Assembly: GCA_000830295.1 (NCBI GenBank)
Contig: CP010425.1
Span: forward strand, 448,001-512,000
Direction of reading: 5' to 3'
Origin: an archaeon GW2011_AR15
GTDB lineage: Archaea; Nanobdellota; Nanobdellia; Woesearchaeales; GW2011-AR15
Length of the DNA stretch: 64,000 bases
Shown: positions 1-64,000 of the stretch, in pieces
Layout: the number at the start of each line of letters is the position of its first letter
Position numbering within the stretch: position 1 is the stretch's first letter
The notes under the pieces: generated by a model
What the model saw: the letters and a program-made list of their open reading frames with translations, nothing else
What the model was told of the DNA's origin: nothing
The model's database searches: none
Position numbers and translations under genes: made by a program

Positions 1-775
1 TCCACAGCTCTTCAACCATGTCAAATGCCGTGTAGCCGTAGCTCTTCTGCTTATACATGAACTCGCCCAGCCTGCCGTTTATATAAGCAGCCTCTTTTGC
101 CGAGTCAAAAAGGTTTCCGGATTGTGCGAGGAATCCTGCGCAGATACCGGCAAGTATGTCTCCTGTCCCTCCCCTTGTCATGGAATTGTGGCCTGTCTTG
201 TTCGTATGCCTCCTGTGCTTTGTGAATATTATGTCCTCCGGGCCTTTCAGGAGCATTATATTATTCCCCAGCTTTTCCTGCATTGCCCTTATGTTCGGCT
301 CCATATCAAGTTCGTCAAATTCCTTTTTGACAGTGTTCTCGTAAAGTATCCTGAATTCCTTCGGGTTCGGGGTAAGTATGCTGTTCGTGGGAACATCCAG
401 TGCAATCACCTTCAGCGCATCTGCGTCTATCACAAAAGGCTTTTTTATGTCCCTGAGAAGCTTGAGCACGAATTCCTTTTTCTCTCCGAGGCCGGGACCA
501 AGCAGCACAACGTCGTAATGTTCGCTCAGCGCCGCAATCTCCTTGGCATGCGTGGGCGCAAGCTCCTCTCCGAGGAATTTCCTTGTCATCAGGTCAGGCG
601 AATAGCTGTTTATCTGCCATGCCACCCTTTCAGGGGCGCAGACTGTTACAATGTCAACCCCTGTCCTGAGTGCGGCTATTGCTGCAAGTGCCGGAGCTCC
701 GACATATTCCCTGCTCCCCCCCACAACAAGGACCTTTCCGTTCTGGCCCTTGATGTCTTTTCGCGTTATTCTCAT
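1..775 (-). CDS. nnrD: ADP/ATP-dependent NAD(P)H-hydrate dehydratase (YjeF C-terminal family), truncated by the window edge
   Basis: Not in the ORF track; read manually from ATG 775: MRITRKDIKGQNGKVLVVGGSREYVGAPALAAIAALRTGVD...LGPGLG...MTRGGTGDILAG; open to position 1. Confidence 0.9.
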   Translation of the reverse strand, partial: MRITRKDIKGQNGKVLVVGGSREYVGAPALAAIAALRTGVDIVTVCAPERVAWQINSYSPDLMTRKFLGEELAPTHAKEIAALSEHYDVVLLGPGLGEKKEFVLKLLRDIKKPFVIDADALKVIALDVPTNSILTPNPKEFRILYENTVKKEFDELDMEPNIRAMQEKLGNNIMLLKGPEDIIFTKHRRHTNKTGHNSMTRGGTGDILAGICAGFLAQSGNLFDSAKEAAYINGRLGEFMYKQKSYGYTAFDMVEELW

Positions 776-809
776 GCTGTACCCTTCCTGTTATTTTCTG
801 CAATATAAA

Positions 810-2189
810 TTATTTGCCCTTATTCTTTAAAGAGTCCCTGTACGCCTTCCTCATGGCCTTCTGCTCGTCTGTAAGCCGCCTTGATTTTTTCTTGTTCTGC
901 TCATATAGTGCCCTTGCATAGCTGACGGGATTCTTGTATCTCATCATTATTGTCTCGTTGTCCGCAATTCCCAGGTCCCTGTAATACCCTGTGTTATAAT
1001 TTGGCGGAGGCACAATCTCCTTGTTCTGTTTCATATATCTCAGCTGCCCTGTTATGTAATTCTCCTTCAGCGGCTCCGGGTTCTTCTTGTTCCACTCAAT
1101 AACTAATTCCTCGATGTTCTTGTCAGACCATCCTGAAGACCTGAGGAAATTTATCAGTATGAATAGAAACCTTTTCTTCCCGTCCTTCAGGCCTGCCAGT
1201 CCTTTTTTTATGCTCTCCGGAAAATAATCAACGGGAATTGCCTGCTCCGGGAGCTCGTAGCTCTTCTTTTTTGCAGTCTTTGATTCGCGCTCATAAAGCC
1301 TCCTGTAAATCATGTCTTCCTTGTCATAGTCAAATGCGCTTATCACGAGCTGCAGCGCCTCATTCTCCCTTGCCTTTGAAGCATCCAGGAACTGCCTGTC
1401 TGCATTTTTCATGTTTTCCGGGGATGCTGATTTTTTCTCGAATGCCATTATTGCATCTGCATCAATAGGCAAGGACACAAGTTCGGATTTTTCATGCAGG
1501 CTGTACGGGCACCTGTACATGTGCCTTGATGAAATAAGGAGCGTGTCGAGCTCGATTATTGAAAGCGGATCGAATTTCTCCTGCCTTTTCCCGGTTGCCT
1601 TCTCTATGCTCTGCAGGGTTGTCCTGAATTTCCTGTCAAAGATGACTTCTTTGCCTTTTGTCTCGATGAGGTTCTTGGAAATATAGCCGACAAGGTAGAT
1701 TGCAATCCTCCTCGGGCCTTCCGGGAACCATTCTTTTATGTGCACATTATTGACTGCCTTGGGGAATGCCTCGAACGGCACGCCTATGTGGAATCCCTTG
1801 TTGCCTGAAAATTTGCATCCGATTGCAGTTATGCCATGCAGCCTTAATGCTTTCACAAAAAGGTACGCTGTAAGCTTTGAGTAGGTCCAGTTCGGGCAGT
1901 CAATGTCCAAAACAAGGTCCCAGCCTTTCCTCAGGCTGTCAAGCTCGGCCTGCCTCATTTCCGGGCTCAGGCTCAGCGGGTTCATCCATCTCTCCTCTGA
2001 AATATGAAAACTTGTTGCGCCTTTTTTTACGGATTCAAGGATATCATTTTCATAGACTAGCACGTCCGGCCTCTTGCCGAATCCTGTGCCGTACCTTATG
2101 CCTACTTCCCTGCCCTTTGCGGCATTCACTATGGCCTTCTGCACGTCCCTTCTCTTGTAATACAAAAGGCGCCTGCTTATGTCGAACAT
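810..2189 (-). CDS. priS: Single-chain archaeal DNA primase (PriS catalytic domain fused to PriL C-terminal-like domain)
   Basis: AEP motifs WDLVLDID and FSGNKGFHI, plus RCPYSLHEKS; C-terminal helical domain GLKDGKKRFLFILINFL...PPN...KNPVSY resembles the PriL CTD. Confidence 0.88.
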   Translation of the reverse strand: MFDISRRLLYYKRRDVQKAIVNAAKGREVGIRYGTGFGKRPDVLVYENDILESVKKGATSFHISEERWMNPLSLSPEMRQAELDSLRKGWDLVLDIDCPNWTYSKLTAYLFVKALRLHGITAIGCKFSGNKGFHIGVPFEAFPKAVNNVHIKEWFPEGPRRIAIYLVGYISKNLIETKGKEVIFDRKFRTTLQSIEKATGKRQEKFDPLSIIELDTLLISSRHMYRCPYSLHEKSELVSLPIDADAIMAFEKKSASPENMKNADRQFLDASKARENEALQLVISAFDYDKEDMIYRRLYERESKTAKKKSYELPEQAIPVDYFPESIKKGLAGLKDGKKRFLFILINFLRSSGWSDKNIEELVIEWNKKNPEPLKENYITGQLRYMKQNKEIVPPPNYNTGYYRDLGIADNETIMMRYKNPVSYARALYEQNKKKSRRLTDEQKAMRKAYRDSLKNKGK

Positions 2190-2241
2190 ATTGCCTGATA
2201 ATATCCATAAATTTATATTATTTTAGTTGCTGGAATCGTTT

Positions 2242-2598
2242 ATGGAGGAAGCAGAGGAGATACTTGGGGAAATAGAGAGGCTGAAGGAATCGGGGAAAGC
2301 TGTCGTCGCCGAGGGCATAAAAGACCTTGCTGCATTAAAAAAGCTCGGCCTGAAAAACATATATATTATCTCCGCGCCCCTATTTGAGGTCTGCGAGAAA
2401 ATCGGGGAAAATAATGATGAGACAGCCATACTTACAGACCTTGACAGGGAAGGGAAGCTGCTTTACTCAAAAATAAAGGAAAATCTCACAAGGCTCGGCG
2501 TAAAGATTGACGACAGGCTTAGAGAAAGACTGTTCAGGACAAAGCTCGTGCACATGCAGGGCCTTGACACATATATTGAGAATTTAATGTCTTCTTAG
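2242..2598 (+). CDS. Small stand-alone Toprim domain protein
   Basis: VVAEGIKD and ILTDLDREG Toprim E/DxD motifs; ATG 2242 preferred over TTG 2227. Confidence 0.8.
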   Translation: MEEAEEILGEIERLKESGKAVVAEGIKDLAALKKLGLKNIYIISAPLFEVCEKIGENNDETAILTDLDREGKLLYSKIKENLTRLGVKIDDRLRERLFRTKLVHMQGLDTYIENLMSS

Positions 2599-4260
2599 CC
2601 TGACGAGGAGAAGATATGCTGCAATGACAGCAGCCAGCACAATGAAATATTTTGAATAGGCCTTTATTCTGCCTGCGGATGATTCATAGACAACACTCCC
2701 TGCGGCCTTATTCTGGAAAAGCTTTTCAGAAATCTCCTCTGGCTCCCGCGGCCCGGCTGTTTCTGTTTCCTCTTTCTCTTTTTTTTCTTTTATCTCCTCA
2801 GGGCATGAGGGGTTGTGGCTTATGTCAATCTTTTCAGAAGCATTCAGCCCAATCCCCTCAGCAATCAGGTCGTAGCTGCCCTCATTATATTTCCTGTTGC
2901 AGTTGTCTTTCAGCAGGATTGGAACTGTAACCGCATATTTCTGGTTGCTGCCATAGAGATTCATCGAGGAGACCTCGCTGACAGTGTTCTCCCCCTTTAC
3001 ATACAACTTGACTGCATTCTTCAGCGTATCCCCTTTTGTAATATCAAGCTTTATTTTTACAATATCGCCGAAAGCAGCGCCCGGAGGAATTTCACTTATG
3101 GCAATGCTGTCCGTGAGCCGGCTTTCTTCTGCATCCGCCCTGAAGACAACCAACTTCTGTGAAAAAGTATTATTGTTAATGTTGCTGCAGGCAACCTTCG
3201 TCAGGTTGGAATTTATTATAAATGCCTTTTCTGCCCCGCTGATTTTAGGGGTATATGATTTCCTGTTTGTGTTTGATGTAATTGCCCTCTGTTTTACAGC
3301 ATCTCCGAAAACATCCTCGACCCAGTATTCAATCTCAAAAGGGAATGTCCTGTTACTGACCCTGTGGGCTATCCCTATGCTCTCCCCTTCATCATAGACC
3401 TGCTTGTCTGTTTCCAGTTCCAGTGTGATATTGCAGTCAGCTTCTTCAGACGGGGAAACTGTTATTCTGCTGCAGAGCCCGTTGTTGCTGCTGTTTGTAT
3501 CGTTCGCGGACATATCTACAATCTTTCCGCACACGTCATAGCTTCCGAAACTGCCAAAGACAAACTCTGCAGCCGTAGTTGTATATGATTTGAAATCCGT
3601 TTCTTTTGTCTCCTCATATATTATTGTGGAGTTTTTTGAGATATTATAATATAATGTTGCGTTTATCTGTTCGCTGAATTCAGGATAGTCAGTATTCTCC
3701 AGCATGAAAAGCCTGTAGTTTATGTTTGTAAAGATATCTTCAGGAAGGAGGAGGCTCAGGACAATATCGGGAATTTCACGGACAGGCTCGTGATAAAAAA
3801 TGTTCTCTGCTCCTGGCGTCGGCTCTGTCTCTATCCATGCTGAGCCAATCAGGGAGAGCGATTTCCCTTTTCCTGTTTCTGCTGAATATGACATGTTGTC
3901 TATTGTACTGTTTTCTTTCTTTATCCTTATCTCATCTGCTGAATTTCCAAGCCCGTTGCCTATTGAATTGTCATCAACGCAGAGCATAACTGCCGAAAAA
4001 TTCAGTGTGCTGTCCTGGTCAGCTATTATTATATGTGTGTTTTCCTGGATAATGTACTCACAGGCTGCATTCCCGCAGCAGATTATCTGGTCTGTATTGA
4101 GATTGTCAGAAAGCTCAAGCCCGCTCATGTTGTAGCTTTCATTTGTATAGAGTTCAATCCATTCATTCCCGTCTTCAGGATTGTACATGACCTCTGAAAT
4201 GTAAATGGCCGAGGCAGCATCAAGGCATACAAAGAGCAATATAATGTAGCACAGTTTCAT
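2584..4260 (-). CDS. Secreted, C-terminally membrane-anchored lamin-tail-domain surface protein
   Basis: Signal peptide MKLCYIILLFVCLDAASA; ISEVMYNP...EWIELY...GLGNSADEI...PTPGAEN lamin-tail motifs; many N-x-S/T sequons; C-terminal TM helix followed by RLRRH. Confidence 0.75.
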   Translation of the reverse strand: MKLCYIILLFVCLDAASAIYISEVMYNPEDGNEWIELYTNESYNMSGLELSDNLNTDQIICCGNAACEYIIQENTHIIIADQDSTLNFSAVMLCVDDNSIGNGLGNSADEIRIKKENSTIDNMSYSAETGKGKSLSLIGSAWIETEPTPGAENIFYHEPVREIPDIVLSLLLPEDIFTNINYRLFMLENTDYPEFSEQINATLYYNISKNSTIIYEETKETDFKSYTTTAAEFVFGSFGSYDVCGKIVDMSANDTNSSNNGLCSRITVSPSEEADCNITLELETDKQVYDEGESIGIAHRVSNRTFPFEIEYWVEDVFGDAVKQRAITSNTNRKSYTPKISGAEKAFIINSNLTKVACSNINNNTFSQKLVVFRADAEESRLTDSIAISEIPPGAAFGDIVKIKLDITKGDTLKNAVKLYVKGENTVSEVSSMNLYGSNQKYAVTVPILLKDNCNRKYNEGSYDLIAEGIGLNASEKIDISHNPSCPEEIKEKKEKEETETAGPREPEEISEKLFQNKAAGSVVYESSAGRIKAYSKYFIVLAAVIAAYLLLVRLRRH

Positions 4261-4367
4261 GCAGCCTTGCCATAGAAACATCATTTTATAGACTGATGCG
4301 CATTTTCCGTTGTTTTTCCGCAGGAATAAAAAGCTTTAAAAATATCTGGAGTCTTATTGTGAATAGG

Positions 4368-4964
4368 ATGGGGTTTTTTGACAATTTAAAGAAAAGAGAT
4401 AGTTCTCCTGGTAAAACGCCGGAAAAAGAGGAGTTCAATGAGCTTCCTCCGGCTCCGCCGGGATTAAAAAAGATTGAAGCGGAGAAGCCTGTGGAAATGC
4501 CTGAATATTATGCTGACACAGAGGAGGAAAAAAATGTTTTCACGGATTCGCCTGTGCAGGAGGATGTTGCTGAAAGCAATGCTGAGATAATAAAGGATGA
4601 CAGGCCGAAGATCAGTGTTCCCGACAGCCTGCCTGACATTGACATCCCTGTGCCTCCTGATATTGAGGAAATCCCTTTTTTCAGGAATGCTGCAGTTGCA
4701 AAGCCTGCTGCAGAGCTGCCTGAATTCGCAGTAAAGGAAATAAAGAAGGGGCCTGTCTTCGTAAGGACTGATGAATACAGCGGGATGCTTTCCGGCATAG
4801 ATTCAATGGAAGGCGTGATGAAGGAGGGGCAGGAAACAGTATACCTGCTGAAGAACCTGAAGAAGAATGCCGATACTGTGCATGAGAAATACTTAAATAC
4901 GCTGGAAGATATACAAAAGAAACTTATGTATGTCGATCATCTCCTGTTTGAATCAATGAAGTGA
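4368..4964 (+). CDS. Hypothetical protein: N-terminal amphipathic helix, Pro/acidic linker, C-terminal coiled-coil module
   Basis: Probable start MGFFDNLKK at 4368; C-terminal ~65 aa aligns without gaps to the next gene. Confidence 0.75.
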   Translation: MGFFDNLKKRDSSPGKTPEKEEFNELPPAPPGLKKIEAEKPVEMPEYYADTEEEKNVFTDSPVQEDVAESNAEIIKDDRPKISVPDSLPDIDIPVPPDIEEIPFFRNAAVAKPAAELPEFAVKEIKKGPVFVRTDEYSGMLSGIDSMEGVMKEGQETVYLLKNLKKNADTVHEKYLNTLEDIQKKLMYVDHLLFESMK

Positions 4965-5197
4965 TGAAAATGGAAAAGGAAACTAATGTGTTTGTGAAAA
5001 TCTCTGAATACAATGACCTGCTTGATGTCATCGCCCTTATCAACGAAAAAGTGAAGGAGGCAAGGGAGATACTTGCAAAGATATACGACCTCAAGAACCA
5101 GGAGGATGCTGAGCTGGACCACTGGAAAAACTCGCTGGACGATGTTGAGAGAAAGCTGAAATATATCGACCAGGCGCTGTACCGCCCGAAATACTGA
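4961..5197 (+). CDS. Small coiled-coil hypothetical protein, paralog of the flanking genes
   Basis: 78 aa, VFVKISEY followed by a heptad pattern; overlaps the upstream stop. Confidence 0.8.
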   Translation: MMKMEKETNVFVKISEYNDLLDVIALINEKVKEAREILAKIYDLKNQEDAELDHWKNSLDDVERKLKYIDQALYRPKY

Positions 5198-5199
5198 GA

Positions 5200-5520
5200 A
5201 TGGCAGATAAGGATTTTTACGTCGGCATATATGAGCCGGAGGATGTGAAGAGGAATGTTCTTGAAAGCTCAAAAGAGATTGTGTCCTCAATGCAGTCCTA
5301 CAGGAACCTTGAGTCAATAAGGAATGCCAAGGTAAAGGAATACGAAAACCTGAGAAAAGTGATGGAAGAGATTGATTACCTTCTTGCAAAGTTAAAGCTA
5401 AAGATGCCGAGGGGTGTGAGAAAATCCCACGGTTCTGTGAAAGACGACTTGTCTCCCGGCGTGAGGAAGCTGGATAAGGAGCTGGATGAGCTTGAGGACA
5501 GGTTCTCCAAAACCGGCTAA
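5200..5520 (+). CDS. Small coiled-coil hypothetical protein
   Basis: 106 aa, FYVGIYEPEDV followed by a heptad helix; 2 nt after the previous stop. Confidence 0.75.
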   Translation: MADKDFYVGIYEPEDVKRNVLESSKEIVSSMQSYRNLESIRNAKVKEYENLRKVMEEIDYLLAKLKLKMPRGVRKSHGSVKDDLSPGVRKLDKELDELEDRFSKTG

Positions 5521-5552
5521 AATATAAATATGATTTCACCTTCTGTTTGCCC

Positions 5553-6227
5553 ATGAAGACCTTTATTGTTATTGCCGCATTCAATGAGGAAAAGAAGATA
5601 GGAAAAGTCCTTGACAGTCTTCTGGCGGAAAAATGCGGAAATATTGTTGTTGTGGATGACGGCTCTGCAGACAACACAGCAAAAATTGCTGAATCAAAAA
5701 AAGTCCATGTGCTGAAGCATTCCCTTAACCGGGGGCAGGGCGCTGCGCTTAAGACGGGCATTGATTATGCCCTGCAGGAAGGCGCTGATATTATCGTGAC
5801 ATATGACGCAGACGGCCAGTTTCTCCCTGAAGATATAGAAAAGGTTGTTGCGCCTGTAAAAAGAAAAGAAGCTGATATTGTCCTTGGCTCAAGATTCCTC
5901 GGAAAGGCAGTCAACATGCCGTTTTCAAAAAAGATTGTGCTGAAGCTCGGTGTCCTTGTCGTTTTACTGCTTTACAGGATCAAGATAACAGACTCGCAGT
6001 CAGGGTTCAGGGCACTGTCAAGAAAGGCAGCGGAAAAGATAAAGCTCACAACAGACAGGATGGAGCACGCCTCTGAATTTTTCTGGGAGATAATGAGGAA
6101 CAGACTTAAATACAAAGAGGTCCCCATAACTGTAATATATGATGACTATTCCATTTCCAAAGGCCAGAAATGGACAAAGAGCATAGAATTGGGCCTGAAG
6201 ATGCTGTTCAGGAGGTTTTTGATGTAA
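5553..6227 (+). CDS. GT2 glycosyltransferase, DPM1-like (polyprenol-phosphate glycosyltransferase)
   Basis: IAAFNEE, VVDDGSADNT, NRGQGAALKTG, YDADGQ, GSRF, TDSQSGFRA. Confidence 0.9.
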   Translation: MKTFIVIAAFNEEKKIGKVLDSLLAEKCGNIVVVDDGSADNTAKIAESKKVHVLKHSLNRGQGAALKTGIDYALQEGADIIVTYDADGQFLPEDIEKVVAPVKRKEADIVLGSRFLGKAVNMPFSKKIVLKLGVLVVLLLYRIKITDSQSGFRALSRKAAEKIKLTTDRMEHASEFFWEIMRNRLKYKEVPITVIYDDYSISKGQKWTKSIELGLKMLFRRFLM

Positions 6228-6228
6228 A

Positions 6229-6564
6229 ATGATAACAACAATACAGATAATCGTGCTTGTTTTTGTCGTGTTTGCCGCCAGCAGGGTAATACTGAGGGCC
6301 AAGGACAAAAAGATTTCAGTGACTGAGCTGTTCTTCTGGCTCGCTGTCTGGGCCGGGCTGACGGGTGTTGTTTTCTTTCCTGAGCTTACTGCCCCTGCTG
6401 CCGCGTTCCTCGGTGTAGGAAGGGGGATTGATGTAATAATATATATGAGCATCGGGCTGCTGTTCTATCTCATATTCAGGCTCTATGTGAAAATAGAAGA
6501 GCTGCAGCAGGACGTAACCGCTGTTGTAAGGAAGGAAGCAATAGACAGGAAGAAAAAGAAGTGA
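6229..6564 (+). CDS. DUF2304-like small membrane protein
   Basis: Three hydrophobic segments, LGVGRGIDVIIY motif, C-terminal coil; usual partner of DPM1-like GT2. Confidence 0.8.
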   Translation: MITTIQIIVLVFVVFAASRVILRAKDKKISVTELFFWLAVWAGLTGVVFFPELTAPAAAFLGVGRGIDVIIYMSIGLLFYLIFRLYVKIEELQQDVTAVVRKEAIDRKKKK

Positions 6565-6617
6565 TTGCTTTCTTTGAAACCATAATCTTTTAATTCATGC
6601 TGTCTTACCCGCTATCC

Positions 6618-7064
6618 ATGAAATGCCCATACTGCGGCTCTGAGAGAAGCAAGGTTGTTGACAAGAGAGAGACTGAAGAGGGTGCGGCAACAAGGAGAAG
6701 ACGGGAGTGCCTTGAGTGCGAAAAAAGGTACACAACTTATGAGAAGATTGAGACGGTAATCCTTACTGTAAGGAAAAAGAGCGGGGAGATTCAGGCATTT
6801 GACAGGAACAAGCTGAAAACTGGGATAATGAAAGCCTGCGAAAAGCGCCCGATATCCGCAGGGCAGATAGATGATATTGTATCTGATATTATTTTTCACC
6901 TGCGGAACAAGGAGAGCACTGAAATAACCTCGGCGCTGATAGGCAGGCTTGTAATGACACGGCTGAAAAAACTGGATAAGGTTGCATACATAAGATTCGC
7001 CTCTGTATATAAGGATTTCAAGGACCCTGAAGAATTCCAGGATGTTGTCAGCAAAGTGAAATAA
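6618..7064 (+). CDS. nrdR: Transcriptional repressor NrdR
   Basis: MKCPYCG...RRRRECLECEKRYTTYE zinc ribbon, ATP cone, LDKVAYIRFASVYKDF. Confidence 0.95.
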   Translation: MKCPYCGSERSKVVDKRETEEGAATRRRRECLECEKRYTTYEKIETVILTVRKKSGEIQAFDRNKLKTGIMKACEKRPISAGQIDDIVSDIIFHLRNKESTEITSALIGRLVMTRLKKLDKVAYIRFASVYKDFKDPEEFQDVVSKVK

Positions 7065-7094
7065 AGTTCTGTTACCCTTACTTTTTCGAAAAAC

Positions 7095-7119
7095 TTTATA
7101 AAGAATTAACAATTGTTAA
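7095..7119 (+). promoter_or_regulatory. TATA box followed by a 14-bp perfect palindrome (candidate operator of the suf operon)
   Basis: TTTATAAA at 7095-7102, 31 nt before ATG 7126; TTAACAATTGTTAA at 7106-7119. Confidence 0.65.
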
Positions 7120-7125
7120 CTTTTT

Positions 7126-7476
7126 ATGGATACTCCGCAGGAGATTGAGGTGTGGTTTATACTTCCCGGCCTGAGAAGGGAATTTGTGGTTGCCCTCAAA
7201 AGGCAGGGCATTGCGCAGAAAAAGATTGCCAGGCTGCTGAACATATCAGAGCCGGCAGTAAGCCAGTATCTCAGCAACAAGAGAGGGGCAACAACATTCA
7301 ATGATGCCCTCCATAAGGAGATAGACGCTTCTGCAGGAAAAATCATTGCAAAAAAGAGCGATTTCAGGACAGAGCTCCAGAAAATGCTCAGGATAATCAA
7401 GAAAACAAGGTTCATCTGCGGTGTCTGCCACGAGCATCTGGACACTGAGGATGACTGTGAAGTATGTTATGTATGA
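7126..7476 (+). CDS. HTH transcriptional regulator with C-terminal Cys/His cluster
   Basis: QKKIARLLNISEPAVSQYLSNKRG helix-turn-helix; C-terminal CGVCHEH...CEVC. Confidence 0.85.
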   Translation: MDTPQEIEVWFILPGLRREFVVALKRQGIAQKKIARLLNISEPAVSQYLSNKRGATTFNDALHKEIDASAGKIIAKKSDFRTELQKMLRIIKKTRFICGVCHEHLDTEDDCEVCYV

Positions 7477-7494
7477 AACCAGGAGGTTTTTAGT

Positions 7495-8256
7495 ATGTCA
7501 GAACTGAAGATTGAAAATTTGCATGTCAGCGTTGAAGGAAAAGAGATTCTTAAAGGCGTAAACCTAGTAATAAAGAAAGGGGAGATACACGCCCTGATGG
7601 GCCCGAACGGCTCAGGAAAGAGCACGCTGTCATTTGCGCTTATGGGCCACCCGAAGTATGAGATAACGGGCGGGAAAGTCACGCTGGACGGAAAGAACCT
7701 TTTTGAGATGGAAGTAGATGAGAGAGCCAAGGCAGGCCTCTTTCTAAGTTTCCAGTACCCGAGCGAAATCCCGGGGGTCTCGCTGGCAAATTTCCTGAGG
7801 ACTGCATACAATGAAGTGAAATACCCGGATTCTGAGAAAAAAGTCAATATTGTTGATTTCATGAAGCTGCTCTACGGGAAAATGGAGCTTTTGAAGATGG
7901 ACAAGGAGTTTGCAAAAAGGCATCTCAATGTAGGATTTTCAGGAGGGGAGAAGAAGAGGACTGAGATACTGCAGCTTGCAGTGCTTGAACCCAAGTTTGC
8001 AATCCTTGACGAGACAGATTCCGGGCTGGATGTTGACGCGCTGAGGGTTGTGGCAGCAGGAGTCAAAAAGCTTGTAGGCCCGCACCTGGGTGTGCTTGTG
8101 ATAACACACTACCAGAGGATACTGCACCACATCAAGCCGCATTTTGTCCACATACTTGTTGACGGAAAGATCGTGAAGTCCGGAGACTACAGGCTGGCTG
8201 AGGATGTTGAGAAGTCCGGATATGAAATCTATGAAAAAGAAAAGGTGGCTGCATAA
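7495..8256 (+). CDS. sufC: Fe-S cluster assembly ABC ATPase SufC
   Basis: [49 protein letters not shown]. Confidence 0.97.
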
Positions 8257-9671
8257 TGGCACAGGCAGATGCAGAAGAGGTAAAGAATTTCCTGGGAACT
8301 GAATACAGGTATGGGTTCAGCGACCCTGAGAAATTTGCATTCAGGACAGAAAAAGGACTGAGTGAAAAAGTTGTAAGGCAGATCTCAAAAATAAAGAAAG
8401 AGCCTGAGTGGGTGACGGATATGAGGGTAAGGGCCTATAAGCATTTCATGGAAAGACCTATGCCGAAATGGGGGGCTGACCTGAGCACAATAGATTTCGA
8501 CAATATATATTATTACGGCAAGCCTGAGGGAGAGCAGACAAAGGATTGGGACAAAGTCCCACAGGACATCAAAAAGACATTTGACAGGCTTGGGATTCCT
8601 GAAGCAGAGAAAAAATTCCTGGCAGGTGTCGGAGCGCAGTATGAATCAGAAGTTGTATACCATAATCTAAGAAAAGATCTTGAGAAGAAAGGCGTCATCT
8701 TCCTTGACATGGACGGCGGGCTTAGGGAGCATCCGGAAATTGTGAAGAAATGGTTTGGCAAGATAATACCTTTCAACGACAATAAGTTTTCAGCCTTAAA
8801 CACTGCTGTCTGGTCCGGCGGCTCATTCATCTATATCCCTCCGGGAGTCAGGGTGGACCTTCCGCTGCAGGCGTATTTCAGGATAAATGCAAAAAACATC
8901 GGGCAGTTCGAGAGGACACTGATAATCGCTGACAAGGGCTCATATGTCCATTATGTAGAGGGATGCACTGCGCCTGTATACAGCACAGACTCGCTGCACT
9001 GCGCAGTGGTTGAGCTTGCCGCGCTTGAAGGGGCCACAATAAGATACACTACAATCCAGAACTGGTCCTCAAATGTATACAACCTTGTTACAAAGAGGGC
9101 TTTCGCTTACAAGAACGCAAGGGTCGAATGGATCGACGGGAACCTTGGAAGCAAGATAACCATGAAATATCCGGGAGTTGTGCTGCTTGGCGAGCACGCG
9201 CATGGCGAAGTCATTTCAGTTGCGTTTGCAGGAAAAGGCCAGCATCAGGATGCGGGCGCAAAAATAACCCACCTCGCCCCAAATACTACCTCACAGATAA
9301 TCTCCAAGTCTGTTTCAAAGGACGGCGGAAGGACAACATACAGAGGGCTGCTGAGGGTTGCAAAGGGATGCAAGAATGTGAAAAGCTCTGTTGTCTGCGA
9401 CGCACTGATACTGGATCCGAAATCTGCAACAGACACTGTCCCTTATATGGAAGTGGAAGAGAAAGATGTTTCAATAGGACATGAGGCCTCTGTCGGCCGT
9501 GTCTCAGAAGAGCAGTTGTTCTATCTGATGAGCAGGGGCTATAGCGAAGAGCATGCCCTCGGCATGATTGTAAGGGGATTCATGGATGCCTTCGTAAGGG
9601 AGCTTCCGATGGAATATGCTGTCGAGCTTAACAGGCTGATTGAGCTGAACATGGAAGGCTCTGTAGGATAA
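8256..9671 (+). CDS. sufB: Fe-S cluster assembly scaffold SufB
   Basis: [48 protein letters not shown]. Confidence 0.97.
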
Positions 9672-9673
9672 AA

Positions 9674-10834
9674 ATGAAAGGAAAAAGCACAGAAGGAAAA
9701 AGAACTGAGGCACTGAGCATTTTCCAGAAGCTTCCGATGCCCTCACCCAAAGAAGAAAGCTGGAAATATACTGACGTGCGTGACCTTAATCTCCAGGAAT
9801 TCGGCCCGGCCGCCCAGAAAATAGAATTTCCCGGCCTAAGTGATGAGCTTAAAGAAAAAGGCGTTATTTTTACTGACATAAAAACAGCAGTGGAAAAGCA
9901 TAAAGAGCTGATGGAAGACCATGAGCCGCTTTCCCTTATCTCCCCTGAAGAAGACAAGTTCACTGCAATGCACGGTGCATTCTGGAATGACGGCGTGTTC
10001 ATCTACGTGCCGAGGAATGTCTCCCTTAAGATGCCGCTGAGGAATATTTTCAGAGGAAGCGGAAGCGGCGGAGTGTTTTCGCATACTCTCATCATTCTTG
10101 AAGAGGGCGCAGGTATAGATTATATTGAAGAGCACTACTCAGAAAAATTTGAAGGTGTGTGCCTGAGGAATGATGCTGTTGAGATCTTTGCAGGGCCAAA
10201 TTCCCGCATAACCTTCCACAATTTCCAGAAATGGGAAGATAATGTGATGAACTTCACTTACTGGAAAGCCCGGCTTGCAAAAGACGCAAGGGTAAACTGG
10301 ATACTTGGGCAGTTCGGCGGAAAATTCAGCAGGGTAAAAATAGATTCTTTCTTCGACGGCCCGGGCTCAGAGTCAAAAAACCTTGGCGTTTTTTACGGAA
10401 GCGGGGAGCAGCACTTTGATTTCACTACAAATGTCCACCATCTTGTTCCAAATACAACAGCAGACATACTTATGAAGGGTGTGCTGGACGGGAAGGCAAG
10501 CTCTGTCTACAGGGGAAAGATAAAGATAGCCAAAATCGCGCAGGGCACAAATTCTTATCTTTCAGACCATTCGCTCATCCTCAGCAATGGCGCGGTTTCG
10601 CATTCAATACCCTCTCTTGAAATAGACGCGAATGATGTAAAGGCAAGCCACGGCGCAACACTAGGCAAGCCGGATGAGGAGGAGATATTCTATCTCATGA
10701 GCAGGGGCTTAAGGAGAAAAGAAGCAGAGAGACAGATAATTTTAGGCTATTTTTCTCCTGTAACAGATAATATCATGTTTGATGATCTCAGAGAGAAATT
10801 CAACGAGGCACTGCATGACAAGGTTAGAGGATAA
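9674..10834 (+). CDS. sufD: Fe-S cluster assembly protein SufD
   Basis: EESWKYTD, SIPSLEIDANDVKASHGAT, FYLMSRGL. Confidence 0.93.
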   Translation: MKGKSTEGKRTEALSIFQKLPMPSPKEESWKYTDVRDLNLQEFGPAAQKIEFPGLSDELKEKGVIFTDIKTAVEKHKELMEDHEPLSLISPEEDKFTAMHGAFWNDGVFIYVPRNVSLKMPLRNIFRGSGSGGVFSHTLIILEEGAGIDYIEEHYSEKFEGVCLRNDAVEIFAGPNSRITFHNFQKWEDNVMNFTYWKARLAKDARVNWILGQFGGKFSRVKIDSFFDGPGSESKNLGVFYGSGEQHFDFTTNVHHLVPNTTADILMKGVLDGKASSVYRGKIKIAKIAQGTNSYLSDHSLILSNGAVSHSIPSLEIDANDVKASHGATLGKPDEEEIFYLMSRGLRRKEAERQIILGYFSPVTDNIMFDDLREKFNEALHDKVRG

Positions 10835-10841
10835 GATAAAT

Positions 10842-12074
10842 ATGTATGATGTAAAAAAGATCAGGGGAGATTTTCCGATACTGAAAAGAACAGTCCATGG
10901 AAAGCCACTTGTTTACCTTGACAATGCAGCAACCACACAAAAGCCAAAACAGGTAATAGATACTATTTCTGATTACTATACGCAGCATAATGCAAATATA
11001 CACAGGGGCCTGCATACGCTTTCGCAGGAAGCCTCTGACATGTATGACAATGCCCATGTCCTTCTGGGGAAATTTGTCAATGCAAGATATCCAATGGAAG
11101 AAACAATCTTCATAAGGAACGCAACAGAGGGGCTCAATCTTGTTGCGAATGCGTGGGGAAGGTATAACCTGAAAGAAGGAGATGAAATTGTAAGCACAGA
11201 GATGGAGCATCATTCTAATATTGTGCCCTGGCAACTGCTGAAGGAGGAAATGGGTGCTAAGCTTAAGTTTGTGAATGTAAGGGAAGACGGCACCCTTGAT
11301 ATGGAAGACCTCAGAAAGAAAATGTGCAGCAGAACTAAGATTGTTGCATGCGTCTATGCATCCAACATGCTCGGTACAATAAATCCTGTTAAAGAGATTG
11401 GCAAGATTGCGCATAAGTATGGTGCATTGTTTGTTGTGGATGCTGCGCAGGCTGTCCCCCATATGCCGGTTGATGTGCAGGAGATTGGCGCTGATTTTAT
11501 GGCCTTTTCAGGGCACAAGATGCTTGGGCCGACAGGCATAGGGGTATTGTACGGGAAAAAAGAGCTTTTGGAAAAAATGCACCCGTATATGGCCGGGGGA
11601 GATATGATAAGCGAAGTGAAGCTTGAAGGCTCAAAATGGAATATTCTGCCGTGGAAATTTGAGGCAGGGACGCCAAATATTGCAGGAGGAATTGCCCTGG
11701 CGGCTGCAGTGGAATATCTTAATGCATTGGGCATGAAAAATGTAAGGGCCCACGAAAAGGAGCTTATTGGATACGGGATTGAAACGCTTTCCAAAATTGC
11801 AGGGGTTGAGATATACGGGCCTCTTAATACCGATATAAGAGGCGGCGTGCTTACGTTTAACATAAAGGGGATTGACCCGGCTGATGTGGCGGCTGTGCTG
11901 GACAGTGAATACGGAATTGCAATAAGAACCGGCCATCACTGCGCACAACCCATCACCGAAAAGTTCGGGCTGAAATCCACGTGCAGAGCAAGCTTTTATG
12001 TATATAACACAAAAGAAGAAATTGATTTCCTTGCCAGTTCGCTTAAAAAAGTGAAGGATATTTTCAGAAAATAA
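10842..12074 (+). CDS. sufS: Cysteine desulfurase SufS (group II)
   Basis: YLDNAATTQKP, EHHSNIVPW, FSGHKMLGPTGIG (PLP Lys), RTGHHCAQP; start MYDVKKIR at 10842. Confidence 0.96.
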   Translation: MYDVKKIRGDFPILKRTVHGKPLVYLDNAATTQKPKQVIDTISDYYTQHNANIHRGLHTLSQEASDMYDNAHVLLGKFVNARYPMEETIFIRNATEGLNLVANAWGRYNLKEGDEIVSTEMEHHSNIVPWQLLKEEMGAKLKFVNVREDGTLDMEDLRKKMCSRTKIVACVYASNMLGTINPVKEIGKIAHKYGALFVVDAAQAVPHMPVDVQEIGADFMAFSGHKMLGPTGIGVLYGKKELLEKMHPYMAGGDMISEVKLEGSKWNILPWKFEAGTPNIAGGIALAAAVEYLNALGMKNVRAHEKELIGYGIETLSKIAGVEIYGPLNTDIRGGVLTFNIKGIDPADVAAVLDSEYGIAIRTGHHCAQPITEKFGLKSTCRASFYVYNTKEEIDFLASSLKKVKDIFRK

Positions 12075-13031
12075 TCAGTTCCCTATAATCCTGTCGTATA
12101 TTTTTCTTGCTTCTGTTTCATTCTCTGCCTTCACAAGCGCCCTTCCGTCTTCAAAGAGGGTTATACTGCCAAAATGAAGCAGGCCGTTAAACATTTTCAC
12201 TTCACCAAGTTTTTTCAGATTCTTTTCAACTGCAGCAAGGTCTTTTTTCCGCCCCCTTATCTGGTAGCTTCCCTTTTCGCACATCCTTACAAGAGAAGAT
12301 TTCCTTTCTCCTGAAAGATATTCATATTTTCCTGTGCAGGCCGGACAGTCCTTATTCTGCGCTACCTTTATCTTTGAAAAATCATTTTTCCAGAAATCTA
12401 TTCTGACAAGGTTTTTCTCATAGTCTTTCCCAAGAATGATTTTAATTGCCTCGTTTGACATTATGGCTGCAACCGCTGCTGTATTTGCGTTGAGCACCCC
12501 GACAGTGTCACATGTCTCCTCTGTGCTTCCTTTGAAAATGCACCGCAAGCACGCGCCTCCGTGTACTACATTAAATACATAACCCCTGTCTGAAACAGCC
12601 CCGCCGTAGACAAATGGGATTTTGTTTTTGAGGGCATAGTCATTAAGCAGAAACCTGCTTTCCATGTTATCTGTGCAGCCGAGAATTATGTCGGGGTTTC
12701 CTATCCCGCTGATATTTTCGAAAGTCATGTCGATATTCTTTGCTGTTATTTTTACTTCAGCATTTATTTTTCTCAGTTTCTCTGCTGCTGTTTCTGCTTT
12801 TAGTTTTCCGATGTCGGATTCATCAAACAATGACTGCCGCTGCAGGTTATTCAGCTCTATAAAATCCCGGTCTATAAGTATAAGGTTGCCGACGCCTGCC
12901 CTTGCCAAAAGTTCTGCCGCGACTGTTCCCAGTGCCCCCATCCCAACAACAGAAACTGTGCTTTCAGAAATTTTTTTCTGGCCGGCTTTACCTATGTTCC
13001 TGTACAGCTCCTGTCTTGAATATCTGTCCAT
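12075..13031 (-). CDS. ThiF/MoeB/UbaA-family E1-like adenylyltransferase
   Basis: MDRYSRQ start at 13031, GMGALG, DRDFIELNNLQRQ, CLRC and CPAC zinc pairs, ETCDTVGVL catalytic Cys. Confidence 0.92.
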   Translation of the reverse strand: MDRYSRQELYRNIGKAGQKKISESTVSVVGMGALGTVAAELLARAGVGNLILIDRDFIELNNLQRQSLFDESDIGKLKAETAAEKLRKINAEVKITAKNIDMTFENISGIGNPDIILGCTDNMESRFLLNDYALKNKIPFVYGGAVSDRGYVFNVVHGGACLRCIFKGSTEETCDTVGVLNANTAAVAAIMSNEAIKIILGKDYEKNLVRIDFWKNDFSKIKVAQNKDCPACTGKYEYLSGERKSSLVRMCEKGSYQIRGRKKDLAAVEKNLKKLGEVKMFNGLLHFGSITLFEDGRALVKAENETEARKIYDRIIGN

Positions 13032-13104
13032 GCCGCAATGGAAAGCCGGCATGCTTTTTAATATATTGGATAGTTTTAAGAAGACTTTTGGATTCTTTTG
13101 ATTC

Positions 13105-13299
13105 ATGGATGTGTTTATTGACAAGGACAACAGGGAAATGAAAATAGAGTTCACTGGGGATGTAAAGGGCCTTCTTGAAAAGTTGAAAATAAACCCGGAA
13201 ACCGTGATTGTTGTAAGGGATGATGAGCTGCTGACAGATGATGTTGTGCTGAAGAATAATGATAAGATAAAAGTACTGAGCGTAATAAGCGGTGGATAG
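13105..13299 (+). CDS. Ubiquitin-like sulfur carrier (ThiS/MoaD/SAMP family)
   Basis: 64 aa beta-grasp-sized protein ending in VISGG. Confidence 0.9.
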   Translation: MDVFIDKDNREMKIEFTGDVKGLLEKLKINPETVIVVRDDELLTDDVVLKNNDKIKVLSVISGG

Positions 13300-14175
13300 A
13301 TGAAATGCGGCCTTTGTGAGAAAAATGCAGTATTCGGGAATCCTGCATACTGCAAAGAGCATTTTTGCGGTTATATTGAGAAAAAAGTTCTTGGGACAAT
13401 AGAGAAATACAATCTTATAGAAAAGGGGCAGAAGGTCGCTGTCGCGGCATCTGGCGGAAAGGATTCACTGAGTGTTCTATATATTCTGAACAAATACGGT
13501 TATGGTGTAACCGCGCTGGCGATTGATGAGGGAATAAGCGGGTACAGAGACAGAACTTTGGCTACATTAAAAAAAATCTGCGGGGCGCATAAAATAAAGC
13601 TGAGAATCGTGAGTTTCAAGGGAAAATTCAGCAAATCGCTTGATGAGATACTATTCACAAACAGAGAGCGGCCGTGCACTGTGTGCGGCGTTTTCAGGCG
13701 ATACCTGCTTAACCTGCATGCAAGGGACTATGACGTGCTTGCCACAGGGCATAATATGGATGATGAAGCACAGGTTACACTAATGAATCTTATCAAAAAC
13801 AACCTTTCTGCAATGCAGAGGATGGGCCCGAGTGCCGGTGTTGTTTCCTCGGAAAAATTTACCAGACGGGTAAAGCCGCTGTATTTCTGCACTGAAAAAG
13901 AGATTATGACTTATGCCTTCATAAATAAGCTGACTGCAGATTTCAACGAATGCCCCAATGTGAGCAGGGCTTTCAGGCTTAGGGTCAGGGATATGCTGAA
14001 TGAGATTGAGCAGGAAGTTCCCGGCGCAAAAAAGAATCTCATTGAATGGTCGCTGAAAAGCAAAACCGGAATGAAGACAGGCGAAGAGGGCTTGAGAGAA
14101 TGCCGGGCCTGCGGCGAGCTTTCATCGGCTGACGTCTGCATGGCCTGCAGATATATGGAAAAAATAAGTGTATAA
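13300..14175 (+). CDS. ncsA: tRNA 2-thiolation enzyme (TtuA/NcsA/Ncs6 family)
   Basis: N-terminal CxxC...CxxH, PP-loop SGGKDS, CTVCGVFRR, TGHNMDDEAQ, ECP, C-terminal CRAC...CMAC. Confidence 0.9.
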   Translation: MKCGLCEKNAVFGNPAYCKEHFCGYIEKKVLGTIEKYNLIEKGQKVAVAASGGKDSLSVLYILNKYGYGVTALAIDEGISGYRDRTLATLKKICGAHKIKLRIVSFKGKFSKSLDEILFTNRERPCTVCGVFRRYLLNLHARDYDVLATGHNMDDEAQVTLMNLIKNNLSAMQRMGPSAGVVSSEKFTRRVKPLYFCTEKEIMTYAFINKLTADFNECPNVSRAFRLRVRDMLNEIEQEVPGAKKNLIEWSLKSKTGMKTGEEGLRECRACGELSSADVCMACRYMEKISV

Positions 14176-14176
14176 A

Positions 14177-14743
14177 ATGTTCATAGATGTATGCTTTCCA
14201 AAAAATAACGAAGAGGAATTCCTGAGAACTGCTGAGAGGCTTTCTATTGGTGGTTTGTGTTTTGTATATGGCGGGCAGGCAATGGGGCAGATAGTGCATG
14301 GCAAAATGCCGGTCTGGAGCGCCTCTTCCGGTGCTGCAAAAATCCCAGGTACATTATTCGGCCTTGTGCCCTTGTCAAGGAATATCTCAAAAGCAGGAAA
14401 GATTGTGTATTATTATATACCTGCAGAAGAAAAACCGCGGTTTCATTATCCGCTGAAAGAAATAAATCAGGTTGTCATGAAGGACCTGAAGATGCATGGC
14501 AGAATACTTGGGTTTTCATTTGCTTCTGTGCTTCATGGCTCTCCAAAGGATATTGAGAAAATAAGATTTGTTGCCGGATTGGCTGAAAAATATAAAGTAA
14601 AGACATTTTTTGCCTCTTTTGCCGCATCGCCCGAAGAATTGAGAAGTGAGAAAGAGATGCTCGGGGCTGCAAGAGCCATGAGGATGAAGTGCGGCATCGG
14701 GGTTCCTGAAGATTTTTTATCAGCAGACAACAAGAACTTTTAA
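14177..14743 (+). CDS. Divergent RNase P subunit Rpp30-like protein
   Basis: INQVVMKDLK...GFSFASVL...KYKVKTFFASFAASPEELRS resembles the Rpp30 C-terminal half. Confidence 0.6.
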   Translation: MFIDVCFPKNNEEEFLRTAERLSIGGLCFVYGGQAMGQIVHGKMPVWSASSGAAKIPGTLFGLVPLSRNISKAGKIVYYYIPAEEKPRFHYPLKEINQVVMKDLKMHGRILGFSFASVLHGSPKDIEKIRFVAGLAEKYKVKTFFASFAASPEELRSEKEMLGAARAMRMKCGIGVPEDFLSADNKNF

Positions 14744-14768
14744 ATATGGTCTCTTTTTCCCTAAACAT

Positions 14769-15167
14769 ATGGATTACGACAAACTCCTTAAGAAAGCCAG
14801 GGAAAAGCTGCCTGACTCTGTTCTGAAGAAAGAGCGGTTTGAAGTGCCTAAGATAATGGGGCACCTGCAGGGAAACAAGACAGTGTTATCAAATTTCTCA
14901 CAGATAGCAACACATCTCAACAGGGATCCTGACTGGATGCTTAAGTATATACTGAAGGAGCTCGCAACACCCGGAGAGATGCAGAAAAACCTGGTTGTGC
15001 TTGGAAGGAAAGTCAGCGCATCAAACATAAATGAGAAAATAAGCGAGTTCGCCAGAAAATATGTCATATGCAAAGAATGCGGAAAGCCTGACACCAAAAT
15101 CAGCAGGCAGAACAGGATTATTTTCCTCAAGTGCAATGCCTGCGGGGCGCGATATCCTGCAATATGA
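14769..15167 (+). CDS. eif2b: Translation initiation factor aIF-2 beta
   Basis: ERFEVP, GNKTVLSNF, LKELATPG, YVICKECGKPDT...CNACGA. Confidence 0.95.
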   Translation: MDYDKLLKKAREKLPDSVLKKERFEVPKIMGHLQGNKTVLSNFSQIATHLNRDPDWMLKYILKELATPGEMQKNLVVLGRKVSASNINEKISEFARKYVICKECGKPDTKISRQNRIIFLKCNACGARYPAI

Positions 15168-15454
15168 TCATAAAAAAACATGCCAGACAGGGAAAGCTTG
15201 TTCTTGCGATTTGCGACTCTGATATTCTTGGGAAATCATTTTCAGAAGGAGATGCTGTTCTCGACCTTAAATCCGAGTTCTACAAAGGTGAAAAGATGCC
15301 TGAGGAAAATATCCTGAAGCTTGTCAGGGTATGCTACATGATCAATGCTATCGGAAAAAAATCGACCGGGTTCCTGATAGAGAAAGAGATCATATCAAAA
15401 GAAGATATAAAAGAAATCGGCGGTGTTCCTTATACCCTTGTCCTTTTTGGCTAG
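15164..15454 (+). CDS. DUF424 family protein
   Basis: VLAICDSDILGKSFSEG...FYKGE...IGGVPY; ATG overlaps the aIF-2beta stop. Confidence 0.8.
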   Translation: MIIKKHARQGKLVLAICDSDILGKSFSEGDAVLDLKSEFYKGEKMPEENILKLVRVCYMINAIGKKSTGFLIEKEIISKEDIKEIGGVPYTLVLFG

Positions 15455-18400
15455 CCAAACCACTTGCCCAGGCCTTCCTGCCTTTCCTTTTCCTTTCCAA
15501 GAACAGAGTCAACCTGCTTCTGCAGAAAATACAATGTCTGCATCAGGTAATCCGATACTTTATATTTTTCAGCGAGGCTTATTGTCGGCTGCAGATACTT
15601 AACTATGCTTCCCTCTGCCACTGTGAAGATTATCTTGCCCTGGCATGATGTGCACCTGCCGGCCAGCGGCGGCCTCCTGTATTTCTTATTGCATGATACG
15701 CACCTGAATCTCTGTGTTGAGAATTTTCTTAGGTTTCCCCTTATGTCCTTCAGGAAATGCTTTTCTATCACAAGCTGGGCAACGTCTCCTGTATTGACTG
15801 CGACTATCTTCTCAGCCAGGTCCATCTGCCCCATCAGCTTGTCCTGCATTGTGGGCAGAAGCTTATATGCCGACCTGAGTACTCCTGAATTTATATCTGA
15901 TATTTCATGCGTGTATCCCATGCCCTCATACTGCTCTTCTGTGTTGAGGACATCATCTATCTGGAGGATTTCAACCTCCCACGGATACTTGTATTCAAGG
16001 GCTGCCTCATACAGCTCAAGAGGATAGCTCCATGCAATGTCCATGCCGTGCACCTCGTCATCAACTTCTCCGGGCACAAGCAGGGAAGTCAGTACTAACG
16101 GAGCGTCCATTGTCCTTGAGCCTCTCTTGTCCGGAAGATATGACCTTGAAAAATTGAGGAATGCGTCAAGAAGAAGTATTACGCTTGCCTCGTCCCCATC
16201 GCAATTCCTCCTCATTGCTGCGTGGAACATGGGGTGGGTGAGCATGCCCTGTGTTTTTGAAAACCCTATTACCCTCCCGACTGTCCCTGCTGACGTATGA
16301 GGCGCAAGGCCGACAACAAGATGGCCTATGATGTCTTTTTTTGTTTTAAGGTTGTAATACGGCGGAAGCCTGTACAGCCTGGCCAGCAGCTCGTCTATAA
16401 AATTTGCTGTCCTGTACAGCATCTCATCTGCAGGCTCTTCTGCTGATTCCGGAGATCCGGGAAGAATCATATCCTGCGGCTTAAGCTCCGCTACCTGCTC
16501 TGCTGACTCCAGTTTTTTTCCATGGATGTCGTGCTTATATCCCAGCTTCTGCAGTTCTGCTATGCTTGTTCCTATTTCTTTCGGCCTGAAATGTGTTATA
16601 GGAAGCTCTATCATATCATACCTTGTTGTGCCGTCTTTGTTAACGTATATTTTATGTTTTGCGCGCAGGACGCCCTTGAGCAGATTTTCTGTAATGTGCG
16701 TTCTGTTGCTTGTTCCCCTTACGCCTTTTATCAGGTCCGGATAGATGGAAAGCCCTGCTCTTTCGAGTGTTTTTGTGAAGATATCATTTATGTCAATGTC
16801 TCTTTTCATGTATTCGTAGACCCTGTCATGCTGGCATTTTTCAGCTATTATCTTGCAGGTTTCGCAGTAATATCTCTTTCTGGTTTTTGTTGCGCAGGTT
16901 TCACAGACAGAGAAGATTGTTTCTTTGCTGCATTTTTCGCAGAAAAAGACAGGGAACTCTGCTGTTATTTTTTTCTTTTCAAATGCAGACTGCAGGCTCT
17001 TCAGCCTTCCTCCCTCTGCGCCGACAGGAAATAGGAAATGCGGGCTGCCTGTCAGCTTTCTCATTTTTGCCTTTTCCGGCCTGCCCATTCTTGCTCCGAT
17101 AAATGTGCCTCCCTTATCCATTATTTGAATTCCTGACGCTGCGGAGAGTATTTCCAAGGTTCCCTCTTCTTTCTTTAGCGCGTCTTTTATTTTCTCCTGG
17201 TTTTTTATGAAAAGCATGTAAACAGTATGGGCGTGCTCCTTTTCTATGACTATAAACTCCCTGTTCACCAGAAGGTGAGGCATGCCTATCTTTTCCAGGA
17301 TCTCTTTTTCTTTCTGGCTGTTGCCCAGTATTAATTTTGTTATTTTTTCATCTTCTTTTTTGACATTGGCAGAAGATATCCATTCTGACAGCGCAGAAAG
17401 CTCTTCTTTTGTGATGTTTTGCCAGAAATATGTGTAATCGGGATGAAGCGGTATCCTAAATTGTTTTGAGATCCTGAACGCCATCCTTGCGGATATTTTT
17501 ATTTTCATTGGGCTTTCGAACAGGTGCCTTATGTTTTCCGGTTCCGCGCCTATAATTTCCGCACACTTGTCAATATCAAGCGAACCAAAGAGTCCTACTG
17601 CCGCCTTTTCAAGGTCCTTTATCCACCATTCCTGGCAATATCCTGCAGGCACAAGCCTGTGCCCGTTCTCTGAAAAATCTCCGTAATTGAAAAGCACGTC
17701 CCCGAGAAACAGTATCTTGTCTATTTCCTCCGTCTTTACTTTATTTGAAGACAGCTGGAGCACTGACCCGTCTTTTATTTTTACTATTGGCCCGTCAATT
17801 GAGTCGCATGGCACAATTGCTGCTGCTTTTCCCGGCCTCTCCATTTTTAGCTGTGTGCCTGTCGCAATATAATTATTCAGAATGTCCATTGTCCTCGGGT
17901 GGATTGCTGCCGCTGCAAGCCCCGTCGTCCTTGTCCTCCCGTATCTGAGCCTAAGCCCCCCTACCCTCATGGGAAAAGACAGCACCGGACGGCCCGCAAC
18001 GAGATCTTCTATAAAAGTATAGTTGGGGGTTATCTTTGCCTTTGTTTCTGTTTTCTCCCCCTTTGCCTTTGCTTTTTTCTGGAGTTCAAGGAATTCTGTG
18101 AGGAAGCCCCAGTCAATGCCGAATTCTTTTCCCCATATCTGGAGCTGCTTGTCGATTTTTTTTGCCTTCTGTGCCATTCCCTCTGCAACAACAAGGCAAA
18201 TTCCCCCCCTTATCCTGTTTGTTTCGACTCTCTCAAGGTCCTTATAGTTTGAGACCTCAAAATCTTCTGTCGGGTCGCCGTTGATCTCTATCGGCATATG
18301 CTCTACCAGATATGTAATCTCTTCTTCTGACGGCACATACTGGAGATTGGTGACCCTGTCATGGTAGTCCCTTATTTCTATTGCTGTCCTCAGGATTTCT

Positions 18401-18957
18401 TTTGCTGTGGGGTCATACGGATAGTAGCCCATCTTTATTCGGACATAGTCCGCAATGATGACAGAAAAGGCCTCTGCTGTTCCTCCTGCTGCCCTGATTG
18501 GCCCGGCATAAAATGCAGAGAGATATTCCTTGCCGTCCCTTCTTTTTTTTATTTTAAGCTCTATAAATCCCTCCAGCGGCGCTGAAATAACCCCGAGGGT
18601 TATATACGCCAGGCCTACCCTGATTCCTGTTTCCATTGCCTTTAGTTTTGATTCGTGCCTGTAGAATTTATCCTGGGCAACTTCTTCTGCAATCTTCAGC
18701 GCAACCCTCCAGTCGAGCTGGCCGTATTTTTTTTCAAGCTGGACTATCCTCTGGGCAACTCCCGAGCCGAGTATCTTCGGAGAAACAGCACTTATCAGAC
18801 CTTCAACTCTCTGGGCAACTCCCTTTGCAATTGGTATGTCAACCTTTTGCTCAGGGTCAAAAGATAGTTCCCTCGCTTTTTTTGCAAGCTCGTATGTTTC
18901 CAGGACTCCTGAATCTATCCTGTCAAAGTATTCTGTCATCCCTTTTGAAGCGTTCAT
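15451..18957 (-). CDS. polC: DNA polymerase D large subunit DP2 (no intein)
   Basis: YAGPIRAAGGT, RLRYGRTR, GARMGRPEKAK, RRNCDGDE, C-terminal CxxC zinc motifs. Confidence 0.97.
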   Translation of the reverse strand: MNASKGMTEYFDRIDSGVLETYELAKKARELSFDPEQKVDIPIAKGVAQRVEGLISAVSPKILGSGVAQRIVQLEKKYGQLDWRVALKIAEEVAQDKFYRHESKLKAMETGIRVGLAYITLGVISAPLEGFIELKIKKRRDGKEYLSAFYAGPIRAAGGTAEAFSVIIADYVRIKMGYYPYDPTAKEILRTAIEIRDYHDRVTNLQYVPSEEEITYLVEHMPIEINGDPTEDFEVSNYKDLERVETNRIRGGICLVVAEGMAQKAKKIDKQLQIWGKEFGIDWGFLTEFLELQKKAKAKGEKTETKAKITPNYTFIEDLVAGRPVLSFPMRVGGLRLRYGRTRTTGLAAAAIHPRTMDILNNYIATGTQLKMERPGKAAAIVPCDSIDGPIVKIKDGSVLQLSSNKVKTEEIDKILFLGDVLFNYGDFSENGHRLVPAGYCQEWWIKDLEKAAVGLFGSLDIDKCAEIIGAEPENIRHLFESPMKIKISARMAFRISKQFRIPLHPDYTYFWQNITKEELSALSEWISSANVKKEDEKITKLILGNSQKEKEILEKIGMPHLLVNREFIVIEKEHAHTVYMLFIKNQEKIKDALKKEEGTLEILSAASGIQIMDKGGTFIGARMGRPEKAKMRKLTGSPHFLFPVGAEGGRLKSLQSAFEKKKITAEFPVFFCEKCSKETIFSVCETCATKTRKRYYCETCKIIAEKCQHDRVYEYMKRDIDINDIFTKTLERAGLSIYPDLIKGVRGTSNRTHITENLLKGVLRAKHKIYVNKDGTTRYDMIELPITHFRPKEIGTSIAELQKLGYKHDIHGKKLESAEQVAELKPQDMILPGSPESAEEPADEMLYRTANFIDELLARLYRLPPYYNLKTKKDIIGHLVVGLAPHTSAGTVGRVIGFSKTQGMLTHPMFHAAMRRNCDGDEASVILLLDAFLNFSRSYLPDKRGSRTMDAPLVLTSLLVPGEVDDEVHGMDIAWSYPLELYEAALEYKYPWEVEILQIDDVLNTEEQYEGMGYTHEISDINSGVLRSAYKLLPTMQDKLMGQMDLAEKIVAVNTGDVAQLVIEKHFLKDIRGNLRKFSTQRFRCVSCNKKYRRPPLAGRCTSCQGKIIFTVAEGSIVKYLQPTISLAEKYKVSDYLMQTLYFLQKQVDSVLGKEKERQEGLGKWFG

Positions 18958-20375
18958 TTTGATTCGAAGTTTATCTTGGTTGTTTTTCTTGTCTGGAGGT
19001 CTATGTATATTGCCCATGCCGGCTGCGGCATAAGTCCCCTCCTTTCCTGGTATTTTGTCTGTGATATCCAGCAGGAGCAGTTGAGGAGTGTGACATTCCT
19101 GTAAGTATCGACAGATATCCTGTGAACGTGCCCGGTTGCGAGTATGTCCGGTACATCTTCTATTACAAGCGGGTCTCCATCATATCCCAGCTGATACTGT
19201 GTTGAGCCGTGTGTGGGGGCCAGGTGCCGCCTCTTTAGAAGGTATTTTAGAATGTTTTCTGTTGCCTCAAGGCCGCCTGCCTGCCTGATGGAATTGATGC
19301 TGGAAGCATAATAAGGGAAGGAAAACCCGTGGTAAAGCAAAATATCGATGCCGCTGAATGCCGCTGTCCTCCCTATGTTCACTATGCTCGGGCTGGAAAC
19401 GAGTATAATGTTTTCCTTTGATACAAGTTCCGGGATTAACTCTGACGGGAGTTCCGGCTGGGGCTCTGCTATTCTCACCGGGTCGTGGTTGCCGGGGCAG
19501 AGGATTATGGTAATATGCTCAGGAATTTTTTTTATGTAGTCGCTGAACTGCCTGTACTGCCCATATATATCTTCAACCTCAAGCTCTTTTTCCTGGCCGG
19601 GAAAAATTCCTATCCCCTCAACCAGGTCGCCGACTATGAAAAGGTATTTTATTTTTGATACCAATTCTTTCTGTGCTGCATCTCCTGTTTCTCCCCTTAT
19701 CCAGGAAATAAATTTTTCAAATTCTTTTCTCAGAAAAACCTGTGAGCCTATGTGAATGTCACTTATGAACACGGCTGCTTCTGCGTCCGGGCTTTTTTTA
19801 AGTTCTTTCGTGAGCGGAACGTCCGGCTGGACAATTGTGTTAAGGAAAATTATGTCGTTTCCTTTCATCCCTCCCACACCAACAACCTCATCCGGCGTCA
19901 GGTCTTTTGCCTGAGTGTGGAGGTCTTTGTTGTTTTTTGTGACAACTGCCTTTATAGTGCCTGTCTGGTCTTCCAGAACAAGCATGACATTGTCATTTTT
20001 TGTGACGCTAACATCCATTATCATGGCAATCAGTGAAACCTGTTCGCCTTCCTGGGCGGTCTTGCACTTTCTTATGGACATCGCATGCTCAAGCTCTCTC
20101 CTGCCCATAAGGATAGACTGGAGAAGTAGGTATCTGCTGTTATAAGTGTTGACAAAATCCATGAGGTCTTTTTTTGCGCTCTGTTCCTCATATGTTTTCA
20201 CAACCTCCACTTTTCTCCTGTGTGCCGGATGTTTTTTATCCTCTTTTCTTATTGGTGTTGTCTCGGTGGCGGGTTGGCCCTCCTGTTTTTCTGGGATGTT
20301 GCCAAGGTCTGCCTCGGTCATGTCTGGGCTTACCAGTATGCCCTTCTCCAGATATTCCTTTATTTTATCCCTCAT
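18954..20375 (-). CDS. polB: DNA polymerase D small (exonuclease) subunit DP1
   Basis: OB fold followed by SDIHIGS, GDLVEG, PGNHD, YHG, HLAPTHG, TGHVH phosphoesterase motifs. Confidence 0.96.
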   Translation of the reverse strand: MRDKIKEYLEKGILVSPDMTEADLGNIPEKQEGQPATETTPIRKEDKKHPAHRRKVEVVKTYEEQSAKKDLMDFVNTYNSRYLLLQSILMGRRELEHAMSIRKCKTAQEGEQVSLIAMIMDVSVTKNDNVMLVLEDQTGTIKAVVTKNNKDLHTQAKDLTPDEVVGVGGMKGNDIIFLNTIVQPDVPLTKELKKSPDAEAAVFISDIHIGSQVFLRKEFEKFISWIRGETGDAAQKELVSKIKYLFIVGDLVEGIGIFPGQEKELEVEDIYGQYRQFSDYIKKIPEHITIILCPGNHDPVRIAEPQPELPSELIPELVSKENIILVSSPSIVNIGRTAAFSGIDILLYHGFSFPYYASSINSIRQAGGLEATENILKYLLKRRHLAPTHGSTQYQLGYDGDPLVIEDVPDILATGHVHRISVDTYRNVTLLNCSCWISQTKYQERRGLMPQPAWAIYIDLQTRKTTKINFESK

Positions 20376-20376
20376 T

Positions 20377-21591
20377 CTACAAACCCAGGGCCTGTGTAAG
20401 AATCGTTTTGCATTTCTGCTTTATTGTACTCCCTATTTCTGATTTTATCTCCCTTGTCCTCCCGTATCTCCCCTTTGAAATTATAGTTGCATTTATGATT
20501 CCGAGCATGTCAAGTTCGCCGATTATATCTGATATCCTCCTCTGTGTAAGCGGCCTAAGATCTGTCTTGAGGCAGAGTTTCTTGTAAATTTCATAAACAT
20601 CGCCAGTATATACGCTCAGACTGTTGTTTTTTTCAAACATGAAAAGGATGCTGAGCAGTGCAACCTGAGACTGCTTTGGCTGGGTCTTTACTATCTCCAG
20701 AATCCTTTCTTTCTCTATTTTTTCCTCCGCATCGTCCAGGTGGTCTATTCTGACTTTTGAAATCCCTTTTCTTTCAGCAATCTCTCCTGCAACCCTCAGC
20801 AATTCCAGCGCCCTTCTGGCGTCCCCGTGCTCCCTTGCCGAATATGCTGCGCATTTTTCAATCACTCCTGCTTCAAGTGCATCATTTTTGAATGCCTGCT
20901 CTGCTCTTTTCTTCAGGATTTCCTTGAGCTGCACTGCATTGTATGGTGGAAACACGAGCTCCTCTTCGCTAAGCGAACTCCTCACCCTTGGGTCCATGCT
21001 TTCTGTAAATATCAGGTTGTTGCTGATCCCTATCAGGGTAATTGTTGTGGCGGAGATTTCCGTGTTGATTCTCGTCAGGTTGTAAATAACTTCGTCTCCG
21101 GCCTTTTTGATCAGCTGGTCTATTTCGTCAAGAATTATAATCACGTTCTTTTGCTTGGATTTCTCAAGAATCTTGAAAAATTTGTTGTATACCTCGTCTG
21201 TCGGCAGGCCGGTGTACGGCACCTCTTCTTCAAATTCTTTTATCAGCTGTGCAATCAGCCGGTATTCTGTGTCTGCAATCCTTTTCATCTTGCAGTTGAG
21301 GTATATTATTTTAAGCGGAATTTTTCTTTCTGTTGCAATCTGCTCCATCTTTCCGGAGACGTGCTTTATCGTAAGTGTCTTGCCGGACCCGGTCTTGCCA
21401 TAAATGAAGAGATTGGAGGGTTTGTCCTGCTTCAGTGCGGGCGCAAGGATGGCGGCAATTGTGTTTATCTGCTCCTCCCTGTGGATAACTGTTTCCGGAG
21501 TATATGATGCCTGAAGGGACTTCTTGTCCTTGAAAATAAGATTCTCATCAAGATACTTCTCAAAAAACCCCGCCAGCCCCTTTTGTGCCAT
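20377..21591 (-). CDS. cdc6: Orc1/Cdc6 replication initiator
   Basis: IYGKTGSGKT, ILDEID, VFPPYNA, GDARRALELLR, winged helix SKGRYGRT; start MAQKG at 21591. Confidence 0.97.
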   Translation of the reverse strand: MAQKGLAGFFEKYLDENLIFKDKKSLQASYTPETVIHREEQINTIAAILAPALKQDKPSNLFIYGKTGSGKTLTIKHVSGKMEQIATERKIPLKIIYLNCKMKRIADTEYRLIAQLIKEFEEEVPYTGLPTDEVYNKFFKILEKSKQKNVIIILDEIDQLIKKAGDEVIYNLTRINTEISATTITLIGISNNLIFTESMDPRVRSSLSEEELVFPPYNAVQLKEILKKRAEQAFKNDALEAGVIEKCAAYSAREHGDARRALELLRVAGEIAERKGISKVRIDHLDDAEEKIEKERILEIVKTQPKQSQVALLSILFMFEKNNSLSVYTGDVYEIYKKLCLKTDLRPLTQRRISDIIGELDMLGIINATIISKGRYGRTREIKSEIGSTIKQKCKTILTQALGL

Positions 21592-21595
21592 TCGG

Positions 21596-21808
21596 GTTTC
21601 CAGATGAAATATAGGTTTATAAAGTTTTGTGTTCTCAATCTTTCGTGCCCCCCTCCCCATGTTTTCCTGTGGAACTCGCGTATTTGGTTTTTTTGTTTCT
21701 TGGTTTTTATTTTATTTATTTTTATTTTTCAATATAGTAAATAATATAATTTTAAGAATTCTTTTTTATTTTATACCCGTTCCAAAAGAAACCGGGGGGG
21801 CCGGGCGG
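21596..21808. other. Putative chromosomal replication origin (oriC)
   Basis: Minus-strand ORB GTTCCACAGGAAAACATGGGGAGGGGGG at 21648-21675; plus-strand ORB GTTCCAAAAGAAACCGGGGGGG at 21779-21800; ~95-nt AT-rich tract between them; mini-ORB GTTTCCAGATGAAAT at 21596-21610; directly upstream of cdc6. Confidence 0.85.
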
Positions 21809-21949
21809 ATGCCACCACTACCTAATGATAAATAACCTAAACCTTTAAATATAAACAATTGTTCACTTCCACTCTCACAGGCAGAAGGTTCAGGGAAGCC
21901 ACAAAGAAAAGGGAGAACACAGCAAAGAAAGAACGCGAGGGGAAAAAGA

Positions 21950-22723
21950 ATGATTGTTGAAAAAAAAATATTATCAAAACTAAAGGACTTTGGCCTTAAT
22001 TCATATGAAAGTAAGGTGTGGGTTGCTCTGCTCTCAAGGGGAGTTTCTACCGCAGGGGAGCTTTCTGACATTGCAAATGTTCCAAGGTCAAGATCCTATG
22101 ATGTTCTGGAAAGCCTTGAAAAAAAGGGATTTGTTGTGATGAAACTGGGAAAGCCAATAAAATATATTGCAGTGCCGCCGCCCGAGGCAATAGAAAGGCT
22201 AAAGAAGAGAGTTGCTGCAGAGGCCGAGGAGCACAGCAAGATTCTTGAAGAACTAAAGGACAGTGAGGTTATGTTACAGCTTACCTCTCTCCATACCGAC
22301 GGGATAGAGACACAGGACCCAAGCGAGCTGACAGGGAGCCTGAAGGGAAGAGAAAATATATACAACCACCTCGAATATCAAATAAAATCTGCAAAGAACC
22401 GCGTTGTTATAGCAACAACAGAAGAGGGGCTCAAAAGAAAAACAGTGGCACTCCTTAAGCAGATAAAAAAAGCAAAAGAGAGGGGAGTTGAGATTATGAT
22501 TGCAGCACCCTATACAGAAAAGACAAAGAAAGAAAGGGAAATGCTTTCAGAATATGCAGAGATGAAAAACATAACCATGCCAAGCACAAGGGCATGCATT
22601 GTGGACAACAAACAGGTTACGCTGATGCTTACAGACGACAAAGAGGTTCATCCGAGCTATGATCTTGCGATATGGATGAACTCGCCATATTTTGCCAAAT
22701 CTTTGACGTCGGCTCTTAACTGA
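21950..22723 (+). CDS. TrmB-family transcriptional regulator
   Basis: FGLNSYESKVWVALL...ANVPRSRSYDVLESLEKKGFV...KPIKYIAVPP winged helix plus effector-binding domain. Confidence 0.92.
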   Translation: MIVEKKILSKLKDFGLNSYESKVWVALLSRGVSTAGELSDIANVPRSRSYDVLESLEKKGFVVMKLGKPIKYIAVPPPEAIERLKKRVAAEAEEHSKILEELKDSEVMLQLTSLHTDGIETQDPSELTGSLKGRENIYNHLEYQIKSAKNRVVIATTEEGLKRKTVALLKQIKKAKERGVEIMIAAPYTEKTKKEREMLSEYAEMKNITMPSTRACIVDNKQVTLMLTDDKEVHPSYDLAIWMNSPYFAKSLTSALN

Positions 22724-22818
22724 TTTTTCTCTTACTTTATTCTCTTTTTTCTTTATCAAAAACTTTATATAGTCTATTCTTTAATTTATATTTAAAAACT
22801 CAAAGAGGTGCGCAAAAC

Positions 22819-23049
22819 ATGGTATTTTCATCAGGAGAACAGGTAATTTTAGCGGTCATAATCGGCACGCTTGCGGCAATAGTGTACAGTCTCAGAGTCC
22901 TTGTATTAATGGAAAGAAGGATTGCAAGGCTGGATGAAAATATTGAGAAGCTGGTTAAATCCGTGCTGAGAGAAGAACTGAAGATAGAAAAAGAAGAGCA
23001 AGTGATAGAAAAGGAACTGGGTAGAAAAAGAAAAATAAAGAAGAGATAA
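22819..23049 (+). CDS. Small membrane protein with coiled-coil tail
   Basis: GAGGTG RBS; TM segment VILAVIIGTLAAIVYSLRVLVLM followed by a charged helix. Confidence 0.75.
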   Translation: MVFSSGEQVILAVIIGTLAAIVYSLRVLVLMERRIARLDENIEKLVKSVLREELKIEKEEQVIEKELGRKRKIKKR

Positions 23050-23050
23050 A

Positions 23051-23887
23051 ATGGAACACCAGGTAGGGAAAGAGCTCCTTACATACTATAACCAGGACAT
23101 TTCTGCAAAAGCAGGGCTTGAGACAATATATGCCCTTACACAGGAGGAAGGAATAGGGTTTGCAGAGCTGTTCCACGCCAGGGACGCGCTTTTGTCCAAA
23201 GAGCCGCACAATATTGTTCTCAGGAATATTACAGAGCAGTTTTTAAGCAAACTGTCCCGGCACAACCTTGGGCAGGAGGCGGGAGAAAAAAAACAAAGGC
23301 TGCAGGAGGCACTTGACGAAGCAGAGAAAAACGTCGCAATCCACGTATCAAAGAAGATAAAAAAAGGCAGCACCGCCTTTTTTCATTCATTGAACCACCA
23401 CCTTGTCTCTGCGGAAAAGCACACATCAAAGCACAAGAACTTCTGGGTAAATCTTGTTGATAACTATCCGCTGAACTTTGGGTCTCTCTTTCACAATTTT
23501 CTTCAGAAAAACAGAAAAAATTCAAAGCTCTTCTTTGATCTTGCAATGGAAAAGGCAGTAGCTGAATCAGACGCGTGCTTTCTTGGTGCAGATGCAGTTA
23601 CAAACAAAGGAAACTCAATCGTAAAGACAGGAAGTCAAATGGCTGCGGATATGGCGGCAAAGAACCGCGTGCCCCTCTATGTCTGTGCACCCTCATGGAA
23701 ATTTGACTTCAGGGGGGAAGCAGCCAAGCATTTTTTCAAAGAAAAAGAGATAAAAAACAGGCAGGGCCACATCTTTGAAGAGCTCCCGAAGAACAAGATT
23801 ACTGCCTATATAACGGAAAACGGAATTTTCAAGCCAGACCAGGCGTTCTCGGAGCTGAAAATCCATGGCAACCTTTTTAACTTCTGA
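23051..23887 (+). CDS. eIF-2B alpha/beta/delta / ribose-1,5-bisphosphate isomerase-family protein, divergent
   Basis: LGADAVTNKGNSIVKTGS, VPLYVCAPSWKF, FEELP...ITAYITENGI. Confidence 0.75.
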   Translation: MEHQVGKELLTYYNQDISAKAGLETIYALTQEEGIGFAELFHARDALLSKEPHNIVLRNITEQFLSKLSRHNLGQEAGEKKQRLQEALDEAEKNVAIHVSKKIKKGSTAFFHSLNHHLVSAEKHTSKHKNFWVNLVDNYPLNFGSLFHNFLQKNRKNSKLFFDLAMEKAVAESDACFLGADAVTNKGNSIVKTGSQMAADMAAKNRVPLYVCAPSWKFDFRGEAAKHFFKEKEIKNRQGHIFEELPKNKITAYITENGIFKPDQAFSELKIHGNLFNF

Positions 23888-24260
23888 CCAGGGTATCAAA
23901 GTCCAGGCCTTTGTTTTCACACTCTTTTTTATGAAATACCATGTTCTGCCCCGTGTCCTCAAGGTCCTCAGGATTGACAAATACCCAGTCTCTTGAAAAT
24001 TTTATTGCGATCCAGGGCTCTGCCCCAAAATACTGTGAGAAATTGGACAGCTGCTTTATCTGGTCTTTCTGAAAATATTTTTTATCGGCTTTTGTTGCCT
24101 TTACTTCTATTGCCAGTCTTCTTATGCCGTTGCCTGCAAGAAGATCAGGAGAAGGAAAGTGCATGCTTCCTGAACCTGCAGACCGCATTGCTGCCCAGGA
24201 AGCACCCCAGAGCATGTTAAGAAGTTCTCTCTCAGCATTGCTGCCTTTTATCTTTGACAT
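23877..24260 (-). CDS. hjc: Holliday junction resolvase Hjc
   Basis: KGSNAERELL, RSAGSG, PDLLAGNG, AIEVK. Confidence 0.93.
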   Translation of the reverse strand: MSKIKGSNAERELLNMLWGASWAAMRSAGSGSMHFPSPDLLAGNGIRRLAIEVKATKADKKYFQKDQIKQLSNFSQYFGAEPWIAIKFSRDWVFVNPEDLEDTGQNMVFHKKECENKGLDFDTLVRS

Positions 24261-24264
24261 ATTT

Positions 24265-25152
24265 TTAGGGCCTGATTTTCATGAAATCGTGCGCAATTCG
24301 CACATCTCTGAAAACAGTTTTTGCCTCTTCCAGCACATTTTCCGGAGTTTTATATCGCTGTGACAAGTGAGTAAGTATAAGCTCCTTTACCCCGGACCGA
24401 GATGCGGCTGTTGCTGCCTGCCTTGCAGTCATATGCTTATATTCCTCTGCTTTGTTCTCCAAATCCGAAGTAAAGGAAGCCTCGGAGATAAGAAGATCCG
24501 CGTCCTGTGCCAGATCATAGACCCCGTTGCAGAGCATAGTATCAAGCACAACAGCAATTTTTTTGCCTTCTACAACATAAGTTGTGTCTTTAGGCGACAC
24601 AATTTTTCCCTTCCACCTCACTGGTTTATTTTCCTGCAGTTTTCCCAGCAGCGGCCCATCCGGAATCCCAAGTTTTTTTATGACATTTGTCTTTATCCTT
24701 CTTTTATCCTTTTCTTCAATCCTGTAACCAAGGCACGGCATGCCGTGTTCAAGTTCCCTGGAAATGACAGAAAAGTCCCTGAATTTCAGTTCTGTGTTTT
24801 TTATTTCCTTAATCGAATGTTCAAACTCTATATTAAATGAAAATGCCTTAAACAGGTGTTCAAGCCTTTCTTTTGTCCCTTCCGGGCCGTATATCTCGAG
24901 CTTCCTGTCATAATCTGACGTGCCGAGCGTCTGCAGAAGCCCGGGGAGCCCAAGGACATGGTCTCCGTGCCAATGCGTTATGAATATCTTTGATATCCTG
25001 CCCGGCCGTATATCCGCTATTTTCAGCTGCCGTTGCGTCCCCTCCCCGCAGTCTATAAGAAGGCCTTCGCCATTATGAGAGATAAAAATAGACTGGTGGT
25101 TTCTTTCCTTTGTTGGCACCATGCTTCCTGTGCCGAGAAAAACAACTTCCAT
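24265..25152 (-). CDS. rnz: Ribonuclease Z
   Basis: FLGTGSMVPTKERN, DCGEGTQ, THWHGDHVLG, GP exosite, LTHLSQRY. Confidence 0.95.
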   Translation of the reverse strand: MEVVFLGTGSMVPTKERNHQSIFISHNGEGLLIDCGEGTQRQLKIADIRPGRISKIFITHWHGDHVLGLPGLLQTLGTSDYDRKLEIYGPEGTKERLEHLFKAFSFNIEFEHSIKEIKNTELKFRDFSVISRELEHGMPCLGYRIEEKDKRRIKTNVIKKLGIPDGPLLGKLQENKPVRWKGKIVSPKDTTYVVEGKKIAVVLDTMLCNGVYDLAQDADLLISEASFTSDLENKAEEYKHMTARQAATAASRSGVKELILTHLSQRYKTPENVLEEAKTVFRDVRIAHDFMKIRP

Positions 25153-25200
25153 TTATGCAGGTAATGTATGTTTGTTTTTATATATTGTGAAGGGCAAGTT

Positions 25201-25224
25201 ATTATTTTCTATATAGAAAATAAT
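25201..25224. repeat. Perfect 24-bp palindrome between divergent rnz and endA
   Basis: ATTATTTTCTATATAGAAAATAAT equals its own reverse complement. Confidence 0.85.
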
Positions 25225-25270
25225 TAATAAAATAAAATTCTTTTTATACCCGGCAGGGTTCCAGACATAT

Positions 25271-25825
25271 ATGCCAAAACAAAAAGAAGATCCGGGGCCA
25301 AGAGAACCAGTCATGGCAAAATTCTACAAAGGAGAGGTGTTGCTGGAAAAATCTCCGGCAGCCCTTGAATTATTTAACCAGAGCAGATACGGGGCACTGC
25401 GCGGGGAGAGGGTAATTCTTTCACCAATAGAAGGGCTATACCTTCTTGAAAAAGAGAGACTTGAAGTAACAGATGCCAGAAACCATAAGCTGGACTATGA
25501 TGAATATCTGAAAAAAGCAGCAAGGGCACAGCCGAATTTTCCAACAAGATATGCAGTGTTTAGGGATTTGAGGAACAGGGGATATATAGTCAAGACAGCC
25601 CTCAAGTTTGGAGCAGATTTCAGAGTATATGAAAGGGGAGTCAGGCCAGGAGACGACCATGCAAAATGGGTTGTTTATCCTGTCCAGGAAGGAGAAACCC
25701 TGACATGGTATGAATTTGCAGCAAAGAACAGGGTCGCGCATTCAACAAAAAAGAGGCTTCTGCTTGGAGTTGCTGATGAGGAGCAGGATGTTTCCTACTG
25801 GGAATGCCGCTGGGTGAGACCATAA
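25271..25825 (+). CDS. endA: tRNA splicing endonuclease (single-unit type)
   Basis: LSPIEGLYL, VFRDLRNRGYIVKTALKFGADFRVY, DHA, RVAHSTKKRLLL. Confidence 0.93.
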   Translation: MPKQKEDPGPREPVMAKFYKGEVLLEKSPAALELFNQSRYGALRGERVILSPIEGLYLLEKERLEVTDARNHKLDYDEYLKKAARAQPNFPTRYAVFRDLRNRGYIVKTALKFGADFRVYERGVRPGDDHAKWVVYPVQEGETLTWYEFAAKNRVAHSTKKRLLLGVADEEQDVSYWECRWVRP

Positions 25826-25858
25826 TCTTTATATAAGTACTTCACAATTTCTGAATGT

Positions 25859-26791
25859 ATGATTGACAGGAACAAAGTGCTTTCTATTGTTAAGCTAAAA
25901 GGGCCGGTGCTTCCAATGGAGGTTGCAAAAGAGGTCGGCAGCGACACGATTTTCACAGGGGCGGTCCTCAGCGAACTCCTTGACAAAAAACTCATCAAAA
26001 TAAGCTCTGCAAAAATAGGCGGAAGCCCGGTTTATTATGCAGAAGGACAGGAAGAAAGGCTCCACAGGCTCTATAATTATCTGAATGAAAAGGACAGGCG
26101 CGCATATGACCTGTTGAAGCAGCAAAAGATAATCAATGACTCAGAGGCAGATCCCCTTCTCAGAGTCGCGCTTAGGAGTATAAAGGATTTTGCAAAGGCA
26201 CTTGAAGTAAATATGGACGGGGAGAAGATAATTTTCTGGAAATGGTATTTATTATCTGGAGCAGATGCAGAAAGAATAATAAGGGAAAAGCTTGGTATCA
26301 GGCAGGCTGAGCCAGAAGAGAGGAAAACAGAAGAGCCAAAAGAATCAAAAAAAGAGCCAGAGCAGAGAAAAGCCCAGAGAGAAGAAAGGAAAGAGGAGAA
26401 AAAAGAGACCCTGCCTGAGAAGAAAGAAGAGCAGAAAAAGCTTGAGAAAGAGGATACAGATGAAGGCGGCCACGAGCTCCTTGCAGATGTAAAGAAAGTT
26501 TTCAGGGAGAAAGGGATTGAAGTTCTTGAAACCGCAGTTATAAGGAAGAATTCAGACATAGAGATGACTATAAAAGTGCCCTCCCAGGTCGGCAGGCTGA
26601 CATATTTCTGCAAGATAAGAAACAAGAAGAAAAGCAATGACAAGGACCTCAGCAGTGTCTATGTCGACGGCCAGGTAAAAAAACTCCCTGTATTGTATGT
26701 GACCACGGGGGAGCTGACAAAGAAGGCGCTTGAGAAATTAGAGAACGAATTCAAGATGATATCTGTACTATACCTGAAAAATGGGAACTAA
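25859..26791 (+). CDS. Hypothetical protein: N-terminal winged helix, charged linker, C-terminal alpha/beta domain
   Basis: GPVLPMEVAKEVGSDTIFTGAVLSEL...GGSPVYY; E/K-rich linker; overlaps the fen start. Confidence 0.75.
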   Translation: MIDRNKVLSIVKLKGPVLPMEVAKEVGSDTIFTGAVLSELLDKKLIKISSAKIGGSPVYYAEGQEERLHRLYNYLNEKDRRAYDLLKQQKIINDSEADPLLRVALRSIKDFAKALEVNMDGEKIIFWKWYLLSGADAERIIREKLGIRQAEPEERKTEEPKESKKEPEQRKAQREERKEEKKETLPEKKEEQKKLEKEDTDEGGHELLADVKKVFREKGIEVLETAVIRKNSDIEMTIKVPSQVGRLTYFCKIRNKKKSNDKDLSSVYVDGQVKKLPVLYVTTGELTKKALEKLENEFKMISVLYLKNGN

Positions 26792-27800
26792 CCTCAGCAC
26801 GATAATAGTGTCAAAAGAGATTACCCTGTCAGACCTTTCCGGAAAGCCTCTTGCAGTTGATGCATACAACCTTCTTTACCAGTTTATCACAACAATAAGG
26901 CAGCCGGACGGCACGCCTCTTATGGACTCCAAAGGGAATATAACAAGCCACCTTTCAGGCCTCTTTTTCAGGGTGACAAAGCTCATGAACAGCAACATAA
27001 AGCTGGCATTTGTGTTTGACGGAAAGCCGCCGGAGCTGAAGAAAGAAGAGATTGAGAGGAGAAAAGAGGTAAAGCAGGACGCCCAGAGGAAATATGAGAA
27101 GGCGGTTGAGGAAGAGGACATTGAGCTGATGAGAAAGTATTCGGCAAGGACAGCAAGGCTTACCCAGGAAATGATTGATGAATCCAAAGAGCTTGTTGCT
27201 GCACTGGGGCTTCCTGTAATCCAGGCGCCTTCAGAGGGAGAGGCGCAGGCATCATACATGGCAAAAAAAGGGGACGTATACGGCATAGTCAGCCAGGACA
27301 CAGACGGGATGCTGTTCGGCAGCCCTATAATTATAAAAAACCTCTCTATAACAGGCAGGAGAAAAATAAGGGAGGCATACCATAAAGTCCTGCCTGAACA
27401 GATTTCACTTTCCGACAACCTTAATGAGCTCGGGCTGGATCAGGAACAGCTTATCATTGTTGCGATGCTTTGCGGCACAGACTTCAATGTGGGAGGAGTT
27501 AAGGGGATTGGACCGAAAAAGGCGCTCGCTCTTGTGAAGAAGCATAAAAAGGATTTCAATAAGGTTTTTGAAGAAGCGAAATGGAGCGAGTTTTTTGAGT
27601 ATCCCTGGAAAAAAGTTTTCAGCACAATAAAAAATATTCCGACGACAGATGAGTATAGCCTGAAATGGGGGGCAGTTGACAGGGAAAAAATCTATGAAAT
27701 ACTTGTTGAAAGGCACGAATTCCTGAAGGAAAGAATTGACAGCTCAATTTCAGGAGTTTCAAAGAAACAGGCCCAGAAAGGCCTTTCAGACTTTTTTTGA
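26781..27800 (+). CDS. fen: Flap endonuclease 1
   Basis: AVDAYNLLYQF, FVFDGKPP, APSEGEAQA, GTDFNVGGVKGIGPKKA, C-terminal PIP box QKGLSDFF. Confidence 0.97.
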   Translation: MGTNLSTIIVSKEITLSDLSGKPLAVDAYNLLYQFITTIRQPDGTPLMDSKGNITSHLSGLFFRVTKLMNSNIKLAFVFDGKPPELKKEEIERRKEVKQDAQRKYEKAVEEEDIELMRKYSARTARLTQEMIDESKELVAALGLPVIQAPSEGEAQASYMAKKGDVYGIVSQDTDGMLFGSPIIIKNLSITGRRKIREAYHKVLPEQISLSDNLNELGLDQEQLIIVAMLCGTDFNVGGVKGIGPKKALALVKKHKKDFNKVFEEAKWSEFFEYPWKKVFSTIKNIPTTDEYSLKWGAVDREKIYEILVERHEFLKERIDSSISGVSKKQAQKGLSDFF

Positions 27801-27836
27801 ATTACTTTTTTAAATCCAGATATAGTTCTAGACAGC

Positions 27837-28844
27837 ATGCTTGCAGTAAAAGTCGAATTAAAAGATGCAGAGAAAGTAAAGAGAGAGATGATAGCCAAAG
27901 GCATATATGACAAAAATTACAAGCCAAAGAAGACAAAGACACACATTTTCTTTCCGGTCCAGGAAAAGCCAATGCCCCCGGCACTGAAAAAAGCAGTTGT
28001 CAAGACAAAGCTGAAAAAGACAGAACCAGAAGATTATAAAAAAATGCTCCTGGCCAGCATCCCAAAAGGTGTCAGTCTTCCCGCCTCATATGATATTGTC
28101 GGCGACATAATTATATTGGAGATAAAAGAGGACCAGGAAAAATACGAGAAGGAGATTGCCGGGGTACTTCTGAAAGCCCATAGGAACGTGAAGACAATCC
28201 TGAAGAAAGCCGGGATTCACGGAGGGGAATTCAGAACCCAGAAACTTAAGTGCCTTGCCGGAGAAAACAAAAAAGAGACCACATACACGGAGAACGGAGC
28301 AAGAATGAAGCTTGATGTTGAAAAAACTTATTTTTCATCCAGGCTTGCAACAGAAAGAAAAAGGATTGCAGCGCAGGTAAAAAAGAAAGAGAAAATTCTT
28401 GTCATGTTTTCAGGCATAGGCGTCTATCCCCTGGTTATATCCAAAAACACACCAGCCAGAAAGATAGTCGGGATAGAGAAAAACCCGGTTGCGCATAAAT
28501 ATGCAGAACAGAACCTGAAGCTGAACAAAGCAGTTAATATTGCACTGTATAAAGGAGATGTCAGGAAAATAGTGCCGAAGCTGAAAGAGAAATTTGACAG
28601 AATAATAATGCCCCTCCCGAAGGAGGCAGCAGGGTTCCTTGATGTTGCAGAGAAAGCATGGAAGAAGGGCACAATAGTCCATCTCTACGGATTCTCGCAC
28701 CAGGATAATCTGGATGAGACAGAGAAAGAAGTCAGAAAATTCTGCAAGGCTAACAAAATAAAGGCGGGGATAATCAGGACCATAACCTGCGGCCAGTATT
28801 CACCAAGAAAATATCGTGTCTGCGTGGATTTTAAGATAAAATAG
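27837..28844 (+). CDS. trm5: Trm5/Taw2-family SAM-dependent tRNA G37 modification enzyme
   Basis: SYDIVGDI, ENGARMKLDVEKTYFSSRLATERKRI, MFSGIGVY, FDRIIMPLP. Confidence 0.85.
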   Translation: MLAVKVELKDAEKVKREMIAKGIYDKNYKPKKTKTHIFFPVQEKPMPPALKKAVVKTKLKKTEPEDYKKMLLASIPKGVSLPASYDIVGDIIILEIKEDQEKYEKEIAGVLLKAHRNVKTILKKAGIHGGEFRTQKLKCLAGENKKETTYTENGARMKLDVEKTYFSSRLATERKRIAAQVKKKEKILVMFSGIGVYPLVISKNTPARKIVGIEKNPVAHKYAEQNLKLNKAVNIALYKGDVRKIVPKLKEKFDRIIMPLPKEAAGFLDVAEKAWKKGTIVHLYGFSHQDNLDETEKEVRKFCKANKIKAGIIRTITCGQYSPRKYRVCVDFKIK

Positions 28845-28848
28845 AAAA

Positions 28849-28919
28849 GCACATGCTCAGCAGTTACTACCCTTCTTCATCCTTGCGTCAGCGGGTGTTC
28901 ACCTAATCATCGCATGCAT
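28849..28919 (-). ncRNA. C/D box 2'-O-methylation guide sRNA
   Basis: Minus strand: box C GCGAUGA (28913-28907), D' CUGA (28891-28888), C' AGGAUGA (28883-28877), D CUGA (28860-28857); terminal stem GCAUGC/GCAUGU; TTTTAAAA about 30 nt upstream. Confidence 0.85.
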
Positions 28920-28948
28920 CATATGAGAATGAGTATTGTTTTAAAAAC

Positions 28949-30094
28949 TTAACCAAACATGTTCTTGTATTCCTTTGCTTCTGAATCTTCCTGTTCTTTG
29001 ACCTTCTCCACAGCCCTTACAAAATCACTCTCAGTAACCCTGTCCCTGTTGTCCCTTATTGCAAAATACCCTGCCTCCGTGCATACGGCCCGTATCTCTG
29101 CTCCTGAGAAATCATCCATCAGGCTGTAAAGCTTTTCCTTATTTACTGAATCGGTGCTCATATTTTTTGAATGTATCTTGAATATCTCTTTTATGCCTTC
29201 TCTGTCAGGCAGAGGGACATTCACCATCCTGTCAAGCCTTCCCGGTCTTGTTACTGCAGGGTCAAGTATATCCCTTCTGTTTGTGCAGCCTATTATCTTT
29301 ACATTGCCTAATGGCTCAAATCCGTCAATTTCTGCAAGAAGCTGCATGAAAGTCCTCTGCACTTCCCTTTCTCCTGATGTGCCGATATCAACCCTTTTTG
29401 CGGCAAGAGCATCTATCTCATCAATAAAAACAATTGAAGGTGCCTTTTCCTTGGCAAGCTGGAAAATTTCTTTCACAAGCTTTGCACCCTCTCCTATAAA
29501 TTTCTGGACGAGCTCAGAACCGACAACTTCTATGAATGTGCTGTCTGTTGCATTAGCGACTGCCTTTGCCAGGATTGTCTTTCCTGTTCCCGGAGGGCCA
29601 AACAGCAAAACTCCCTTTGGAGGAGTTATGCCAATCTTTTTGAATATCTCGGGCCTCTTAAGCGGAAGCTCAACAACCTCTTTCAGTTCCTGTATCTGCT
29701 TATCAAGCCCGCCGATCTCCGCGAAGGTAAGTTCGGGCTTTTCAAGTATTACAAAGCGCTCAACATTGAATCCCTTTGTGCCCTGTATTTTCCTCAGGAT
29801 ATTGAGATTCTTCTGGTCAACAAGCACGTTGTCTCCTGCCCTAAGCCTTCCGCAGGATTCTGAAATGCATACAAAGAACTGGTTGCCATTAGGGACTTTT
29901 ATGATGGCATTCTTGCCCATTATTTCCATTATCTCGCACATCATCAGAGGGGGGGTCCTGAACCTGTCAATCTCATTCTTAAGATGGTTGACGGTTTCCC
30001 TCAGTATCTTGTTCTCCTCTTCAAGGTCTGAAAGATTGGTAGAATAGGTAAACATCACATTGGATATTTCGTCTCCGCCGCTGTTGCTCCCCAT
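28949..30094 (-). CDS. pan: Proteasome-activating nucleotidase
   Basis: N-terminal coiled coil, IGGLDKQIQEL, GPPGTGKT, FIGEGA, FIDEID, RPGRLDR, C-terminal MFG. Confidence 0.95.
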   Translation of the reverse strand: MGSNSGGDEISNVMFTYSTNLSDLEEENKILRETVNHLKNEIDRFRTPPLMMCEIMEIMGKNAIIKVPNGNQFFVCISESCGRLRAGDNVLVDQKNLNILRKIQGTKGFNVERFVILEKPELTFAEIGGLDKQIQELKEVVELPLKRPEIFKKIGITPPKGVLLFGPPGTGKTILAKAVANATDSTFIEVVGSELVQKFIGEGAKLVKEIFQLAKEKAPSIVFIDEIDALAAKRVDIGTSGEREVQRTFMQLLAEIDGFEPLGNVKIIGCTNRRDILDPAVTRPGRLDRMVNVPLPDREGIKEIFKIHSKNMSTDSVNKEKLYSLMDDFSGAEIRAVCTEAGYFAIRDNRDRVTESDFVRAVEKVKEQEDSEAKEYKNMFG

Positions 30095-30141
30095 CTTTAT
30101 CAAGGATAGAAAATATATTAATAAATCTTATGTATAAACTA

Positions 30142-31893
30142 TCAGAGGACAAAAGCCCCGGATTTTATTATCCAGTGCCTGTTTTTCTTTTTGTCTACGC
30201 CATAGATATCCAGTTTCTGCCTTGGAGAGTCTATGACAACATCCATATGATATTCTGTCGCGGCGTCTACTTCAAAACCAGAGCCAAAGGCGACATGGAT
30301 CATATTGGCAATCTTCTCATTGACTATCAGGTAATCGCACAGCCTGGCGCTCGGGCTTGTGTTTATGGCGAACTCACCGACGTGGTTAAAATTCCTTTTT
30401 TTCAGCTCAATTATTTCCTTATCCAGGGATTTGTTCTTTTCCTGCTCAAGGATGGTTTTCCACGCATCCCTTTTTCTTTTTCTGAAGGCGTCACCAACAA
30501 TTTTCGGGGCGCTGATTAATTTATAGCCGTTCTTTTCCGCCTCGACAATGAACAGATTGTCTTTGTCAAGCCTGTAGCTCCTGTCAACATTTATTATGAC
30601 ATCCCCAACAATCCTCCCGATAACATATGTTGGTGTTGTAAATGCCTCCCCGCCCGGGATATTGGCCATCATGCCGGTTTTCTTCTTCATTATTTTTAGT
30701 ATCTGCGGCTCGATAATGTATCTGGCGTCCGAATCGCTGTCCATTATAAGCCTTCTTGTCCCGTCTTTTTTCACTAAGCCGACTTCGAAATCACAGCCGT
30801 TTTTTATGTTGCTCCTGACGACAATTTTTTCACATTTTTCCATGATTGCAGCGATTTCCCTGTTCCTTGCCCTCATCTTCTTGTAGTCGACAAGTGTGCT
30901 GTCAACAAAGATATCAATCGGGACAGTAGAGGTGAATGCCAGTCTTGTCCTCGGCGGCCTCGGGTCAACCATTGCCTGCGGATACCAGTGGAATTTGTAT
31001 ATTATCCCGCCGGGAGAATTCCATTTTGTCTTGAGGTCCGGGCTCGGGTATCCAATCATTTCTCCAAAAAGATGCTTTCCGTGGTATCCTTTCCCTGAAA
31101 TAAAGAATGAGGCCTCGTTTGTCTTTATCCTGTCAAGCCTAAGTGCCTTTGAAAGCTTCTTGTATGCTTTGAAGACAGGCAGTTTTATGTCTTTTGAAAG
31201 CTCCAGCCCAAGCAGCGTGGTTGAAAGCTCAGAGACCTTTTCAGGCACATCCCTGAGCCCGGACCTCGGAGTGGAGGCCTTTATTGATATTGATCTGCAG
31301 AATTTTGAAGAGAGGAACATGTCATAGGCAATAGCATAGGAATCCATGTAATCCTGCAGAGGGTGTGCCAGGAATTCCTTCTCCCTTATCAGCTCAAACC
31401 CTATTCCGAATTTCTCTGATTTCTTGATGGCAAACACATTTTCTACAACAGCGTCTGTTGTTTTCTTTAATTTTACTGCCATAAAGGGCCTGAACCATTT
31501 TGTTTTGTATGCCAGCTTCAGATCGCCCTCAAAACCTTTTGCTCCGACCTTCAGGATTAAATCCGGCTTTTCAAAAAACTTCTCCAGCCCCTTTATGTTT
31601 GCTTTGTCAAAGACCTCTCGCAGGGCTTTTTCAGCGGCTCCAGATTTCTTTGCCAGAAGGTTTTCATATGTTTTCCAGACATCAAACAGCACTTCATAAC
31701 CTTTGTTTTTGTAGCCCATTGAGACATGCATGTCCATCTTGAGTTCTGATGCTGCCCTGGAAAAAGGGGCGAATGAGAAAAAGGCATCCCGGTTTATCTT
31801 GCCGCAGACAAAAATATTTTTTGCCTTTTCCTTTCCTAAGGCTTTTTTATAATACGCGACTTCCTTATCAAATATTTCCTTGTTATATCTCAT
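30142..31893 (-). CDS. M29-like (aminopeptidase T) metallopeptidase, long form
   Basis: NIPGGEAFTTP, GEFAIN, NEKIANMIHVAFG, HMDVV in the C-terminal half. Confidence 0.65.
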   Translation of the reverse strand: MRYNKEIFDKEVAYYKKALGKEKAKNIFVCGKINRDAFFSFAPFSRAASELKMDMHVSMGYKNKGYEVLFDVWKTYENLLAKKSGAAEKALREVFDKANIKGLEKFFEKPDLILKVGAKGFEGDLKLAYKTKWFRPFMAVKLKKTTDAVVENVFAIKKSEKFGIGFELIREKEFLAHPLQDYMDSYAIAYDMFLSSKFCRSISIKASTPRSGLRDVPEKVSELSTTLLGLELSKDIKLPVFKAYKKLSKALRLDRIKTNEASFFISGKGYHGKHLFGEMIGYPSPDLKTKWNSPGGIIYKFHWYPQAMVDPRPPRTRLAFTSTVPIDIFVDSTLVDYKKMRARNREIAAIMEKCEKIVVRSNIKNGCDFEVGLVKKDGTRRLIMDSDSDARYIIEPQILKIMKKKTGMMANIPGGEAFTTPTYVIGRIVGDVIINVDRSYRLDKDNLFIVEAEKNGYKLISAPKIVGDAFRKRKRDAWKTILEQEKNKSLDKEIIELKKRNFNHVGEFAINTSPSARLCDYLIVNEKIANMIHVAFGSGFEVDAATEYHMDVVIDSPRQKLDIYGVDKKKNRHWIIKSGAFVL

Positions 31894-32945
31894 TTTATTA
31901 TCACTAGCTCCTTTTTTGACTTTGTCAATATCTTCAGCCTGCTATTCTTCAGGACAACAGTGTCCTCCACCCTTATCCCGTATTTTCCCGGAAAATAAAG
32001 CCCGGGCTCTATGGTGAATACAATGTTCTCCTTAATATGCTTTTTGTCTTCTGAATAGAGAGACGGCGGCTCATGTATTTCCAGGCCTACGCCGTGCCCG
32101 AGAGCATGCGTGAAAAATTCTGCATGGCTGTTGAACATTTTTATGGCCGAATTGTAAAGCTCGCTGAAAGCCACCCCTTCTTTGACTTCGCTCTCGCAGG
32201 CAGCAAGCACACCAAGCACAAGGGAGTAATTTCCCAGCTCTTCTTTTGTGGGATTTCCCATATAAAGCATCCTGCTCATGTCAGAGCAATAGCCCCTGTA
32301 TTTTGCGCCGAAATCAAGCAGGAGAAACCCATTTTCAATTTTCTTATCTCCGGCATAATGCGGCTGGGAGCTTCCTTTTCCGGAAGCAACAATAGGCGGA
32401 AATGACAGCTCGCACCCTGCCTTTCTTATGTTTCCCTCTATGAATTTTTTCAGTTCCCCTTCACTTCTGAACCTGAAATTCCTGCATATGTCAGAGAAAA
32501 CCCTGTCTGCAACATCGCTTGCTTTTTGCATATATGCAATTTCCTTATCCTCTTTTACCATGCGTATCTCAGCGCACAGCCCGGAGATATCGGTATATCT
32601 TGCTTTTACGGATTTCTTAAGCCTCTTATAGAGTGCTACAGAACATTTGTTTTCCTCAATCCCTGCCTTATCAATCTTGGACCTTGACAATATTCTTGAA
32701 AGGATCTCCAATAAGAATTTCTTTTTTTCAGCTTTATATACTTTTAATTTTGTCTTCAGCGCCCTCTCATATTCCATTTCGGGTGCAAGCAAGAATGAAG
32801 ATTTCTGGGTGATAACAAGAATCCCAAGCCCCAAATACCCAGCAAGATATTCCATGTTGACATTGGGCGGATTGTCAAGGCAGAAAAAGAAAGCAGCACC
32901 TATGTTCTTTTCTTCTAGTGCAGATTGCAATTTCCTGATTCGCAT
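31890..32945 (-). CDS. Xaa-Pro aminopeptidase (M24B)
   Basis: SQPHY, DFGAKYRGYCSDMSR, HALGHGVGLEIHE, TIEPGLY, GIRVEDTV. Confidence 0.92.
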   Translation of the reverse strand: MRIRKLQSALEEKNIGAAFFFCLDNPPNVNMEYLAGYLGLGILVITQKSSFLLAPEMEYERALKTKLKVYKAEKKKFLLEILSRILSRSKIDKAGIEENKCSVALYKRLKKSVKARYTDISGLCAEIRMVKEDKEIAYMQKASDVADRVFSDICRNFRFRSEGELKKFIEGNIRKAGCELSFPPIVASGKGSSQPHYAGDKKIENGFLLLDFGAKYRGYCSDMSRMLYMGNPTKEELGNYSLVLGVLAACESEVKEGVAFSELYNSAIKMFNSHAEFFTHALGHGVGLEIHEPPSLYSEDKKHIKENIVFTIEPGLYFPGKYGIRVEDTVVLKNSRLKILTKSKKELVIIK

Positions 32946-32986
32946 TTCCAGCAAATAAAAGTCAGGGCTTAATAAAAGTTGCTATC

Positions 32987-33337
32987 TTATGGCATTATGT
33001 TTCTGCTAAAGAAAAACATAAATGCATATATTATACAGAAAATGATAAAGAAAACATACCAAGAAGACAACAATAAATCCAAGGTTTTATTAGTAAAACC
33101 TTTGGAAATTTCAGTCTCATTAATTCTCCTTCTGTCTTTTGCTTTCCTCTTCTGAATCTTCTTTTTAAATACTTTAAGTTCTTCCTTCCTCATCTCAGGA
33201 AATACAATTGAGGAATAATTACAGTTTCTACACATTTTTCTTGTGGAACCGCCCCAAGCAAGCATATCTCTAGATAGGTCGTTTTCGACATTAGTACTTC
33301 CGCATCTTGGGCAAACCAGAAAAAAGCTTTTTCTCAT
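32987..33337 (-). CDS. Zinc-ribbon membrane protein
   Basis: CPRCGS...CRNCNY plus C-terminal hydrophobic helix; AT-richer than its neighbours. Confidence 0.65.
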   Translation of the reverse strand: MRKSFFLVCPRCGSTNVENDLSRDMLAWGGSTRKMCRNCNYSSIVFPEMRKEELKVFKKKIQKRKAKDRRRINETEISKGFTNKTLDLLLSSWYVFFIIFCIIYAFMFFFSRNIMP

Positions 33338-33362
33338 CTTTTCAAAGAGACAAATTTTAGTA

Positions 33363-34442
33363 TTATCTAGTTACCTGATAGCTTTCAACAAGCTCTTTCA
33401 ACGCCTTTGCTTTTTTGTCTTTCTCAAAATGCTCCCTGACAGGGTGTACAAGCTCGTTGATGTAATATGCAGTTGCTTTCTTCAGGTCAAGAGGATGAAT
33501 CTTTCCTTCTCCATATAGCTTTTCAAGTTTTGCATAGCCTTTTACAGTGAGATTTCCGCCGAACTTCTCAGGCCTCTTTATCTCAAAAGCCTCAAATTTC
33601 TCAAAAACAATATACCTGCAGTATTCCAGAACAGGATTTTCGGCAGTCTGTCTCTCAGGACACCAGGCCTTGTTCATCTTTCTTTCAATGTCCTCTTTTG
33701 TGTCTGTCATGAAGATGGCTGTATCGGGTTTTGACTTAGACATCTTGAGGTCGATGGTGCGCTCTGCTGCATCCTTTCCTTCTGTTTTCGGAGGCTCATT
33801 AAGCCCCATAAGCATATGATGCGAGACAATGACGGGCTTCCAGAACCCTATAGACGGCCCGATTTCCCTTGCCAGGACATTGACTTTCCTCTGGTCCATT
33901 CCAAGCTGGCAGATGTCTGCTTTCAGGTGAAAAATATCAGCAGCCTGCATGCAGGGGTAAATGATATGGGATGCCTGCAGTGATTCACTTTCTGAGCGGC
34001 CCATGATCTGCACTGTCCTGAGAATTCTTTTCACTGTGCTGTGCCTTGCAATCTGCATTACAGTCTTCCAGTATTCGCGGTTGTTAAGGAGCTCAGAAGC
34101 CCAGACAAACTCAACATTCTCGAAATCCATGTCGCAGGCTTTCCACACCTCTATGAAATATTTGCCGACATTCTGTATCCTGTCAAGGTCGCCGCCCATC
34201 TTGTTGTTTGCCCAGCCGTGCCAGTCTGCAACAAGCATCTTGAAATGCGCCCCGGCCTTTACCATCTTGTTGACATTGATGGCTCTAAGGATTCCCTGTG
34301 CAATATGTATCCTGCCGGACGGCTCAAATCCGTCGTAGGCAATGAACTTCTTTTTTTTGCTGAGAAGCTCTTTCAGCTCCTCTTCCAGAACAATCTCTTC
34401 CCCGACTTCCCTAACCAGCTTCAGCCTGTCTTCTGTATTCAT
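33363..34442 (-). CDS. tyrS: Tyrosine--tRNA ligase (archaeal type)
   Basis: AYDGFEPSGRIHIAQG, YPCMQAAD, GMDQRK, KMSKS. Confidence 0.97.
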   Translation of the reverse strand: MNTEDRLKLVREVGEEIVLEEELKELLSKKKKFIAYDGFEPSGRIHIAQGILRAINVNKMVKAGAHFKMLVADWHGWANNKMGGDLDRIQNVGKYFIEVWKACDMDFENVEFVWASELLNNREYWKTVMQIARHSTVKRILRTVQIMGRSESESLQASHIIYPCMQAADIFHLKADICQLGMDQRKVNVLAREIGPSIGFWKPVIVSHHMLMGLNEPPKTEGKDAAERTIDLKMSKSKPDTAIFMTDTKEDIERKMNKAWCPERQTAENPVLEYCRYIVFEKFEAFEIKRPEKFGGNLTVKGYAKLEKLYGEGKIHPLDLKKATAYYINELVHPVREHFEKDKKAKALKELVESYQVTR

Positions 34443-34495
34443 ACGGGAAGCTTAAAGGAGAATGATTAATAAATTTTATGCTGAAAATAAAGAAA

Positions 34496-34610
34496 GGCGG
34501 ACAGCGAACCAGTTTTCCCACACATAGTGCAGTACCGGCTGGAACGTCGGCAGTTTTTACTTCTGTGTTCGAAATGGGAACAGGTAGCTCCCTGCCACTA
34601 TGGCCGTCCA
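34496..34610 (-). rRNA. rrf: 5S rRNA (solitary, with its own TATA box)
   Basis: UGGACGGCCAUAG...CCUGUUCCCAUUUCGAACACAGAAGUAAA...GUACUG...GGGAAAAC...GCUGUCCGCC; helix I ends pair; TTTATAAA at 34632-34639. Confidence 0.95.
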
Positions 34611-34669
34611 TAGTGGTGGAAACAAGGACCCTTTATAAAGTTAACTTTTTATAGTCACTCACGAAAAAA

Positions 34670-35740
34670 CTAGTGATTATTTCTTACTTCGACCATTTCT
34701 TTTATAATTTCCCTTATATTCATAGTTATTTTCCAATCAGGATAATCTCTCTTAAATTTCGACATATCAGTATAATAGCATATATGGTCTCCAACCCTGT
34801 TTTTGTCGCTGTATCTGTAATCCAGTTTCAGTCCGAATTCTTTTTCTAGGATTTCTATTATCTCAAGTATTGAAGCAGAATTTTCCTTGCCCCCTCCAAG
34901 GTTATAGACAGCGCCCTTTTTCGGTTTTTTATAGAATTCATAGAAAGCAGAAACAACGTCCCTGCTGTGGATCTGGTCCCTAACCTGCTTTCCCTTGTAG
35001 CCGAAAATAGTATACGGCAGTTTTTTCTTTGCGCAGTTCACAATATAAGCCAGGAAGCCATGCAGCTTTACTGCGCTGTGCTGCGGGCCCGTCAGACAGC
35101 CCCCCCTGAACACACCAACATTCAACCCGAAATATTTCCCGTATTCCTGGCACAAAACATCAGCGGCTGTTTTTGAAGCCCCCATAAGACTATGCGTGCT
35201 GTTGTCTATAGACATCTCTTCACTGATACCTTTTTGCGATACCCCAGCCAGCTTTTGTTTTTTCCTGTAATCAAATCTTGCAGCGGTCTCTGTAAGCTCT
35301 GCCATGTTAGGCATATCACCGTATACTTTGTTTGTTGATGTAAATATGAACACGCCATTCTGGGAATAGAGCCTGAATGCCTCGAGAAGGTTAAGAGTGC
35401 CTACAGCATTAATATCAAAATCAGTGAAAGGCTCTTTTGCCGCCCAGTCATGGGAAGGCTGCGCTGCCGTGTGTATTATCAAATCGAATGGTCCTTTTTC
35501 TTTAAACAATTTCAGAATCTTTTCCCTTTCTCTTATATCAACATCCATATGTTCAAAGTTTTTGCTGAGTTTTGTTAGGTATGCGGTATTTCCTCTGGTA
35601 TCTCCGCCTTCTCCGAAGAAATATTTTCTCATATTGTTGTCAATGCCGATGACAGTTGCCCCCTTTTCCAGGAAAGACCTTGAGGATTCAAAACCAATAA
35701 GTCCGCCGCAGCCGGTAATGAGAATTTTTTCTTTTTTCAT
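34670..35740 (-). CDS. NAD-dependent NDP-sugar epimerase (CDP-tyvelose 2-epimerase-like)
   Basis: ITGCGGLIG, HTAAQPSHDWA, STNKVYGD, GKQVRDQIH. Confidence 0.85.
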   Translation of the reverse strand: MKKEKILITGCGGLIGFESSRSFLEKGATVIGIDNNMRKYFFGEGGDTRGNTAYLTKLSKNFEHMDVDIREREKILKLFKEKGPFDLIIHTAAQPSHDWAAKEPFTDFDINAVGTLNLLEAFRLYSQNGVFIFTSTNKVYGDMPNMAELTETAARFDYRKKQKLAGVSQKGISEEMSIDNSTHSLMGASKTAADVLCQEYGKYFGLNVGVFRGGCLTGPQHSAVKLHGFLAYIVNCAKKKLPYTIFGYKGKQVRDQIHSRDVVSAFYEFYKKPKKGAVYNLGGGKENSASILEIIEILEKEFGLKLDYRYSDKNRVGDHICYYTDMSKFKRDYPDWKITMNIREIIKEMVEVRNNH

Positions 35741-36549
35741 CTTTTATTTTCGTTTCTGTATTTATTTAAATCATTTTTTGATTTTATCTTTATCACGCCG
35801 GAAGTGCTCAGATAGCCGTTAAGCAGACCTTTTTTGGCAAGCTCAGGGAACAGCTCGTTTTCCAGGCTGTTGTTTGTGTATTCAAGTATTTCCGGCCTGG
35901 CAACAAAAACAGAGGAAAACCCAAGGTAGATGTCATTTTTATCAGGCTTTTGTATGAAATCCAGTATTTTTGAGCCCTCAACCTTAACAATCCCCTTTTT
36001 GCCTGGATCAGGAGAAGCAGTCAGCAGCAATGTTGCAAACCCCTTTTTCTTGATATGCTCATTCCAGAGCTCTTCCACGTTAAGATGCGGAAACAGTATG
36101 TCGCTATAAACAACAAGGAAATCCGAGGTTATTTTGCCTTTTACAAGCCTCAGCGAGTCAGCTGAGCCTAATGATTCTTTTTCCTCAACATATTCCAGCA
36201 CAACTCCGTATTTTGAGCCGTTCTGCACTATTGAGAATACAGCGTTTATTATGTTTCTTCTGGCAATAAGAAAGACTTTCCTAAAGCCATTTTCCTTCAG
36301 GGTCTTGAGCGTGCTTTCAACCACAGTCATGCTGCCTGCTTTTGCGGTTATCCTGTAGTCTTTATCTGACAGCTTAAGATCCTCTTCAGGCCCGCCTGAG
36401 AGGATTACGGCAACTTTGCTGTCTCCAAGCGCATTATTTACAAGAAGCTCTATTGCCTGGCTCCTGTTCCTTATGTAGATATTGTCTATTATTTCGTCTA
36501 TTTCTCTAAGCGTGCTTTCACTCAGAGTAATAGATATTTTTTCCTTCAT
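35737..36549 (-). CDS. Ribbon-helix-helix DNA-binding domain fused to a degenerate sugar-phosphate nucleotidyltransferase domain
   Basis: MKEKISITLSESTLREID...IRNRSQAIELLV (RHH), then VAVILSGG, YVEEKESLGSADSL, FLVVYSDIL, FIQKP, SLENELFPELA. Confidence 0.8.
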   Translation of the reverse strand: MKEKISITLSESTLREIDEIIDNIYIRNRSQAIELLVNNALGDSKVAVILSGGPEEDLKLSDKDYRITAKAGSMTVVESTLKTLKENGFRKVFLIARRNIINAVFSIVQNGSKYGVVLEYVEEKESLGSADSLRLVKGKITSDFLVVYSDILFPHLNVEELWNEHIKKKGFATLLLTASPDPGKKGIVKVEGSKILDFIQKPDKNDIYLGFSSVFVARPEILEYTNNSLENELFPELAKKGLLNGYLSTSGVIKIKSKNDLNKYRNENKR

Positions 36550-36570
36550 ATACGGGGGTGGGAAAATCAA

Positions 36571-36619
36571 ATATATAAACGTATCGTATAAAGTAGGATA
36601 AGGGTAAGATATTTATATA
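36571..36619. promoter_or_regulatory. Divergent TATA boxes enclosing phased GTAnGATA repeats
   Basis: Minus TATA at 36579-36572, plus TATA at 36612-36619; TATCGTAT 36582-36589 (inverted), GTAGGATA 36593-36600, GTAAGATA 36604-36611. Confidence 0.55.
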
Positions 36620-36639
36620 ATCTGCATTACCAGAGAGCC

Positions 36640-37911
36640 ATGAACATATCAGTTGTAGGTTTGGGTTACGTAGGCCTTATACAGGCCGCAGGAATGGCAA
36701 AACTGGGCCATAATGTGCTTGGCTCTGATATGGATAAGAATAAAGTTGATAAAATCAACAGCAAAGAGCCGCCGATATATGAGAACGGCCTGAAAGAAAT
36801 ACTCCAGGAGACAGTTCCTTCCAGATTTTCAGCTTATCAGGAGCTGAAAAAGCCGTTTATGGAGTCAGATGCCACATTCATCTGTGTCGGCACGCCTTCA
36901 AAGAGGCAGGGAGAGATGTCCCTGCACCAGCTTGAAAATGTGATGAGGCAGTTGGGAGAACTTCTTAAAGAGAAAAAATACCATATTTTTGTAATAAAAA
37001 GTACAGTTGTGCCAGGAACATGCGAGAACATTGTAATCCCGGTTGTTGAAAAAGCAAGCGGAAAAAAGTTCAAAAAAGACTTCTCAGTTGTAATGAACCC
37101 GGAATTCTTAAGAGAAGGGGAGGCGCTTGAGGACTTTTTTGACCCTGACAGGATTGTCCTGGGCAGTTCAGATAAAACAGCACTGAAAAAAATAAAAGAG
37201 ATCTACAGTCCATTCAAATGCCCTGTGCTTGAAACAGGTTTTAAAGAGGCAGAAATGATAAAATATGCCTCAAACGCCTTTCTTGCAACAAAAATATCCT
37301 TCATCAATGAGATTGGGAACATATCAAAGACATTTGGGATAGACACAAACATAGTTGCAAAAGGAATAGGCATGGATAAGAGAATCTCCCCACATTTCCT
37401 GAAGTCAGGGATTGGCTTTGGAGGCAGCTGCTTCCCTAAAGATGTCAATGCTATAGTCTACAAGGCTACAGAAAAGGGATATAATCCAAAATTATTAAGG
37501 TCTGTACTTGATGTCAACAGGGACCAGCCCCTTAAGATGATAGAGCTGCTTGACAGGAAAGAGGGCCCGATTAAGGGAAAGAAAATAGGCCTGCTCGGGC
37601 TTACATTCAAGGCAGGGACAGATGACATAAGGGAAAGCCCGGCGCTTGTTACAATCAAAGAACTGCTTATGGAGGAGGCAGAGCTTTACATATATGATCC
37701 GAAGGCAATGGAAAAGACAAAGAAGCTCTTTCCTCACCTGAATTATCTTAGCTCAGCACAGGAAGTTGTTGATGAGTGCGAGGCAGTACTAATACTTACA
37801 GAATGGCCGGAGTTCAGGACCCTTGATTATGGCAAAAAGCTGGTCATAGACGGCAAGAACCTCTTCTTTGACAACCACAGGCCAGAGAATTACGAGGGGA
37901 TTTGCTGGTAA
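36640..37911 (+). CDS. ugd: UDP-glucose/GDP-mannose 6-dehydrogenase
   Basis: GLGYVG, CVGTP, KSTVVPGT, NPEFLREG, GFGGSCFPKD, FKAGTDDIRES. Confidence 0.9.
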   Translation: MNISVVGLGYVGLIQAAGMAKLGHNVLGSDMDKNKVDKINSKEPPIYENGLKEILQETVPSRFSAYQELKKPFMESDATFICVGTPSKRQGEMSLHQLENVMRQLGELLKEKKYHIFVIKSTVVPGTCENIVIPVVEKASGKKFKKDFSVVMNPEFLREGEALEDFFDPDRIVLGSSDKTALKKIKEIYSPFKCPVLETGFKEAEMIKYASNAFLATKISFINEIGNISKTFGIDTNIVAKGIGMDKRISPHFLKSGIGFGGSCFPKDVNAIVYKATEKGYNPKLLRSVLDVNRDQPLKMIELLDRKEGPIKGKKIGLLGLTFKAGTDDIRESPALVTIKELLMEEAELYIYDPKAMEKTKKLFPHLNYLSSAQEVVDECEAVLILTEWPEFRTLDYGKKLVIDGKNLFFDNHRPENYEGICW

Positions 37912-37990
37912 TTTTTCACCTATAAAATCCTCCTTTCTACATATATTTTAAAGACAAGATATTTAAACAAGAGTATTTTAATTTTGAAAA

Positions 37991-39598
37991 ATGTTTTTTA
38001 AAACCATATTAAAGAAAATATCTAAACACAAGATTGTCCTGTTTTTGATATTATTGAATTTAACCTTAAATCTCATAGGTATTAATTTTGGTCTTCCTGA
38101 TACGTGGCATCCCGATGAACTTACACATTCTGTTACAAGAATGCTGTCAGAAAAAACACTTAATCCTGGAAGATTCACGTATCCTTCTTTTTACCATTAT
38201 GTGCTCATAGCTGCGAATATACCCTATTCGGCATTTTTACTGTTATCAGGAAAAGCGGCGATGTTAGCGACAGATTCAGTACTAAGGCAACAGACAATAG
38301 CAATAATCTTTCTGACGTCTAGGATTGTTACTGCCTTTTTTGGAAGCATACTGGTTTTTCTTATATACATTATAGCAAAAAAAGTCTCGAATGAGAGAGC
38401 GGCCATTATCTCTGCTGCCTTTGCATCTCTAAACATGGCCATAATTACATACTCACATTTTGCAACATCAGACATGCCAGTAACTGTAATGTCTATGCTC
38501 TCTATCTATATGATACTCAGACTTTATGAAAAGCCAATACGTATGAATTATATCCTAACCGGGCTGGCCATAGGGCTTGCTACAGGAACAAAATATTATG
38601 CGGTAGTGTTGGTTCTTTTATTAATAGGAGCGCATTTACTTGCAACAAAAAAAGTTTCAATAAATAAAAATTTAATAATCTCAGGTATGTTGTGCGCTGT
38701 TGGATTTCTAATTACTACCCCTTTTGCAATTCTTGACTTTAACACCTTTTTTAGAGATACCACACTTCTTTTTACGACCGTGCAAACAGTCCAAAATCTT
38801 TACGACCCCGTAACAGCGTTATCCTATTTTTTCCATCTAGATAATGGTCTCGGAACACCCCTTTTTATCCTTAGTTTAATAGGAACAGCATATTGTGTTT
38901 ATTTGGCAAGAAAAAATAATAAATTACTGCTTCTTTTGTCATGGGCAATAGGATATTTTTTGCTTGTATCTTATATCATACACTTCTCATTTTTAAGATA
39001 CATACTTCCTGTTGTGCCAATAATTATTATCTTTGCAGGTGTTTTTTTCAATTATTTGCTTTCATTTAAGAGACACAGAATAATCACTTACTCTTTTCTT
39101 TTTGCAGTTTTGTTATTCAATTTTTCATATGCAATAAAAACAGATATGCTCTTTGTAAAAGATTCTCGTTATTCTTCCACGGAATGGATAAAAGAGAATA
39201 TACCTGATAATTCTAATATATTGATATTTGCGCAAAACCTTAGGTATTTTCCTGACATATCCTCTGAAAAGAACGTAAGTTATCTTAATGTTACAGATTT
39301 TTCAAGTGTTGAAAGTCTAAGAGAAGCAATCAAAAAAATATCACCAGATTATATAATCGAGTCAAGTCTTTACTATAATAGGTACCTCTACTATACCAAC
39401 ATGTATCCAAAAAGATCCCCTCTGCAAGATCTTTTCGGTTATGTGAGCCACGAGCCAGTCGCAACTGATTTTTATAGAGAACTTATAAATGAAAAATTAG
39501 GATATTCATTAATTAAAAAATTCCCGGAAGAAAAAGAGGACGTGCCTGATCCTGAGTTTATAAATCCAACAATTTTAATATTCAAATTAAATAACTAA
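37991..39598 (+). CDS. Multi-pass GT-C glycosyltransferase (PMT/ArnT-like)
   Basis: WHPDE luminal motif, YPSFY, GLATGTKY, RYILPVVP; many TM helices. Confidence 0.8.
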   Translation: MFFKTILKKISKHKIVLFLILLNLTLNLIGINFGLPDTWHPDELTHSVTRMLSEKTLNPGRFTYPSFYHYVLIAANIPYSAFLLLSGKAAMLATDSVLRQQTIAIIFLTSRIVTAFFGSILVFLIYIIAKKVSNERAAIISAAFASLNMAIITYSHFATSDMPVTVMSMLSIYMILRLYEKPIRMNYILTGLAIGLATGTKYYAVVLVLLLIGAHLLATKKVSINKNLIISGMLCAVGFLITTPFAILDFNTFFRDTTLLFTTVQTVQNLYDPVTALSYFFHLDNGLGTPLFILSLIGTAYCVYLARKNNKLLLLLSWAIGYFLLVSYIIHFSFLRYILPVVPIIIIFAGVFFNYLLSFKRHRIITYSFLFAVLLFNFSYAIKTDMLFVKDSRYSSTEWIKENIPDNSNILIFAQNLRYFPDISSEKNVSYLNVTDFSSVESLREAIKKISPDYIIESSLYYNRYLYYTNMYPKRSPLQDLFGYVSHEPVATDFYRELINEKLGYSLIKKFPEEKEDVPDPEFINPTILIFKLNN

Positions 39599-39604
39599 GG
39601 CAAC

Positions 39605-40534
39605 CTAAAGATTATTTTGATACCAATCCACCGTTTTTCTAATGCCTTCTTTAAGTTTTGTTTTTGGGGCCCAATTTAATTTTTTCTTCATTTTTTTAGC
39701 ACTTAAAATTTTTTTCATGGCACCATCCGGCTTTTCAGCCTGCAAAACAAATTCTCCTTCCCAACCAACAATTTCTTTTATTAATTTAGCCATATCTATT
39801 ATAGAAATCCCCTTTGTCACGCCAACATTCATAATTTCGTTGGGCTCAAATTTTTCAATATTCTCTATAGTTTTCAATATTGCCATTGCACCATCCTCAA
39901 CATAGAGCCACTCTCTGACAGGTTTTCCTGTTCCCCATATTTCAACATGCTTTTTGCCTTTATTTTTTGCGTCTACAATTTTTGAAATCAATGCCCCCAA
40001 AGCATGCGACTTGATAATCTCAAAATGGTCTCCGGGCCCATACATATTCGGAAATATCAGATGTACGGGTCTGAAGTTTGGATTGATCTGGCAGTAAGCA
40101 AAACAATGCCCCCAAAGCATCTTTCTTGGCAGACCATAGGTAAGCACGGAAGGATGCATTTCGCCATCCCACCATTTTGATTCCTCATAGATTTCCATAT
40201 TTCCCGGATATGTACAGTTCGGCATTATATTGATTAATATTGGGATGCCTGCTTCATTACATACTTTAACAACATTCATACTAATTATAGAATTATCTTC
40301 AAATACTTCTACAGGATGCAGTTTATTATATGCTATGCCGCCGACATGTGCGGCACAATGAATCATAATATCTGGCCTTATTTTCAGAACATGTTTCCTG
40401 AATAGATCGTAATTAGTTATATCAATACCTTCTTTCCTGCTGACAGAGAAAACTTTGAATTTATTGGACTCAAGAAGTTTAATCACATTCTTTCCCAGAA
40501 ATCCGGTTCCCCCAGTTACAATAATCTTTTTCAT
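39605..40534 (-). CDS. GDP-L-fucose synthase-like epimerase/reductase
   Basis: TGGTGFLG, AAHVGGI, NMYGPGDHF, SHALGALI, WGTGKPVREWLYVED; catalytic YxxxK reads YGLPR. Confidence 0.8.
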   Translation of the reverse strand: MKKIIVTGGTGFLGKNVIKLLESNKFKVFSVSRKEGIDITNYDLFRKHVLKIRPDIMIHCAAHVGGIAYNKLHPVEVFEDNSIISMNVVKVCNEAGIPILINIMPNCTYPGNMEIYEESKWWDGEMHPSVLTYGLPRKMLWGHCFAYCQINPNFRPVHLIFPNMYGPGDHFEIIKSHALGALISKIVDAKNKGKKHVEIWGTGKPVREWLYVEDGAMAILKTIENIEKFEPNEIMNVGVTKGISIIDMAKLIKEIVGWEGEFVLQAEKPDGAMKKILSAKKMKKKLNWAPKTKLKEGIRKTVDWYQNNL

Positions 40535-40569
40535 CTTTATTTAATAAATACACAAACAACTTTTTAAGT

Positions 40570-41331
40570 TTATGCTCTACTTTTCTTTAAAATAACAACA
40601 TATGATGAGCCAAGAGGTCCAGGCTTTCTTTTTTGCACACTTCTTTTTACTATGCCAATTTCAGCATCCATTATCCAACTAAGTACTTTATTTAACGGTT
40701 TAGGGAGGGGTTTCAGCACATTTGAAGACTTCTTGTTTGGGAAGAGCTTTTTCAGAAAAGTAAGAAAAACAAACAAAGGCAACAGAAGAATGTTAAAATG
40801 GCTTATAGTGAGGATTTTCAGCTCGCATTCTTTGGCGATATACCTGATTCTTCCTATATTGTATCTTCTATGATGATGGTATGCATCGTCATTACTGCTC
40901 CAGAGCCATTTATGGGCAGGAACAATAAGAAACAAAATTCCATCTTTTTTGCACACTCTTTTCATTTCGCCTAATGCCCGTATATCGTCTTCAACGTGTT
41001 CGATGACATCAAGGGCAGTTACAATATCAAATGTGTTTTCTTTAAAAGGAATATCGAGAATACTCCCATATCTTATATTTTTTTCAAAACCCCTCTCCTT
41101 GCAGAAATTAATGGCGTTTTCATCCACATCTATGGCCATGAAATCCAGTTTATTTTTTTTCAGATAATCGAGAAATGCCCCTTCACTGCACCCAACATCC
41201 AATAACTTCTTTTTATCTAAATCAGCATACATGTCTTTCAGTAAAGAAATCACTAACTTGTTTCTTGCATTCCCAAACCACCAACCACCTTTTTGCAATG
41301 CATATATTTTTCTGAACACTTCCACTTCCAT
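40570..41331 (-). CDS. Class I SAM-dependent methyltransferase
   Basis: LLDVGCSEG, FDIVTALDVIEHVEDD, VPAHKWLWSSNDDAYHHHRRY. Confidence 0.88.
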   Translation of the reverse strand: MEVEVFRKIYALQKGGWWFGNARNKLVISLLKDMYADLDKKKLLDVGCSEGAFLDYLKKNKLDFMAIDVDENAINFCKERGFEKNIRYGSILDIPFKENTFDIVTALDVIEHVEDDIRALGEMKRVCKKDGILFLIVPAHKWLWSSNDDAYHHHRRYNIGRIRYIAKECELKILTISHFNILLLPLFVFLTFLKKLFPNKKSSNVLKPLPKPLNKVLSWIMDAEIGIVKRSVQKRKPGPLGSSYVVILKKSRA

Positions 41332-41375
41332 ATTAATAACACCGTTTCTCCTTATTTTTATAGATATCTTATTTA

Positions 41376-41846
41376 TTAATCAGCCAAGATGATTTCATCG
41401 ACTGGAATGTCCCATTCATTCGTTTCTAGTTTATTCATTAATTGATGTCTGTAACAAAGACCTACAATTCTTTTTTTCCCTTTTATTTTCTCCAAAAATC
41501 TATCAAAATAACCCTTTCCCCTCCCTTTTCTGTTTCCTTTCTCGTCAAACATCCTTCCCGGCACAAAGAAAATTTCAATATCTTCTTTTGTCACAGCAAT
41601 TCTCTTTTTTGGTTCATCAATCCCGTATGCCCCCTTCTGCAGCAACTCAAATTCTCCGATTTCCGATAATTCAATCTCATTTTTCTCTATATTGGACAGC
41701 GGTACCACAACACGCTTTCCACTAAACATCAGATATTTTATTATATTTCTAGTCTCGACTTCGTCATCCTTTGAAATATAAATAAATATAGTCTTAAAAT
41801 CTCTGCACATCTCCAGAACTTTCCTTTCGTAGTCTTTAATATCCAT
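41376..41846 (-). CDS. 5-formyltetrahydrofolate cyclo-ligase (short N-terminus)
   Basis: DEVET, GAYGIDEP, VPGRMFDEKGNRKGRGKGYFDRFL, WDIPVDEII. Confidence 0.88.
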   Translation of the reverse strand: MDIKDYERKVLEMCRDFKTIFIYISKDDEVETRNIIKYLMFSGKRVVVPLSNIEKNEIELSEIGEFELLQKGAYGIDEPKKRIAVTKEDIEIFFVPGRMFDEKGNRKGRGKGYFDRFLEKIKGKKRIVGLCYRHQLMNKLETNEWDIPVDEIILAD

Positions 41847-41904
41847 ATTAACAGGTTAACCATATGTATAAATAAAGTTTATAAAGATTTCTTAATTATC
41901 TTGG

Positions 41905-42738
41905 ATGATGAAACTACTAGATGGCATGAAAGTCAGTGAAGGTATCTCTACCAATCTTGCAAAAATTACAGGCAAATTAAATTTAAAGCTTTCAATAATC
42001 TTGGTTGGCAAAAACCCATCATCAGTTGTTTATGTAAATGCTAAGAAAAGAAAATGCAATACATTAGATATTGAATGTGATGTAGTTCATTTTGATAATG
42101 ATGTTAAAGAAAAGAAAATTCTCGAAAAAATTGAATTACTTAACAATGATAGGATGGTTTCCGGAATTTTGGTCCAGCTTCCTCTCCCCTCTCATCTTGA
42201 CACAAGAAAAATACTAGATTCTGTTGATATAGGTAAAGATGTCGACGGCCTAAATTCATATTATCTAACAAAAATATTCCTGAATGAGGAGAAAATAGTT
42301 CCATGTACTCCAAAAGGAGTTATAACATTGCTTGATTATTATAAAATTAATTTATACGGCAAAAGGATATGTATTCTTGGTTTTAGCAATATAGTTGGGA
42401 AACCCCTAGCTGCAATGTGTATTAACAGAGGGGGGACGGTAACTATATGCAACAGTAAAACAAAGAATATAAAAGAGCACACACTAAGGTCAGATATAAT
42501 CATGAGCTCTGTTGGGAAACCAAAGCTGGTAACAAAGAACATGGTTTCGGATGGAGCAATTGTTGTAGATATAGGTTTTTCAAAAATTAAAGGAAAGACA
42601 TATGGTGATGTTGATTTTAACAACGTCAAAGAAAAATGCGCATATATATCTCCGGTTCCCGGGGGAGTCGGGCCAATGACAATAGTAAGTCTAATACAAA
42701 ATTTAATTCTCTTAAAGAAACTTAAGGACAATTTCTGA
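41905..42738 (+). CDS. folD: Bifunctional methylene-THF dehydrogenase/methenyl-THF cyclohydrolase
   Basis: YVNAKKRKC, GILVQLPLP, KDVDG, PCTPKGV, SNIVGKP, PVPGGVGPMT. Confidence 0.95.
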   Translation: MMKLLDGMKVSEGISTNLAKITGKLNLKLSIILVGKNPSSVVYVNAKKRKCNTLDIECDVVHFDNDVKEKKILEKIELLNNDRMVSGILVQLPLPSHLDTRKILDSVDIGKDVDGLNSYYLTKIFLNEEKIVPCTPKGVITLLDYYKINLYGKRICILGFSNIVGKPLAAMCINRGGTVTICNSKTKNIKEHTLRSDIIMSSVGKPKLVTKNMVSDGAIVVDIGFSKIKGKTYGDVDFNNVKEKCAYISPVPGGVGPMTIVSLIQNLILLKKLKDNF

Positions 42739-42746
42739 ATCTTTTA

Positions 42747-43541
42747 TCACATTGAATTCCAAAGTTCTTCAAATCTAAAAAACCTCTTTTTATTTTTTCT
42801 GAATAATGCATATCCTTCTCTATTTGGCCATGAGAAGTAAGAATGACCTCCTTCTTTTTGCTTAATCGATTTTATTTTGCCTTTCTTTAACTTATTATTG
42901 ATTTCAGAAATCATCTTCTCTATCAATTTTGAACTCTTATAATATACTCTCTGCATAGTGTCATTGGTATCTATAGTATATTTTTTCTGCAAAATTATTT
43001 CTCCGGTGTCCAGCATCGTATTTATGTAATGTGCAGTTACGCCACCTTTTTTCTCATTGTTCGCCGTGACCCAAAAATACGCACATAGCCCCCTGTATTT
43101 TGGTAATAAAGAATCATGAAAATTTATACAGCCATTCTTTGGGATTTTCAAAACCTCTTCCTTTATTTTCTGTGGATAAGAGACACTATAAATAATATCT
43201 GGCCTTAATTTTTTCATTAAATTTATAGTCTCTTCGCTATTGATATCTGCCGTCTTAAATATTGGAAATTTATATTCTTTTGAATATTTGATAAATGGTT
43301 TTAATTGTCCAATATTTAGTGAAGTTTTGATTCTATAGATTTTCTCTTCAAACCATTTGTAAAGACAAAACTGAAAAAAACTCTTCTTAAGCAAGAACCG
43401 CACCGAGCCAAAGAAAGATTTTTTAGGGATAATGAAATCAGGAAATATTACACCAATAATCTCTTTTTTATTTTCCCTCAAAAAATTTTTCAGGGCAATA
43501 TTTGCATACATGTGGTCATTAGATAAGATAAGTATTTTCAT
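42747..43541 (-). CDS. 10-formyl-THF-dependent formyltransferase (probable sugar N-formyltransferase)
   Basis: INFHDSLLPKYRG, GVTAHYI, LDTGEII; lacks the Fmt C-terminal domain; directly downstream of the aminotransferase. Confidence 0.85.
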   Translation of the reverse strand: MKILILSNDHMYANIALKNFLRENKKEIIGVIFPDFIIPKKSFFGSVRFLLKKSFFQFCLYKWFEEKIYRIKTSLNIGQLKPFIKYSKEYKFPIFKTADINSEETINLMKKLRPDIIYSVSYPQKIKEEVLKIPKNGCINFHDSLLPKYRGLCAYFWVTANNEKKGGVTAHYINTMLDTGEIILQKKYTIDTNDTMQRVYYKSSKLIEKMISEINNKLKKGKIKSIKQKEGGHSYFSWPNREGYALFRKNKKRFFRFEELWNSM

Positions 43542-43563
43542 TCTATGCTTTCAGTTCCAACAA

Positions 43564-44661
43564 TTATTTTTCATAAAATTTGATAATAGTTCTGCAAACA
43601 TATTCTATCTGTTCTTTTGCGAGGCTGCAAAACACAGGCAGAGAAAGGCCACAAGTATAGGCCATCTCGGAAATATGATAGTTCTCATTCTTGCTCTTTA
43701 AATCAGAGAAGCATGGCTGCTTATGCAAAGGATAAAAGAATCTTCTTGTCTCTATCTTGTTTTTTTCAAGATAATCAACAAGTTCTTCTACCTTTTCTGC
43801 AAGAATGTTTGCACGGAAAGGTACGATATTTGTGTAGCTATTTTCTCCAAGAAACTTTATCTGTTTTACATTTTTCAGAAGATTTTTGTACATAGCATAA
43901 TTATTCAGTTTTATTTTCTCAATTTCTCCAAATTTTTTTATTTGAGCAACACCAACGGCGCACTGCAAATCTGTCATTCTAAAGTTCATTCCAATCCCCG
44001 GATGGATAAATGTGCTGCTATGTGGTCTTCCCTGATTCCTAAGAAGCTTTATTCTTTCATATATAATCTCATTATTTGTTAGTATCACCGCACCTTCTCC
44101 TGTTGTTATTGTCTTATCTGCAAAAAAAGAAATCATGCCCACATCCCCAATAGTGCCGGTATGTGTTCCTTTGTAAAATACGCCGAAGCCTTGCGCAGCA
44201 TCCTCGATAACCAGCAGATTGTGTTTTTTTGCAATACGCATTATGGGATCCATATCACATGACTGGCCATAGATATGGACAGGCATTATCGCTTTGGTTT
44301 TTTTGGTTATTTTTTCTTCAATTTTTTCTGGATCCATGTTTAAATCTGTCTTTGCAACATCCACAAAAACAGGAGTTGCACCAGTAAATGCAATTGAGGA
44401 GCCAGAGGCATTAAATGTAAAATCAGACACAATAACTTCATCGCCTTTCTTGATCCCACAGCCAAGCAAACACAGGAACAATGCAAGAGTGCCATTAGAC
44501 GCCAGGAGGGCATATCTGGCTTTTGTAAATTCCTGCAGCCTGTCAAGAAATTCCTTGGCAAAAAGCCCTTCAGACAGCCATTTATTCCTGATAACAATCT
44601 CTAGATTTTGCAATTCCTCCTTGCCAACATAAGGCTCTAATTGTGGTACTTTGTATTCCAT
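43564..44661 (-). CDS. DegT/DnrJ PLP aminotransferase, GDP-perosamine synthase-like
   Basis: SNGTLAL, MPVHIYGQ, IEDAAQG, SFFADKTITTGEG, NFRMTDLQCAVG, ETRRFFYPLHKQP. Confidence 0.85.
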   Translation of the reverse strand: MEYKVPQLEPYVGKEELQNLEIVIRNKWLSEGLFAKEFLDRLQEFTKARYALLASNGTLALFLCLLGCGIKKGDEVIVSDFTFNASGSSIAFTGATPVFVDVAKTDLNMDPEKIEEKITKKTKAIMPVHIYGQSCDMDPIMRIAKKHNLLVIEDAAQGFGVFYKGTHTGTIGDVGMISFFADKTITTGEGAVILTNNEIIYERIKLLRNQGRPHSSTFIHPGIGMNFRMTDLQCAVGVAQIKKFGEIEKIKLNNYAMYKNLLKNVKQIKFLGENSYTNIVPFRANILAEKVEELVDYLEKNKIETRRFFYPLHKQPCFSDLKSKNENYHISEMAYTCGLSLPVFCSLAKEQIEYVCRTIIKFYEK

Positions 44662-44690
44662 GTTTCAACACCTAAAACCATCACTATCGT

Positions 44691-46127
44691 CTAAAATAAT
44701 TTAAATTTTACAAATGCTTTCCAGGCCATCTTGAGCAACAAAAATAAATGCTTGAATTTACTGATTATATTTTTTCCATAGGCCTTTGGTTCACCATATA
44801 TTCTAGGAACATAATGTACAGGTATTTCAACAACTTTTAAATTATGCCCTATTGCTCCGAATATCAGCTCAAAATCACCAAAAGGGTCAAAATCACCAAA
44901 ATAACTTATATTTTTTCTTATCTTAAGATAATTTTTTTTGGAAATGGCTTTGAAACCACACAATGTGTCTGTGAACCTTTGGCCTAAAATAACCGTAAAT
45001 AGGTTTCCAAAGAACCGATTTATTATAAAATTGCCAAAAGGCATAGCATCTTTTTCCATTGCATAGACTAGGCGCGTGCCATTTACATATTCTCCAAGAC
45101 CAAGTGCATATGCATCATAAAAGAGCTTTATCTCTTCCGGCGGGGAAGTAAGGTCTGCTTCAAGCCAGCACACAAAATCACCTTTTGCATTATCGAATCC
45201 CATCCTGAAAGCATCACCCTGTCCAATCCCTCTTTGTTTCAGGAATTTTATATCTTTATCAGGGTATTTCTTAATCATTTCCTTGATTTTTTTGACAGTA
45301 TTGTCTTTTGAATGCCCTTCAACAAACAATATTTCTGTGTTTTTTCCCATAGAAGGTATTTTTTTTACAAGCTCCTCAATATTGCCCTCCTCATCTCTAC
45401 AAGTTATTACAACCGAGGTGGTTATGTCCTTGACATTGTCCGGGGGGCACATTAGCCGGGCTATCACGACTTGTTCAAGGCAAAACCGCCTTATTACCGG
45501 CAATTTTGATATTAATGTGTTTGATGCTTCAGAGACAATGGGAAAATATTTCGGAAACAGGAGGAAAAAATCCCTCTTAATCACTTGGTATCCGGCAATA
45601 TAAAGGAAATTATCAATATCATCTATAGAAGGCCAGTTAAATATCATTTCAGGCTTCTTCATTCCTAAAGATTCAGATATTTTTAGTATAGGGTTCCACA
45701 GTTGATTGTAATAGTTTATTATGAGCCTTGTGTCTGAACTACACATCTTTGAGATATTCTGAAGCAGTCTCTGTATATTCTTTACAGACCCGATAGTACC
45801 GGAGATTATAATATAATCAAATTTAAAATCAACAGAAAAAGATTCAATATCTTCACAATAGAACTTTATTTTAGGATATTTTTTCTTTGCTATTTTTATC
45901 ATTCCATCACTTATATCAACTCCAACACCATAAGAAGAGTAAAGATTTCCAATTAAATTACCAGCACCACATCCAAGCTCCAGTATACTGCTGTTTCTCG
46001 GGATGTTATTTCTATAATATCTTAGTATTTGACTATGATAATACATATTTTTTTTATACCAGGTGTCCCATCTTTTAGAAACAGAATTATTGATCTCCCT
46101 TATTTTATTCAGCTTATCACCCACCAT
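44691..46127 (-). CDS. Methyltransferase-GT2 glycosyltransferase fusion
   Basis: N-terminal LELGCGAG; C-terminal CRDEEGNI, VEGHSKDNT, LEADL, TDTLCGFK, FDPFGDFELIFGA. Confidence 0.85.
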   Translation of the reverse strand: MVGDKLNKIREINNSVSKRWDTWYKKNMYYHSQILRYYRNNIPRNSSILELGCGAGNLIGNLYSSYGVGVDISDGMIKIAKKKYPKIKFYCEDIESFSVDFKFDYIIISGTIGSVKNIQRLLQNISKMCSSDTRLIINYYNQLWNPILKISESLGMKKPEMIFNWPSIDDIDNFLYIAGYQVIKRDFFLLFPKYFPIVSEASNTLISKLPVIRRFCLEQVVIARLMCPPDNVKDITTSVVITCRDEEGNIEELVKKIPSMGKNTEILFVEGHSKDNTVKKIKEMIKKYPDKDIKFLKQRGIGQGDAFRMGFDNAKGDFVCWLEADLTSPPEEIKLFYDAYALGLGEYVNGTRLVYAMEKDAMPFGNFIINRFFGNLFTVILGQRFTDTLCGFKAISKKNYLKIRKNISYFGDFDPFGDFELIFGAIGHNLKVVEIPVHYVPRIYGEPKAYGKNIISKFKHLFLLLKMAWKAFVKFKLF

Positions 46128-46147
46128 AATAGCATTCCAACCCCGCC

Positions 46148-47203
46148 CTAATCATAATATTCGCTCGCGGAGCTTTCCTTCCAGTCAGATTCCACCATAA
46201 TTCTCACAAGCTCTTTAAACTTTGTTTTTGGTTGCCATTTTAGTTTTTTCTTGGCTTTTGTTGAATCCCCAAGCAGCGTATCAACCTCTGCAGGTCTGAA
46301 GTATCCTTTGTCTATTCTAATTATAGCTTTGCCGGTTTTTTTATCGATTCCAACTTCATCCAGGCCTTTACCTTCCCATTTAATCTGAATTCCAAGAACA
46401 TTACATGTTTCTTCAATAAACTCTCTTACAGAATGGTTTTCTCCTGTTGCAATGACATAATCTTCAGGTCTCTCCTGTTGCAGCATAAGCCACATTGCCT
46501 CAACATAATCCTTAGCATACCCCCAATCTCTCTCTGCATTAATATTTCCAAGATAAACACAATCCTGCAATCCTTTTTTCACTCTGCACAGCCCCAATGT
46601 TATTTTTCTTGTTACAAAAGTTTCACCCCTTCTTGGGGATTCATGATTAAACAGGATTCCATTGCAGGCAAATAAATTATAGGCCTCCCTGTAATTTACA
46701 GTTATCCAGTAAGAAAAAACTTTTGCGCAGGCATACGGGCTTCTCGGATGAAACGGGGTTGTTTCTTTCTGTGGTGTCTCCCATACTTTACCAAATATCT
46801 CTGAGCTTGATGCCTGATAGAACCTTGATTTGAACTGATTTTCCCTTAATGCTTCTAGTATTCTCAGCGTGCCCAACGCAATAGTGTCAGCTGTATATTC
46901 AGGAATCTCAAAACTGACTTTTACGTGACTTTGGGCTCCAAGATTGTAAATTTCATTTGGTCTGATAGTCCTTAATATGTGGTTTATGTTACTAGCATCT
47001 GTAAGGTCACCGTATATAGTATCAAATCTTGGATGATTGTAGATATGGTTTATCCTTTTTGTATTAAATGAGCTTGATTTTCTTTGTATCCCATATACAT
47101 TATAGCCTTTTTCCAATAGAAACTCAGCAAGATAGGAGCCGTCCTGCCCAGTAATTCCGGTTATCAATGCCCTTTTGGCGCTTTTTGTTGTCTCGTTAGT
47201 CAT
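46148..47203 (-). CDS. gmd: GDP-mannose 4,6-dehydratase
   Basis: [54 protein letters not shown]. Confidence 0.97.
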
Positions 47204-47295
47204 CCTATTAAGGTGTTAAATTAGTTAATAATCTATATACTTTTTGTTTTTTAAAAGATAAAGCTTAAAATTAGAACAGGTTTCTCTATTATAGT

Positions 47296-48549
47296 ATGTA
47301 TAAAGTTGCAATAATCGGCTTAGGTTATGTCGGCCTTCCTCTGGCATGCCTCTGCGCAAAAAAAGGGCATAAAGTCATAGGGCTGGACATAGACAAAAAC
47401 AAAATCGATAAAATCAATATCGGAGTAAGTCCTCTTGATGATGAATACATCAAAAAAAATCTGAAAAAAGGCGCAATTGTAGCAACTGATGATTTTTCAA
47501 AAATAAAAGCTGCAGAAATCATTGTTATATGCGTTCCAACCCCAGTAAATAAGGAACATCTCCCTGATTTGTCTTTTGTGGAAAAGTCAGTCGAGAGCGT
47601 GTCAAAAAATCTGGAAAAAGGACAATTAGTAGTCTTGGAAAGCACAGTCTACCCCGGCACAACAGAGGAAATAATCAAACCCATTCTTGAAAAATCAGGA
47701 AAAGCATTTTACCTGGCGCACTGCCCTGAAAGGATTGATCCCGGAAACAAAAAATGGACAATTGAGAATATTCCAAGGGTTGTTGGCGGCACAAATCACG
47801 AATCAACAGAAAAGGCCGCAGAATTCTATAGGACAATAATAAGCGCCGATATCATTGAAGTTAAATCATCCAAAGAAGCTGAAGCAACCAAAATAATGGA
47901 GAATACCTTCAGGGATGTCAACATAGCCTTCATCAATGAGATGGCAAAGAGCTTTGACAGGGCAGGAATTGATATTATTGATGTGATAAAAGGGGCGTCC
48001 TCAAAGCCGTTTGCATTCATGCCGCACTATCCGGGGGTAGGAGTCGGTGGCCACTGCATTTCAGTTGATCCCCATTACCTAATTGCAAAGGCAAGAGGAT
48101 ACGGGTTTGAGCATGAATTTCTGAAGCTGGCAAGGAAAATAAACGACAGCATGCCCGAATACACTGTCGAACTTCTGGAAAAAGAGCTGAAAAAATCTGG
48201 AAAAGACCTTGCAGGAGCAAAAGTAGGTGTTCTTGGCCTGGCATACAAAGGCAACATTGACGACATAAGGGAGAGCCCGGCGGTTGAGGTAATAAAGATA
48301 TTAAAAGAGAAAAAAGCAAATGTTGTTGTTTACGATCCCCACATTCCGATAAAATCAGATGCAAAAACTCTTTCAGAACTAGTGGATAAATCAGACTATC
48401 TTATTCTTGTGACTGCGCATGACGAATTCAGAAATATGGATCTTGAGAAACTCAAGGGAAAAATAAAAATAATAATTGATGGAAGGAACTGCCTTGATAA
48501 AAACAAAGTAATAGCTTTGGGCATAAAGTATAAAGGCATAGGAAGGTAG
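47296..48549 (+). CDS. UDP-N-acetylhexosamine dehydrogenase (WbpA/WecC-like)
   Basis: GLGYVGLPLA, ESTVYPGTT, PERIDPGN, ENTFRDVNIA, GVGGHCI. Confidence 0.9.
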   Translation: MYKVAIIGLGYVGLPLACLCAKKGHKVIGLDIDKNKIDKINIGVSPLDDEYIKKNLKKGAIVATDDFSKIKAAEIIVICVPTPVNKEHLPDLSFVEKSVESVSKNLEKGQLVVLESTVYPGTTEEIIKPILEKSGKAFYLAHCPERIDPGNKKWTIENIPRVVGGTNHESTEKAAEFYRTIISADIIEVKSSKEAEATKIMENTFRDVNIAFINEMAKSFDRAGIDIIDVIKGASSKPFAFMPHYPGVGVGGHCISVDPHYLIAKARGYGFEHEFLKLARKINDSMPEYTVELLEKELKKSGKDLAGAKVGVLGLAYKGNIDDIRESPAVEVIKILKEKKANVVVYDPHIPIKSDAKTLSELVDKSDYLILVTAHDEFRNMDLEKLKGKIKIIIDGRNCLDKNKVIALGIKYKGIGR

Positions 48550-48555
48550 CTTCCT

Positions 48556-50106
48556 ATGGCAGAATACTCAAAAAAAATAGTAAAAGGCACAATAACAGTG
48601 CTTATTTTCACGTTTCTTTCTGCTCTTTTGGGATATGTTCTGAAATTCGTGTTTGCAAGATATCTGCAGGTTGAAGAGATTGGTCTTTTTTATTCCGTTC
48701 TGGGATTTATTCTTTTCTTTGCATTCATCAGAGATTTGGGTCTGTCTGATTCCCTTACGTATTTTATTCCAAGATTTAAAGTAGATAACAAAAAGAAAAA
48801 TATCAAATCAGCTATTTTATTTACACTCTATATCCAGATGGCAATCGGAATTCTGTTTGCTGTTGTTTTTGTTGCATTGTCAAATACTCTTGTAAAATAT
48901 TATTTTAAGGATGAACGGGCACTTTTTCTCATACTCGGGCTTGCATTTTACTTTGTTATCGAAGGGATTTATGAAGTATTATTCCAATCTTTCCAGGGAT
49001 TTCAGGATATGTTTCTTTTTCAGGGGCTGGAGTTTTCTTTCCAGGTCATATCACTTGCCTTTTTTTTGGTATTTATATTTGCCAAAATACCAATAACATA
49101 TTTTGCCATAGTTTATCTTATTAGCATGATAATTTCCACAACAATTTTCTTCGTTTTGTTTGTTAAAAAGTTGTTTCCGGATTTCTTTTATATAAAGACA
49201 AAAATATCAAAAAAACTGAAAAAAGAAATGCTTGAGTATTCATTTCCAACAATGATGGGTAGCCTTGCGGGTACAATCTTTAGCCAGCAATCAGTATTCT
49301 TCCTCACTTTTTTTGTAGGACTTGAAGCAGTGGGCTATTATGTCATGGCGCACGCTCTTGCAAAAATCTCAATCTTCTTTTTCAAGGCTGTAAATTTTGT
49401 TTTTTCCCCCATAATGTCAGAGATGTGGAAAAAGAAAGACATCAAAAGCCTGAATTATTATTTTAATGAAATGATAACATACACATATGTTGTTGGGGTT
49501 CCGATGGTCCTCGCTCTTGTTGTTTTTCCCCAAGAGATTCTTAGGATATTATATTCAGACTCCTTTTTGCCAGCATCACAAGCCCTAATGCTATTAGCAT
49601 TTTATTACCCTTTTTTTAGTTTTAACAGCCTCTTCAAAAGAGCATTTTTAAGCGCCGGCATGCCAAAACTTGCAAGAAATGCAACGTATGCCACACTAAT
49701 AGTAAACCTGGTTTTTAATATTGTTCTTATCCCCACATATGGCCTTCTTGGTGCAGTAATAGCCGATATAGTATCTATCGCTATTACAACAATTTATGTA
49801 TTATATCTAAACCACAAACACCTATCAATCCTCATAGATAAAAATAAACTTGTAAGGGTTATCGTAGCTTCAACACTTTTCATCATATCTGCGGCCGTCC
49901 TTAAGCACATAATTAACATGCCAATAATCCTTGAATTGATTTTAGTATTGATTATTGCAGGCGGCACTTATATAGGGGCCATATTCGCTCTTGGCATAAT
50001 ATCGTTTAAGAAAATAATTTTTGTTTTGGATTTAATTACCAATAAGAAGTTTAGGCATTATTTTTTGAAAGAAGAGAAAGTGCCAATTAAAGATACCCCC
50101 AAATAG
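48556..50106 (+). CDS. Oligosaccharide flippase (Wzx/MOP family)
   Basis: About 14 hydrophobic segments, DLGL motif, LVFNIVLIPTYGLLGAVIA. Confidence 0.88.
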   Translation: MAEYSKKIVKGTITVLIFTFLSALLGYVLKFVFARYLQVEEIGLFYSVLGFILFFAFIRDLGLSDSLTYFIPRFKVDNKKKNIKSAILFTLYIQMAIGILFAVVFVALSNTLVKYYFKDERALFLILGLAFYFVIEGIYEVLFQSFQGFQDMFLFQGLEFSFQVISLAFFLVFIFAKIPITYFAIVYLISMIISTTIFFVLFVKKLFPDFFYIKTKISKKLKKEMLEYSFPTMMGSLAGTIFSQQSVFFLTFFVGLEAVGYYVMAHALAKISIFFFKAVNFVFSPIMSEMWKKKDIKSLNYYFNEMITYTYVVGVPMVLALVVFPQEILRILYSDSFLPASQALMLLAFYYPFFSFNSLFKRAFLSAGMPKLARNATYATLIVNLVFNIVLIPTYGLLGAVIADIVSIAITTIYVLYLNHKHLSILIDKNKLVRVIVASTLFIISAAVLKHIINMPIILELILVLIIAGGTYIGAIFALGIISFKKIIFVLDLITNKKFRHYFLKEEKVPIKDTPK

Positions 50107-50107
50107 G

Positions 50108-50980
50108 TCAGAACTTTTCACTTAGTTTTGCAATAAAAATATTACTGTCAGCATCATCAGGGGAAACACCTTCTTTTATACAGCTAAGGAAGGCCGCCAC
50201 TTCCTCTTGCAATGGCTCTTTTTCATTTCTAAAAATAGGCTTCAATCTGCTTTTTTCAGACACCAAAATCGTGTTATCTTTCCAGACAAATTCTTTCCCG
50301 GATCTTGTTTTTACTGTAACGCGCTTTTCTTTTTTCTTTGAGACCCTATCTATGTTTATAGTTGCATTATACTTTTTAGATTCTAAACTTAAACTGATGA
50401 TATCGGCATCTGTTTTTACTCCCTTTTTAGTTTTCATGACAAAGCTGTCGGGAGGGTTGCCAGTTAAATCATATACCAAAGTCCAGTCATGCACCGCCAG
50501 ATTCTGGAATATGCTTTCCCCGAAGCTCCCATATTTTTTCCAGTCTGTTTCTATCATAACAGGCGCATCATTCCCCACCAGCTTTTTTAGTTCGATATAG
50601 CACGGATGGTATAAGAAAATATATCCAACAAACAAAACGAGTTTTTTCTTTCTCGCCAGATCATACAATTCTTTAACTTCGTTTTTATTCAATGCCAATG
50701 GTTTTTCCACAAACACGTGTTTTCCTGCAGCAAGAGCATCTTTTGCAATCTTATAGTGCGTGCTTATGGGAGTTGATATGATTACAGCATCAACTGTTTT
50801 GTCATTGAGAATCTCTGAATATTCTCTTGTTATTCTGACAGCAGGATAATGTTCCTTTATCCATCTCTCAGTTTCTTTGCTTTCCTTGTATGCTGTCCAT
50901 TTGACAGTGCTTAGCTTATCAAAAACTCTGAGAAGATTTTTACCCCAGTTGCCTACCCCGATTATTCCGACACTTACCAT
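50108..50980 (-). CDS. Gfo/Idh/MocA oxidoreductase
   Basis: IIGVGNWG, ISTPISTH, HVFVEKPL, LAVHD. Confidence 0.88.
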   Translation of the reverse strand: MVSVGIIGVGNWGKNLLRVFDKLSTVKWTAYKESKETERWIKEHYPAVRITREYSEILNDKTVDAVIISTPISTHYKIAKDALAAGKHVFVEKPLALNKNEVKELYDLARKKKLVLFVGYIFLYHPCYIELKKLVGNDAPVMIETDWKKYGSFGESIFQNLAVHDWTLVYDLTGNPPDSFVMKTKKGVKTDADIISLSLESKKYNATINIDRVSKKKEKRVTVKTRSGKEFVWKDNTILVSEKSRLKPIFRNEKEPLQEEVAAFLSCIKEGVSPDDADSNIFIAKLSEKF

Positions 50981-51015
50981 GGCCAGAAATATATCAAATT
51001 TCTATAAAAAACCTT

Positions 51016-52080
51016 CTAATTTCTTTTAAGATTGTTTGCAACCTCAAGAACTTCCTCAGCAGCCTCCATGCACGTCCCTATTTTCCCTGAGAAAACAGTA
51101 ATTATCTTTTCATTTACCTGTTCCACCATGGTTGGCCTGGCATCATCATGCTCCCTGTATGGGAGCACAGTCCTGTAAGTATACATTGAACCAATATGTT
51201 CTGCTTTGTTTATTCCAGGAAAGAACTCTTCGGCCGCCCCCATAAAATTTTTTATTTTGGTTGCCGGTGGATTTTTTATTATTCCATTATTCAGCAGCTT
51301 CTCAAATCCTCTGGGAACTTCCGGAAGCTTTCCAATGGTTCTCTGGTGTATGGCATGCACGACGTTTCCCATTGCATGATATTCAGTATCGCTGTAAGGG
51401 TCTATGCACATGAAAGGCCCATCAAGTATAACTACGCTCTTTTTACTGAATTTTTTTGGCAGTTTGAGAATAGGTTTTTCACACAGTTCATACTGGTACT
51501 CCTTTTTTGCTTTAGGAAATTTGTCAAGGAGAGCATTATTCCTGGAGTATGTTGTAATGATTATCAAATTATATTTTTCAATATCAGCCATGCTGACTCT
51601 CTTGTTCAATTTTACATTTACCTTATGCTTTTTCAGGTAATTCCAGCAAATCTCTCTCAGTTTCTTTGGATCAAAAAGGTCCTCCCTTACCCCGACAGAA
51701 AGCCCAATTTTATCGTTGTTAACTATATCTAAATCAGTTTTTTCATATTCCAGCCCGCATTCATCCCATATTTTAAGGCATTCTTCAGGAGAGGATAGAG
51801 AATTTTCATTGGCCACGCAGTAATAATGCCCTATATCATGATTCATAATAGAGCCGCCATATGCTCTTTTGAACCCTGACTCTCCCTTTATAGACATCAG
51901 GACAGTTTCCCTGCTTCTGGGATAATGATATCCCCTGTGGAGCCTGTACTGGTTTATTCCTGAAGCCGCCTGCAGGATATCTCCTTTCTCCTCAAATAAA
52001 TCCACAGGATATCCGTTTTTGGCAAGCAGCCATGCTGCTGAAACGCCAAAAATACCAGCCCCGACAATGGCGATTCTCAT
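51016..52080 (-). CDS. FAD-dependent oxidoreductase
   Basis: IAIVGAGIFG, ASGINQYRLHRGYHYPRS, DGPFMCIDP, SGKI. Confidence 0.8.
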   Translation of the reverse strand: MRIAIVGAGIFGVSAAWLLAKNGYPVDLFEEKGDILQAASGINQYRLHRGYHYPRSRETVLMSIKGESGFKRAYGGSIMNHDIGHYYCVANENSLSSPEECLKIWDECGLEYEKTDLDIVNNDKIGLSVGVREDLFDPKKLREICWNYLKKHKVNVKLNKRVSMADIEKYNLIIITTYSRNNALLDKFPKAKKEYQYELCEKPILKLPKKFSKKSVVILDGPFMCIDPYSDTEYHAMGNVVHAIHQRTIGKLPEVPRGFEKLLNNGIIKNPPATKIKNFMGAAEEFFPGINKAEHIGSMYTYRTVLPYREHDDARPTMVEQVNEKIITVFSGKIGTCMEAAEEVLEVANNLKRN

Positions 52081-52159
52081 ACTTTGCAAGATATGGTGTT
52101 TTTTATTAAACCTTTCTATAGCAGGTAAATATTTAAGTGGCTAATTTATTACTGGTTAC

Positions 52160-53347
52160 ATGTCCAGGATATTTATTATTGTCAGAGATTTTAGGGAGAA
52201 TAGCGGATCATACTCCGGCATGGTTGAAAAATTTTCTAAACATGCCTCAAAGAAAGGCTACAAAATAGTTATTTTGTGTGCTAGAACATCAGAAGGACTT
52301 GCATCATCCGAAAATCTAGAGTATGCAGAAGTCATCCGCTTCCCTCTAAACTCGTTCAGGATTGCAGGGATAGGAATGAATAATGATTACCTCGTGCTGG
52401 CAAAACATGTCAAAGAATACTTTTCAAAAACACATACTGAGAAAGAAGATATCATACTGGCAAATGGAAGAGCAGCGCTAGGTCTAAAAGGACGTAAATA
52501 CATTCTTAGAGTTGGTCAACCGGCGTTATATTTTCTTGAGAGTTTGGAGATTGCAAAAGAAAACACATCTCTTTTAACGAGGGCAGCAAGACAGATACAT
52601 TTTAGGTTTCAGTTATACCTGGAAAGGACGGCTTTTAGAAATGCAGAAGCCTACATCTTTTCTTCCATGGAAAGTATGAATCTAAACATTAAATACTACG
52701 ACGGGAAGAGAAAACCATATTTTATACCTATATCAGGAACCAATTATGAAAATTTGAAATCAACCAATAAGGGAAGGAAAAAAGAGAAGACAATCCTCTT
52801 TATTTCAGCTGGAAGCGGAGAGAAAATCCGAAAAGGTACAATTCATCTAGAACAGGCATTGCCAGGCATTTTTTCAGAATATAATGGTGTTTCCTTAACA
52901 CATGTTGGAACACCCTTTGAATGGAATCTTCCTGGCTGGTGCAAAAAAAGAATTAATTCAGTAGGAAGAGTTCCTTGGTCGGAAATCAATAATTATTATA
53001 GAACTTCAGACATAGTGGTAATCCCCTCCCTCTATGAGATTATACCCAATGTTCTTCTGGAAGCAATGTCTGCAGGGGGAAAAATTCTTGTTGGGAACAT
53101 GTGCGGAGTAAGCGAATATGTCAGTCATAAAGAGTCCGGATATATTTTTCAACGCGGGAATGTAGAATCACTAAAAACAGGACTTAGATATTTCCTGGAT
53201 AATCCAGATAAAACAAAAAAATTCGGTTCAATAGCACGGAAAAAAGCCGCAAGGATATCGTATGAGAATTATTCTAAAAACCTCCTAAACTTTCTTGTGT
53301 CTGTAAACAACGGCCAAAAACCGAATATAAACCTTCTCGAGGGATAA
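52160..53347 (+). CDS. GT4 glycosyltransferase
   Basis: IRKG, PSLYEIIPNVLLEAMSAG (EX7E). Confidence 0.88.
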   Translation: MSRIFIIVRDFRENSGSYSGMVEKFSKHASKKGYKIVILCARTSEGLASSENLEYAEVIRFPLNSFRIAGIGMNNDYLVLAKHVKEYFSKTHTEKEDIILANGRAALGLKGRKYILRVGQPALYFLESLEIAKENTSLLTRAARQIHFRFQLYLERTAFRNAEAYIFSSMESMNLNIKYYDGKRKPYFIPISGTNYENLKSTNKGRKKEKTILFISAGSGEKIRKGTIHLEQALPGIFSEYNGVSLTHVGTPFEWNLPGWCKKRINSVGRVPWSEINNYYRTSDIVVIPSLYEIIPNVLLEAMSAGGKILVGNMCGVSEYVSHKESGYIFQRGNVESLKTGLRYFLDNPDKTKKFGSIARKKAARISYENYSKNLLNFLVSVNNGQKPNINLLEG

Positions 53348-53381
53348 GATTTAAATAATGTTTTAGGTTTAGGTTTTTCAG

Positions 53382-54350
53382 ATGCAAAAAGTGCTTGTAA
53401 TCGGGGGTGCAGGATTCATTGGGTCTTTTATAGCAAGAGCCTTAGTTGAAAGAAAAATAGATGTTACAATATTTGACTCCTTTTACCAATATCTTCCAAA
53501 ACTTGTTCCTGACGAAAATAAGATACTGGCACAGGAAAATAGGTTTAAGGATATAGAAGGCAAAATTAAGGTTATTAGGGGCAATGCTGCAAATTATGGA
53601 GAAGTAAGGAGGGCAATTGAAGAGCAGGACCCGGACTGCATAATACACCTTGCAGGACTCCCATTAGCGAACAAATCGAATATCTATATCGAAGAATCGC
53701 TTGAGGGTGTGAAAGCTACAGGATGCATACTGCAGGTCATAAAAGACACAGGAAAGAAAATAAAATTTATCTACACCTCGTCAAGCACAGTGTACGGCGA
53801 TTTTGTATATCAGCCGGCAGATGAGGATCACCCCAAAAATCCGAGGGGAGTATATGCAGGGGTTAAGCTTGCAGGAGAACATATTACCTCATCATTCTGC
53901 CGCCAGTTTAACATTTCATATGTAATAATCAGGCCGAGCGGAGTTTATGGGCCGACAGACATAAATGAAAGGGTTGTGCAGAAATTCATAGAAAATGCAA
54001 TTGAGGGAAAGGAGATTGTCGTAAAAGACCCGACAAATATGATAGACTTCACATATGTGAAAGACCTTGCCGAAGGATATGCCCTTGCAGTTATAAAAGA
54101 AGAAGCCAATAACGAAACTTTTAACATTACTTGCGGCCAGGGAAGAACACTTGGTGAGCTTGCAGAGATAATAAAGAAGCATTTCCCGAAAACTAAATTG
54201 AAGATTGATGAGGCAGACAAAGACCTTCCAAGAAGAGGCGGGCTTAGCATAGAGAGAGCGAAAAAGAAGCTTGGGTATGTACCAAAATATCCACTCGAAA
54301 AAGGAATTGAGGAATATATTGTGTATTATAAGAGAAATGTCAGAAAATAA
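53382..54350 (+). CDS. NAD-dependent epimerase/dehydratase
   Basis: IGGAGFIGS, SSSTVYGD, YAGVK, RPSGVYGP. Confidence 0.88.
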   Translation: MQKVLVIGGAGFIGSFIARALVERKIDVTIFDSFYQYLPKLVPDENKILAQENRFKDIEGKIKVIRGNAANYGEVRRAIEEQDPDCIIHLAGLPLANKSNIYIEESLEGVKATGCILQVIKDTGKKIKFIYTSSSTVYGDFVYQPADEDHPKNPRGVYAGVKLAGEHITSSFCRQFNISYVIIRPSGVYGPTDINERVVQKFIENAIEGKEIVVKDPTNMIDFTYVKDLAEGYALAVIKEEANNETFNITCGQGRTLGELAEIIKKHFPKTKLKIDEADKDLPRRGGLSIERAKKKLGYVPKYPLEKGIEEYIVYYKRNVRK

Positions 54351-55479
54351 AGTACCATTATGCAGGCCAGAAATTGGAGAAAAAGAGATAGAGGAGATAA
54401 AAAGAGTTCTGGATTCCGGCTGGCTGGCGCATGGTCCCAAGGTAAAAGAATTTGAAAAAAAATTTGCCGAATATATCGGTGTGAAGTATGCGGTTTCCCT
54501 CAATTCCTGTGCATCAGCCCTTCAGGCTGCAATAATGGCAAAAAACCTGAAGGGAGAGATAATTCTTCCTTCTTTTACCTTTCCTGCCTCAGCCAATGCA
54601 ATAATCAATGCAGGATGTATTCCAGTATTTGCAGAGATAAGAAAAGACACAATGAACATAGATATTTCCGATGTAGAGAAGAAAATCACTTTAAGAACAG
54701 TTGGCATAATGCCAGTCCATTTTGCAGGTCAAAGCTGTGAAATGGATAAGATAATGGAGCTTGCAAAAAAACACAATATGACGATCATAGAAGATTCTGC
54801 AGAAGCAATAGGAACAACATATACTGGCAAAAAAACAGGAGCTTTTGGAGAGGGATGTTTTAGCTTTTACCCGACAAAAAATATAACCACGGCAGAGGGA
54901 GGCATGGTTACCACAAACAGCAAAGAAACTGCCGAGATGGTACAGACTATAAGGGGGCACGGAGTAAGCAAGGGCGCATATGAAAGGGAACATGCTGAAA
55001 AGCCATGGATAAGAATGGCAACAATGCCGGGATATAATTTCAGGATGAATGAGATACAGGCCGTGCTTGGTATTGAACAATTGAAAATCCTGGATGAACT
55101 CAATGAAAAGAGAAGAAAGAATGCTCAATATCTGAACCGAGGATTATCTCGGTATAGGGAAATAACAACACCATATGAAGATAAGAAAGGAAAGCACACA
55201 TACCAGATGTATGTAATTCAGCTTGATGAAAAAATAGATAGGGATGCTTTTGTAATATATTTGAGAAATAACGGCGTGGAAGCAAATGTCCATTTCTTTC
55301 CCGGAGTCCATCAGCATCCGTATTATGAAAAAACATTTGGGAAAAAGAGTCTGCCAGTAACAGAATCAATTTCTAGAATAGTTGCTACACTACCGATGTT
55401 TCCATCGATGACAAAGAAGCAAATGGATATAATAATTGAGAAAGTTGGAGAAGCCCTGAAAACAGCAAGATGGCATTAA
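54337..55479 (+). CDS. DegT/DnrJ PLP aminotransferase
   Basis: NSCASAL, EDSAEA, FSFYPTKNITTAEGGM, GYNFRM; start MSENKVP at 54337. Confidence 0.9.
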   Translation: MSENKVPLCRPEIGEKEIEEIKRVLDSGWLAHGPKVKEFEKKFAEYIGVKYAVSLNSCASALQAAIMAKNLKGEIILPSFTFPASANAIINAGCIPVFAEIRKDTMNIDISDVEKKITLRTVGIMPVHFAGQSCEMDKIMELAKKHNMTIIEDSAEAIGTTYTGKKTGAFGEGCFSFYPTKNITTAEGGMVTTNSKETAEMVQTIRGHGVSKGAYEREHAEKPWIRMATMPGYNFRMNEIQAVLGIEQLKILDELNEKRRKNAQYLNRGLSRYREITTPYEDKKGKHTYQMYVIQLDEKIDRDAFVIYLRNNGVEANVHFFPGVHQHPYYEKTFGKKSLPVTESISRIVATLPMFPSMTKKQMDIIIEKVGEALKTARWH

Positions 55480-55910
55480 TCATAAAAGAAATTGACGTTG
55501 ATATTACAAAAACACAGTTTGAGCATATTAAAAATCTTCTGATACAGCTTTATCCGAAAAATATGCCGCTCAGCTATCAGAGTTACAGAAATACACTCTT
55601 GGAAAATAAAATACGTGTTTTTTCAGCAGAAGAAAATAACAGAATAATAGCTATTGCAACATTAGTCATCTATAAGAAGCTTGGTGGCATTGTTGCGACT
55701 ATAGAAGATGTAGTAGTTGATAATTCAGAAAGAGGAAAAGGCGTAGGCACAAAACTGACCAGAAAACTGCTTGAAGAGGCAAAAAAAGCAGGGGTTAATT
55801 TTGTGGATGTAAACACAAGAAGACCGGATGCAAAGGCATTCTATGAGAAGTTGGGATTTACAGATAAAACGAAAGATAGGCCATTTTATTCGCTGAGATA
55901 TTATTTTTGA
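55470..55910 (+). CDS. GNAT N-acetyltransferase (GNA1-like)
   Basis: IEDVVVDNSERGKGVGTKL, AFYEKLGF. Confidence 0.88.
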   Translation: MALIIKEIDVDITKTQFEHIKNLLIQLYPKNMPLSYQSYRNTLLENKIRVFSAEENNRIIAIATLVIYKKLGGIVATIEDVVVDNSERGKGVGTKLTRKLLEEAKKAGVNFVDVNTRRPDAKAFYEKLGFTDKTKDRPFYSLRYYF

Positions 55911-55947
55911 GAAACAATTTATAAATTTTGACATACTTCGGCTTCTT

Positions 55948-56418
55948 ATGAACTTGTTAAATTCAGAAATAATAGAAAAAACGCTGCAGGAAGCAAGAAA
56001 GTCAGAGAGGGGAAGAGCCATATTTTGTTTTCACAAAAAAACAGACGGACTTCAGAGAATGGTAAATGCGGTTCTGAAAGAGACATATTTAAGGCCGCAT
56101 AAGCATGAAAATCCAGATAAACTCGAGATTTTCTCTATAGTGAAAGGAAAAGTGGCAATTTTAACCTTTGACGATTCCGGAAGAATAAACGAAAAAAGGA
56201 TACTTGATGAAAACGACGAGATAAAAATAGCAGAAATCCCACCAAAAACATGGCATAATTTCGTTGTACTAAGCAAAGAAGCAGTGCTATATGAGATTAT
56301 TGATGGTAAATACAACCCAAAGACGCATAAAAAAGAAGCTAAATGGGCTCCTGAAGAAAACACACCAGCAGCAAAGATTTATCTAACTAGATTAAGGAAA
56401 GAGACCAACAATGGTTAA
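55948..56418 (+). CDS. WbuC-family cupin
   Basis: ARKSERGR, QRMVNA, YLRPHKH, EIPPKTWH, GKY...AKWAPEE. Confidence 0.82.
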   Translation: MNLLNSEIIEKTLQEARKSERGRAIFCFHKKTDGLQRMVNAVLKETYLRPHKHENPDKLEIFSIVKGKVAILTFDDSGRINEKRILDENDEIKIAEIPPKTWHNFVVLSKEAVLYEIIDGKYNPKTHKKEAKWAPEENTPAAKIYLTRLRKETNNG

Positions 56419-57589
56419 AAAGATGTATATATTGGCTCAGGGATTTGCTGAAAACGGCGGAAGCTTTTTTGGTTTTGTTGAGGAAATTGCCAAGGCATTT
56501 TCAGGAAAGAGGTATGCAGTCAAAATCCTGTGCAGAAAGATGCAAAAAGCCGAAAAAAATTATGAGAGATTTTCATACGCAGAGGTCTACAGATTTCAGT
56601 TTTCCAAATTTCCATTCTTCAATGCAATTGCAGAAGAGCTGCTCTTCGCTTTCAAAGTAAACAGCTTCCTTAAGAAAGACAATTTTCAAGAAGGAGAGAT
56701 TATAATAGCAAATGGGCTTACGCCACTTGGACTGAAGAAAAGATATATTCTCAGAGCACCTGACCAACCTGTACTTACATTTCTCAAAAATATGGCCTTG
56801 GCGTCAAAATATACTCCATTTATTTCCAGAATAGCAAGAGCACTTCATTTTCACATTTTTTACTTCATGGATAAAAGAGTAATAAGAAATGCCACTGCAG
56901 TGATATATTCATCAGAAGCAAACAGACAAGAAAACATAAAACAATATGGCGTTGTTGGGAAACCGTACTTCATCCCAAACAAAGGCATTGACATATCTTA
57001 TTTTAAACATATTCCAAAAAAGAAAAAATCAAGAAAATTACTGTTTGTTGCTCACCGAGATGAGAAAATAAGGAAAGGAGCAATATATCTTGAGAGAATA
57101 TTGCCAAAACTATTTACAAAGTATCCCGATGCGGAGCTCACACATGTTGGAGAAAAATCTCTTTGGGATGTGCCTGATTGGTGCAGAAAAAGAATAAACT
57201 CAACCGGTAAAGTACCAAAAGATAAAATGAGAGAATACTACATGGCATCAGACATACTTGTGTTTTGTGCTCTCAACGAGGGAATTCCGGCAACGATAAT
57301 GGAAGCAATGGCGTCAAAACTGCCTATTGTAACCAGTGATATAGAAGGCGTTGGAGAATATATCGAGCATATGAAAGGAGGGTATATTTACAAAAGAGGA
57401 GATGCAAAAGGATTGTTGTCCGGAATTTCATATATGTTGGATAATCCTGAAAAAAGCATGAAAATGGCAGAGAATTCTTTTGAAAAAATAAAATCTCTTG
57501 ATAGTAAGAAATATTATCCTCTTCTTTTGAAATTTGCTGAAGATATATATGCAGGCAAACCAGAGAGTAAAGATATACTTAACTCATAA
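56411..57589 (+). CDS. GT4 glycosyltransferase (paralog of 52160-53347)
   Basis: IRKG, NEGIPATIMEAMAS. Confidence 0.88.
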   Translation: MVKKMYILAQGFAENGGSFFGFVEEIAKAFSGKRYAVKILCRKMQKAEKNYERFSYAEVYRFQFSKFPFFNAIAEELLFAFKVNSFLKKDNFQEGEIIIANGLTPLGLKKRYILRAPDQPVLTFLKNMALASKYTPFISRIARALHFHIFYFMDKRVIRNATAVIYSSEANRQENIKQYGVVGKPYFIPNKGIDISYFKHIPKKKKSRKLLFVAHRDEKIRKGAIYLERILPKLFTKYPDAELTHVGEKSLWDVPDWCRKRINSTGKVPKDKMREYYMASDILVFCALNEGIPATIMEAMASKLPIVTSDIEGVGEYIEHMKGGYIYKRGDAKGLLSGISYMLDNPEKSMKMAENSFEKIKSLDSKKYYPLLLKFAEDIYAGKPESKDILNS

Positions 57590-57626
57590 AATGATCATAC
57601 GTTTAGAAAACAGGGGAAACAACAAT

Positions 57627-58628
57627 TTATTGATTCAGCTCACCTTTTATTATTCTTGTAGATGACAGTCCAGGCAGAAGCTTTACAATGTGGATGCTCC
57701 CGCCATGTTTCTTTATGGTAGACGCTTCCACGCAATCCTTGCCGTATTCTGACCCATTTACATGGACATCGGGTCTTATTTTTTCCAAGAGCCTGACAGG
57801 CGTGGTTTCGTTGAACACAGTTACATAATCTACTTCCATGTAGTTAGCCATCATTTTTTGCCGGGACAATTCATTGTTTAATGGCCTGTCATTGCCCTTG
57901 TTCTGCCTGACAGAGGAATCAGAATTGACAGCTATTATAAGCACATCTCCCTGTTTTTTTGCCTCTGAGACTATATAATCATGACCCTCATGGAGAATAT
58001 CAAAGGTGCCATTCAGTGTAACAATTCTTTTTCCTGTGCTTTTTAATTTGATTGAAATCTCTACTAATTTTTTGCTGTCTACGATTTTGTCATAATCAGA
58101 GAATTTAAGGAAGTCAGCGGCTCTTGACAGATTCCCGGCGATGTAGCTTGGATTTTTTTCTCTGGCTACTGCTAATTGCGATGGACCGAGGCCAGTCAGC
58201 AAAAAAACAGATTTCATTCCAGAATTAATGCCCAGCACAATATCTGAGGCTTTGTCGCCTATGACCCATGAAGAAACCAAATCCAGTTGATATTTGTCTC
58301 TGGCATCACGGATCATTTTTGGCTTTGGCTTCCTGCATGCGCAATTGTCTTCTGGAGCATGGGGGCAGAAATATACCCTTTCTATATTGATATTGTGTGC
58401 AGACAGCACATGCAATAATTTATTGTTATAGGATTCCATATCTTCTTTTGAAAAAATCCCCCTGGCTATGCCGCTTTGGTTTGTGACAATGAAAAGTTTA
58501 TATGTTTTTAACTTTTCTAATCCTTCTATGACACCTGGAAGAAGGGCAAAATCCTCAACTCGGTGAGAAAAACCAATGTCTCTGGTTAATGTTCCATCCC
58601 TGTCAAGAAACACAGCGCTATTGCTCAT
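57627..58628 (-). CDS. gmhB: Fusion of heptose-1,7-bisphosphate phosphatase (GmhB) and heptose-1-phosphate adenylyltransferase (RfaE domain II/HldC)
   Basis: FLDRDGTL, TNQSGI, CPH...CACRKP, IGDKASD; then NGTFDILHEGH, NSDSSVRQNKG, GLSST. Confidence 0.92.
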   Translation of the reverse strand: MSNSAVFLDRDGTLTRDIGFSHRVEDFALLPGVIEGLEKLKTYKLFIVTNQSGIARGIFSKEDMESYNNKLLHVLSAHNINIERVYFCPHAPEDNCACRKPKPKMIRDARDKYQLDLVSSWVIGDKASDIVLGINSGMKSVFLLTGLGPSQLAVAREKNPSYIAGNLSRAADFLKFSDYDKIVDSKKLVEISIKLKSTGKRIVTLNGTFDILHEGHDYIVSEAKKQGDVLIIAVNSDSSVRQNKGNDRPLNNELSRQKMMANYMEVDYVTVFNETTPVRLLEKIRPDVHVNGSEYGKDCVEASTIKKHGGSIHIVKLLPGLSSTRIIKGELNQ

Positions 58629-59583
58629 TTTTCAGGCTTTGACGAAGCTCATCAAGCATCACAGGAGCAGTGCCTATTTTAGTGACTTTCACGCCAGCAC
58701 AATGGTTGGAAATTATTGCAGCATCATAAAGCGCTGCTCCAGAAGCGATAGATAATGCAAGTGCAGCAACAGCGGTGTCGCCAGCACCAGACACATCAAA
58801 AACTTCTTTTGCCAGGGTTGGTATCTGAATTATGCTTTTTCCCTTTTCAAAAATTGCCATTCCTTTTGCTCCTAGTGTGATTATTACATTGCTTTGGAAT
58901 AGCTCTATCAACTTATTTCCTGCCCTTTGCAGATCCTCAGGATTATCAAGATGGATGCCTGTCATCTCCTCTGCTTCCTTCCTGTTGGTCTTGATAAGGT
59001 AGGCGCCTTTGAAATAATTCTTGTGTCTGGGCTTCGGATCCGCAATTAAAGGAATATTTTTCTTGTTACAATAACTGACTAATTCTGATGCAAGTTGCTG
59101 GGTCAATACCCCTTTAGCATAATCCGAGACTATCACTGCATCTGGATTATTAATCCCGACGGCATTTAATACCAACTTCTTGCTTATCCCATGCTCAATC
59201 GGCTCTCTTGATTCATAATCTATCCTTACTATCTGCTGTTTCTGGCCAATTACCCTGATTTTCTGGGTCGTGGGCCTGTTAGATGAAAAAACTACGCCCC
59301 CGACATCAATGTGATTTTCGTCAGCACATTTCATAAATATATCTTTAGCAGCATCCTGCCCTAAAACACCCAATAAAAATGCCTTGCCGGAGAGCGTCAC
59401 GATATTGTTTGCAGTATTGGCAGCGCCCCCTAGCACATATTTCTCGTCACTGACATCGATAATGGGAACTGGAGCCTCCTGGGAAATCCTGTCTGCTCCT
59501 CCAAAAATATATTTATCAAGCATCAGGTCGCCTACTACCAGAATCCTTTTTTTAGAGAATTCCTTTAGATATTTTTCATACAT
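58618..59583 (-). CDS. Heptose-7-phosphate kinase (RfaE domain I/HldA)
   Basis: VGDLMLDKY, RISQEAPVP, GGAANTA, SDYAKG, VFDVSGAGDT. Confidence 0.93.
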   Translation of the reverse strand: MYEKYLKEFSKKRILVVGDLMLDKYIFGGADRISQEAPVPIIDVSDEKYVLGGAANTANNIVTLSGKAFLLGVLGQDAAKDIFMKCADENHIDVGGVVFSSNRPTTQKIRVIGQKQQIVRIDYESREPIEHGISKKLVLNAVGINNPDAVIVSDYAKGVLTQQLASELVSYCNKKNIPLIADPKPRHKNYFKGAYLIKTNRKEAEEMTGIHLDNPEDLQRAGNKLIELFQSNVIITLGAKGMAIFEKGKSIIQIPTLAKEVFDVSGAGDTAVAALALSIASGAALYDAAIISNHCAGVKVTKIGTAPVMLDELRQSLKNEQ

Positions 59584-60469
59584 GTATCATCACTGAATAT
59601 TCTTTTATAGCATCGGCAAGCTTATGCACAGCCTTGAATCCCAGGTATTTCTCAGCTCTATGTGTATCAGCCTGTGTGTGCATCTGATATGTTTTAAGGT
59701 CATATGGAACATCTATGTATTCCGGCTCAATATCTGTTCCCAGTGCCTCTTGTATCATGCTGTATAGTTCCTTGAATGATGTTGCTATGCCTGTGCCCAC
59801 ATTATAGATCCCGGCCCGGGAATCCAGTGCCAAAAGATTTGCCCTTACAACATCTTTGACATAAATATGGTCCCTCTTCTGTTCGCCCCACTTGAAAAGC
59901 TTTGGCTTTTTGCCTTCTTTAATCTGCCTAATCAGGTGGTAAATCATGGAGGCCGGCCTTCCTTTGTGGAGCTCATTTGGGCCGAAAACATTAAAATACC
60001 TCAAACCAACAATGTGCATATCATCAAAATGGTATGTAGCCATCTCGTCCATAATCAGTTTTGACTGGGCGTAAGCGCTTTGTATATCCTTTTCCTGATC
60101 TTCTTTTTGCGGAGTCGGGCTGTTCCCGTATATGCTGGCACTTGAGGCGTAGATAAGTTTTGCATTGCTACCTTTTGCCAATTTAAGCATATTCTTGAAT
60201 CCGTTGATATTTTTCCTAATGGTTTCTTCATCATTTCCATATCTTGGGTCAGTAATTGCTGCCTGGTGGAATATTGCATCAAATTTTTCTTTTATTGACA
60301 ACTGGCCTGACAGGTCTTCATTAATGAATTTTCCTTTCAACCCTTTCAGATTATCTTCATGGCCGGAAAGCAAATTATCAATTACAACTACCGAATGCCC
60401 CAGCTTCTCAATCTCGAGTGCAATATTTGATCCTATGAAACCTGCCCCGCCTGTGACAAGACATTTCAT
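59576..60469 (-). CDS. rfaD: ADP-L-glycero-D-manno-heptose 6-epimerase
   Basis: TGGAGFIGSN, HQAAITD, YASSASIYG, LRYFNVFGPNELHKGRPASM, GEQKRDHIYVKD, YQMHTQAD. Confidence 0.85.
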   Translation of the reverse strand: MKCLVTGGAGFIGSNIALEIEKLGHSVVVIDNLLSGHEDNLKGLKGKFINEDLSGQLSIKEKFDAIFHQAAITDPRYGNDEETIRKNINGFKNMLKLAKGSNAKLIYASSASIYGNSPTPQKEDQEKDIQSAYAQSKLIMDEMATYHFDDMHIVGLRYFNVFGPNELHKGRPASMIYHLIRQIKEGKKPKLFKWGEQKRDHIYVKDVVRANLLALDSRAGIYNVGTGIATSFKELYSMIQEALGTDIEPEYIDVPYDLKTYQMHTQADTHRAEKYLGFKAVHKLADAIKEYSVMIHV

Positions 60470-61029
60470 TTTAAAGCTTCCCTCTCAACAAGTTCACAGA
60501 TAATGTGGTAGGCTGTCATATGGCATTCCTGAATTCTTGCAGTCTCTTTTGCCGGGCAATTTATATTATAATCACTCATTGCCTTAAGTTTCCCGCCGTC
60601 CCTTCCAGTCAGAGAGATATTTACAGTCCCTATTTCCTTTCCCCTGGCAAAGGCATTGAGTACATTTTGAGAATTTCCAGAGGTGGATATGCCAAGCAAT
60701 ATATCTGAAGGAGATGCAAGCGCCTCAACCTGGCGCGAGAAAACCCGATTATAATCATAGTCGTTTGATACAGCAGTCAATATTGAACTGTCTGTGGTCA
60801 AAGCAATTGCAGGCAGGCCCTTTCTTTCAAGCTTGTATCTTCCGACAAGCTCCGCAGCAATATGCTGTGAATCAGCAGCCGAGCCCCCGTTTCCGAATAT
60901 CAGAATTTTATTGCCTCTCATTAATGCCTCACTGATTACATTGCTTATCTTCTCAAGCATGTCTGCCTGGCTGAAAAGCTCATTCTTGGCAGCGATAGAT
61001 TCCTGAATAATATCTTTAATTGATTGCAT
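60466..61029 (-). CDS. gmhA: Phosphoheptose isomerase
   Basis: GNGGSAADSQHIAAELVGRY, NDYDY, STSGNS, TARIQECH; start MQSIK at 61029. Confidence 0.96.
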   Translation of the reverse strand: MQSIKDIIQESIAAKNELFSQADMLEKISNVISEALMRGNKILIFGNGGSAADSQHIAAELVGRYKLERKGLPAIALTTDSSILTAVSNDYDYNRVFSRQVEALASPSDILLGISTSGNSQNVLNAFARGKEIGTVNISLTGRDGGKLKAMSDYNINCPAKETARIQECHMTAYHIICELVEREALK

Positions 61030-61141
61030 GGGCAGAAAGAGGCGGGTTTTATTTATATAACTTTTTGTATTTTTCGAACCGACCCCGTCGTTTAAATAAC
61101 CCACCCCAAAATATTTAAAACCATTAAATATTATAAGCGGA

Positions 61142-62923
61142 ATGAAACAAAAGATTTTATTCGGTGCAGCATATTCAATTATTGAGCCGCTCGGTCTTTT
61201 GCATCTGGGTGGATTGGCTAGGGATTTAGGGTTTGAAACGGATTATTGCTTGGTCAAAAACCAGGAGTATTCAGAGTTCCATGATAAAGTAAAAGCTGAA
61301 AAGCCAGATTTCGTAGGATTTAATGTATATACGGGCAATCACCTCAGCCTTTACAAATATCTTGGACTCCTAAAAAAAGAATTCCCTAAAATCAAGACCA
61401 TACTTGGCGGGCCCCATTCCAGCTATTTCCCTTATGAAGCTGTCAAGCATGCAGATTATGTGGTGATGAGCGAAGGCTTCACAGGACTTAAGCAGATACT
61501 CCTGGGAGAGGCTGCCAAGGGAGTGATTCCGCCGGCAAGGGAGAGTTTTACATTTCCAATTCCCGACAGAAAAAAATTCTATTCCTTGTATCCAAAGCAT
61601 GGCAGTAGCCCAATAAAAAGCATAATTACGATGACGGGCTGCCCTTTCAGGTGCACCTATTGCTACAATAGCTCAAATATCGAAGATGTAACTTCCGGCC
61701 TTTCTAAAGAAGTACTGCTCAAATTTGACAAGTCCAGGCTGCCAGGAAGGCTGTTCGCCTGGAATATAAGGACTGTGGATGCTGTGATTCAGGAGGCTAT
61801 AGAACTTGTTAAGAATTATCCGACAAAAATGATATATTTCCAGGATGATGTTTTTGGTATGAAACTCAAATGGCTTGAGGAATTTGCAAAGAGATGGCCA
61901 AAAGAAGTAGGCATCAAATGGCATGCGCAGATGAGGTGGGAAATGACTGTAGGAGAGAGCGGGTGCCAGAGGCTGGATTTGTGCAAATCTGCAGGATGCA
62001 GCGGACTCACCCTGGCAATAGAAGCTGCTGATCCTGTGATGAGGGCAGAAGTGCTGGACAGAACAATGCCGCAGGAAATGATCTTTGAAGGAATGAAAAA
62101 CTGCACAGACAGGGGACTTATGATAAGGACTGAGCAGATAACCGGCCTGCCGTATGGTGCAACAAGCGCACCCACAAAAATAAACCTTGGCGCAGACCTG
62201 CAGATTCTTGAATTGAATGTCAGGTTGAGGGAAAATACAGGCGGACCCCATATTGCATGGGCATCCACTTTTGTGCCTTATGCAAGGACAAGGCTCGGCA
62301 TATATTCAACAAACTACGGATTTTACGGCAATCCCGGAGACGAAAACTGGGACATCAAGGATACTTTTTTCGAGAAAAGTGTGTTAAAATTTCTGAAAAA
62401 CTATGTTGGCCCGGAGCTCAAAGAAAAGAAAAATTTGCAGGATTTGTGGCTTTCGGGGCAAGAGCTCGAACAATACAGAAACCAAAATGCGCAACTTAGG
62501 CATCATTTCAATGTATTTGCATACCTTGACAAAGGCCACGAGTTTGCTGAAAAATACATTAAGCGTGGTGAATACACCTTTGAAGCTCTTGGAGAGATGG
62601 TGAGGGACTGGCAAAAGCACAAAATCAGCAAGGAAGATGAGAAGAAGTTTATATCTAAAATCTCTCAATATATAAAAACCGAATCACAGAAAAAATCAGT
62701 TGTTTCGCTGGCCCCATATTTGATGTCTGTGCCTTATCCAGAAGAACTGGCAAGACGCTTCCTAAATTATGCTGAAAAAAAGGGACATGAGATGAGTGTA
62801 TTGAGCGATGCTGTGAGGCATCATCTATATGATTATGTTGTGTATCAGGTTGAAGCACCATCAGATACGTCATCATCCTATTCAATCAAATTGCCTGGCT
62901 CTGCAATTTCTTATGAATGCTGA
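61142..62923 (+). CDS. Cobalamin-binding radical SAM protein
   Basis: EPLGLLHL...GGPHSSY B12-binding-like domain; GCPFRCTYCYN CxxxCxxC; YFQDDVF. Confidence 0.88.
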   Translation: MKQKILFGAAYSIIEPLGLLHLGGLARDLGFETDYCLVKNQEYSEFHDKVKAEKPDFVGFNVYTGNHLSLYKYLGLLKKEFPKIKTILGGPHSSYFPYEAVKHADYVVMSEGFTGLKQILLGEAAKGVIPPARESFTFPIPDRKKFYSLYPKHGSSPIKSIITMTGCPFRCTYCYNSSNIEDVTSGLSKEVLLKFDKSRLPGRLFAWNIRTVDAVIQEAIELVKNYPTKMIYFQDDVFGMKLKWLEEFAKRWPKEVGIKWHAQMRWEMTVGESGCQRLDLCKSAGCSGLTLAIEAADPVMRAEVLDRTMPQEMIFEGMKNCTDRGLMIRTEQITGLPYGATSAPTKINLGADLQILELNVRLRENTGGPHIAWASTFVPYARTRLGIYSTNYGFYGNPGDENWDIKDTFFEKSVLKFLKNYVGPELKEKKNLQDLWLSGQELEQYRNQNAQLRHHFNVFAYLDKGHEFAEKYIKRGEYTFEALGEMVRDWQKHKISKEDEKKFISKISQYIKTESQKKSVVSLAPYLMSVPYPEELARRFLNYAEKKGHEMSVLSDAVRHHLYDYVVYQVEAPSDTSSSYSIKLPGSAISYEC

Positions 62924-63002
62924 CTTTGCTTTGTCTGTTTCAGATTACTAATGCAGACCATAAAATACGCAAATTTATAATAATCTGCAGAAATCATTCC
63001 TT

Positions 63003-64000
63003 ATGATGAAGAAAATCCTGATATTAAATCTGGTGCCGAACACAATAGGTGATTCTATCTTGATGACCCCTATGTTCACTACAATAAAGAAAAACTATCC
63101 AGATTCTTTCCTTGCCGCTACAGCAGACAGGCTCACCAGGGATTTGTGGCTTAATAATAAGGAGATTGATAAGACAATACTTGTAAAAGAACTGGAGACT
63201 ATTGGCAATCACAATGCAGGCAAATTAAAAAAAGCCTATGCATACTTTAGAATGTTTTTCCGATTGATACGACAAATAAGGGCAGAGAGATTTGATGCCT
63301 GCTTCATAGCTTACCCCAATTTTTTTCTAATGCCCCTAATCCCCTATCTGGCGGGAATCAAAACAAAGGTAGGATATACCTACAAGGGATCTTATCTGGC
63401 TTTCCTTCTGACAAAAAAAACACCAAGCATGTTGCTTTTCGATGATTGCTACGATAGGCATATTGTTTACTCCTTTATGGACCTACTTAAGGCTGCAGGG
63501 CTATCTTATTCAGAATCTGATATAGTGCCCCGGATTTTGGTCTCGGAAAAGGAATTGTCTGCAGCCAGAAAAAAACTGAAGAAATTTAAAAGACTCATAT
63601 CCGTGCACGCCTTATCAAAGATTGTCTCAAAAAACTGGCCAAAAGAAAAATTCAGGGAACTACTGCCGATTCTCGCAAAAAAATATAATGCGACAATCCT
63701 GCTGTTCGGCTCAAAAGGAGAATTTGGATACAACGAGGAGATAAAAGGCAGTTCAGAGCAGATTGTCAATTTATGCGGACAATGCAGCATCAGGGAAACT
63801 GCTGCCCTGATAAAGCTTAGTGATTTATTTATCGGAAATGATTCCGGGCTTGGTCATATTGCCTCAAGTGTCGGGACAAATACAATCTCGTTGTTCGGCT
63901 CCACGGATCCAGTGCAGGCAAAGCCCATTGGTCCCGGAAAAGTGATTGTAATATTCAAAAATAACAGGAAAAACTTATTCCATTATTACAAGACTGGAAG
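63003..64000 (+). CDS. GT9 heptosyltransferase (WaaF/WaaC-like), truncated by the window edge
   Basis: Not in the ORF track; read manually: MMKKILILNLVPNTIGDSILMTP...KNWPKEKF...NLCGQCSIRETAALI...FIGNDSGLGHIASSVG...LFGSTDP. Confidence 0.9.
   Translation, partial: MMKKILILNLVPNTIGDSILMTPMFTTIKKNYPDSFLAATADRLTRDLWLNNKEIDKTILVKELETIGNHNAGKLKKAYAYFRMFFRLIRQIRAERFDACFIAYPNFFLMPLIPYLAGIKTKVGYTYKGSYLAFLLTKKTPSMLLFDDCYDRHIVYSFMDLLKAAGLSYSESDIVPRILVSEKELSAARKKLKKFKRLISVHALSKIVSKNWPKEKFRELLPILAKKYNATILLFGSKGEFGYNEEIKGSSEQIVNLCGQCSIRETAALIKLSDLFIGNDSGLGHIASSVGTNTISLFGSTDPVQAKPIGPGKVIVIFKNNRKNLFHYYKTG

Follow-up and report, generated by a model that had tools for sequence, protein, structure and literature searches.

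The window analysed here, a 64-kb stretch of the genome of the archaeon GW2011_AR15, carries a gene for a protein (P0001) in which an N-terminal ribbon-helix-helix (RHH) domain precedes a sugar-1-phosphate nucleotidyltransferase (NT)-like domain, and which we call the RHH-NT protein (Table 1). The open reading frame listed for this gene, 35737..36570 on the minus strand, begins with TTG; we placed the start at the ATG at 36549, in agreement with the MK.KISIT N-termini of the relatives. As a sequence-only reading of this DNA had claimed, the ORF coordinates show that the gene overlaps a downstream SDR gene and diverges from ugd. The ugd product matched the AglM-type NCBIfam model with 471 bits and the NDP-sugDHase model with 456 bits, and the closest solved structure to the SDR product was CDP-tyvelose 2-epimerase (E 5.4e-41). 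A tblastn search at E <= 1e-3 detected no canonical NT gene within the 64-kb window, so that the pathway link known from the relatives is incomplete here.

Table 1. Features of the RHH-NT locus, in window coordinates
Feature	Position	Strand	Remarks
SDR sugar-nucleotide epimerase gene	34670..35740	minus	4-nt ATGA overlap with the RHH-NT gene
RHH-NT gene (protein P0001)	35737..36549	minus	270 aa plus stop
Sugar-1-phosphate nucleotidyltransferase-like domain, residues 46-270	35740..36414	minus	proposed sensor; PF00483 and Foldseek
Degenerate signature loop LSGGPEEDLK, residues 50-59	36373..36402	minus	replaces GxGTRLxP; alignments
Ribbon-helix-helix domain, residues 1-45	36415..36549	minus	strand KISITL, helices 11-20 and 29-40
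RHH-NT gene TATA box (TTTATATA)	36572..36579	minus	centre about 26 nt from ATG
Box 3, TATACGAT	36583..36590	minus	overlaps BRE position of the RHH-NT promoter
Box 2, TATCCTAC	36593..36600	minus	middle box
Box 1, TATCTTAC	36604..36611	minus	abuts ugd TATA box, in BRE position of the ugd promoter
ugd TATA box (TTTATATA)	36612..36619	plus	centre about 25 nt from ATG
ugd, UDP-glucose 6-dehydrogenase gene	36640..37911	plus	Pfam UDPG_MGDP_dh N, central and C domains

The first 60 residues of P0001 matched the Pfam family RHH_1 with an E value of 0.0012 and 19.1 bits, which is below the Pfam cut-off of 20.5, and 22 of the 72 family members matched it at E <= 0.01, the best with 5.4e-8. A profile of the N-terminal 45 residues, made from 27 sequences, found Pyrococcus horikoshii NikR (2bj1) at E 1.1e-4, in an alignment that covers only residues 5-39 of the RHH-NT protein, and an RHH antitoxin at E 4.7e-4. 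In the AlphaFold2 model of the P0001 monomer (pLDDT 95, pTM 0.87), an extended N-terminus is followed by helices, and DSSP placed no strand in residues 1-10, which would fit a strand that pairs only in the dimer. The general mode in which RHH proteins bind DNA is described in PMC3413123. The KISIT strand and the NRSQAIE helix vary little or not at all in the family alignment, as expected of a putative DNA-reading surface. On the rest of the protein, PF00483 (NTP_transferase), whose active members include RmlA, GalU/AglF, GMPP and the GlmU N-domain, matched residues 47-235 with E 4.3e-15 and 56.4 bits. A Foldseek search with the model gave GDP-mannose pyrophosphorylases and RmlA as the top matches, including 7x8j at E 1.1e-18, and VTC1, GMPPB and RmlA at E 1e-18 to 1e-16; 7d72 and 7d74 were also matched. 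The targets have 357-407 residues, and P0001 ends at residue 270, right after the NT fold. The proposed fusion of an RHH domain to an NT fold is thus borne out by the family match, the profiles, the model and the structural matches.

The catalytic signature of the NT fold is lost. Canonical NTs of neighbouring operons have GxGTRLxPxTxxxPKPL and W.D.G, and P0001 has GGPEEDLK-LSDKDYRIT and VIKIKS at the aligned places, which agrees with the earlier claim that the GxGTR...PK signature had been replaced. P0001 is without GxGTR, the PK lysine (YRI stands there) and the W.D.G aspartate, which we take, from work on RmlA, to be the second metal-binding residue; it retains QKP and GD. Of the 75 full-length members of the clade, none had GxG[TS]R, PKP or W.D.G, 74 had QKP, 73 a GD-type motif, and 67 [YF]R, which puts arginine at the position of the PK lysine. 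K201 is invariant in alignment A1; D150 is invariant in A2 and nearly so in the other two, A1 and A3, and the loop after the GG varies and is acidic across the clade (PEED, DEKS and PEEK, for example). In the wider family, 5 of 124 members have GxG[TS]R and 3 of 124, including P0262, have all three canonical motifs. An enzyme fold reused as a sensor, as had been suggested from the window, would be the most economical reading of the absent catalytic motifs and retained QKP and GD; given these two motifs and the arginine at the PK lysine, some residual catalysis may persist.

The two TATA boxes of the divergent genes form a perfect inverted repeat and are separated by 32 bp, and between them lies a 29-bp site of three TATCYTAC-like boxes. 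The sequence-only reading had described three boxes between the TATA boxes at a uniform 11-bp spacing; the boxes were confirmed, whereas the uniform spacing holds only for the inverted reading, with box 3 at 36582-36589. When all three are read as direct repeats, as the relatives suggest, the spacing is 11 and 10 bp. The composite three-box pattern occurred once in the 64-kb window and in none of 100 shuffles; a single box was not enriched in the window (4 matches, with 2.27 expected), so that the weight of the site rests on its conservation across loci. Other operon heads in the window likewise carry a TATA-like element some 26 nt ahead of the ATG. Box 1 sits exactly at the expected BRE and resembles a purine-rich stretch upstream of another TATA box (upstream of 53382), and part of its conservation could therefore reflect promoter function.

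We compared 80 related Woesearchaeota/Nanoarchaeota loci, using a site matrix built from 48 short intergenic regions, all of which contain the motif. The matrix detected exactly one site in 78 of the 80 loci and one in the window, always in the same orientation, and 31 of the detected sites had not been used in building it. The other two loci, L045 and L072, have the gene but lack, within 6 kb, both the site and ugd. Over 74 sequences, the mean pairwise identity of the site was 86%, compared with 35% and 32% in its flanks, 43% at synonymous third positions, and 81% at codon positions 1+2 of the RHH domain. In each of the 79 cases, the site lies immediately next to the ugd TATA box, and box 1 is 30-34 nt from the ugd ATG in 41 of 78 sites. 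In 39 of 77 sites, the regulator ATG lies at a distance of 60-70 nt and the regulator has its own TATA box; in 19 of 77, this distance is 26-44 nt and there is no separate TATA box. Over the whole set, the site and the regulator gene are 26-498 nt apart. Relatives of the window type have a counterpart of the RHH-NT TATA box at +31..38 from box 1. In compact loci, the boxes are downstream of the sole TATA box relative to the regulator and upstream of it relative to ugd; box 3 is retained even in loci without a second TATA box. Boxes 1 and 2, and in compact loci also box 3, are direct repeats of one heptamer. The boxes first noticed in the window thus represent a real, strongly conserved cis-element tied to the regulator gene and ugd, as this survey of upstream motifs establishes.

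A UGD-like gene lies divergently upstream of the regulator in 77 of the 80 loci. All 13 UGDs tested, which fall into two subtypes, best matched a UDP-glucose 6-dehydrogenase equivalog model, with an exception in score at L075, where a general NDP-sugar dehydrogenase model was 0.9 bits higher. Mapped onto the regulator tree, the UGD subtype requires 5-6 changes, with at least 2-3 forced by the starred branches, and a single-change history was found in 0 of 200 bootstrap trees; with such repeated changes, the link appears to follow function, not inheritance alone. In 46 of 69 judgeable loci, the gene immediately behind ugd encodes a canonical NT. The conserved target would be the UDP-glucose 6-dehydrogenase gene, often followed by a canonical NT gene. 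The placing of the regulator at the head of a glycan island proved too broad, since the window has one site only and ugd, often with the NT gene behind it, is the only conserved partner. An SDR gene downstream of the regulator was found in none of the 80 related loci, the ATGA coupling occurring only in the AR15 genome, and for the island genes beyond ugd, the downstream SDR gene and a PMT-like gene, adjacency to the regulator was not conserved in the relatives. Control of the whole island by the RHH-NT protein is not supported.

We consider it reasonably likely that the RHH-NT protein is a one-component regulator, which represses ugd and itself and senses a pathway metabolite through its NT domain. 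The assignment of the protein to the site is based on their co-occurrence and adjacency, and we infer from sequence comparison the binding of the site by the protein, its ligand and the sign of regulation. The N-terminal RHH domain would dimerise, and about three dimers would occupy the three TATCYTAC-type boxes, which the 11- and 10-bp spacing places on one face of the DNA. Since the boxes fill the 32 bp between the TATA boxes, the bound protein would cover the BRE (TFB-recognition) positions of both promoters. Binding would most likely repress the divergent ugd together with the regulator's own transcript, which in the AR15 genome would also carry the SDR epimerase gene. The NT-like domain, which has lost the catalytic arginine, the lysine and the second metal-binding aspartate and has kept the sugar-phosphate-binding motifs, would bind a pathway metabolite, which would alter the DNA affinity of the protein; this ligand might be UDP-glucose, UDP-glucuronate or one of its derivatives, UTP, or glucose-1-phosphate. 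A bolder version, which we put forward only tentatively, is that the protein is a true sensor of a UDP-sugar (UDP-glucuronate or UDP-glucose) and a Woesearchaeales-wide feedback controller of uronic-acid precursors acting through BRE occlusion at a bidirectional promoter, and that the wider family, which includes Aenigmatarchaeota and others and ranges from canonical to fully degenerate motifs, preserves the steps that led from a pathway enzyme with a fused DNA-binding domain to a pure sensor.

The same DNA-binding protein may instead mainly activate ugd, by recruiting TFB/TBP from upstream of the TATA box, with its own promoter perhaps repressed. In archaea, activation is common among regulators that bind upstream of BRE/TATA, as in the cases of Ptr2, GvpE and TrmBL1, and the location of the site just ahead of the ugd TATA box, fixed in all 79 sites while the distance to the regulator gene varies, would suit an activator, as would the compact loci, where the boxes are upstream of the sole TATA box only for ugd. 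However, there is no gap between box 1 and the TATA box, and the BRE itself is occupied, which favours competition with TFB; activation of ugd thus appears unlikely to us.

It is quite improbable that the protein is both enzyme and regulator, as PutA, BirA and NadR are, with an NT domain whose non-canonical active site still yields an NDP-sugar and an RHH domain that serves autoregulation: GxG[TS]R and W.D.G are absent from all 75 clade members, the acidic and variable nucleotide-phosphate loop speaks against both the binding of a triphosphate and selection acting on the loop, and the target operon encodes a canonical NT in most judgeable loci, although the conserved QKP, the GD aspartate, the arginine at the PK-lysine position, the canonical-motif members of the wider family and the lack of a tblastn-detectable canonical NT gene in the window would all fit such an enzyme. 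We give slightly less credence still to the reading in which the DNA is a shared bidirectional promoter core or the site of another factor, and the protein is a non-catalytic regulatory subunit like GMPPA, which works at the protein level with the pathway NT or with UGD and uses its RHH domain for oligomerisation. GMPPA and GMPPB are among the top fold matches, box 1 is BRE-like, and linkage to ugd and the NT gene would be equally expected. Against this, two opposed BREs would not give direct heptamer repeats at helical-turn spacing, box 3 persists without the second TATA box, and the site is more conserved than codon positions 1+2 of the RHH domain; furthermore, the strand and helix of the RHH domain are (nearly) invariant, as would suit a DNA-reading surface, and the protein, ending where it does, has no C-terminal left-handed beta-helix domain of the kind seen in GMPPA-type proteins.

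To our knowledge, experiments have so far revealed next to nothing about gene regulation in DPANN archaea, and these organisms cannot yet be cultivated on their own. The RHH-NT system would give experimenters a complete unit to test, with a small soluble protein, a 29-bp site better conserved than the adjacent coding sequence, a defined candidate target in UDP-glucose 6-dehydrogenase, often with the UDP-glucose-forming enzyme, and few candidate ligands. From its sequence context, the protein is very likely an uncharacterised regulator of the supply of cell-surface sugar precursors, and for hundreds of proteins annotated as 'sugar phosphate nucleotidyltransferase' or 'NDP-sugar pyrophosphorylase', a role as regulator instead of enzyme is probable. 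If a regulator with an NT-derived sensor is confirmed, the sugar-nucleotidyltransferase fold would join the enzyme folds recruited as sensors of transcription factors; if the UDP-sugar sensor reading holds, this would be the first such NT-fold sensor, and the first defined set of transcription factor, operator and effector in DPANN archaea.

A literature search found no paper on the RHH-NT architecture or on an NT fold as the sensor of a transcription factor, in line with the earlier statement that no characterised example is known. The closest known one-component plan is that of the nickel-responsive repressor NikR, the best solved match (2bj1, and 1q5v from Escherichia coli; E 1.1e-4 and 0.021), which has a similar N-terminal RHH domain (SI.I...L...D.II....NRS.AI..L) followed by a C-terminal ligand-binding domain, the latter putative here. 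In NikR, however, this is a metal-binding (ACT-like) tetramerisation domain for nickel, whereas the RHH-NT protein has the GT-A-like NT fold of PF00483 with a nucleotide or sugar as the expected ligand, and the NikR operator is a two-part palindrome, in contrast to the three direct boxes of the candidate operator. On the side of the sensor, GMPPA is a non-catalytic paralogue that binds GDP-mannose and regulates GMPPB as a feedback sensor, as described in PMC11228364. GMPPA (7d72, 7d74) likewise belongs to the PF00483 fold family and has lost catalytic residues while keeping the fold, but it acts by binding the active enzyme and has a beta-helix domain and no DNA-binding domain, whereas the RHH-NT protein has a fused RHH domain and is tied to a DNA site.

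Arc, MetJ, CopG and omega of pSM19035 are small RHH repressors of tandem repeats, MetJ binding SAM within the RHH fold, and AmrZ, also an RHH protein, regulates the GDP-mannose dehydrogenase gene algD. They share with the RHH-NT system short repeated boxes spaced by about one helical turn and RHH dimers, which are predicted here, and AmrZ also controls an NDP-sugar dehydrogenase operon, but none has an enzyme-like sensor domain. Such domains are found in the regulators derived from enzymes, including NadR, BirA, NrtR, the ROK repressors, Bacillus subtilis PurR, and PutA, in which an RHH domain is joined to proline dehydrogenase and P5C dehydrogenase and which uses a number of repeated sites between divergent genes. 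The RHH-NT protein resembles PutA and the other enzyme-derived regulators in the fusion of a DNA-binding domain to the fold of a pathway enzyme; PutA, BirA and NadR remain active enzymes, and the RHH-NT system differs from this group in its archaeal BRE/TATA promoter pair.

[quoted passage not shown] PF00483 (NTP_transferase) spans residues 47–235 (E 4.3e-15, 56.4 bits), and RHH_1 gives a weak match to residues 1–60 (19.1 bits, where the cut-off is 20.5; E 0.0012). The RHH assignment is firm because relatives support it: RHH_1 matches 22 of the 72 members of the family alignment at E ≤ 0.01 (best 5.4e-8), and a profile of the first 45 residues of 27 sequences matched P. horikoshii NikR (2bj1, E 1.1e-4), an RHH antitoxin (4.7e-4), E. 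coli NikR (0.021) and CopG (0.71). The AlphaFold2 model, built with 72 sequences (pLDDT 95, pTM 0.87), has an extended N-terminus, helices at residues 11–20 and 29–40, and then an α/β domain, which Foldseek matched to the GDP-mannose pyrophosphorylase VTC1 (7x8j; E 1.1e-18, TM 0.70) and also to human GMPPA/GMPPB (7d72, 7d74) and RmlA.

The window resembles a Woesearchaeota-type (DPANN) archaeal genome. The ORF listing starts the regulator at TTG 36570, and the MK.KISIT N-terminus from the ATG at 36549 is common to all relatives. The overlap with the downstream epimerase gene and the divergence from ugd, both seen in the sequence-only reading, are borne out by the gene coordinates (Table). The nearest solved relative of the downstream SDR is CDP-tyvelose 2-epimerase (E 5.4e-41); the window UGD retains all three UDPG_MGDP_dh domains (Pfam) and scores 471 bits with the AglM-type model. 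Elsewhere in the window, the 116-aa protein matches a TFIIB-type zinc ribbon weakly, at 23.3 bits and under the cut-off.

Table. Features of the window and, where a locus is named, of related loci
Feature	Position	Strand	Remarks
Regulator gene	35737–36549	−	ATG at 36549, 270 aa
Downstream SDR gene	34670–35740		356 aa; ATG overlaps the regulator stop by four bases (ATGA)
ugd	36640–37911	+ (opposite to regulator)	Starts 90 bp upstream of the regulator
TATA boxes	36572–36579, 36612–36619		Perfect inverted repeat, 32 nt between
Three-box site	36583–36611		46.4 bits, single
116-aa protein gene	32987–33337	−	Hydrophobic C-terminus; adjoins tyrosyl-tRNA synthetase gene
PMT-like gene	37991–39598
Second SDR gene	39605–40534
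Glycan-gene block	38000–58000		GC falls from 0.41–0.48 to 0.32–0.38
5-Formyl-THF cyclo-ligase gene	41376–41846
FolD gene	41905–42738
Formyltransferase gene	42747–43541		Adjoins folate enzymes
DegT aminotransferase gene	43564–44661		Adjoins folate enzymes
Second NDP-sugar dehydrogenase gene	47296–48549
Box-like stretch	53340–53381		Upstream of the SDR gene at 53382
Heptose-type gene set	57627–61104	−
L042, compact intergenic region	5936–5994
L055, 305-aa gene	5007–5924	−
L045	5403–6795		Neither three-box site nor ugd within 6 kb
L072	5383–6798		Neither three-box site nor ugd within 6 kb

We aligned the regulator with two canonical NTs that adjoin ugd in related loci (L042, 244 aa; L055, 325 aa). 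The NT signature is indeed replaced, as had been noticed from the sequence: GGPEEDLK-LSDKDYRIT stands where the canonical enzymes have GxGTRLxPxTxxxPKPL, and VIKIKS occupies the place of W.D.G. Among 75 full-length clade proteins (74 loci and the window), GxG[TS]R, PKP and W.D.G each occur in 0/75, QKP is present in 74/75, a GD-type motif in 73/75, and [YF]R, with Arg at the lysine position, in 67/75; the loop after GG is variable and acidic. The regulator thus lacks three motifs that define active NT enzymes, and by analogy with RmlA-type enzymes the lost residues would be the catalytic Arg, the catalytic Lys and the second metal-binding Asp. Loss of the catalysis-specific residues with retention of the sugar-phosphate-binding motifs is the pattern that a ligand-binding pseudoenzyme would be expected to show, and catalytic activity appears to have been lost, with a small chance of residual catalysis given the Arg at the lysine position.

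Of 2132 candidates in a word-index search of the family, 479 proteins reached E ≤ 1e-3, and the 120 matches listed of these, from Woesearchaeota/Nanoarchaeota, have 47–74% identity and 219–302 aa; those that carry a name are annotated as sugar phosphate nucleotidyltransferase, NDP-sugar pyrophosphorylase or hypothetical. When 50%-identity representatives were searched exhaustively, 3492 hits reached E ≤ 1e-3, plain NT enzymes included, 418 reached ≤ 1e-10 and 34 reached ≤ 1e-30; for most of the top 150 the alignment begins within a few residues of the N-terminus, indicating that the RHH-NT architecture is wide. With the query, the 123 of these 150 that measure 235–310 aa made 124 rows of a MAFFT alignment, in which rough regular-expression counts found GxG[TS]R kept in 5, PK in 26, a W.D-type motif in 32, all three in 3 and none in 81. 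The family member P0262 carries GGKGTRLRPLTNKKPKPL and W.D.G, and one distant member comes from an Aenigmarchaeota MAG. As leads only, the commonest phyla among ESM Atlas look-alike clusters were Woesearchaeota, Aenigmatarchaeota, Nanobdellota and Methanobacteriota, the Methanobacteriota cluster having RHH_1 on 80% of its members. Many of the loci (L002, L005, L006, L017, L027 and others) are titled 'uncultured Methanosarcinales archaeon', one Saccharibacteria and one Micrarchaeota; the regulators of loci so titled nest among Woesearchaeota/Nanoarchaeota rows in the tree, and the titles are probably automatic labels, no guide to the range of the family.

The relatives share the architecture and, in most cases, also the upstream motif, for both of which the sequence-only reading had proposed a survey. 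The pattern TTTAAATATCTTACCnTTATCCTACTTTATnC(G/T)A(T/C) is present in 48/48 intergenic regions of at most 145 bp, with 18 of 29 core positions at ≥ 1.5 bits, 11 of them at the full 2 bits, and flanks at about 0.1–0.9 bits. A matrix built from these 48 regions (maximum 48.7 bits) finds exactly one site, in constant orientation, in 78 of the 80 loci (scores 30–48 bits) and none in L045 and L072; 31 of the 79 sites are independent of matrix building. Nothing else in the window reaches 8 bits, and no locus has another site at ≥ 12 bits. Over 74 sequences, mean pairwise identity is 86% in the 29-bp site, 35% and 32% in the left and right flanks, 43% at synonymous third positions of identical residues, and 81% at codon positions 1 and 2 of the RHH domain; since neutral sites are saturated yet the site is 86% identical, the 29 bp must be under strong selection. 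The composite pattern occurs once in the window and in none of 100 shuffles. The single box TATCYTAC is not enriched in the window (4 observed against 2.27 expected) and is therefore of no use for finding a wider regulon. The boxes start at 0, 11 and 21, and box 3 is either a third direct repeat (T-A-T-n-C-T-A-C) or palindrome-like (T-A-T-n-C-G-A-T-A), the latter in the window. Thus the three boxes of the sequence-only reading stand, as one composite site, and its single box inverted at 11 bp is a palindromic reading of the same bases.

As for the promoters, each TATA box in the window is centred 25–26 nt from its ATG, a spacing that recurs (about 25–26 nt) at other operon heads in the window and suggests leaderless transcripts from both genes. 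A TATA regular expression was too strict and missed TTTATATA, so printed upstream sequences were judged by eye. In 79/79 sites the ugd TATA box directly adjoins box 1, and the ugd ATG lies 30–34 nt from box 1 in 41/78. In 39/77 sites the regulator ATG is 60–70 nt from box 1 and the regulator has a TATA box of its own beyond box 3; in 19/77 the distance is 26–44 nt and the second TATA box is lacking, and in the remainder the ATG is further away. Where the two genes are separated by extra DNA, some loci (e.g. L019, L024, L060) keep the site at the ugd promoter; others (e.g. L055, L066, L079) keep it beside the regulator, and their ugd operon opens with a different gene. From these positions, the boxes occupy both BRE positions in window-type loci, just as had been read from the window sequence, and in compact loci they lie between the sole TATA box and the regulator start. 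Box 1 itself looks BRE-like, a caveat on the mechanism proposed below.

The compact loci (19/77; e.g. L042, L028, L054) have about 58–75 bp between start codons and only one TATA box, TTTAAATA, which is nearly palindromic. Judged by eye and uncounted, this box stands about 26 nt from the ATG of ugd and about 34 nt from that of the regulator; the arrangement may be a truly bidirectional archaeal promoter. Far from ugd, the box-like stretch GGGATAAGATTTAAATA resembles ugd box 1 plus the TATA box GGGTAAGATATTTATATA; it has no score in the three-box matrix and represents either a type of BRE common to both promoters or a weak site with one box.

A genome scan matched 245 stretches, 186 with a relative, and among the best 80 of the 186, a UGD-like gene lies upstream of the regulator on the opposite strand in 77. 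As to the exceptions, the L001 sequence ends 76 nt upstream, and L072 and L045 have a tRNA-splicing endonuclease gene and a 196-aa ORF, respectively, directly upstream on the same strand; both of the latter sit inside the site-bearing clade in a quick tree, indicating secondary relocation. All 13 UGD-like proteins tested best matched one of two UDP-glucose 6-dehydrogenase equivalog models, except that of L075, for which the general NDP-sugar dehydrogenase model was higher by 0.9 bits; AglM-type scores were 426–490 bits and TuaD-type 507–622 bits, all under the equivalog cut-offs and far over the NDP-sugar dehydrogenase subfamily cut-off. Subtypes were labelled on the tree by identity to the window UGD (≥ 58% or < 50%). 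NCBIfam agrees with the label in 12 of the 13, and that of L075 (46%) is probably wrong, since its UGD best matches the AglM type. On the maximum-likelihood tree of 75 regulator proteins, the subtype needs 5–6 changes, at least 2–3 of them forced by the starred branches, and a single change sufficed in 0 of 200 bootstrap trees, with the bootstrap incompletely settled and the L075 label probably wrong. The regulator has therefore kept a UGD gene as its neighbour while the UGD subtype was exchanged at least twice.

Of the 69 loci that could be judged, 46 have a canonical NT gene immediately after ugd, with the order UGD–NT–SDR in L042 and unknown 305-aa gene–UGD–NT in L055. The window's own clade lacks it. 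In the window itself, tblastn queries with two NT proteins of related loci gave no canonical NT at E ≤ 1e-3, and among 34 window proteins Pfam found PF00483 only in the regulator. The 305-aa gene of L055 is conserved, with counterparts in L057, L065, L066, L069, L071, L076 and L079, and has no match in NCBIfam; in one subclade it is the first gene of the ugd operon, and there it directly adjoins the three-box site.

Besides ugd, the genes adjoining the regulator in the window are not conserved partners across the 80 loci. In relatives, neither the downstream SDR nor the PMT-like gene nor the second SDR shows synteny with the regulator, so island-wide control is rejected, and placing the regulator at the head of a glycan island claims too wide a scope. 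The low-GC block downstream of ugd appears to be a surface-glycan island, variable or acquired, with a GT2-methyltransferase fusion, GDP-mannose 4,6-dehydratase, a flippase, GT1s, the second NDP-sugar dehydrogenase, two DegT aminotransferases and a GNAT. It also contains folate enzymes (41376–44661 with their neighbours), which suggest that an N-formylated amino sugar is made there with a formyl donor supplied by dedicated enzymes. The heptose-type set comprises an HAD and cytidylyltransferase-like fusion, a PfkB kinase, an SDR epimerase and a SIS-domain protein.

Two other readings were also weighed. A toxin–antitoxin pair is rejected, since PF00483 differs from the minimal nucleotidyltransferase of such systems, with which the literature found on this reading deals; and nothing points to an RNA element, given no Rfam match at E ≤ 1 in window 35000–38000. 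The protein very likely binds DNA and regulates both ugd and its own gene, and its NT domain probably serves as the sensor. RHH dimers would bind the three boxes on one DNA face and block TFB, and in compact loci also RNA polymerase, repressing ugd and the regulator's own gene, while the NT-like domain would bind a pathway nucleotide-sugar or precursor that shifts DNA affinity; the two loci without a site (L045, L072) are a caveat. Co-repression by the product UDP-GlcA or a derivative and induction by the substrate UDP-Glc fit equally. What the sequence-only reading observed is thus confirmed, and its interpretation is partly supported and sharpened, to a regulator that is specific to ugd, instead of acting on the whole island, and whose operator is found across the lineage.

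No characterised example was known to the sequence-only reading, and no description of an RHH-nucleotidyltransferase regulator was found in the non-subscription literature covered. NikR and MetJ-type repressors are alike in the RHH domain and in small-molecule control, here proposed, whereas the metal-binding domain of NikR is absent from the regulator. The proposed mode of action is also like that of enzyme-derived regulators such as PutA, NadR, NrtR and the ROK repressors. The proposed sensor domain bears the closest likeness to GMPPA, which is among the fold matches and is described as a non-catalytic, GDP-mannose-binding paralogue of GMPPB (PMC11228364), although its β-helix domain is absent from the regulator.

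Follow-up and report, generated by a model that had tools for sequence, protein, structure and literature searches.

One of the questions raised by this locus is why a group of genes that appears to build a cell-surface sugar should also hold two enzymes of folate metabolism. The DNA was analyzed as a stretch of 64,000 nucleotides from archaeon GW2011_AR15 (the window), in which the sequence-only reading had described gmd, a methyltransferase–glycosyltransferase (MT-GT2) fusion, a sugar aminotransferase, a formyltransferase (FT), folD and a 5-formyl-tetrahydrofolate cyclo-ligase (MTHFS), and had taken them as a self-contained cassette that turns scavenged folates into a formylated glycan. All six genes were recovered in this layout by open reading frame, Pfam and NCBIfam analysis (Table 1). 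We consider it likely that they belong to a mobile, low-GC cassette of a purine auxotroph, which makes a GDP-4-formamido-4,6-dideoxyhexose and carries two folate enzymes that supply the formyl donor.

Table 1. Genes and spacer of the cassette and its flank, numbered from the first letter of the window.
Feature	Position	Strand	Support
PMT_2-family GT-C glycosyltransferase, 535 aa	37991..39598	+	Pfam PMT_2 1.3e-13, PMT 3.6e-10
GDP-L-fucose-synthase-like (Fcl-like) epimerase/reductase, 309 aa	39605..40534	-	NF047922 202.9 bits, PDB matches
SAM-dependent methyltransferase, 253 aa	40570..41331	-	Methyltransf_11 8.2e-22
Short 5-formyl-THF cyclo-ligase (MTHFS), 156 aa	41376..41846	-	PF01812 1.8e-31, TIGR02727 128.4 bits
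Divergent MTHFS/folD intergenic spacer, 58 nt	41847..41904		AT-rich, TATA-like runs read in sequence
FolD, methylene-THF dehydrogenase / methenyl-THF cyclohydrolase, 277 aa	41905..42738	+	PF02882 2e-57, PF00763 3.2e-31
N-formyltransferase (FT), sugar type, 264 aa	42747..43541	-	PF00551 91.3 bits
Perosamine-synthase-like PLP sugar aminotransferase, 365 aa	43564..44661	-	DegT_DnrJ_EryC1 5.8e-104
SAM-methyltransferase + GT2 fusion (MT-GT2), 478 aa	44691..46127	-	Pfam Glycos_transf_2 + methyltransferase domains
Gmd, GDP-mannose 4,6-dehydratase, 351 aa	46148..47203	-	TIGR01472 563.6 bits vs cut-off 415
Nucleotide-sugar dehydrogenase (417 aa) + Wzx/MurJ-type flippase (516 aa)	47296..50106	+	TIGR03026 456 bits; Polysacc_synt 3.7e-23

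The cassette extends past MTHFS, where the sequence-only reading had let it begin, down to 37991. On the MTHFS strand there follow a methyltransferase gene and then the Fcl-like gene, which is convergent on the PMT_2 gene, and all three are syntenic in the metagenome locus L070 (72% identity for the methyltransferase and 60% for the PMT_2 protein). The methyltransferase was not found in another orthologous locus, L071. The nucleotide-sugar dehydrogenase and flippase genes flank the cassette and adjoin it in L070 too. FT and folD are convergent with stop codons 8 nt apart, the gap between FT and the aminotransferase on the same strand is 22 nt, and folD and MTHFS diverge across a spacer that, judged by its sequence, is a probable bidirectional promoter. 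Since folD, MTHFS and FT are each present in one copy in the 1.16-Mb genome and their adjacency recurs in independent genomes, this adjacency exceeds what chance would give.

Looking at the sugar-building genes, Gmd scores above the cut-off of its equivalog model and is 79% identical in L070. No NCBIfam equivalog scores above its cut-off for the aminotransferase; its best PDB match is 7b0m ('sugar aminotransferase', 2.6e-75), with the Caulobacter perosamine synthetase 3bn1 at 4e-69, and its predicted PLP-binding Lys, within FFADKTITTGEG, lines up with the FFGNKIITTGEG motif in 3bn1. The fusion protein has methyltransferase domains at residues 36-183 and a Glycos_transf_2 domain at 238-392 (1.6e-18). 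Its best NCBIfam matches, all below cut-off, are AglJ (1.6e-21), PgfS, ArnC (3e-12) and the halobacterial Dol-P hexose transferase, and its GT2 half thus resembles polyprenyl-phosphate glycosyltransferases. The Fcl-like gene is under the NF047922 cut-off of 500 bits, its top 18 PDB matches are all GDP-L-fucose synthases (best 1.9e-44), and in L071 it lies directly after FT; we infer that it opens a further branch that starts at the product of Gmd. The PMT_2 gene, with a GC content of 0.328, is a candidate for the enzyme that moves the lipid-linked sugar to its final acceptor.

The FT is the genome's sole Formyl_trans_N protein (one match, well above the Pfam gathering cut-off of 26.1 bits) and the only recognised user of 10-formyl-THF in the genome. 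Its PDB sequence matches are led by ArnA (5.6e-21), followed by WbkC (3.2e-18), Fmt (4.4e-18) and PseJ (5.5e-18). When aligned with ArnA, the FT shows the N-x-H...D triad and an SLLPKYRG motif in register, and its INFHDSLLPKYRG and LDTGEI segments likewise match ArnA motifs. Among 39 homologues, N140 is kept in at least 90%, and no variation is seen at H142, D178, L146, P147, Y149, R150 and G151; we take N140, H142 and D178 to be the catalytic Asn-His-Asp and the SLLPxxRG residues to serve in folate binding. The structure model has a formyltransferase fold (pLDDT 93.4; Foldseek E down to 3e-18), and from model and motifs together the FT looks catalytically competent. A WbkC orthologue was considered and set aside, as the WbkC match is no better than those of ArnA or Fmt, the first WbkC structure stands at Foldseek rank 30, and the fold match to WbkC (~21% identity, TM 0.59-0.68) does not surpass those to ArnA or Fmt. 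The FT family comprises 11 clusters at 56-70% identity, after which identity drops to 41% or less. Its sugar substrate is therefore predicted from gene context, namely the short gap to the DegT gene and the conserved neighbours.

The two folate proteins each depart from the usual form. FolD has both Pfam domains and conserves the YxxxK, QLPLP, KDVDG, PCTPKG and PVPGGVGP motifs in alignment; it is under the NCBIfam FolD equivalog cut-offs (best 294 vs 423), and GFSNIVGKP replaces the usual G-R-S motif, so that a conserved Arg, which we take to contact the 2'-phosphate of NADP, is missing. MTHFS passes its equivalog cut-off of 84.9 bits and matches PDB 1sou (6.9e-21). Its PF01812 match spans only profile positions 38-184 of 186, with ~37 N-terminal positions missing, and the K..LR..L.LR N-terminal helix of full-length relatives is absent from the alignment. 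The open frame is 159 aa, with a stop 3 codons upstream of the start, and the short form is common to the congener G002 (148 aa) and the relatives G286 (153 aa) and G158 (154 aa). Judged by sequence, an MTHFS that lacks this helix may be impaired or altered.

Where, then, does the formyl group come from? The proposal that the cassette holds the only folate genes of the genome, and is in this sense self-contained, did not survive the genome search, as SHMT, ThyA, DHFR and a FolC-like gene are encoded elsewhere. These genes make serine, by way of SHMT and then FolD, the likelier and simplest one-carbon source, with MTHFS in recycling or salvage; scavenged folate as the main entry, as first suggested, is thus disfavoured. 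DHPS had no match in the genome, so folate itself is probably salvaged. Neither PurH nor FTHFS had any match in the genome, and PurH, PurE, PurL and FTHFS of relatives, used as tblastn queries, found none either. The GC content of folD (0.332), MTHFS (0.348) and FT (0.298) is below that of the genome (0.425), while SHMT, ThyA, DHFR and the FolC-like gene stand at 0.465, 0.467, 0.456 and 0.449. Because of this island-like composition, the full synteny of L070 and the same arrangement in L068, folD and MTHFS were probably inherited together with the cassette.

The analysis shows which genes are present, how they are ordered and in how many copies, as well as their composition, conservation and phylogeny; in the route that we propose, all enzymatic activities, the identity of the sugar and the lipid-linked steps are predictions. 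Gmd would convert GDP-mannose into GDP-4-keto-6-deoxymannose, the Per-like PLP enzyme would aminate it at C4, and the FT would formylate this amine with 10-formyl-THF, releasing THF; a plausible and most simple product is GDP-N-formylperosamine. SHMT, with serine, would return THF to 5,10-methylene-THF, which the cassette FolD would oxidise and hydrolyse to 10-formyl-THF, and the short MTHFS would bring 5-formyl-THF, formed by SHMT as a by-product or scavenged as folinic acid, back as 5,10-methenyl-THF. The GT2 half of the fusion would then probably load the sugar on dolichyl phosphate and the PMT_2 enzyme pass it to a surface acceptor, an Arn-like logic, while the Fcl-like enzyme may turn Gmd product into a second 6-deoxyhexose.

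The FT/folD/MTHFS arrangement recurs in two metagenome contigs, L070 and L068, at 58-79% protein identity. In L071 Gmd, MT-GT2, Per, FT and Fcl are contiguous with no folD within 20.8 kb, and no folD adjoins FT in L069. In the congener G002 the same divergent pair of short MTHFS and folD heads a Polysacc_synt_2-DegT-FT operon, whose dehydratase, aminotransferase and formyltransferase are a different set from those of this cassette. We also surveyed the other folD loci of the order (96 and 10 further, 106 in all). The expected co-location with sugar genes was borne out in 21 of the 106, from 12 families, where folD adjoins sugar formyltransferases or aminotransferases (13 sugar-type loci and 1 mixed among the 96, and 7 of the 10). 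Most of these are nonulosonic-acid or Arn-like clusters, some with SHMT, FolC and a transporter as well. Purine-type loci number 53 of the 96, and no match to DegT or a sugar FT was found in these or in the 27 loci that lack neighbours of either kind, purine or sugar. One genome encodes MTHFS, FolD and SHMT as a single fusion protein of 872 aa.

The folD tree places 15 of 16 sugar-linked rows, and the mixed row, in one group of 21 rows, with moderate support (SH-aLRT 87, midpoint root). The labels change 5 times on the tree against a shuffled mean of 15.1, and none of 500 shuffles was as low, a comparison in which related genomes are non-independent samples. The cassette folD clusters with the sugar-linked folDs and apart from the purine-linked ones of its own family, and the G-R-S Arg is found in 79 of 86 folDs without sugar linkage vs 1 of 17 from sugar-linked or mixed loci. 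PurH had no match in 8 of 14 genomes with a sugar-linked folD; in the 6 that have it, folD may serve purines too. As 66 of 401 genomes hold a Formyl_trans_N protein and no folD, a private supply is not obligatory. The synteny in L070 and L068, the G002 operon, the 21 surveyed loci, the shared low GC and the folD tree all favour the tie to a sugar FT claimed by the sequence-only reading, and the coupling of the folate genes to it looks functional.

One alternative is that the FT formylates something other than a sugar (Met-tRNA, GAR, a peptide or a lipid amine) and that its place in a glycan cluster is incidental. Met-tRNA formyltransferases are indeed among its best Foldseek matches, and its sequence homologues past the drop in identity are mostly Fmt-like. 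Yet this 264-aa protein has no match to Formyl_trans_C (PF02911), the Fmt-type tRNA-binding domain, archaea to our knowledge do not initiate translation with fMet, the genome is without a purine pathway, a sugar aminotransferase lies close by on the same strand, and in 3 of 5 orthologous loci (L070, L071 and L072) the immediate neighbour of the FT is the aminotransferase or the MT-GT2 fusion; we regard this alternative as very improbable. An FT acting on Met-tRNA or GAR, or housekeeping folate genes of unconserved position, is for the most part not what we find, given the missing Fmt C-terminal domain and purine pathway. It is also doubtful that folD and MTHFS are housekeeping genes which feed thymidylate synthesis by converting scavenged 5-formyl-THF to methylene-THF and only hitch-hike in a glycan island. 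Such a role would fit the presence of ThyA and DHFR, the import of folates suggested by the missing DHPS, the conservation of the MTHFS-folD pair across the order in any context (within 6 kb in 52 of the 96 loci) and the 27 loci with neither kind of neighbour. However, SHMT is kept without folD in 13 of 40 relatives, so the basic SHMT cycle does not need folD, and 97 of 103 genomes with folD carry a Formyl_trans_N protein. The GC of the pair is that of the island and unlike that of ThyA, DHFR and SHMT, synteny with FT is kept at the identities given above, and the sugar-linked folDs group separately.

Somewhat less doubtful, and still unlikely, is a transient formylation as in the Arn pathway, under which the folate coupling holds: the formyl group would pull an unfavourable transamination, mark the sugar for the polyprenyl-phosphate GT2 and later be removed, so that the amine of the mature glycan would be free or carry some other modification. 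The parts for it are present (aminotransferase, FT, a GT2 with its ArnC match and a PMT_2 GT-C), triads of PMT_2, FT and GT2 adjoin MTHFS-folD in three relatives (G112, G477 and G453), and a gene of Polysacc_deac_1, presumably the family of ArnD, adjoins FT in three others (G286, G158 and G411). Against it, Polysacc_deac_1 was not found among the 63 ORFs scanned in the window, and the deacetylases of two relatives had no tblastn match in the whole genome. Known archaeal and bacterial glycans also retain their N-formyl sugars (PMC6137143).

A retained N-formyl sugar, with two folate enzymes in the cassette that maintain its formyl donor, is the reading that we prefer, and the repeated pairing in related archaea suggests that the main reason for keeping these folate genes is to provide formyl groups for cell-surface sugars. 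We would tentatively go further and propose that a specialised, horizontally exchanged folate module may have come to serve surface-glycan formylation as an accessory, within a large archaeal order whose members have small genomes; it would consist of the FolD clade without the G-R-S Arg and MTHFS, and variably of SHMT, a FolC-like ligase and a Vut_1 transporter. If this is true, purine auxotrophs like this genome keep the whole 10-formyl-THF branch only for cell-surface decoration, and N-formyl sugars should be widespread on these cells and of selective importance.

In bacteria, Gmd, Per and WbkC form the route to GDP-N-formylperosamine (structures 5vyr-5vyu). The cassette shares with it the GDP-mannose 4,6-dehydratase, the PLP C4 aminotransferase and a ~260-aa N10-formyl-THF-dependent formyltransferase without a C-terminal domain. 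It differs by a Dol-P-type GT2, a PMT_2 GT-C, an Fcl-like gene and the embedded folD and MTHFS, as well as by an FT that is not a WbkC orthologue; the bacterial clusters are not known to us to contain folate genes. With the Arn system (ArnB, the ArnA formyltransferase domain, ArnC, ArnD and ArnT) it has in common the aminotransferase, FT, polyprenyl-phosphate GT2 and GT-C transferase, and the best PDB sequence match of the FT is to the N-terminal domain of ArnA. In contrast to Arn, which uses a UDP-pentose, the predicted precursor is a GDP-6-deoxyhexose, the GT2 forms one protein with a methyltransferase, the cassette includes folate genes, and an ArnD-type deformylase was not found in the searches of window ORFs and genome. 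Archaeal N-formyl sugars are already known: a paper on Halorubrum sp. PV6 describes 5-N-formyl-legionaminic acid, with a predicted N-formyltransferase in the cluster and an N-formyl sugar that is supported by chemical evidence on an S-layer glycoprotein (PMC6137143). Both are archaeal glycan clusters with a predicted N-formyltransferase, one for a nonulosonic acid and ours, by prediction, for a perosamine-type sugar. The words 'folate' and 'tetrahydrofolate' do not occur in the text of that paper (PMC6137143), and the Pse/Leg-like clusters of our survey, with embedded folD-SHMT-FolC-MTHFS, come from a different archaeal order than Halorubrum. The MTHFS-folD-purN-purH operons of the same order, which make up the purine-type loci and among which MTHFS-FolD fusions occur, differ from the cassette, whose folD falls in another tree group and lacks the G-R-S Arg, whose consumer is a sugar FT, and whose genome is without the purine genes. 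Like them, the cassette sets the pair that makes 10-formyl-THF next to its consumer.

All six genes named in the sequence-only reading (gmd, the methyltransferase-GT2 fusion, the aminotransferase, the formyltransferase, folD and MTHFS, the 5-formyl-THF cyclo-ligase gene) are real by ORF, Pfam and NCBIfam evidence, and the cassette reaches past the limits given there, to a methyltransferase, a GDP-L-fucose-synthase-like (Fcl-like) gene and a PMT_2 gene beyond MTHFS. Among these six, neighbouring minus-strand genes are separated by gaps of 20-29 nt, the formyltransferase gene and folD are convergent with 8 nt between them, and folD and MTHFS diverge from a 58-nt AT-rich spacer. The surrounding stretch, with a GC of 0.32-0.38 across ~38-58 kb of the window versus 0.42-0.48 in its surroundings, is a glycan island.

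Genes of the proposed glycan formylation cassette in the window
Gene	Position	Strand	Remark
PMT_2 GT-C glycosyltransferase	37991-39598		convergent with the GDP-L-fucose-synthase-like gene
GDP-L-fucose-synthase-like gene	39605-40534		top 18 PDB matches all GDP-L-fucose synthases
Methyltransferase, after MTHFS	40570-41331		
MTHFS	41376-41846	-	TIGR02727, 128.4 bits (cut-off 84.9)
FolD	41905-42738	+	
Formyl_trans_N protein (formyltransferase), 264 aa	42747-43541	-	
DegT aminotransferase	43564-44661	-	
Methyltransferase-GT2 fusion	44691-46127	-	
Gmd	46148-47203	-	TIGR01472, 563.6 bits (cut-off 415)

The same island holds a second amino-sugar set (53382-55910: epimerase/dehydratase, second DegT aminotransferase and GNAT acetyltransferase, flanked by GT1 glycosyltransferases). 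Heptose-type genes (a HAD and cytidylyltransferase fusion, PfkB kinase, epimerase and SIS isomerase) are found at 57627-62923 with a B12-binding radical SAM protein, and the congener G002 also carries a heptosyltransferase (GT9) and a gene of the B12-radical SAM type in its island. At 122-7476 of the window there are nine ORFs in a row (116-566 aa), whose single Pfam match at 1e-5 is a lamin-tail domain.

The genome is a single contig of 1,157,790 bp with an estimated completeness of 96.8%, in which archaeal genes were found (PolD DP2, Cdc6/Orc1, Hjc and the archaeal tRNA-splicing endonuclease). Genome sizes and gene losses point to a DPANN-like lineage. It has single copies of folD, MTHFS and Formyl_trans_N, all three within the cassette. 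The idea that folD and MTHFS are the only folate genes of this genome does not hold, since SHMT is located at 1.02 Mb, ThyA and DHFR lie adjacent at 36-38 kb and a FolC-like gene is found at 527 kb. The GC content is 0.332 in folD, 0.348 in MTHFS and 0.298 in the formyltransferase gene; it is 0.465 in SHMT, 0.467 in ThyA, 0.456 in DHFR, 0.449 in the FolC-like gene and 0.425 in the whole genome. PurH, ThyX, FTHFS and DHPS gave no match in the genome, and tblastn with the relatives' proteins found no PurH, PurE, PurL or FTHFS. This census, in which DHPS and these purine genes gave no match, suggests an organism that salvages folate and is unable to make purines. The sugar-type formyltransferase is its only recognisable consumer of 10-formyl-THF.

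The aminotransferase matches the Caulobacter perosamine synthetase (4e-69), keeps the PLP lysine and has 7b0m, a 'sugar aminotransferase', as its best PDB match (2.6e-75). The formyltransferase carries the Asn-His-Asp and SLLPxxRG motifs, shows no Fmt C-terminal domain in the Pfam scan and is modelled with a formyltransferase fold (pLDDT 93.4). By sequence and by fold alike, WbkC is no closer to it than ArnA or Fmt are, and the assignment of its substrate from the fold was given up, sugar and tRNA formyltransferases being inseparable in Foldseek. Its family is small, with 11 clusters at 56-70% identity, all of 263-266 aa, and next matches at 41% or less. The GT2 domain is similar to polyprenyl-phosphate glycosyltransferases, with matches to AglJ, ArnC and a Dol-P hexose transferase of halobacteria that each fall short of the model's cut-off. 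The pairing of GT2 with PMT_2 here, together with PMT_2-formyltransferase-GT2 triads in relatives, suggests an Arn-like, lipid-linked delivery of the sugar, and the formyl group is probably retained on it, because no deformylase was found in the genome.

Other formyltransferase architectures were also seen in the order. In G286 and G158, proteins of 461-464 aa (L132:10552-11946, L133:6330-7715) carry the Formyl_trans_N domain at the N-terminus and each adjoins a Polysacc_deac_1 gene; the G286 copy has a C-terminal GNAT acetyltransferase match and none is listed for the G158 copy. G002 has tandem short formyltransferase-like genes (L051:8625-9296 and 9280-9924) 3' of a DegT gene, with 40% mutual identity, one of them below Pfam detection at 1e-6.

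No orthologue of the formyltransferase was found among 40 relatives (best match 31% identity); folD is present in 11 of them, MTHFS in 14, and SHMT is kept without folD in 13. Most relatives have an MTHFS-folD pair, fused at times, within purine operons (purD-MTHFS-folD-purN-purH-purE-purL) or beside FTHFS. In G002, folD is 60% identical to that of the window, MTHFS is likewise short and divergent from folD, and it is the first gene of a Polysacc_synt_2 dehydratase-DegT-formyltransferase operon inside a glycan island, which is a sugar N-formylation set non-orthologous to that of the window. One metagenome locus (L070) contains the whole cassette (dehydrogenase-Gmd-fusion-aminotransferase-formyltransferase, folD, MTHFS-methyltransferase-Fcl and PMT_2-flippase) at 58-79% identity, the flippase at 44%, and a second (L068) keeps the arrangement of formyltransferase, folD and MTHFS. 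Yet L071 has a contiguous Gmd-fusion-aminotransferase-formyltransferase-Fcl run with no folD within 20.8 kb, and L069 has no folD beside the formyltransferase; L072 is informative on one side only. The folate genes keep their place beside the formyltransferase in L070 and L068, and their divergent layout in G002, and are not beside it in L071 and L069. Because loci with and without folD exist, the folD/MTHFS/methyltransferase block was inserted into, or deleted from, an older operon. A search of genome contigs with the formyltransferase gave a single distant match, in Nitrosopelagicus (L067, 32% identity), where three DegT genes and a Gmd-like gene are present and no folD is found in 20 kb. 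The 30 distant metagenome loci (L073-L102), whose formyltransferases are 24-44% identical over the segment that aligns best and which serve as a crude negative background only, showed no folD, MTHFS, aminotransferase or Gmd match at E<=1e-8.

Across the order, folD (E<=1e-30) was found in 103 of 401 sampled genomes, that of the window included. We took 96 folD loci at +/-9 kb, leaving out six positives flagged unpublished, scored them with a tblastn panel and classed them by the genes within 6 kb of folD. Purine genes are near folD in 53 loci, a sugar-type formyltransferase and/or DegT without purine genes in 13, both sugar and purine genes in one, FTHFS only in two and none of these in 27; no DegT or sugar-formyltransferase match was obtained by the panel in any locus of the purine or last class. 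Ten extra loci, all from the same order, to which the survey is thus confined, were classed by inspection, again within 6 kb, as seven sugar-type and three purine-type. Altogether, a sugar-linked context is seen in 21 of the 106 other folD loci of the order, from 12 families. A nonulosonic-acid-type operon recurs in G186, G251, G403, G061, G147, G273 and G214 (by Pfam: PseB-like dehydratase, DegT, folD, SHMT, Vut_1 transporter, FolC-like ligase, MTHFS, acetyltransferase, 2-epimerase, formyltransferase, PIG-L and NeuB). The sugar-type loci of G286, G158 and G411 have formyltransferase and Polysacc_deac_1 neighbours, G112 has a PMT_2-formyltransferase-GT2 triad, and in G305 an 872-aa MTHFS-FolD-SHMT fusion lies beside two formyltransferases and DegT.

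That fusion is one ORF (L219:6563-9181) with both FolD domains, and a FolC-like ligase and Vut_1 are also its neighbours. MTHFS-FolD fusions of 465-494 aa (L054:7121-8530, L055:1841-3238, L058:6391-7791, L144:8998-10482) turn up in purine and in sugar contexts of the order, and the database protein P0093 (422 aa), with 57% identity to the window FolD, is also a fusion. Vut_1, a 'putative vitamin uptake transporter', repeatedly stands between SHMT/folD and the FolC-like ligase (L155:5325-5951, L132:8297-8923, L133:9884-10510, L144:10471-11097, L219:4604-5251); no homologue was found by tblastn in the genome of the window. Vut_1 is a candidate folate importer.

In the folD tree (103 rows, one short row left out; IQ-TREE quick, LG+G4), one 21-row group (SH-aLRT 87) takes in the mixed row and all but one of the 16 sugar-linked rows. 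The window folD nests with L068, L070, G002 and G286/G158 (support 96-99), and the folDs of its family that have purine or FTHFS links are placed away from it in the other group. The sugar-link label needs five changes on the tree, against a shuffled mean of 15.1, and a count this low came up in 0 of 500 shuffles. The window FolD keeps the catalytic motifs and has G-F-S in place of the G-R-S of most FolDs; of 86 FolDs without a sugar link 79 have the arginine, and of the 17 that are sugar-linked or mixed only 1 does, a difference that is a clade signature and not a set of independent events. The window MTHFS is truncated, without the N-terminal helix of full-length relatives. It belongs to a subclade of 148-156 aa lacking this conserved helix (also L051:12204-12650, L132:9871-10332, L133:8485-8949), and the ~50% identity among its members despite the loss suggests a maintained, possibly altered enzyme.

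Formyl_trans_N proteins are present in 97 of 103 folD-positive genomes and, without folD, in 66 of the 401 sampled, tallies that include 6-7 genomes with an unpublished flag and in which relatives do not count as independent. PurH gave no match in 8 of 14 genomes with a sugar-linked folD. Taken together, these findings speak for a functional coupling of folD and MTHFS with glycan formylation that is real, in which the pair travels with the formylation genes and has no other recognisable client in this purine-auxotrophic genome. The likeliest one-carbon flow would run from serine through SHMT and FolD to 10-formyl-THF and the formyltransferase, with MTHFS rescuing 5-formyl-THF. The salvage route that had been proposed, from 5-formyl-THF through MTHFS and the FolD cyclohydrolase, may serve as a second entry.

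Such a coupling offers a concrete reason for the persistence of FolD and MTHFS in genome-reduced archaea incapable of making purines. The surfaces of these archaea are predicted to carry N-formylated sugars widely, of the perosamine type as well as nonulosonic acids, with consequences for attachment to hosts and recognition by viruses. The analysis also singles out a FolD subgroup whose cofactor-binding motif is altered, an MTHFS with a natural truncation and the MTHFS-FolD(-SHMT) fusions. We found no literature linking folD or MTHFS to sugar formyltransferase clusters in a search that lay outside most subscription journals and supplements, and DPANN gene tables could already list the link; the parts consulted of PMC11237513 and PMC3261824 have no bearing on it. 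N-formyl sugars and their formyltransferases are already known, archaea included (PMC6137143, in the consulted text of which folate is not mentioned); the present case shows that genes for the supply of a cofactor can move together with glycan cassettes, a point that aids the annotation of 'housekeeping' genes in variable islands.

Follow-up and report, generated by a model that had tools for sequence, protein, structure and literature searches.

Can a DPANN archaeon make ADP-heptose, and which of its molecules would then receive the sugar? The question is raised by the far end of the 64,000-nt stretch of DNA analysed here (the window), where overlapping genes for GmhA, HldD, the kinase HldA and a GmhB-HldC fusion occupy 57627-61032 on the minus strand (Table 1). 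The overlaps of 11, 8 and 4 nt bear out the overlapping operon that an earlier note had described, and the identities it had given to gmhA, rfaD, the heptose kinase and the gmhB-adenylyltransferase hold up against family profiles and solved enzymes. The radical-SAM and GT9 genes run divergently from this operon. In the spacer between gmhA and the radical-SAM gene, boxes resembling TTTATATA and ATATTTAAAA lie 20-35 nt upstream of each start codon, and the spacer is probably the site of both divergent promoters. The note had also placed a GT9 gene, absent from the open reading frame (ORF) track, at 63003; the ORF is present and scores 132.8 bits with PF01075 (cutoff 22), and it is missing from the track because it is open-ended at the window edge.

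Table 1 Features of the heptose block and related glycan genes in the window
Feature	Position	Strand	Details
PpgS-like polyprenyl-phosphate GT2	5547..6227		180.6 bits
PMT_2 (ArnT/PMT-like) GT-C glycosyltransferase	37991..39598	+	PF13231 51.9 bits; 8 hydrophobic segments
Wzx/MurJ-type polysaccharide flippase	48556..50106	+	PF01943 82.8 bits, PF13440, PF03023
GmhB-HldC fusion	57627..58628	-	333 aa; HAD-IIIA domain N-terminal, adenylyltransferase domain C-terminal
HldA kinase (PfkB-type)	58618..59583	-	321 aa; TIGR02198, PDB 4e84
HldD (RfaD), ADP-glycero-manno-heptose 6-epimerase	59576..60469	-	297 aa; TIGR02197, 3sxp, 1eq2
GmhA, sedoheptulose 7-phosphate isomerase	60466..61032	-	188 aa from ATG; TIGR00441, 1tk9
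AT-rich spacer, 109 nt	61033..61141	.	between divergent gmhA and radical-SAM genes
B12-binding radical-SAM protein	61142..62923	+	593 aa; PF02310, PF04055
GT9 glycosyltransferase	63003..64000 (ORF >63998, 3' open)	+	PF01075; 332/358 aa inside window

By homology, all five activities of the ADP-heptose pathway appear to be encoded, each with a strong match to the solved bacterial enzyme of the same name. The SIS-domain isomerase GmhA scores above its family cutoff (218.2 bits against 209.45) and matches a solved bacterial GmhA (1tk9) with E 1.2e-51. The mechanical gmhA ORF (60466..61104) gives 212 residues from a GTG; starting at the ATG at 61032 gives 188, a length that agrees with the solved GmhA proteins, and the orthologues in the DPANN loci L002 and L042 have 187 and 186 residues. 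HldD, the SDR-type ADP-heptose 6-epimerase, also passes its cutoff (276.7 bits against 274.6), matches 3sxp (E 8.7e-58) and 1eq2 (E 2.1e-39), and carries GGAGFIGS and YAQSK. HldA lies 1.2 bits under its cutoff (343.8 against 345), with ribokinase as the second-best family at 93 bits; the HldA structure 4e84 (E 1.6e-56, residues 8-313) is its sole PDB match at E<=1e-15, and in the HldA tree it groups with the Woesearchaeota locus L002 (SH-aLRT 95).

In the fusion protein, residues 2-175 score 155 bits with NF006506 (cutoff 178) and 140.5 bits with TIGR00213 (cutoff 149.6), and match E. coli GmhB (3l8e) with E 7.6e-29, while residues 194-328 score 146.6 bits with TIGR02199 (cutoff 181.5) and match the HldC-type 5x9q with E 1.6e-23. 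The first domain contains DRDGT, TNQSG, the Cys/His loop CPHx6CxCRKP and GDKASD, and the second HEGH and LLPGLSST, in which LSST is of the STT type. On these matches and motifs we take the N-terminal HAD-IIIA domain as a probable heptose 1,7-bisphosphate 7-phosphatase and the C-terminal domain as a probable heptose 1-phosphate adenylyltransferase; the nucleotidyltransferase is joined here to the phosphatase and not to the kinase, a point beyond the earlier note. The catalytic motifs of the pathway enzymes are intact in the motif scan of the fusion and in the HldD and GmhA alignments. HldA, GmhB and HldC fall under their NCBIfam equivalog cutoffs, which we counted against the explanation favoured below.

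The host can be recognised by homology as archaeal, as the earlier note had assumed. The same contig encodes a PolD large subunit (NF003103, 1388.3; cutoff 1269), Orc1/Cdc6 (NF001625, 520; cutoff 501), FEN-1 (TIGR03674, 409.5; cutoff 351.95) and EndA (TIGR00324, 115.2; cutoff 59.6). Among the matches listed, Orc1 shares 85% identity with a Nanoarchaeota MAG protein and 60-68% with Woesearchaeota proteins; because these MAGs hold its closest named relatives, we take the host to be a DPANN archaeon.

An artefact of assembly or binning, in which a bacterial LPS segment was misjoined to an archaeal contig, could mimic such an arrangement, and some observations point that way. The GC content drops to 32-38% from 38 to 58 kb and is 41-42% in the heptose block, slightly unlike the core; the tetranucleotide correlation between the block and the archaeal core (r = 0.87) is below that within five core pieces (0.92-0.97); and, outside DPANN, the nearest HldA/HldC partner is a real bacterial contig (L003). 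However, the block is nearer to the core than any of the 71 foreign pieces compared, r being no higher than 0.83 for other DPANN loci or 0.72 for bacterial pieces, and the RSCU values of core and heptose genes are correlated at 0.82. The window contains no N anywhere, and neither long repeats nor a tRNA were found at the borders. The operon recurs, whole or in part, in four other DPANN loci, the GT9 clade has Woesearchaeota as its named members, and the window's own protein clusters (from the fusion, GT9 and Orc1 searches) occur on 17-22 contigs. In addition, relatives of the fusion, GT9 and Orc1 apparently co-occur in two other assemblies, since one set (P0011, P0122, P0241) shares a longest contig size of 139,452 bp and another (P0018, P0125, P0261) one of 295,093 bp, although these sizes are the longest contig per protein cluster and not a contig that was read, so that the link is indirect. 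The DPANN recurrence of the operon, the tetranucleotide match and this co-occurrence make a chimeric join, which the earlier note had named as a finding that would overturn its reading, unlikely, and the gap-free window and the clade membership agree with this; we give the artefact hardly any credence.

We next consider the GT9 protein (P0121), whose full length is 358 aa. It falls under the cutoffs of all five LPS-heptosyltransferase equivalogs (HepI, HepII, HepIII, RfaQ and RfaF), the best being TIGR02195 (HepII) at 117.6 against 134.6 and the other four 93.4 against 170.2, 87.6 against 467, 74.6 against 185.3 and 66.5 against 569; within its clade only the basal member P0133 passes the HepII cutoff (169.2). 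These scores, and the unrelated radical-SAM gene that lies between the operon and GT9, were also counted against the favoured explanation. The predicted structure (pLDDT 95.5, pTM 0.92) has a GT-B fold, and its nine best fold matches are all GT9 structures. The best is WaaF (1psw; E 7.1e-22, TM 0.76, 22% identity), and the TM scores are 0.78-0.82 with the V. parvula GT9 3tov and 0.67-0.70 with WaaC. The protein keeps D17 of the GD motif, K-N-W-P and N279-D280-S-G..H285, which align with the WaaF motifs; across 43 aligned sequences there is no variation at G16, D17, N279, D280 or H285 and hardly any at W212. We take the GD-motif Asp to be catalytic and the C-domain motifs to bind the donor, as in the WaaC literature. 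The clade of 13 members is sister to bacterial HepII-like sequences (SH-aLRT 86). All 13 have a 2-residue insert ahead of the GD motif, and 12 of them have lost the CxPC..C..C motif, which is kept in 25 of the 30 other aligned rows. Taken together, these features suggest a putative ADP-heptose-dependent heptosyltransferase.

A heptosyltransferase of this family could instead modify proteins directly in the cytoplasm by O-heptosylation, as the bacterial autotransporter heptosyltransferases (TibC/AAH) do. TibC uses ADP-heptose and has been presented as the founder of a large autotransporter heptosyltransferase family (PMC4358343), and the TibC structures 4rap and 4rb4 appear among the fold matches of the GT9 model (E 2.8e-08 and 1.2e-07). 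Their TM scores of 0.50-0.57, however, are far weaker than the 0.67-0.82 for WaaF, 3tov and WaaC, no TibC sequence match was found at E<=0.01, and the C-terminal cysteine cluster is missing in 12 of the 13 clade members, including the window protein. We therefore rejected a TibC/AAH type for this GT9, and direct protein O-heptosylation appears very unlikely.

The surroundings of the operon suggest a different acceptor. Because the heptose genes close a surface-glycan island of ~30 kb (about 34.6-64 kb), we infer that the GT9 acceptor is a lipid-linked surface glycan. The island encodes Gmd, two DegT aminotransferases, a formyltransferase, two GT4 enzymes, a GT2-methyltransferase and a flippase. 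Another protein encoded in the window, 566 aa long, has a signal-like start, ends in a C-terminal anchor and contains 15 N-x-S/T sequons; with this sequon-rich surface protein, the island and the flippase, the S-layer glycan or glycolipid that the earlier note had proposed as acceptor is plausible. No Kdo or lipid A family matched among the scanned window ORFs. AglB was not found in the window, and we counted this against the favoured explanation. That heptosylation serves host attachment or virus evasion is speculation. ADP-heptose is also the ALPK1 agonist, a property of no obvious relevance to a DPANN archaeon from the environment.

On balance, we consider it probable that this chromosomal block of a DPANN archaeon makes ADP-heptose and that GT9 adds heptose to a lipid-linked surface oligosaccharide. 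GmhA would isomerise sedoheptulose 7-phosphate, and the PfkB kinase HldA would make the beta-1,7-bisphosphate, from which the fused GmhB-HldC would remove the 7-phosphate and then adenylylate the product, a single polypeptide carrying both of these successive steps. The divergent GT9, a GT-B enzyme of a HepII/WaaF-like lineage whose named sequences are all from Woesearchaeota, would transfer heptose at the cytoplasmic face to a lipid-linked (dolichyl-phosphate-type) oligosaccharide assembled by the GT4 and GT2 enzymes of the island, and the Wzx-like protein would flip the product towards a surface glycoprotein or lipoglycan.

The operon in other genomes bears on the choice of glycosyltransferase. 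The order gmhA-hldD-hldA-fusion is found again in L002 and L042; in L001 hldD-hldA is followed by the fusion and in L011 by a stand-alone HldC, both with a Cupin_2 gene in place of gmhA. Directly after the fusion in L001, L002 and L042, and so in three of eight other DPANN loci, there is an ArnC/PgfS-like GT2 (NF007986, 183-195 bits) instead of GT9. GT9 is near the operon in none of the eight, many of whose contigs are short, and this absence was likewise counted against the favoured explanation. In its favour, GT9 directly follows hldD in a Methanosarcinales locus (L038). The heptose might instead travel on dolichyl phosphate, loaded by an ArnC/DPM1-type GT2 and delivered outside the membrane by a PMT_2 GT-C enzyme, with GT9 otherwise employed. 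A PpgS-like GT2 and a PMT_2 enzyme are indeed present in the window, and in the bacterial relative L003 PMT_2 and GT9 adjoin the operon. Nevertheless, the ArnC-like GT2 has no close orthologue in the window, where only domain-level matches of 28-38% were found, all GT2 scores are far under the equivalog cutoffs (529 and 370), and the glycosyltransferase nearest the operon is GT9. To our knowledge, no polyprenyl-phosphate-heptose carrier has been described. We regard this route as unlikely.

The radical-SAM gene between gmhA and GT9 raises another possibility, that the heptose nucleotide serves a non-surface product, for instance a small molecule modified by the radical-SAM enzyme, or that GT9 uses another donor. 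The protein scores 62.3 bits with PF02310 and 41.4 bits with PF04055, contains the cluster motif CPFRCTYC, has no PDB match at E<=0.01, and its atlas neighbours are unnamed B12-rSAM clusters, so it is without a characterised relative. There is a precedent in Streptomyces, where ADP-heptose is a precursor of septacidin according to two commentaries (PMC11573728, PMC11461863). On the other side, the block lies next to a typical glycan island that includes a flippase and several glycosyltransferases, and further natural-product genes were not observed. All 80 related loci, which do not include the genome of the window, lack the radical-SAM gene, which is therefore not a conserved pathway partner. 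We find such a product, or another GT9 donor, rather improbable.

The window GT9 shares the GT-B fold, the GD Asp, K-x-W-P and NDSG..H with LPS heptosyltransferase II (WaaF/RfaF), but differs in its low identity to 1psw, its score under the HepII cutoff, the 2-residue insert and the lost CxPC..C..C motif; nor would an archaeon be expected to contain Hep-Kdo2-lipid A, the usual WaaF acceptor. The GDP-D-glycero-alpha-D-manno-heptose pathway, which serves bacterial S-layer and capsule glycans, consists of GmhA, HddA, GmhB and HddC. It has GmhA and GmhB in common with the window, and its heptose is likewise bound for a non-LPS surface glycan, but its kinase is a GHMP enzyme, whereas the window has a PfkB (HldA-type) kinase, a cytidylyltransferase-like (HldC) nucleotidyltransferase and an ADP-heptose 6-epimerase. 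The E. coli ADP-heptose pathway shares, by homology, the five activities and enzyme families, including the 6-epimerase and the PfkB-type kinase that gives the beta-anomer. E. coli, however, fuses kinase and adenylyltransferase, while the window has a free-standing kinase and an adenylyltransferase joined to the phosphatase, in an archaeal host and with no Kdo or lipid A gene in the window.

Heptose nucleotide genes were already known in archaea, as the earlier note had said. Archaeal heptose-nucleotide enzymes were described by Tang et al. (Science 2024, via the commentaries PMC11573728 and PMC11461863), Methanococcus maripaludis has comparable heptose gene sets (PMC11573728, PMC12667266), and its strains KA1 and JJ have ADP-heptose clusters (PMC12667266). 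In these accounts, as in the window, the pathway lies inside a glycan cluster, but M. maripaludis is a methanogen and the window lineage is DPANN. The architectures listed there for heptose nucleotidyltransferases (HENases) are mono-domain, kinase-fused and isomerase/kinase-fused (PMC11573728, PMC11461863); the phosphatase-fused form of the window is not among the three. The STTR5 motif has an Arg where the window protein has L (LLPGLSST), and the window HldC domain therefore lacks this hallmark of CTP/UTP promiscuity. In summary, because such archaeal enzymes are already published, the window system is another case of the known archaeal heptose pathways, with the GmhB-HldC fusion as a modest extra point: a tiny DPANN archaeon with a full ADP-heptose gene set and a GT9 that probably decorates its own surface sugars.

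The four heptose genes are co-directional on the minus strand and overlap by 11, 8 and 4 nt, and the earlier note's reading of them as an overlapping heptose operon is borne out by the ORFs, the family scores and the matches to solved structures. GmhA (218.2 bits against TIGR00441, cutoff 209.45) and HldD (276.7 bits against TIGR02197, cutoff 274.6) exceed the NCBI equivalog cutoffs, which three of the five activities narrowly miss: HldA scores 343.8 bits against TIGR02198 (cutoff 345), residues 2-175 of the GmhB-HldC fusion score 155 bits against the GmhB model NF006506 (cutoff 178), and its residues 194-328 score 146.6 bits against the HldE domain II model TIGR02199 (cutoff 181.5). The best solved relatives are 1tk9 for GmhA (E 1.2e-51), 3sxp and 1eq2 for HldD (E 8.7e-58 and 2.1e-39), the bacterial HldA 4e84 for HldA (E 1.6e-56), the bacterial GmhB 3l8e for GmhB (E 7.6e-29) and the HldC-type 5x9q for the HldC domain (E 1.6e-23). 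The catalytic motifs of the fusion (DRDGT, TNQSG, the CPH..CxCRKP loop, GDKASD, HEGH and LSST) are intact. The shorter form of GmhA fits the solved GmhA proteins and the 186-187 aa orthologues in two Woesearchaeota loci (L002 and L042). TATA-like boxes were seen when the sequence was read by eye.

Coordinates of the features in the window and in related loci
Feature	Position	Strand or orientation	Basis or remark
GmhB-HldC fusion, 333 aa	57627..58628	-	ORF list, Pfam/NCBIfam
HldA, 321 aa	58618..59583	-	ORF list, TIGR02198
HldD, 297 aa	59576..60469	-	ORF list, TIGR02197
GmhA	60466..61104	-	212 aa from GTG; 188 aa from ATG at 61032
B12-binding radical-SAM protein, 593 aa	61142..62923	+, divergent from operon	Pfam
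GT9, 332 aa, open at window end	63003..>63998	divergent from operon	PF01075
Surface glycoprotein candidate, 566 aa	2584-4284	-	Lamin-tail domain
NrdR regulator equivalog	6597-7064	+	189.9 bits (cutoff 124.65)
Lone 5S rRNA gene	34496-34611	-	RF00001, 67.1 bits
Gmd, DegT aminotransferase and formyltransferase module	41376-47203		
GT4 paralogues	52160-53347; 56411-57589		repeat D1
ArnC/PgfS-like GT2, polyprenyl-phosphate sugar synthase type	L001 3607-4560; L002 4710-5630; L042 10982-11914		
Small Cupin_2 gene ahead of hldD/hldA/HldC	L011 7517-7903; L022 8669-9019; L063 8684-9037; L001 201-566		
Locus L038	7584-13714		Methanosarcinales MAG
Locus L003	5608-10987		bacterial MAG

The GT9 gene that the earlier note had placed at the end of the window is likewise confirmed, by the ORF list and a PF01075 score of 132.8 bits (cutoff 22). 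Its full-length form (P0121) has 358 aa, so that 26 residues lie beyond the window. Between gmhA and this gene lies the radical-SAM gene, for which we found no relative in the 80 listed loci of the genome-contig scan, no PDB match at E ≤ 0.01 and no PHROG match. Its Atlas neighbours are unnamed B12-rSAM clusters only; among those shown, the cluster with the most features in common (210 of 256) is mostly viral (Uroviricota).

The GT9 belongs to a small, well-separated clade. The sequence search returned 91 proteins at E ≤ 1e-3 among 2935 candidates, twelve of which (P0122-P0133) are 42-62% identical to it along 96% or more of the query; the two named members are both Woesearchaeota, and the next full-length matches fall to 29-32% identity. 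An exhaustive search of 1.84 billion representatives gave 27,619 matches at E ≤ 1e-3 and only 55 at E ≤ 1e-30. In a tree of 43 rows, built by a quick method, the 13-member clade has an SH-aLRT of 100, and its sister group is formed by seven bacterial HepII-like rows at 86. P0121 falls under all five heptosyltransferase cutoffs (best HepII, 117.6 vs 134.6), while the basal clade member P0133 exceeds the HepII cutoff (169.2). None of the 43 rows departs from G16, D17, N279, D280 or H285, and W212 is nearly invariant; in the HepII enzyme WaaF, the motifs aligned with these residues are GD, K-x-W-P and NDSG..H. Two extra residues stand ahead of the GD motif in each of the 13 clade members, and 12 of the 13 lack the C-terminal CxPC..C..C motif, which 25 of the other 30 rows have. 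The AlphaFold model, made from the 43-sequence alignment (pLDDT 95.5, pTM 0.92), has its best PDB matches in WaaF (1psw) at E 7.1e-22 and TM 0.76, the Veillonella parvula GT9 3tov at TM 0.78-0.82 and the HepI enzyme WaaC at TM 0.67-0.70. An identity like that of the autotransporter heptosyltransferase TibC was rejected, the TM to TibC being only 0.50-0.57. From the tree, the cutoffs, the motifs and the model matches, the window protein is a GT9 enzyme of the GT-B fold and of HepII-like descent, and is neither an equivalog of an LPS heptosyltransferase nor TibC-like. Many other GT9 relatives from the exhaustive search, among them P0349-P0382, are 600-1080 aa long with the GT9 domain at residues ~330-680, which indicates a fusion to a different domain on the N-terminal side.

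The contig around these genes is archaeal. The window encodes both PolD subunits (large subunit, 1388.3 bits, cutoff 1269), Orc1/Cdc6 (520 bits, cutoff 501), FEN-1, a tRNA-splicing endonuclease, PAN, Trm5b and aIF-2beta; no tRNA gene was found in it. The nearest non-self named relatives of Orc1 are from Nanoarchaeota (85% identity) and Woesearchaeota (60-68%), indicating that the host is a DPANN archaeon. NrdR, typically a bacterial regulator, is also encoded on this archaeal contig. The lone 5S rRNA gene, the only Rfam match in the window, lies where the housekeeping region meets the glycan island.

The earlier note had allowed for the heptose segment being a chimeric bacterial join. Over a comparison of 71 pieces, the tetranucleotide z-scores of the heptose block correlate with those of the 1-34.6 kb core at 0.87, where five pieces of the core give 0.92-0.97, pieces of other DPANN loci do not exceed 0.83 and those of bacteria do not exceed 0.72 (median 0.55); in relative synonymous codon usage (RSCU) the heptose genes correlate with the core genes at 0.82. 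The first 38 kb have a GC content of 41-48%, against 32-38% at 38-58 kb and 41-42% at 58-64 kb. The low-GC part of the glycan island (38001-58000; GC3 0.335 vs 0.50 in core genes) stays near the core signature despite its composition (r = 0.90). The window contains no N, and no long repeat was found over 36-64 kb. L002 and L042, both Woesearchaeota loci, have gmhA, hldD, hldA and the fusion in the same order as the window, and hldD-hldA is kept in L001, followed by the fusion, and in L011, followed by a stand-alone HldC. The signature, the codon usage, the DPANN operon order and the absence of N, long repeats and tRNA genes thus argue against such a join. In addition, relatives of the fusion, GT9 and Orc1 are indirectly linked in two other assemblies: P0011, P0122 and P0241 share the same longest contig size (139,452 bp), as do P0018, P0125 and P0261 (295,093 bp), which are named Woesearchaeota. 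The window's own protein clusters are present on 17-22 contigs.

In L001, L011, L022 and L063 a small Cupin_2 gene takes the position of the SIS-type gmhA; it resembles mannose-6-phosphate isomerase and may be a non-homologous isomerase replacement.

The window HldA and HldC group with a bacterial contig, L003 (SH-aLRT 95-96), which is truly bacterial since it encodes DNA polymerase III alpha and a response regulator. An old inter-domain transfer, in either direction, would be compatible with this grouping and with the slightly lower signature correlation of the heptose block. L003 holds the nearest non-DPANN relatives of the two proteins; there, gmhA-hldA-fusion and the genes for a PMT_2 GT-C enzyme and a GT9 are divergently arranged, and hldD is missing.

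The GmhB-HldC fusion itself is known from DPANN, CPR and some further bacteria. Among 8000 candidates scored, 6269 matched at E ≤ 1e-3, and all 120 listed of these carry PF01467 together with a HAD domain (PF13242) in ~330 aa; the named carriers are Woesearchaeota, Nanoarchaeota, Deltaproteobacteria and several CPR groups. In the genome-contig scan, both domains were matched in at least 13 loci (13 of the 80 listed; best identity 54%), which comprise three DPANN, four Peregrinibacteria, two Moranbacteria, one Saccharibacteria and two Verrucomicrobiota loci and L003. A tree of the HldC domain, made by a quick method from 81 rows and 148 columns, requires five changes for the fusion, only one of them forced by starred branches, a resolution too poor to tell one origin from several. 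Two commentaries on Tang et al. describe mono-domain, kinase-fused and isomerase/kinase-fused heptose nucleotidyltransferases (HENases), and neither speaks of a phosphatase-fused HENase (PMC11573728, PMC11461863). They also give (F/L)XXGRSTT (STTR5) as a hallmark of CTP/UTP promiscuity, a rule that is not absolute (PMC11573728, PMC11461863). The window fusion reads LLPGLSST, and Arg stands there in only one of 39 aligned fusions; the missing Arg makes ATP the expected nucleotide, a prediction from the motif.

The heptose genes close a glycan island (~34.6-64 kb) that holds a sugar nucleotidyltransferase, an AglM-like dehydrogenase, a PMT_2 GT-C enzyme, a Gmd (TIGR01472, 563.6 bits, cutoff 415), a Fcl-like reductase, two DegT aminotransferases, methyltransferases, a GT2-methyltransferase fusion, a Wzx-like flippase, two paralogous GT4 enzymes, a WbuC cupin and a GNAT. 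The two GT4 genes have a 77-nt stretch in common at 70% identity. Within the island, Gmd, a DegT aminotransferase and a formyltransferase form a compact module, and the formyltransferase adjoins FolD and 5-formyl-THF cyclo-ligase; going by gene content, the module would make an N-formylated amino-dideoxy sugar, with FolD and the cyclo-ligase as the predicted formyl-donor supply. Towards the other end of the window lies a candidate surface glycoprotein that might accept the glycan; it has a signal-peptide-like start, a hydrophobic C-terminal anchor at residue 542 and a total of 15 N-x-S/T sequons, or 2.7 per 100 aa.

The best-supported reading is that ADP-L,D-heptose would be synthesized in the cytoplasm, that GT9 would transfer the heptose to a lipid-linked oligosaccharide, and that the heptose-bearing product would be flipped and then displayed on the surface. 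The analysis shows only gene identities, a fold and motifs; which donor is used, what accepts the heptose and where the sugar ends up we infer. In the Methanosarcinales locus L038, GT9 lies directly after hldD, in a cluster that also has an HldE-like gene and a phosphatase fused to HldC; this placement supports a functional pairing of hldD and GT9 in archaea. No GT9 was found beside the operon in the eight other DPANN loci among the 80 listed. Three of these eight instead carry an ArnC/PgfS-like GT2 directly after the operon (NF007986, 183-195 bits), which hints at an alternative route through a polyprenyl-phosphate-heptose (Dol-P-heptose) carrier; however, a close orthologue of this GT2 was not found in the window, where a PpgS-like polyprenyl-phosphate GT2 is encoded elsewhere. 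In L038, the HldE-like kinase/adenylyltransferase has 498 aa, the 874-aa fusion joins an ARMT1-type damage-control phosphatase to the HldC domain, and GT9 barely exceeds the HepII cutoff (135.3 vs 134.6).

Heptose is usually taken as a hallmark sugar of Gram-negative LPS and a signature of its inner core, and if the enzymes act as predicted, a DPANN envelope would carry a sugar typical of that structure. CPR bacteria, to our knowledge, are without LPS. We tentatively suggest, as a reading with distinctly less than even chances, that in this ultra-small, episymbiotic archaeon a DPANN-specific GT9 lineage puts L,D-heptose on a surface glycan or a lipoglycan, that the GmhB-HldC fusion supplying it is a fourth HENase architecture shared with CPR by inter-domain transfer, and that heptosylated surfaces would be common to both groups of ultra-small symbionts and might mediate host contact. 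The fusion is a natural two-step enzyme suited to substrate-channelling tests, and four pathway genes with one transferase form a compact set for asking why archaea make heptose nucleotides, which the authors of a cross-kingdom survey consider unresolved (PMC11573728).

These results overturn nothing, and archaeal heptose-nucleotide enzymes are already published, having been reported and assayed by Tang et al. according to the two commentaries (PMC11573728, PMC11461863). Public annotation already labels such proteins in Woesearchaeota and Nanoarchaeota MAGs, and ADP-heptose clusters are reported within glycan regions of Methanococcus maripaludis strains (PMC12667266). A literature search mostly outside subscription journals brought up no paper on heptose biosynthesis by DPANN archaea or on what accepts the sugar from an archaeal GT9. 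The N-glycan heptose of Thermoplasma and Cuniculiplasma was rejected as a direct manno-heptose precedent because it is D-glycero-D-galacto-heptose (PMC12448462). Beyond the known archaeal pathways, the GmhB-HldC fusion and the Woesearchaeota-type GT9 clade are thus modest variants; by homology the pathway belongs with the E. coli route and would work like it, but it differs in domain arrangement.
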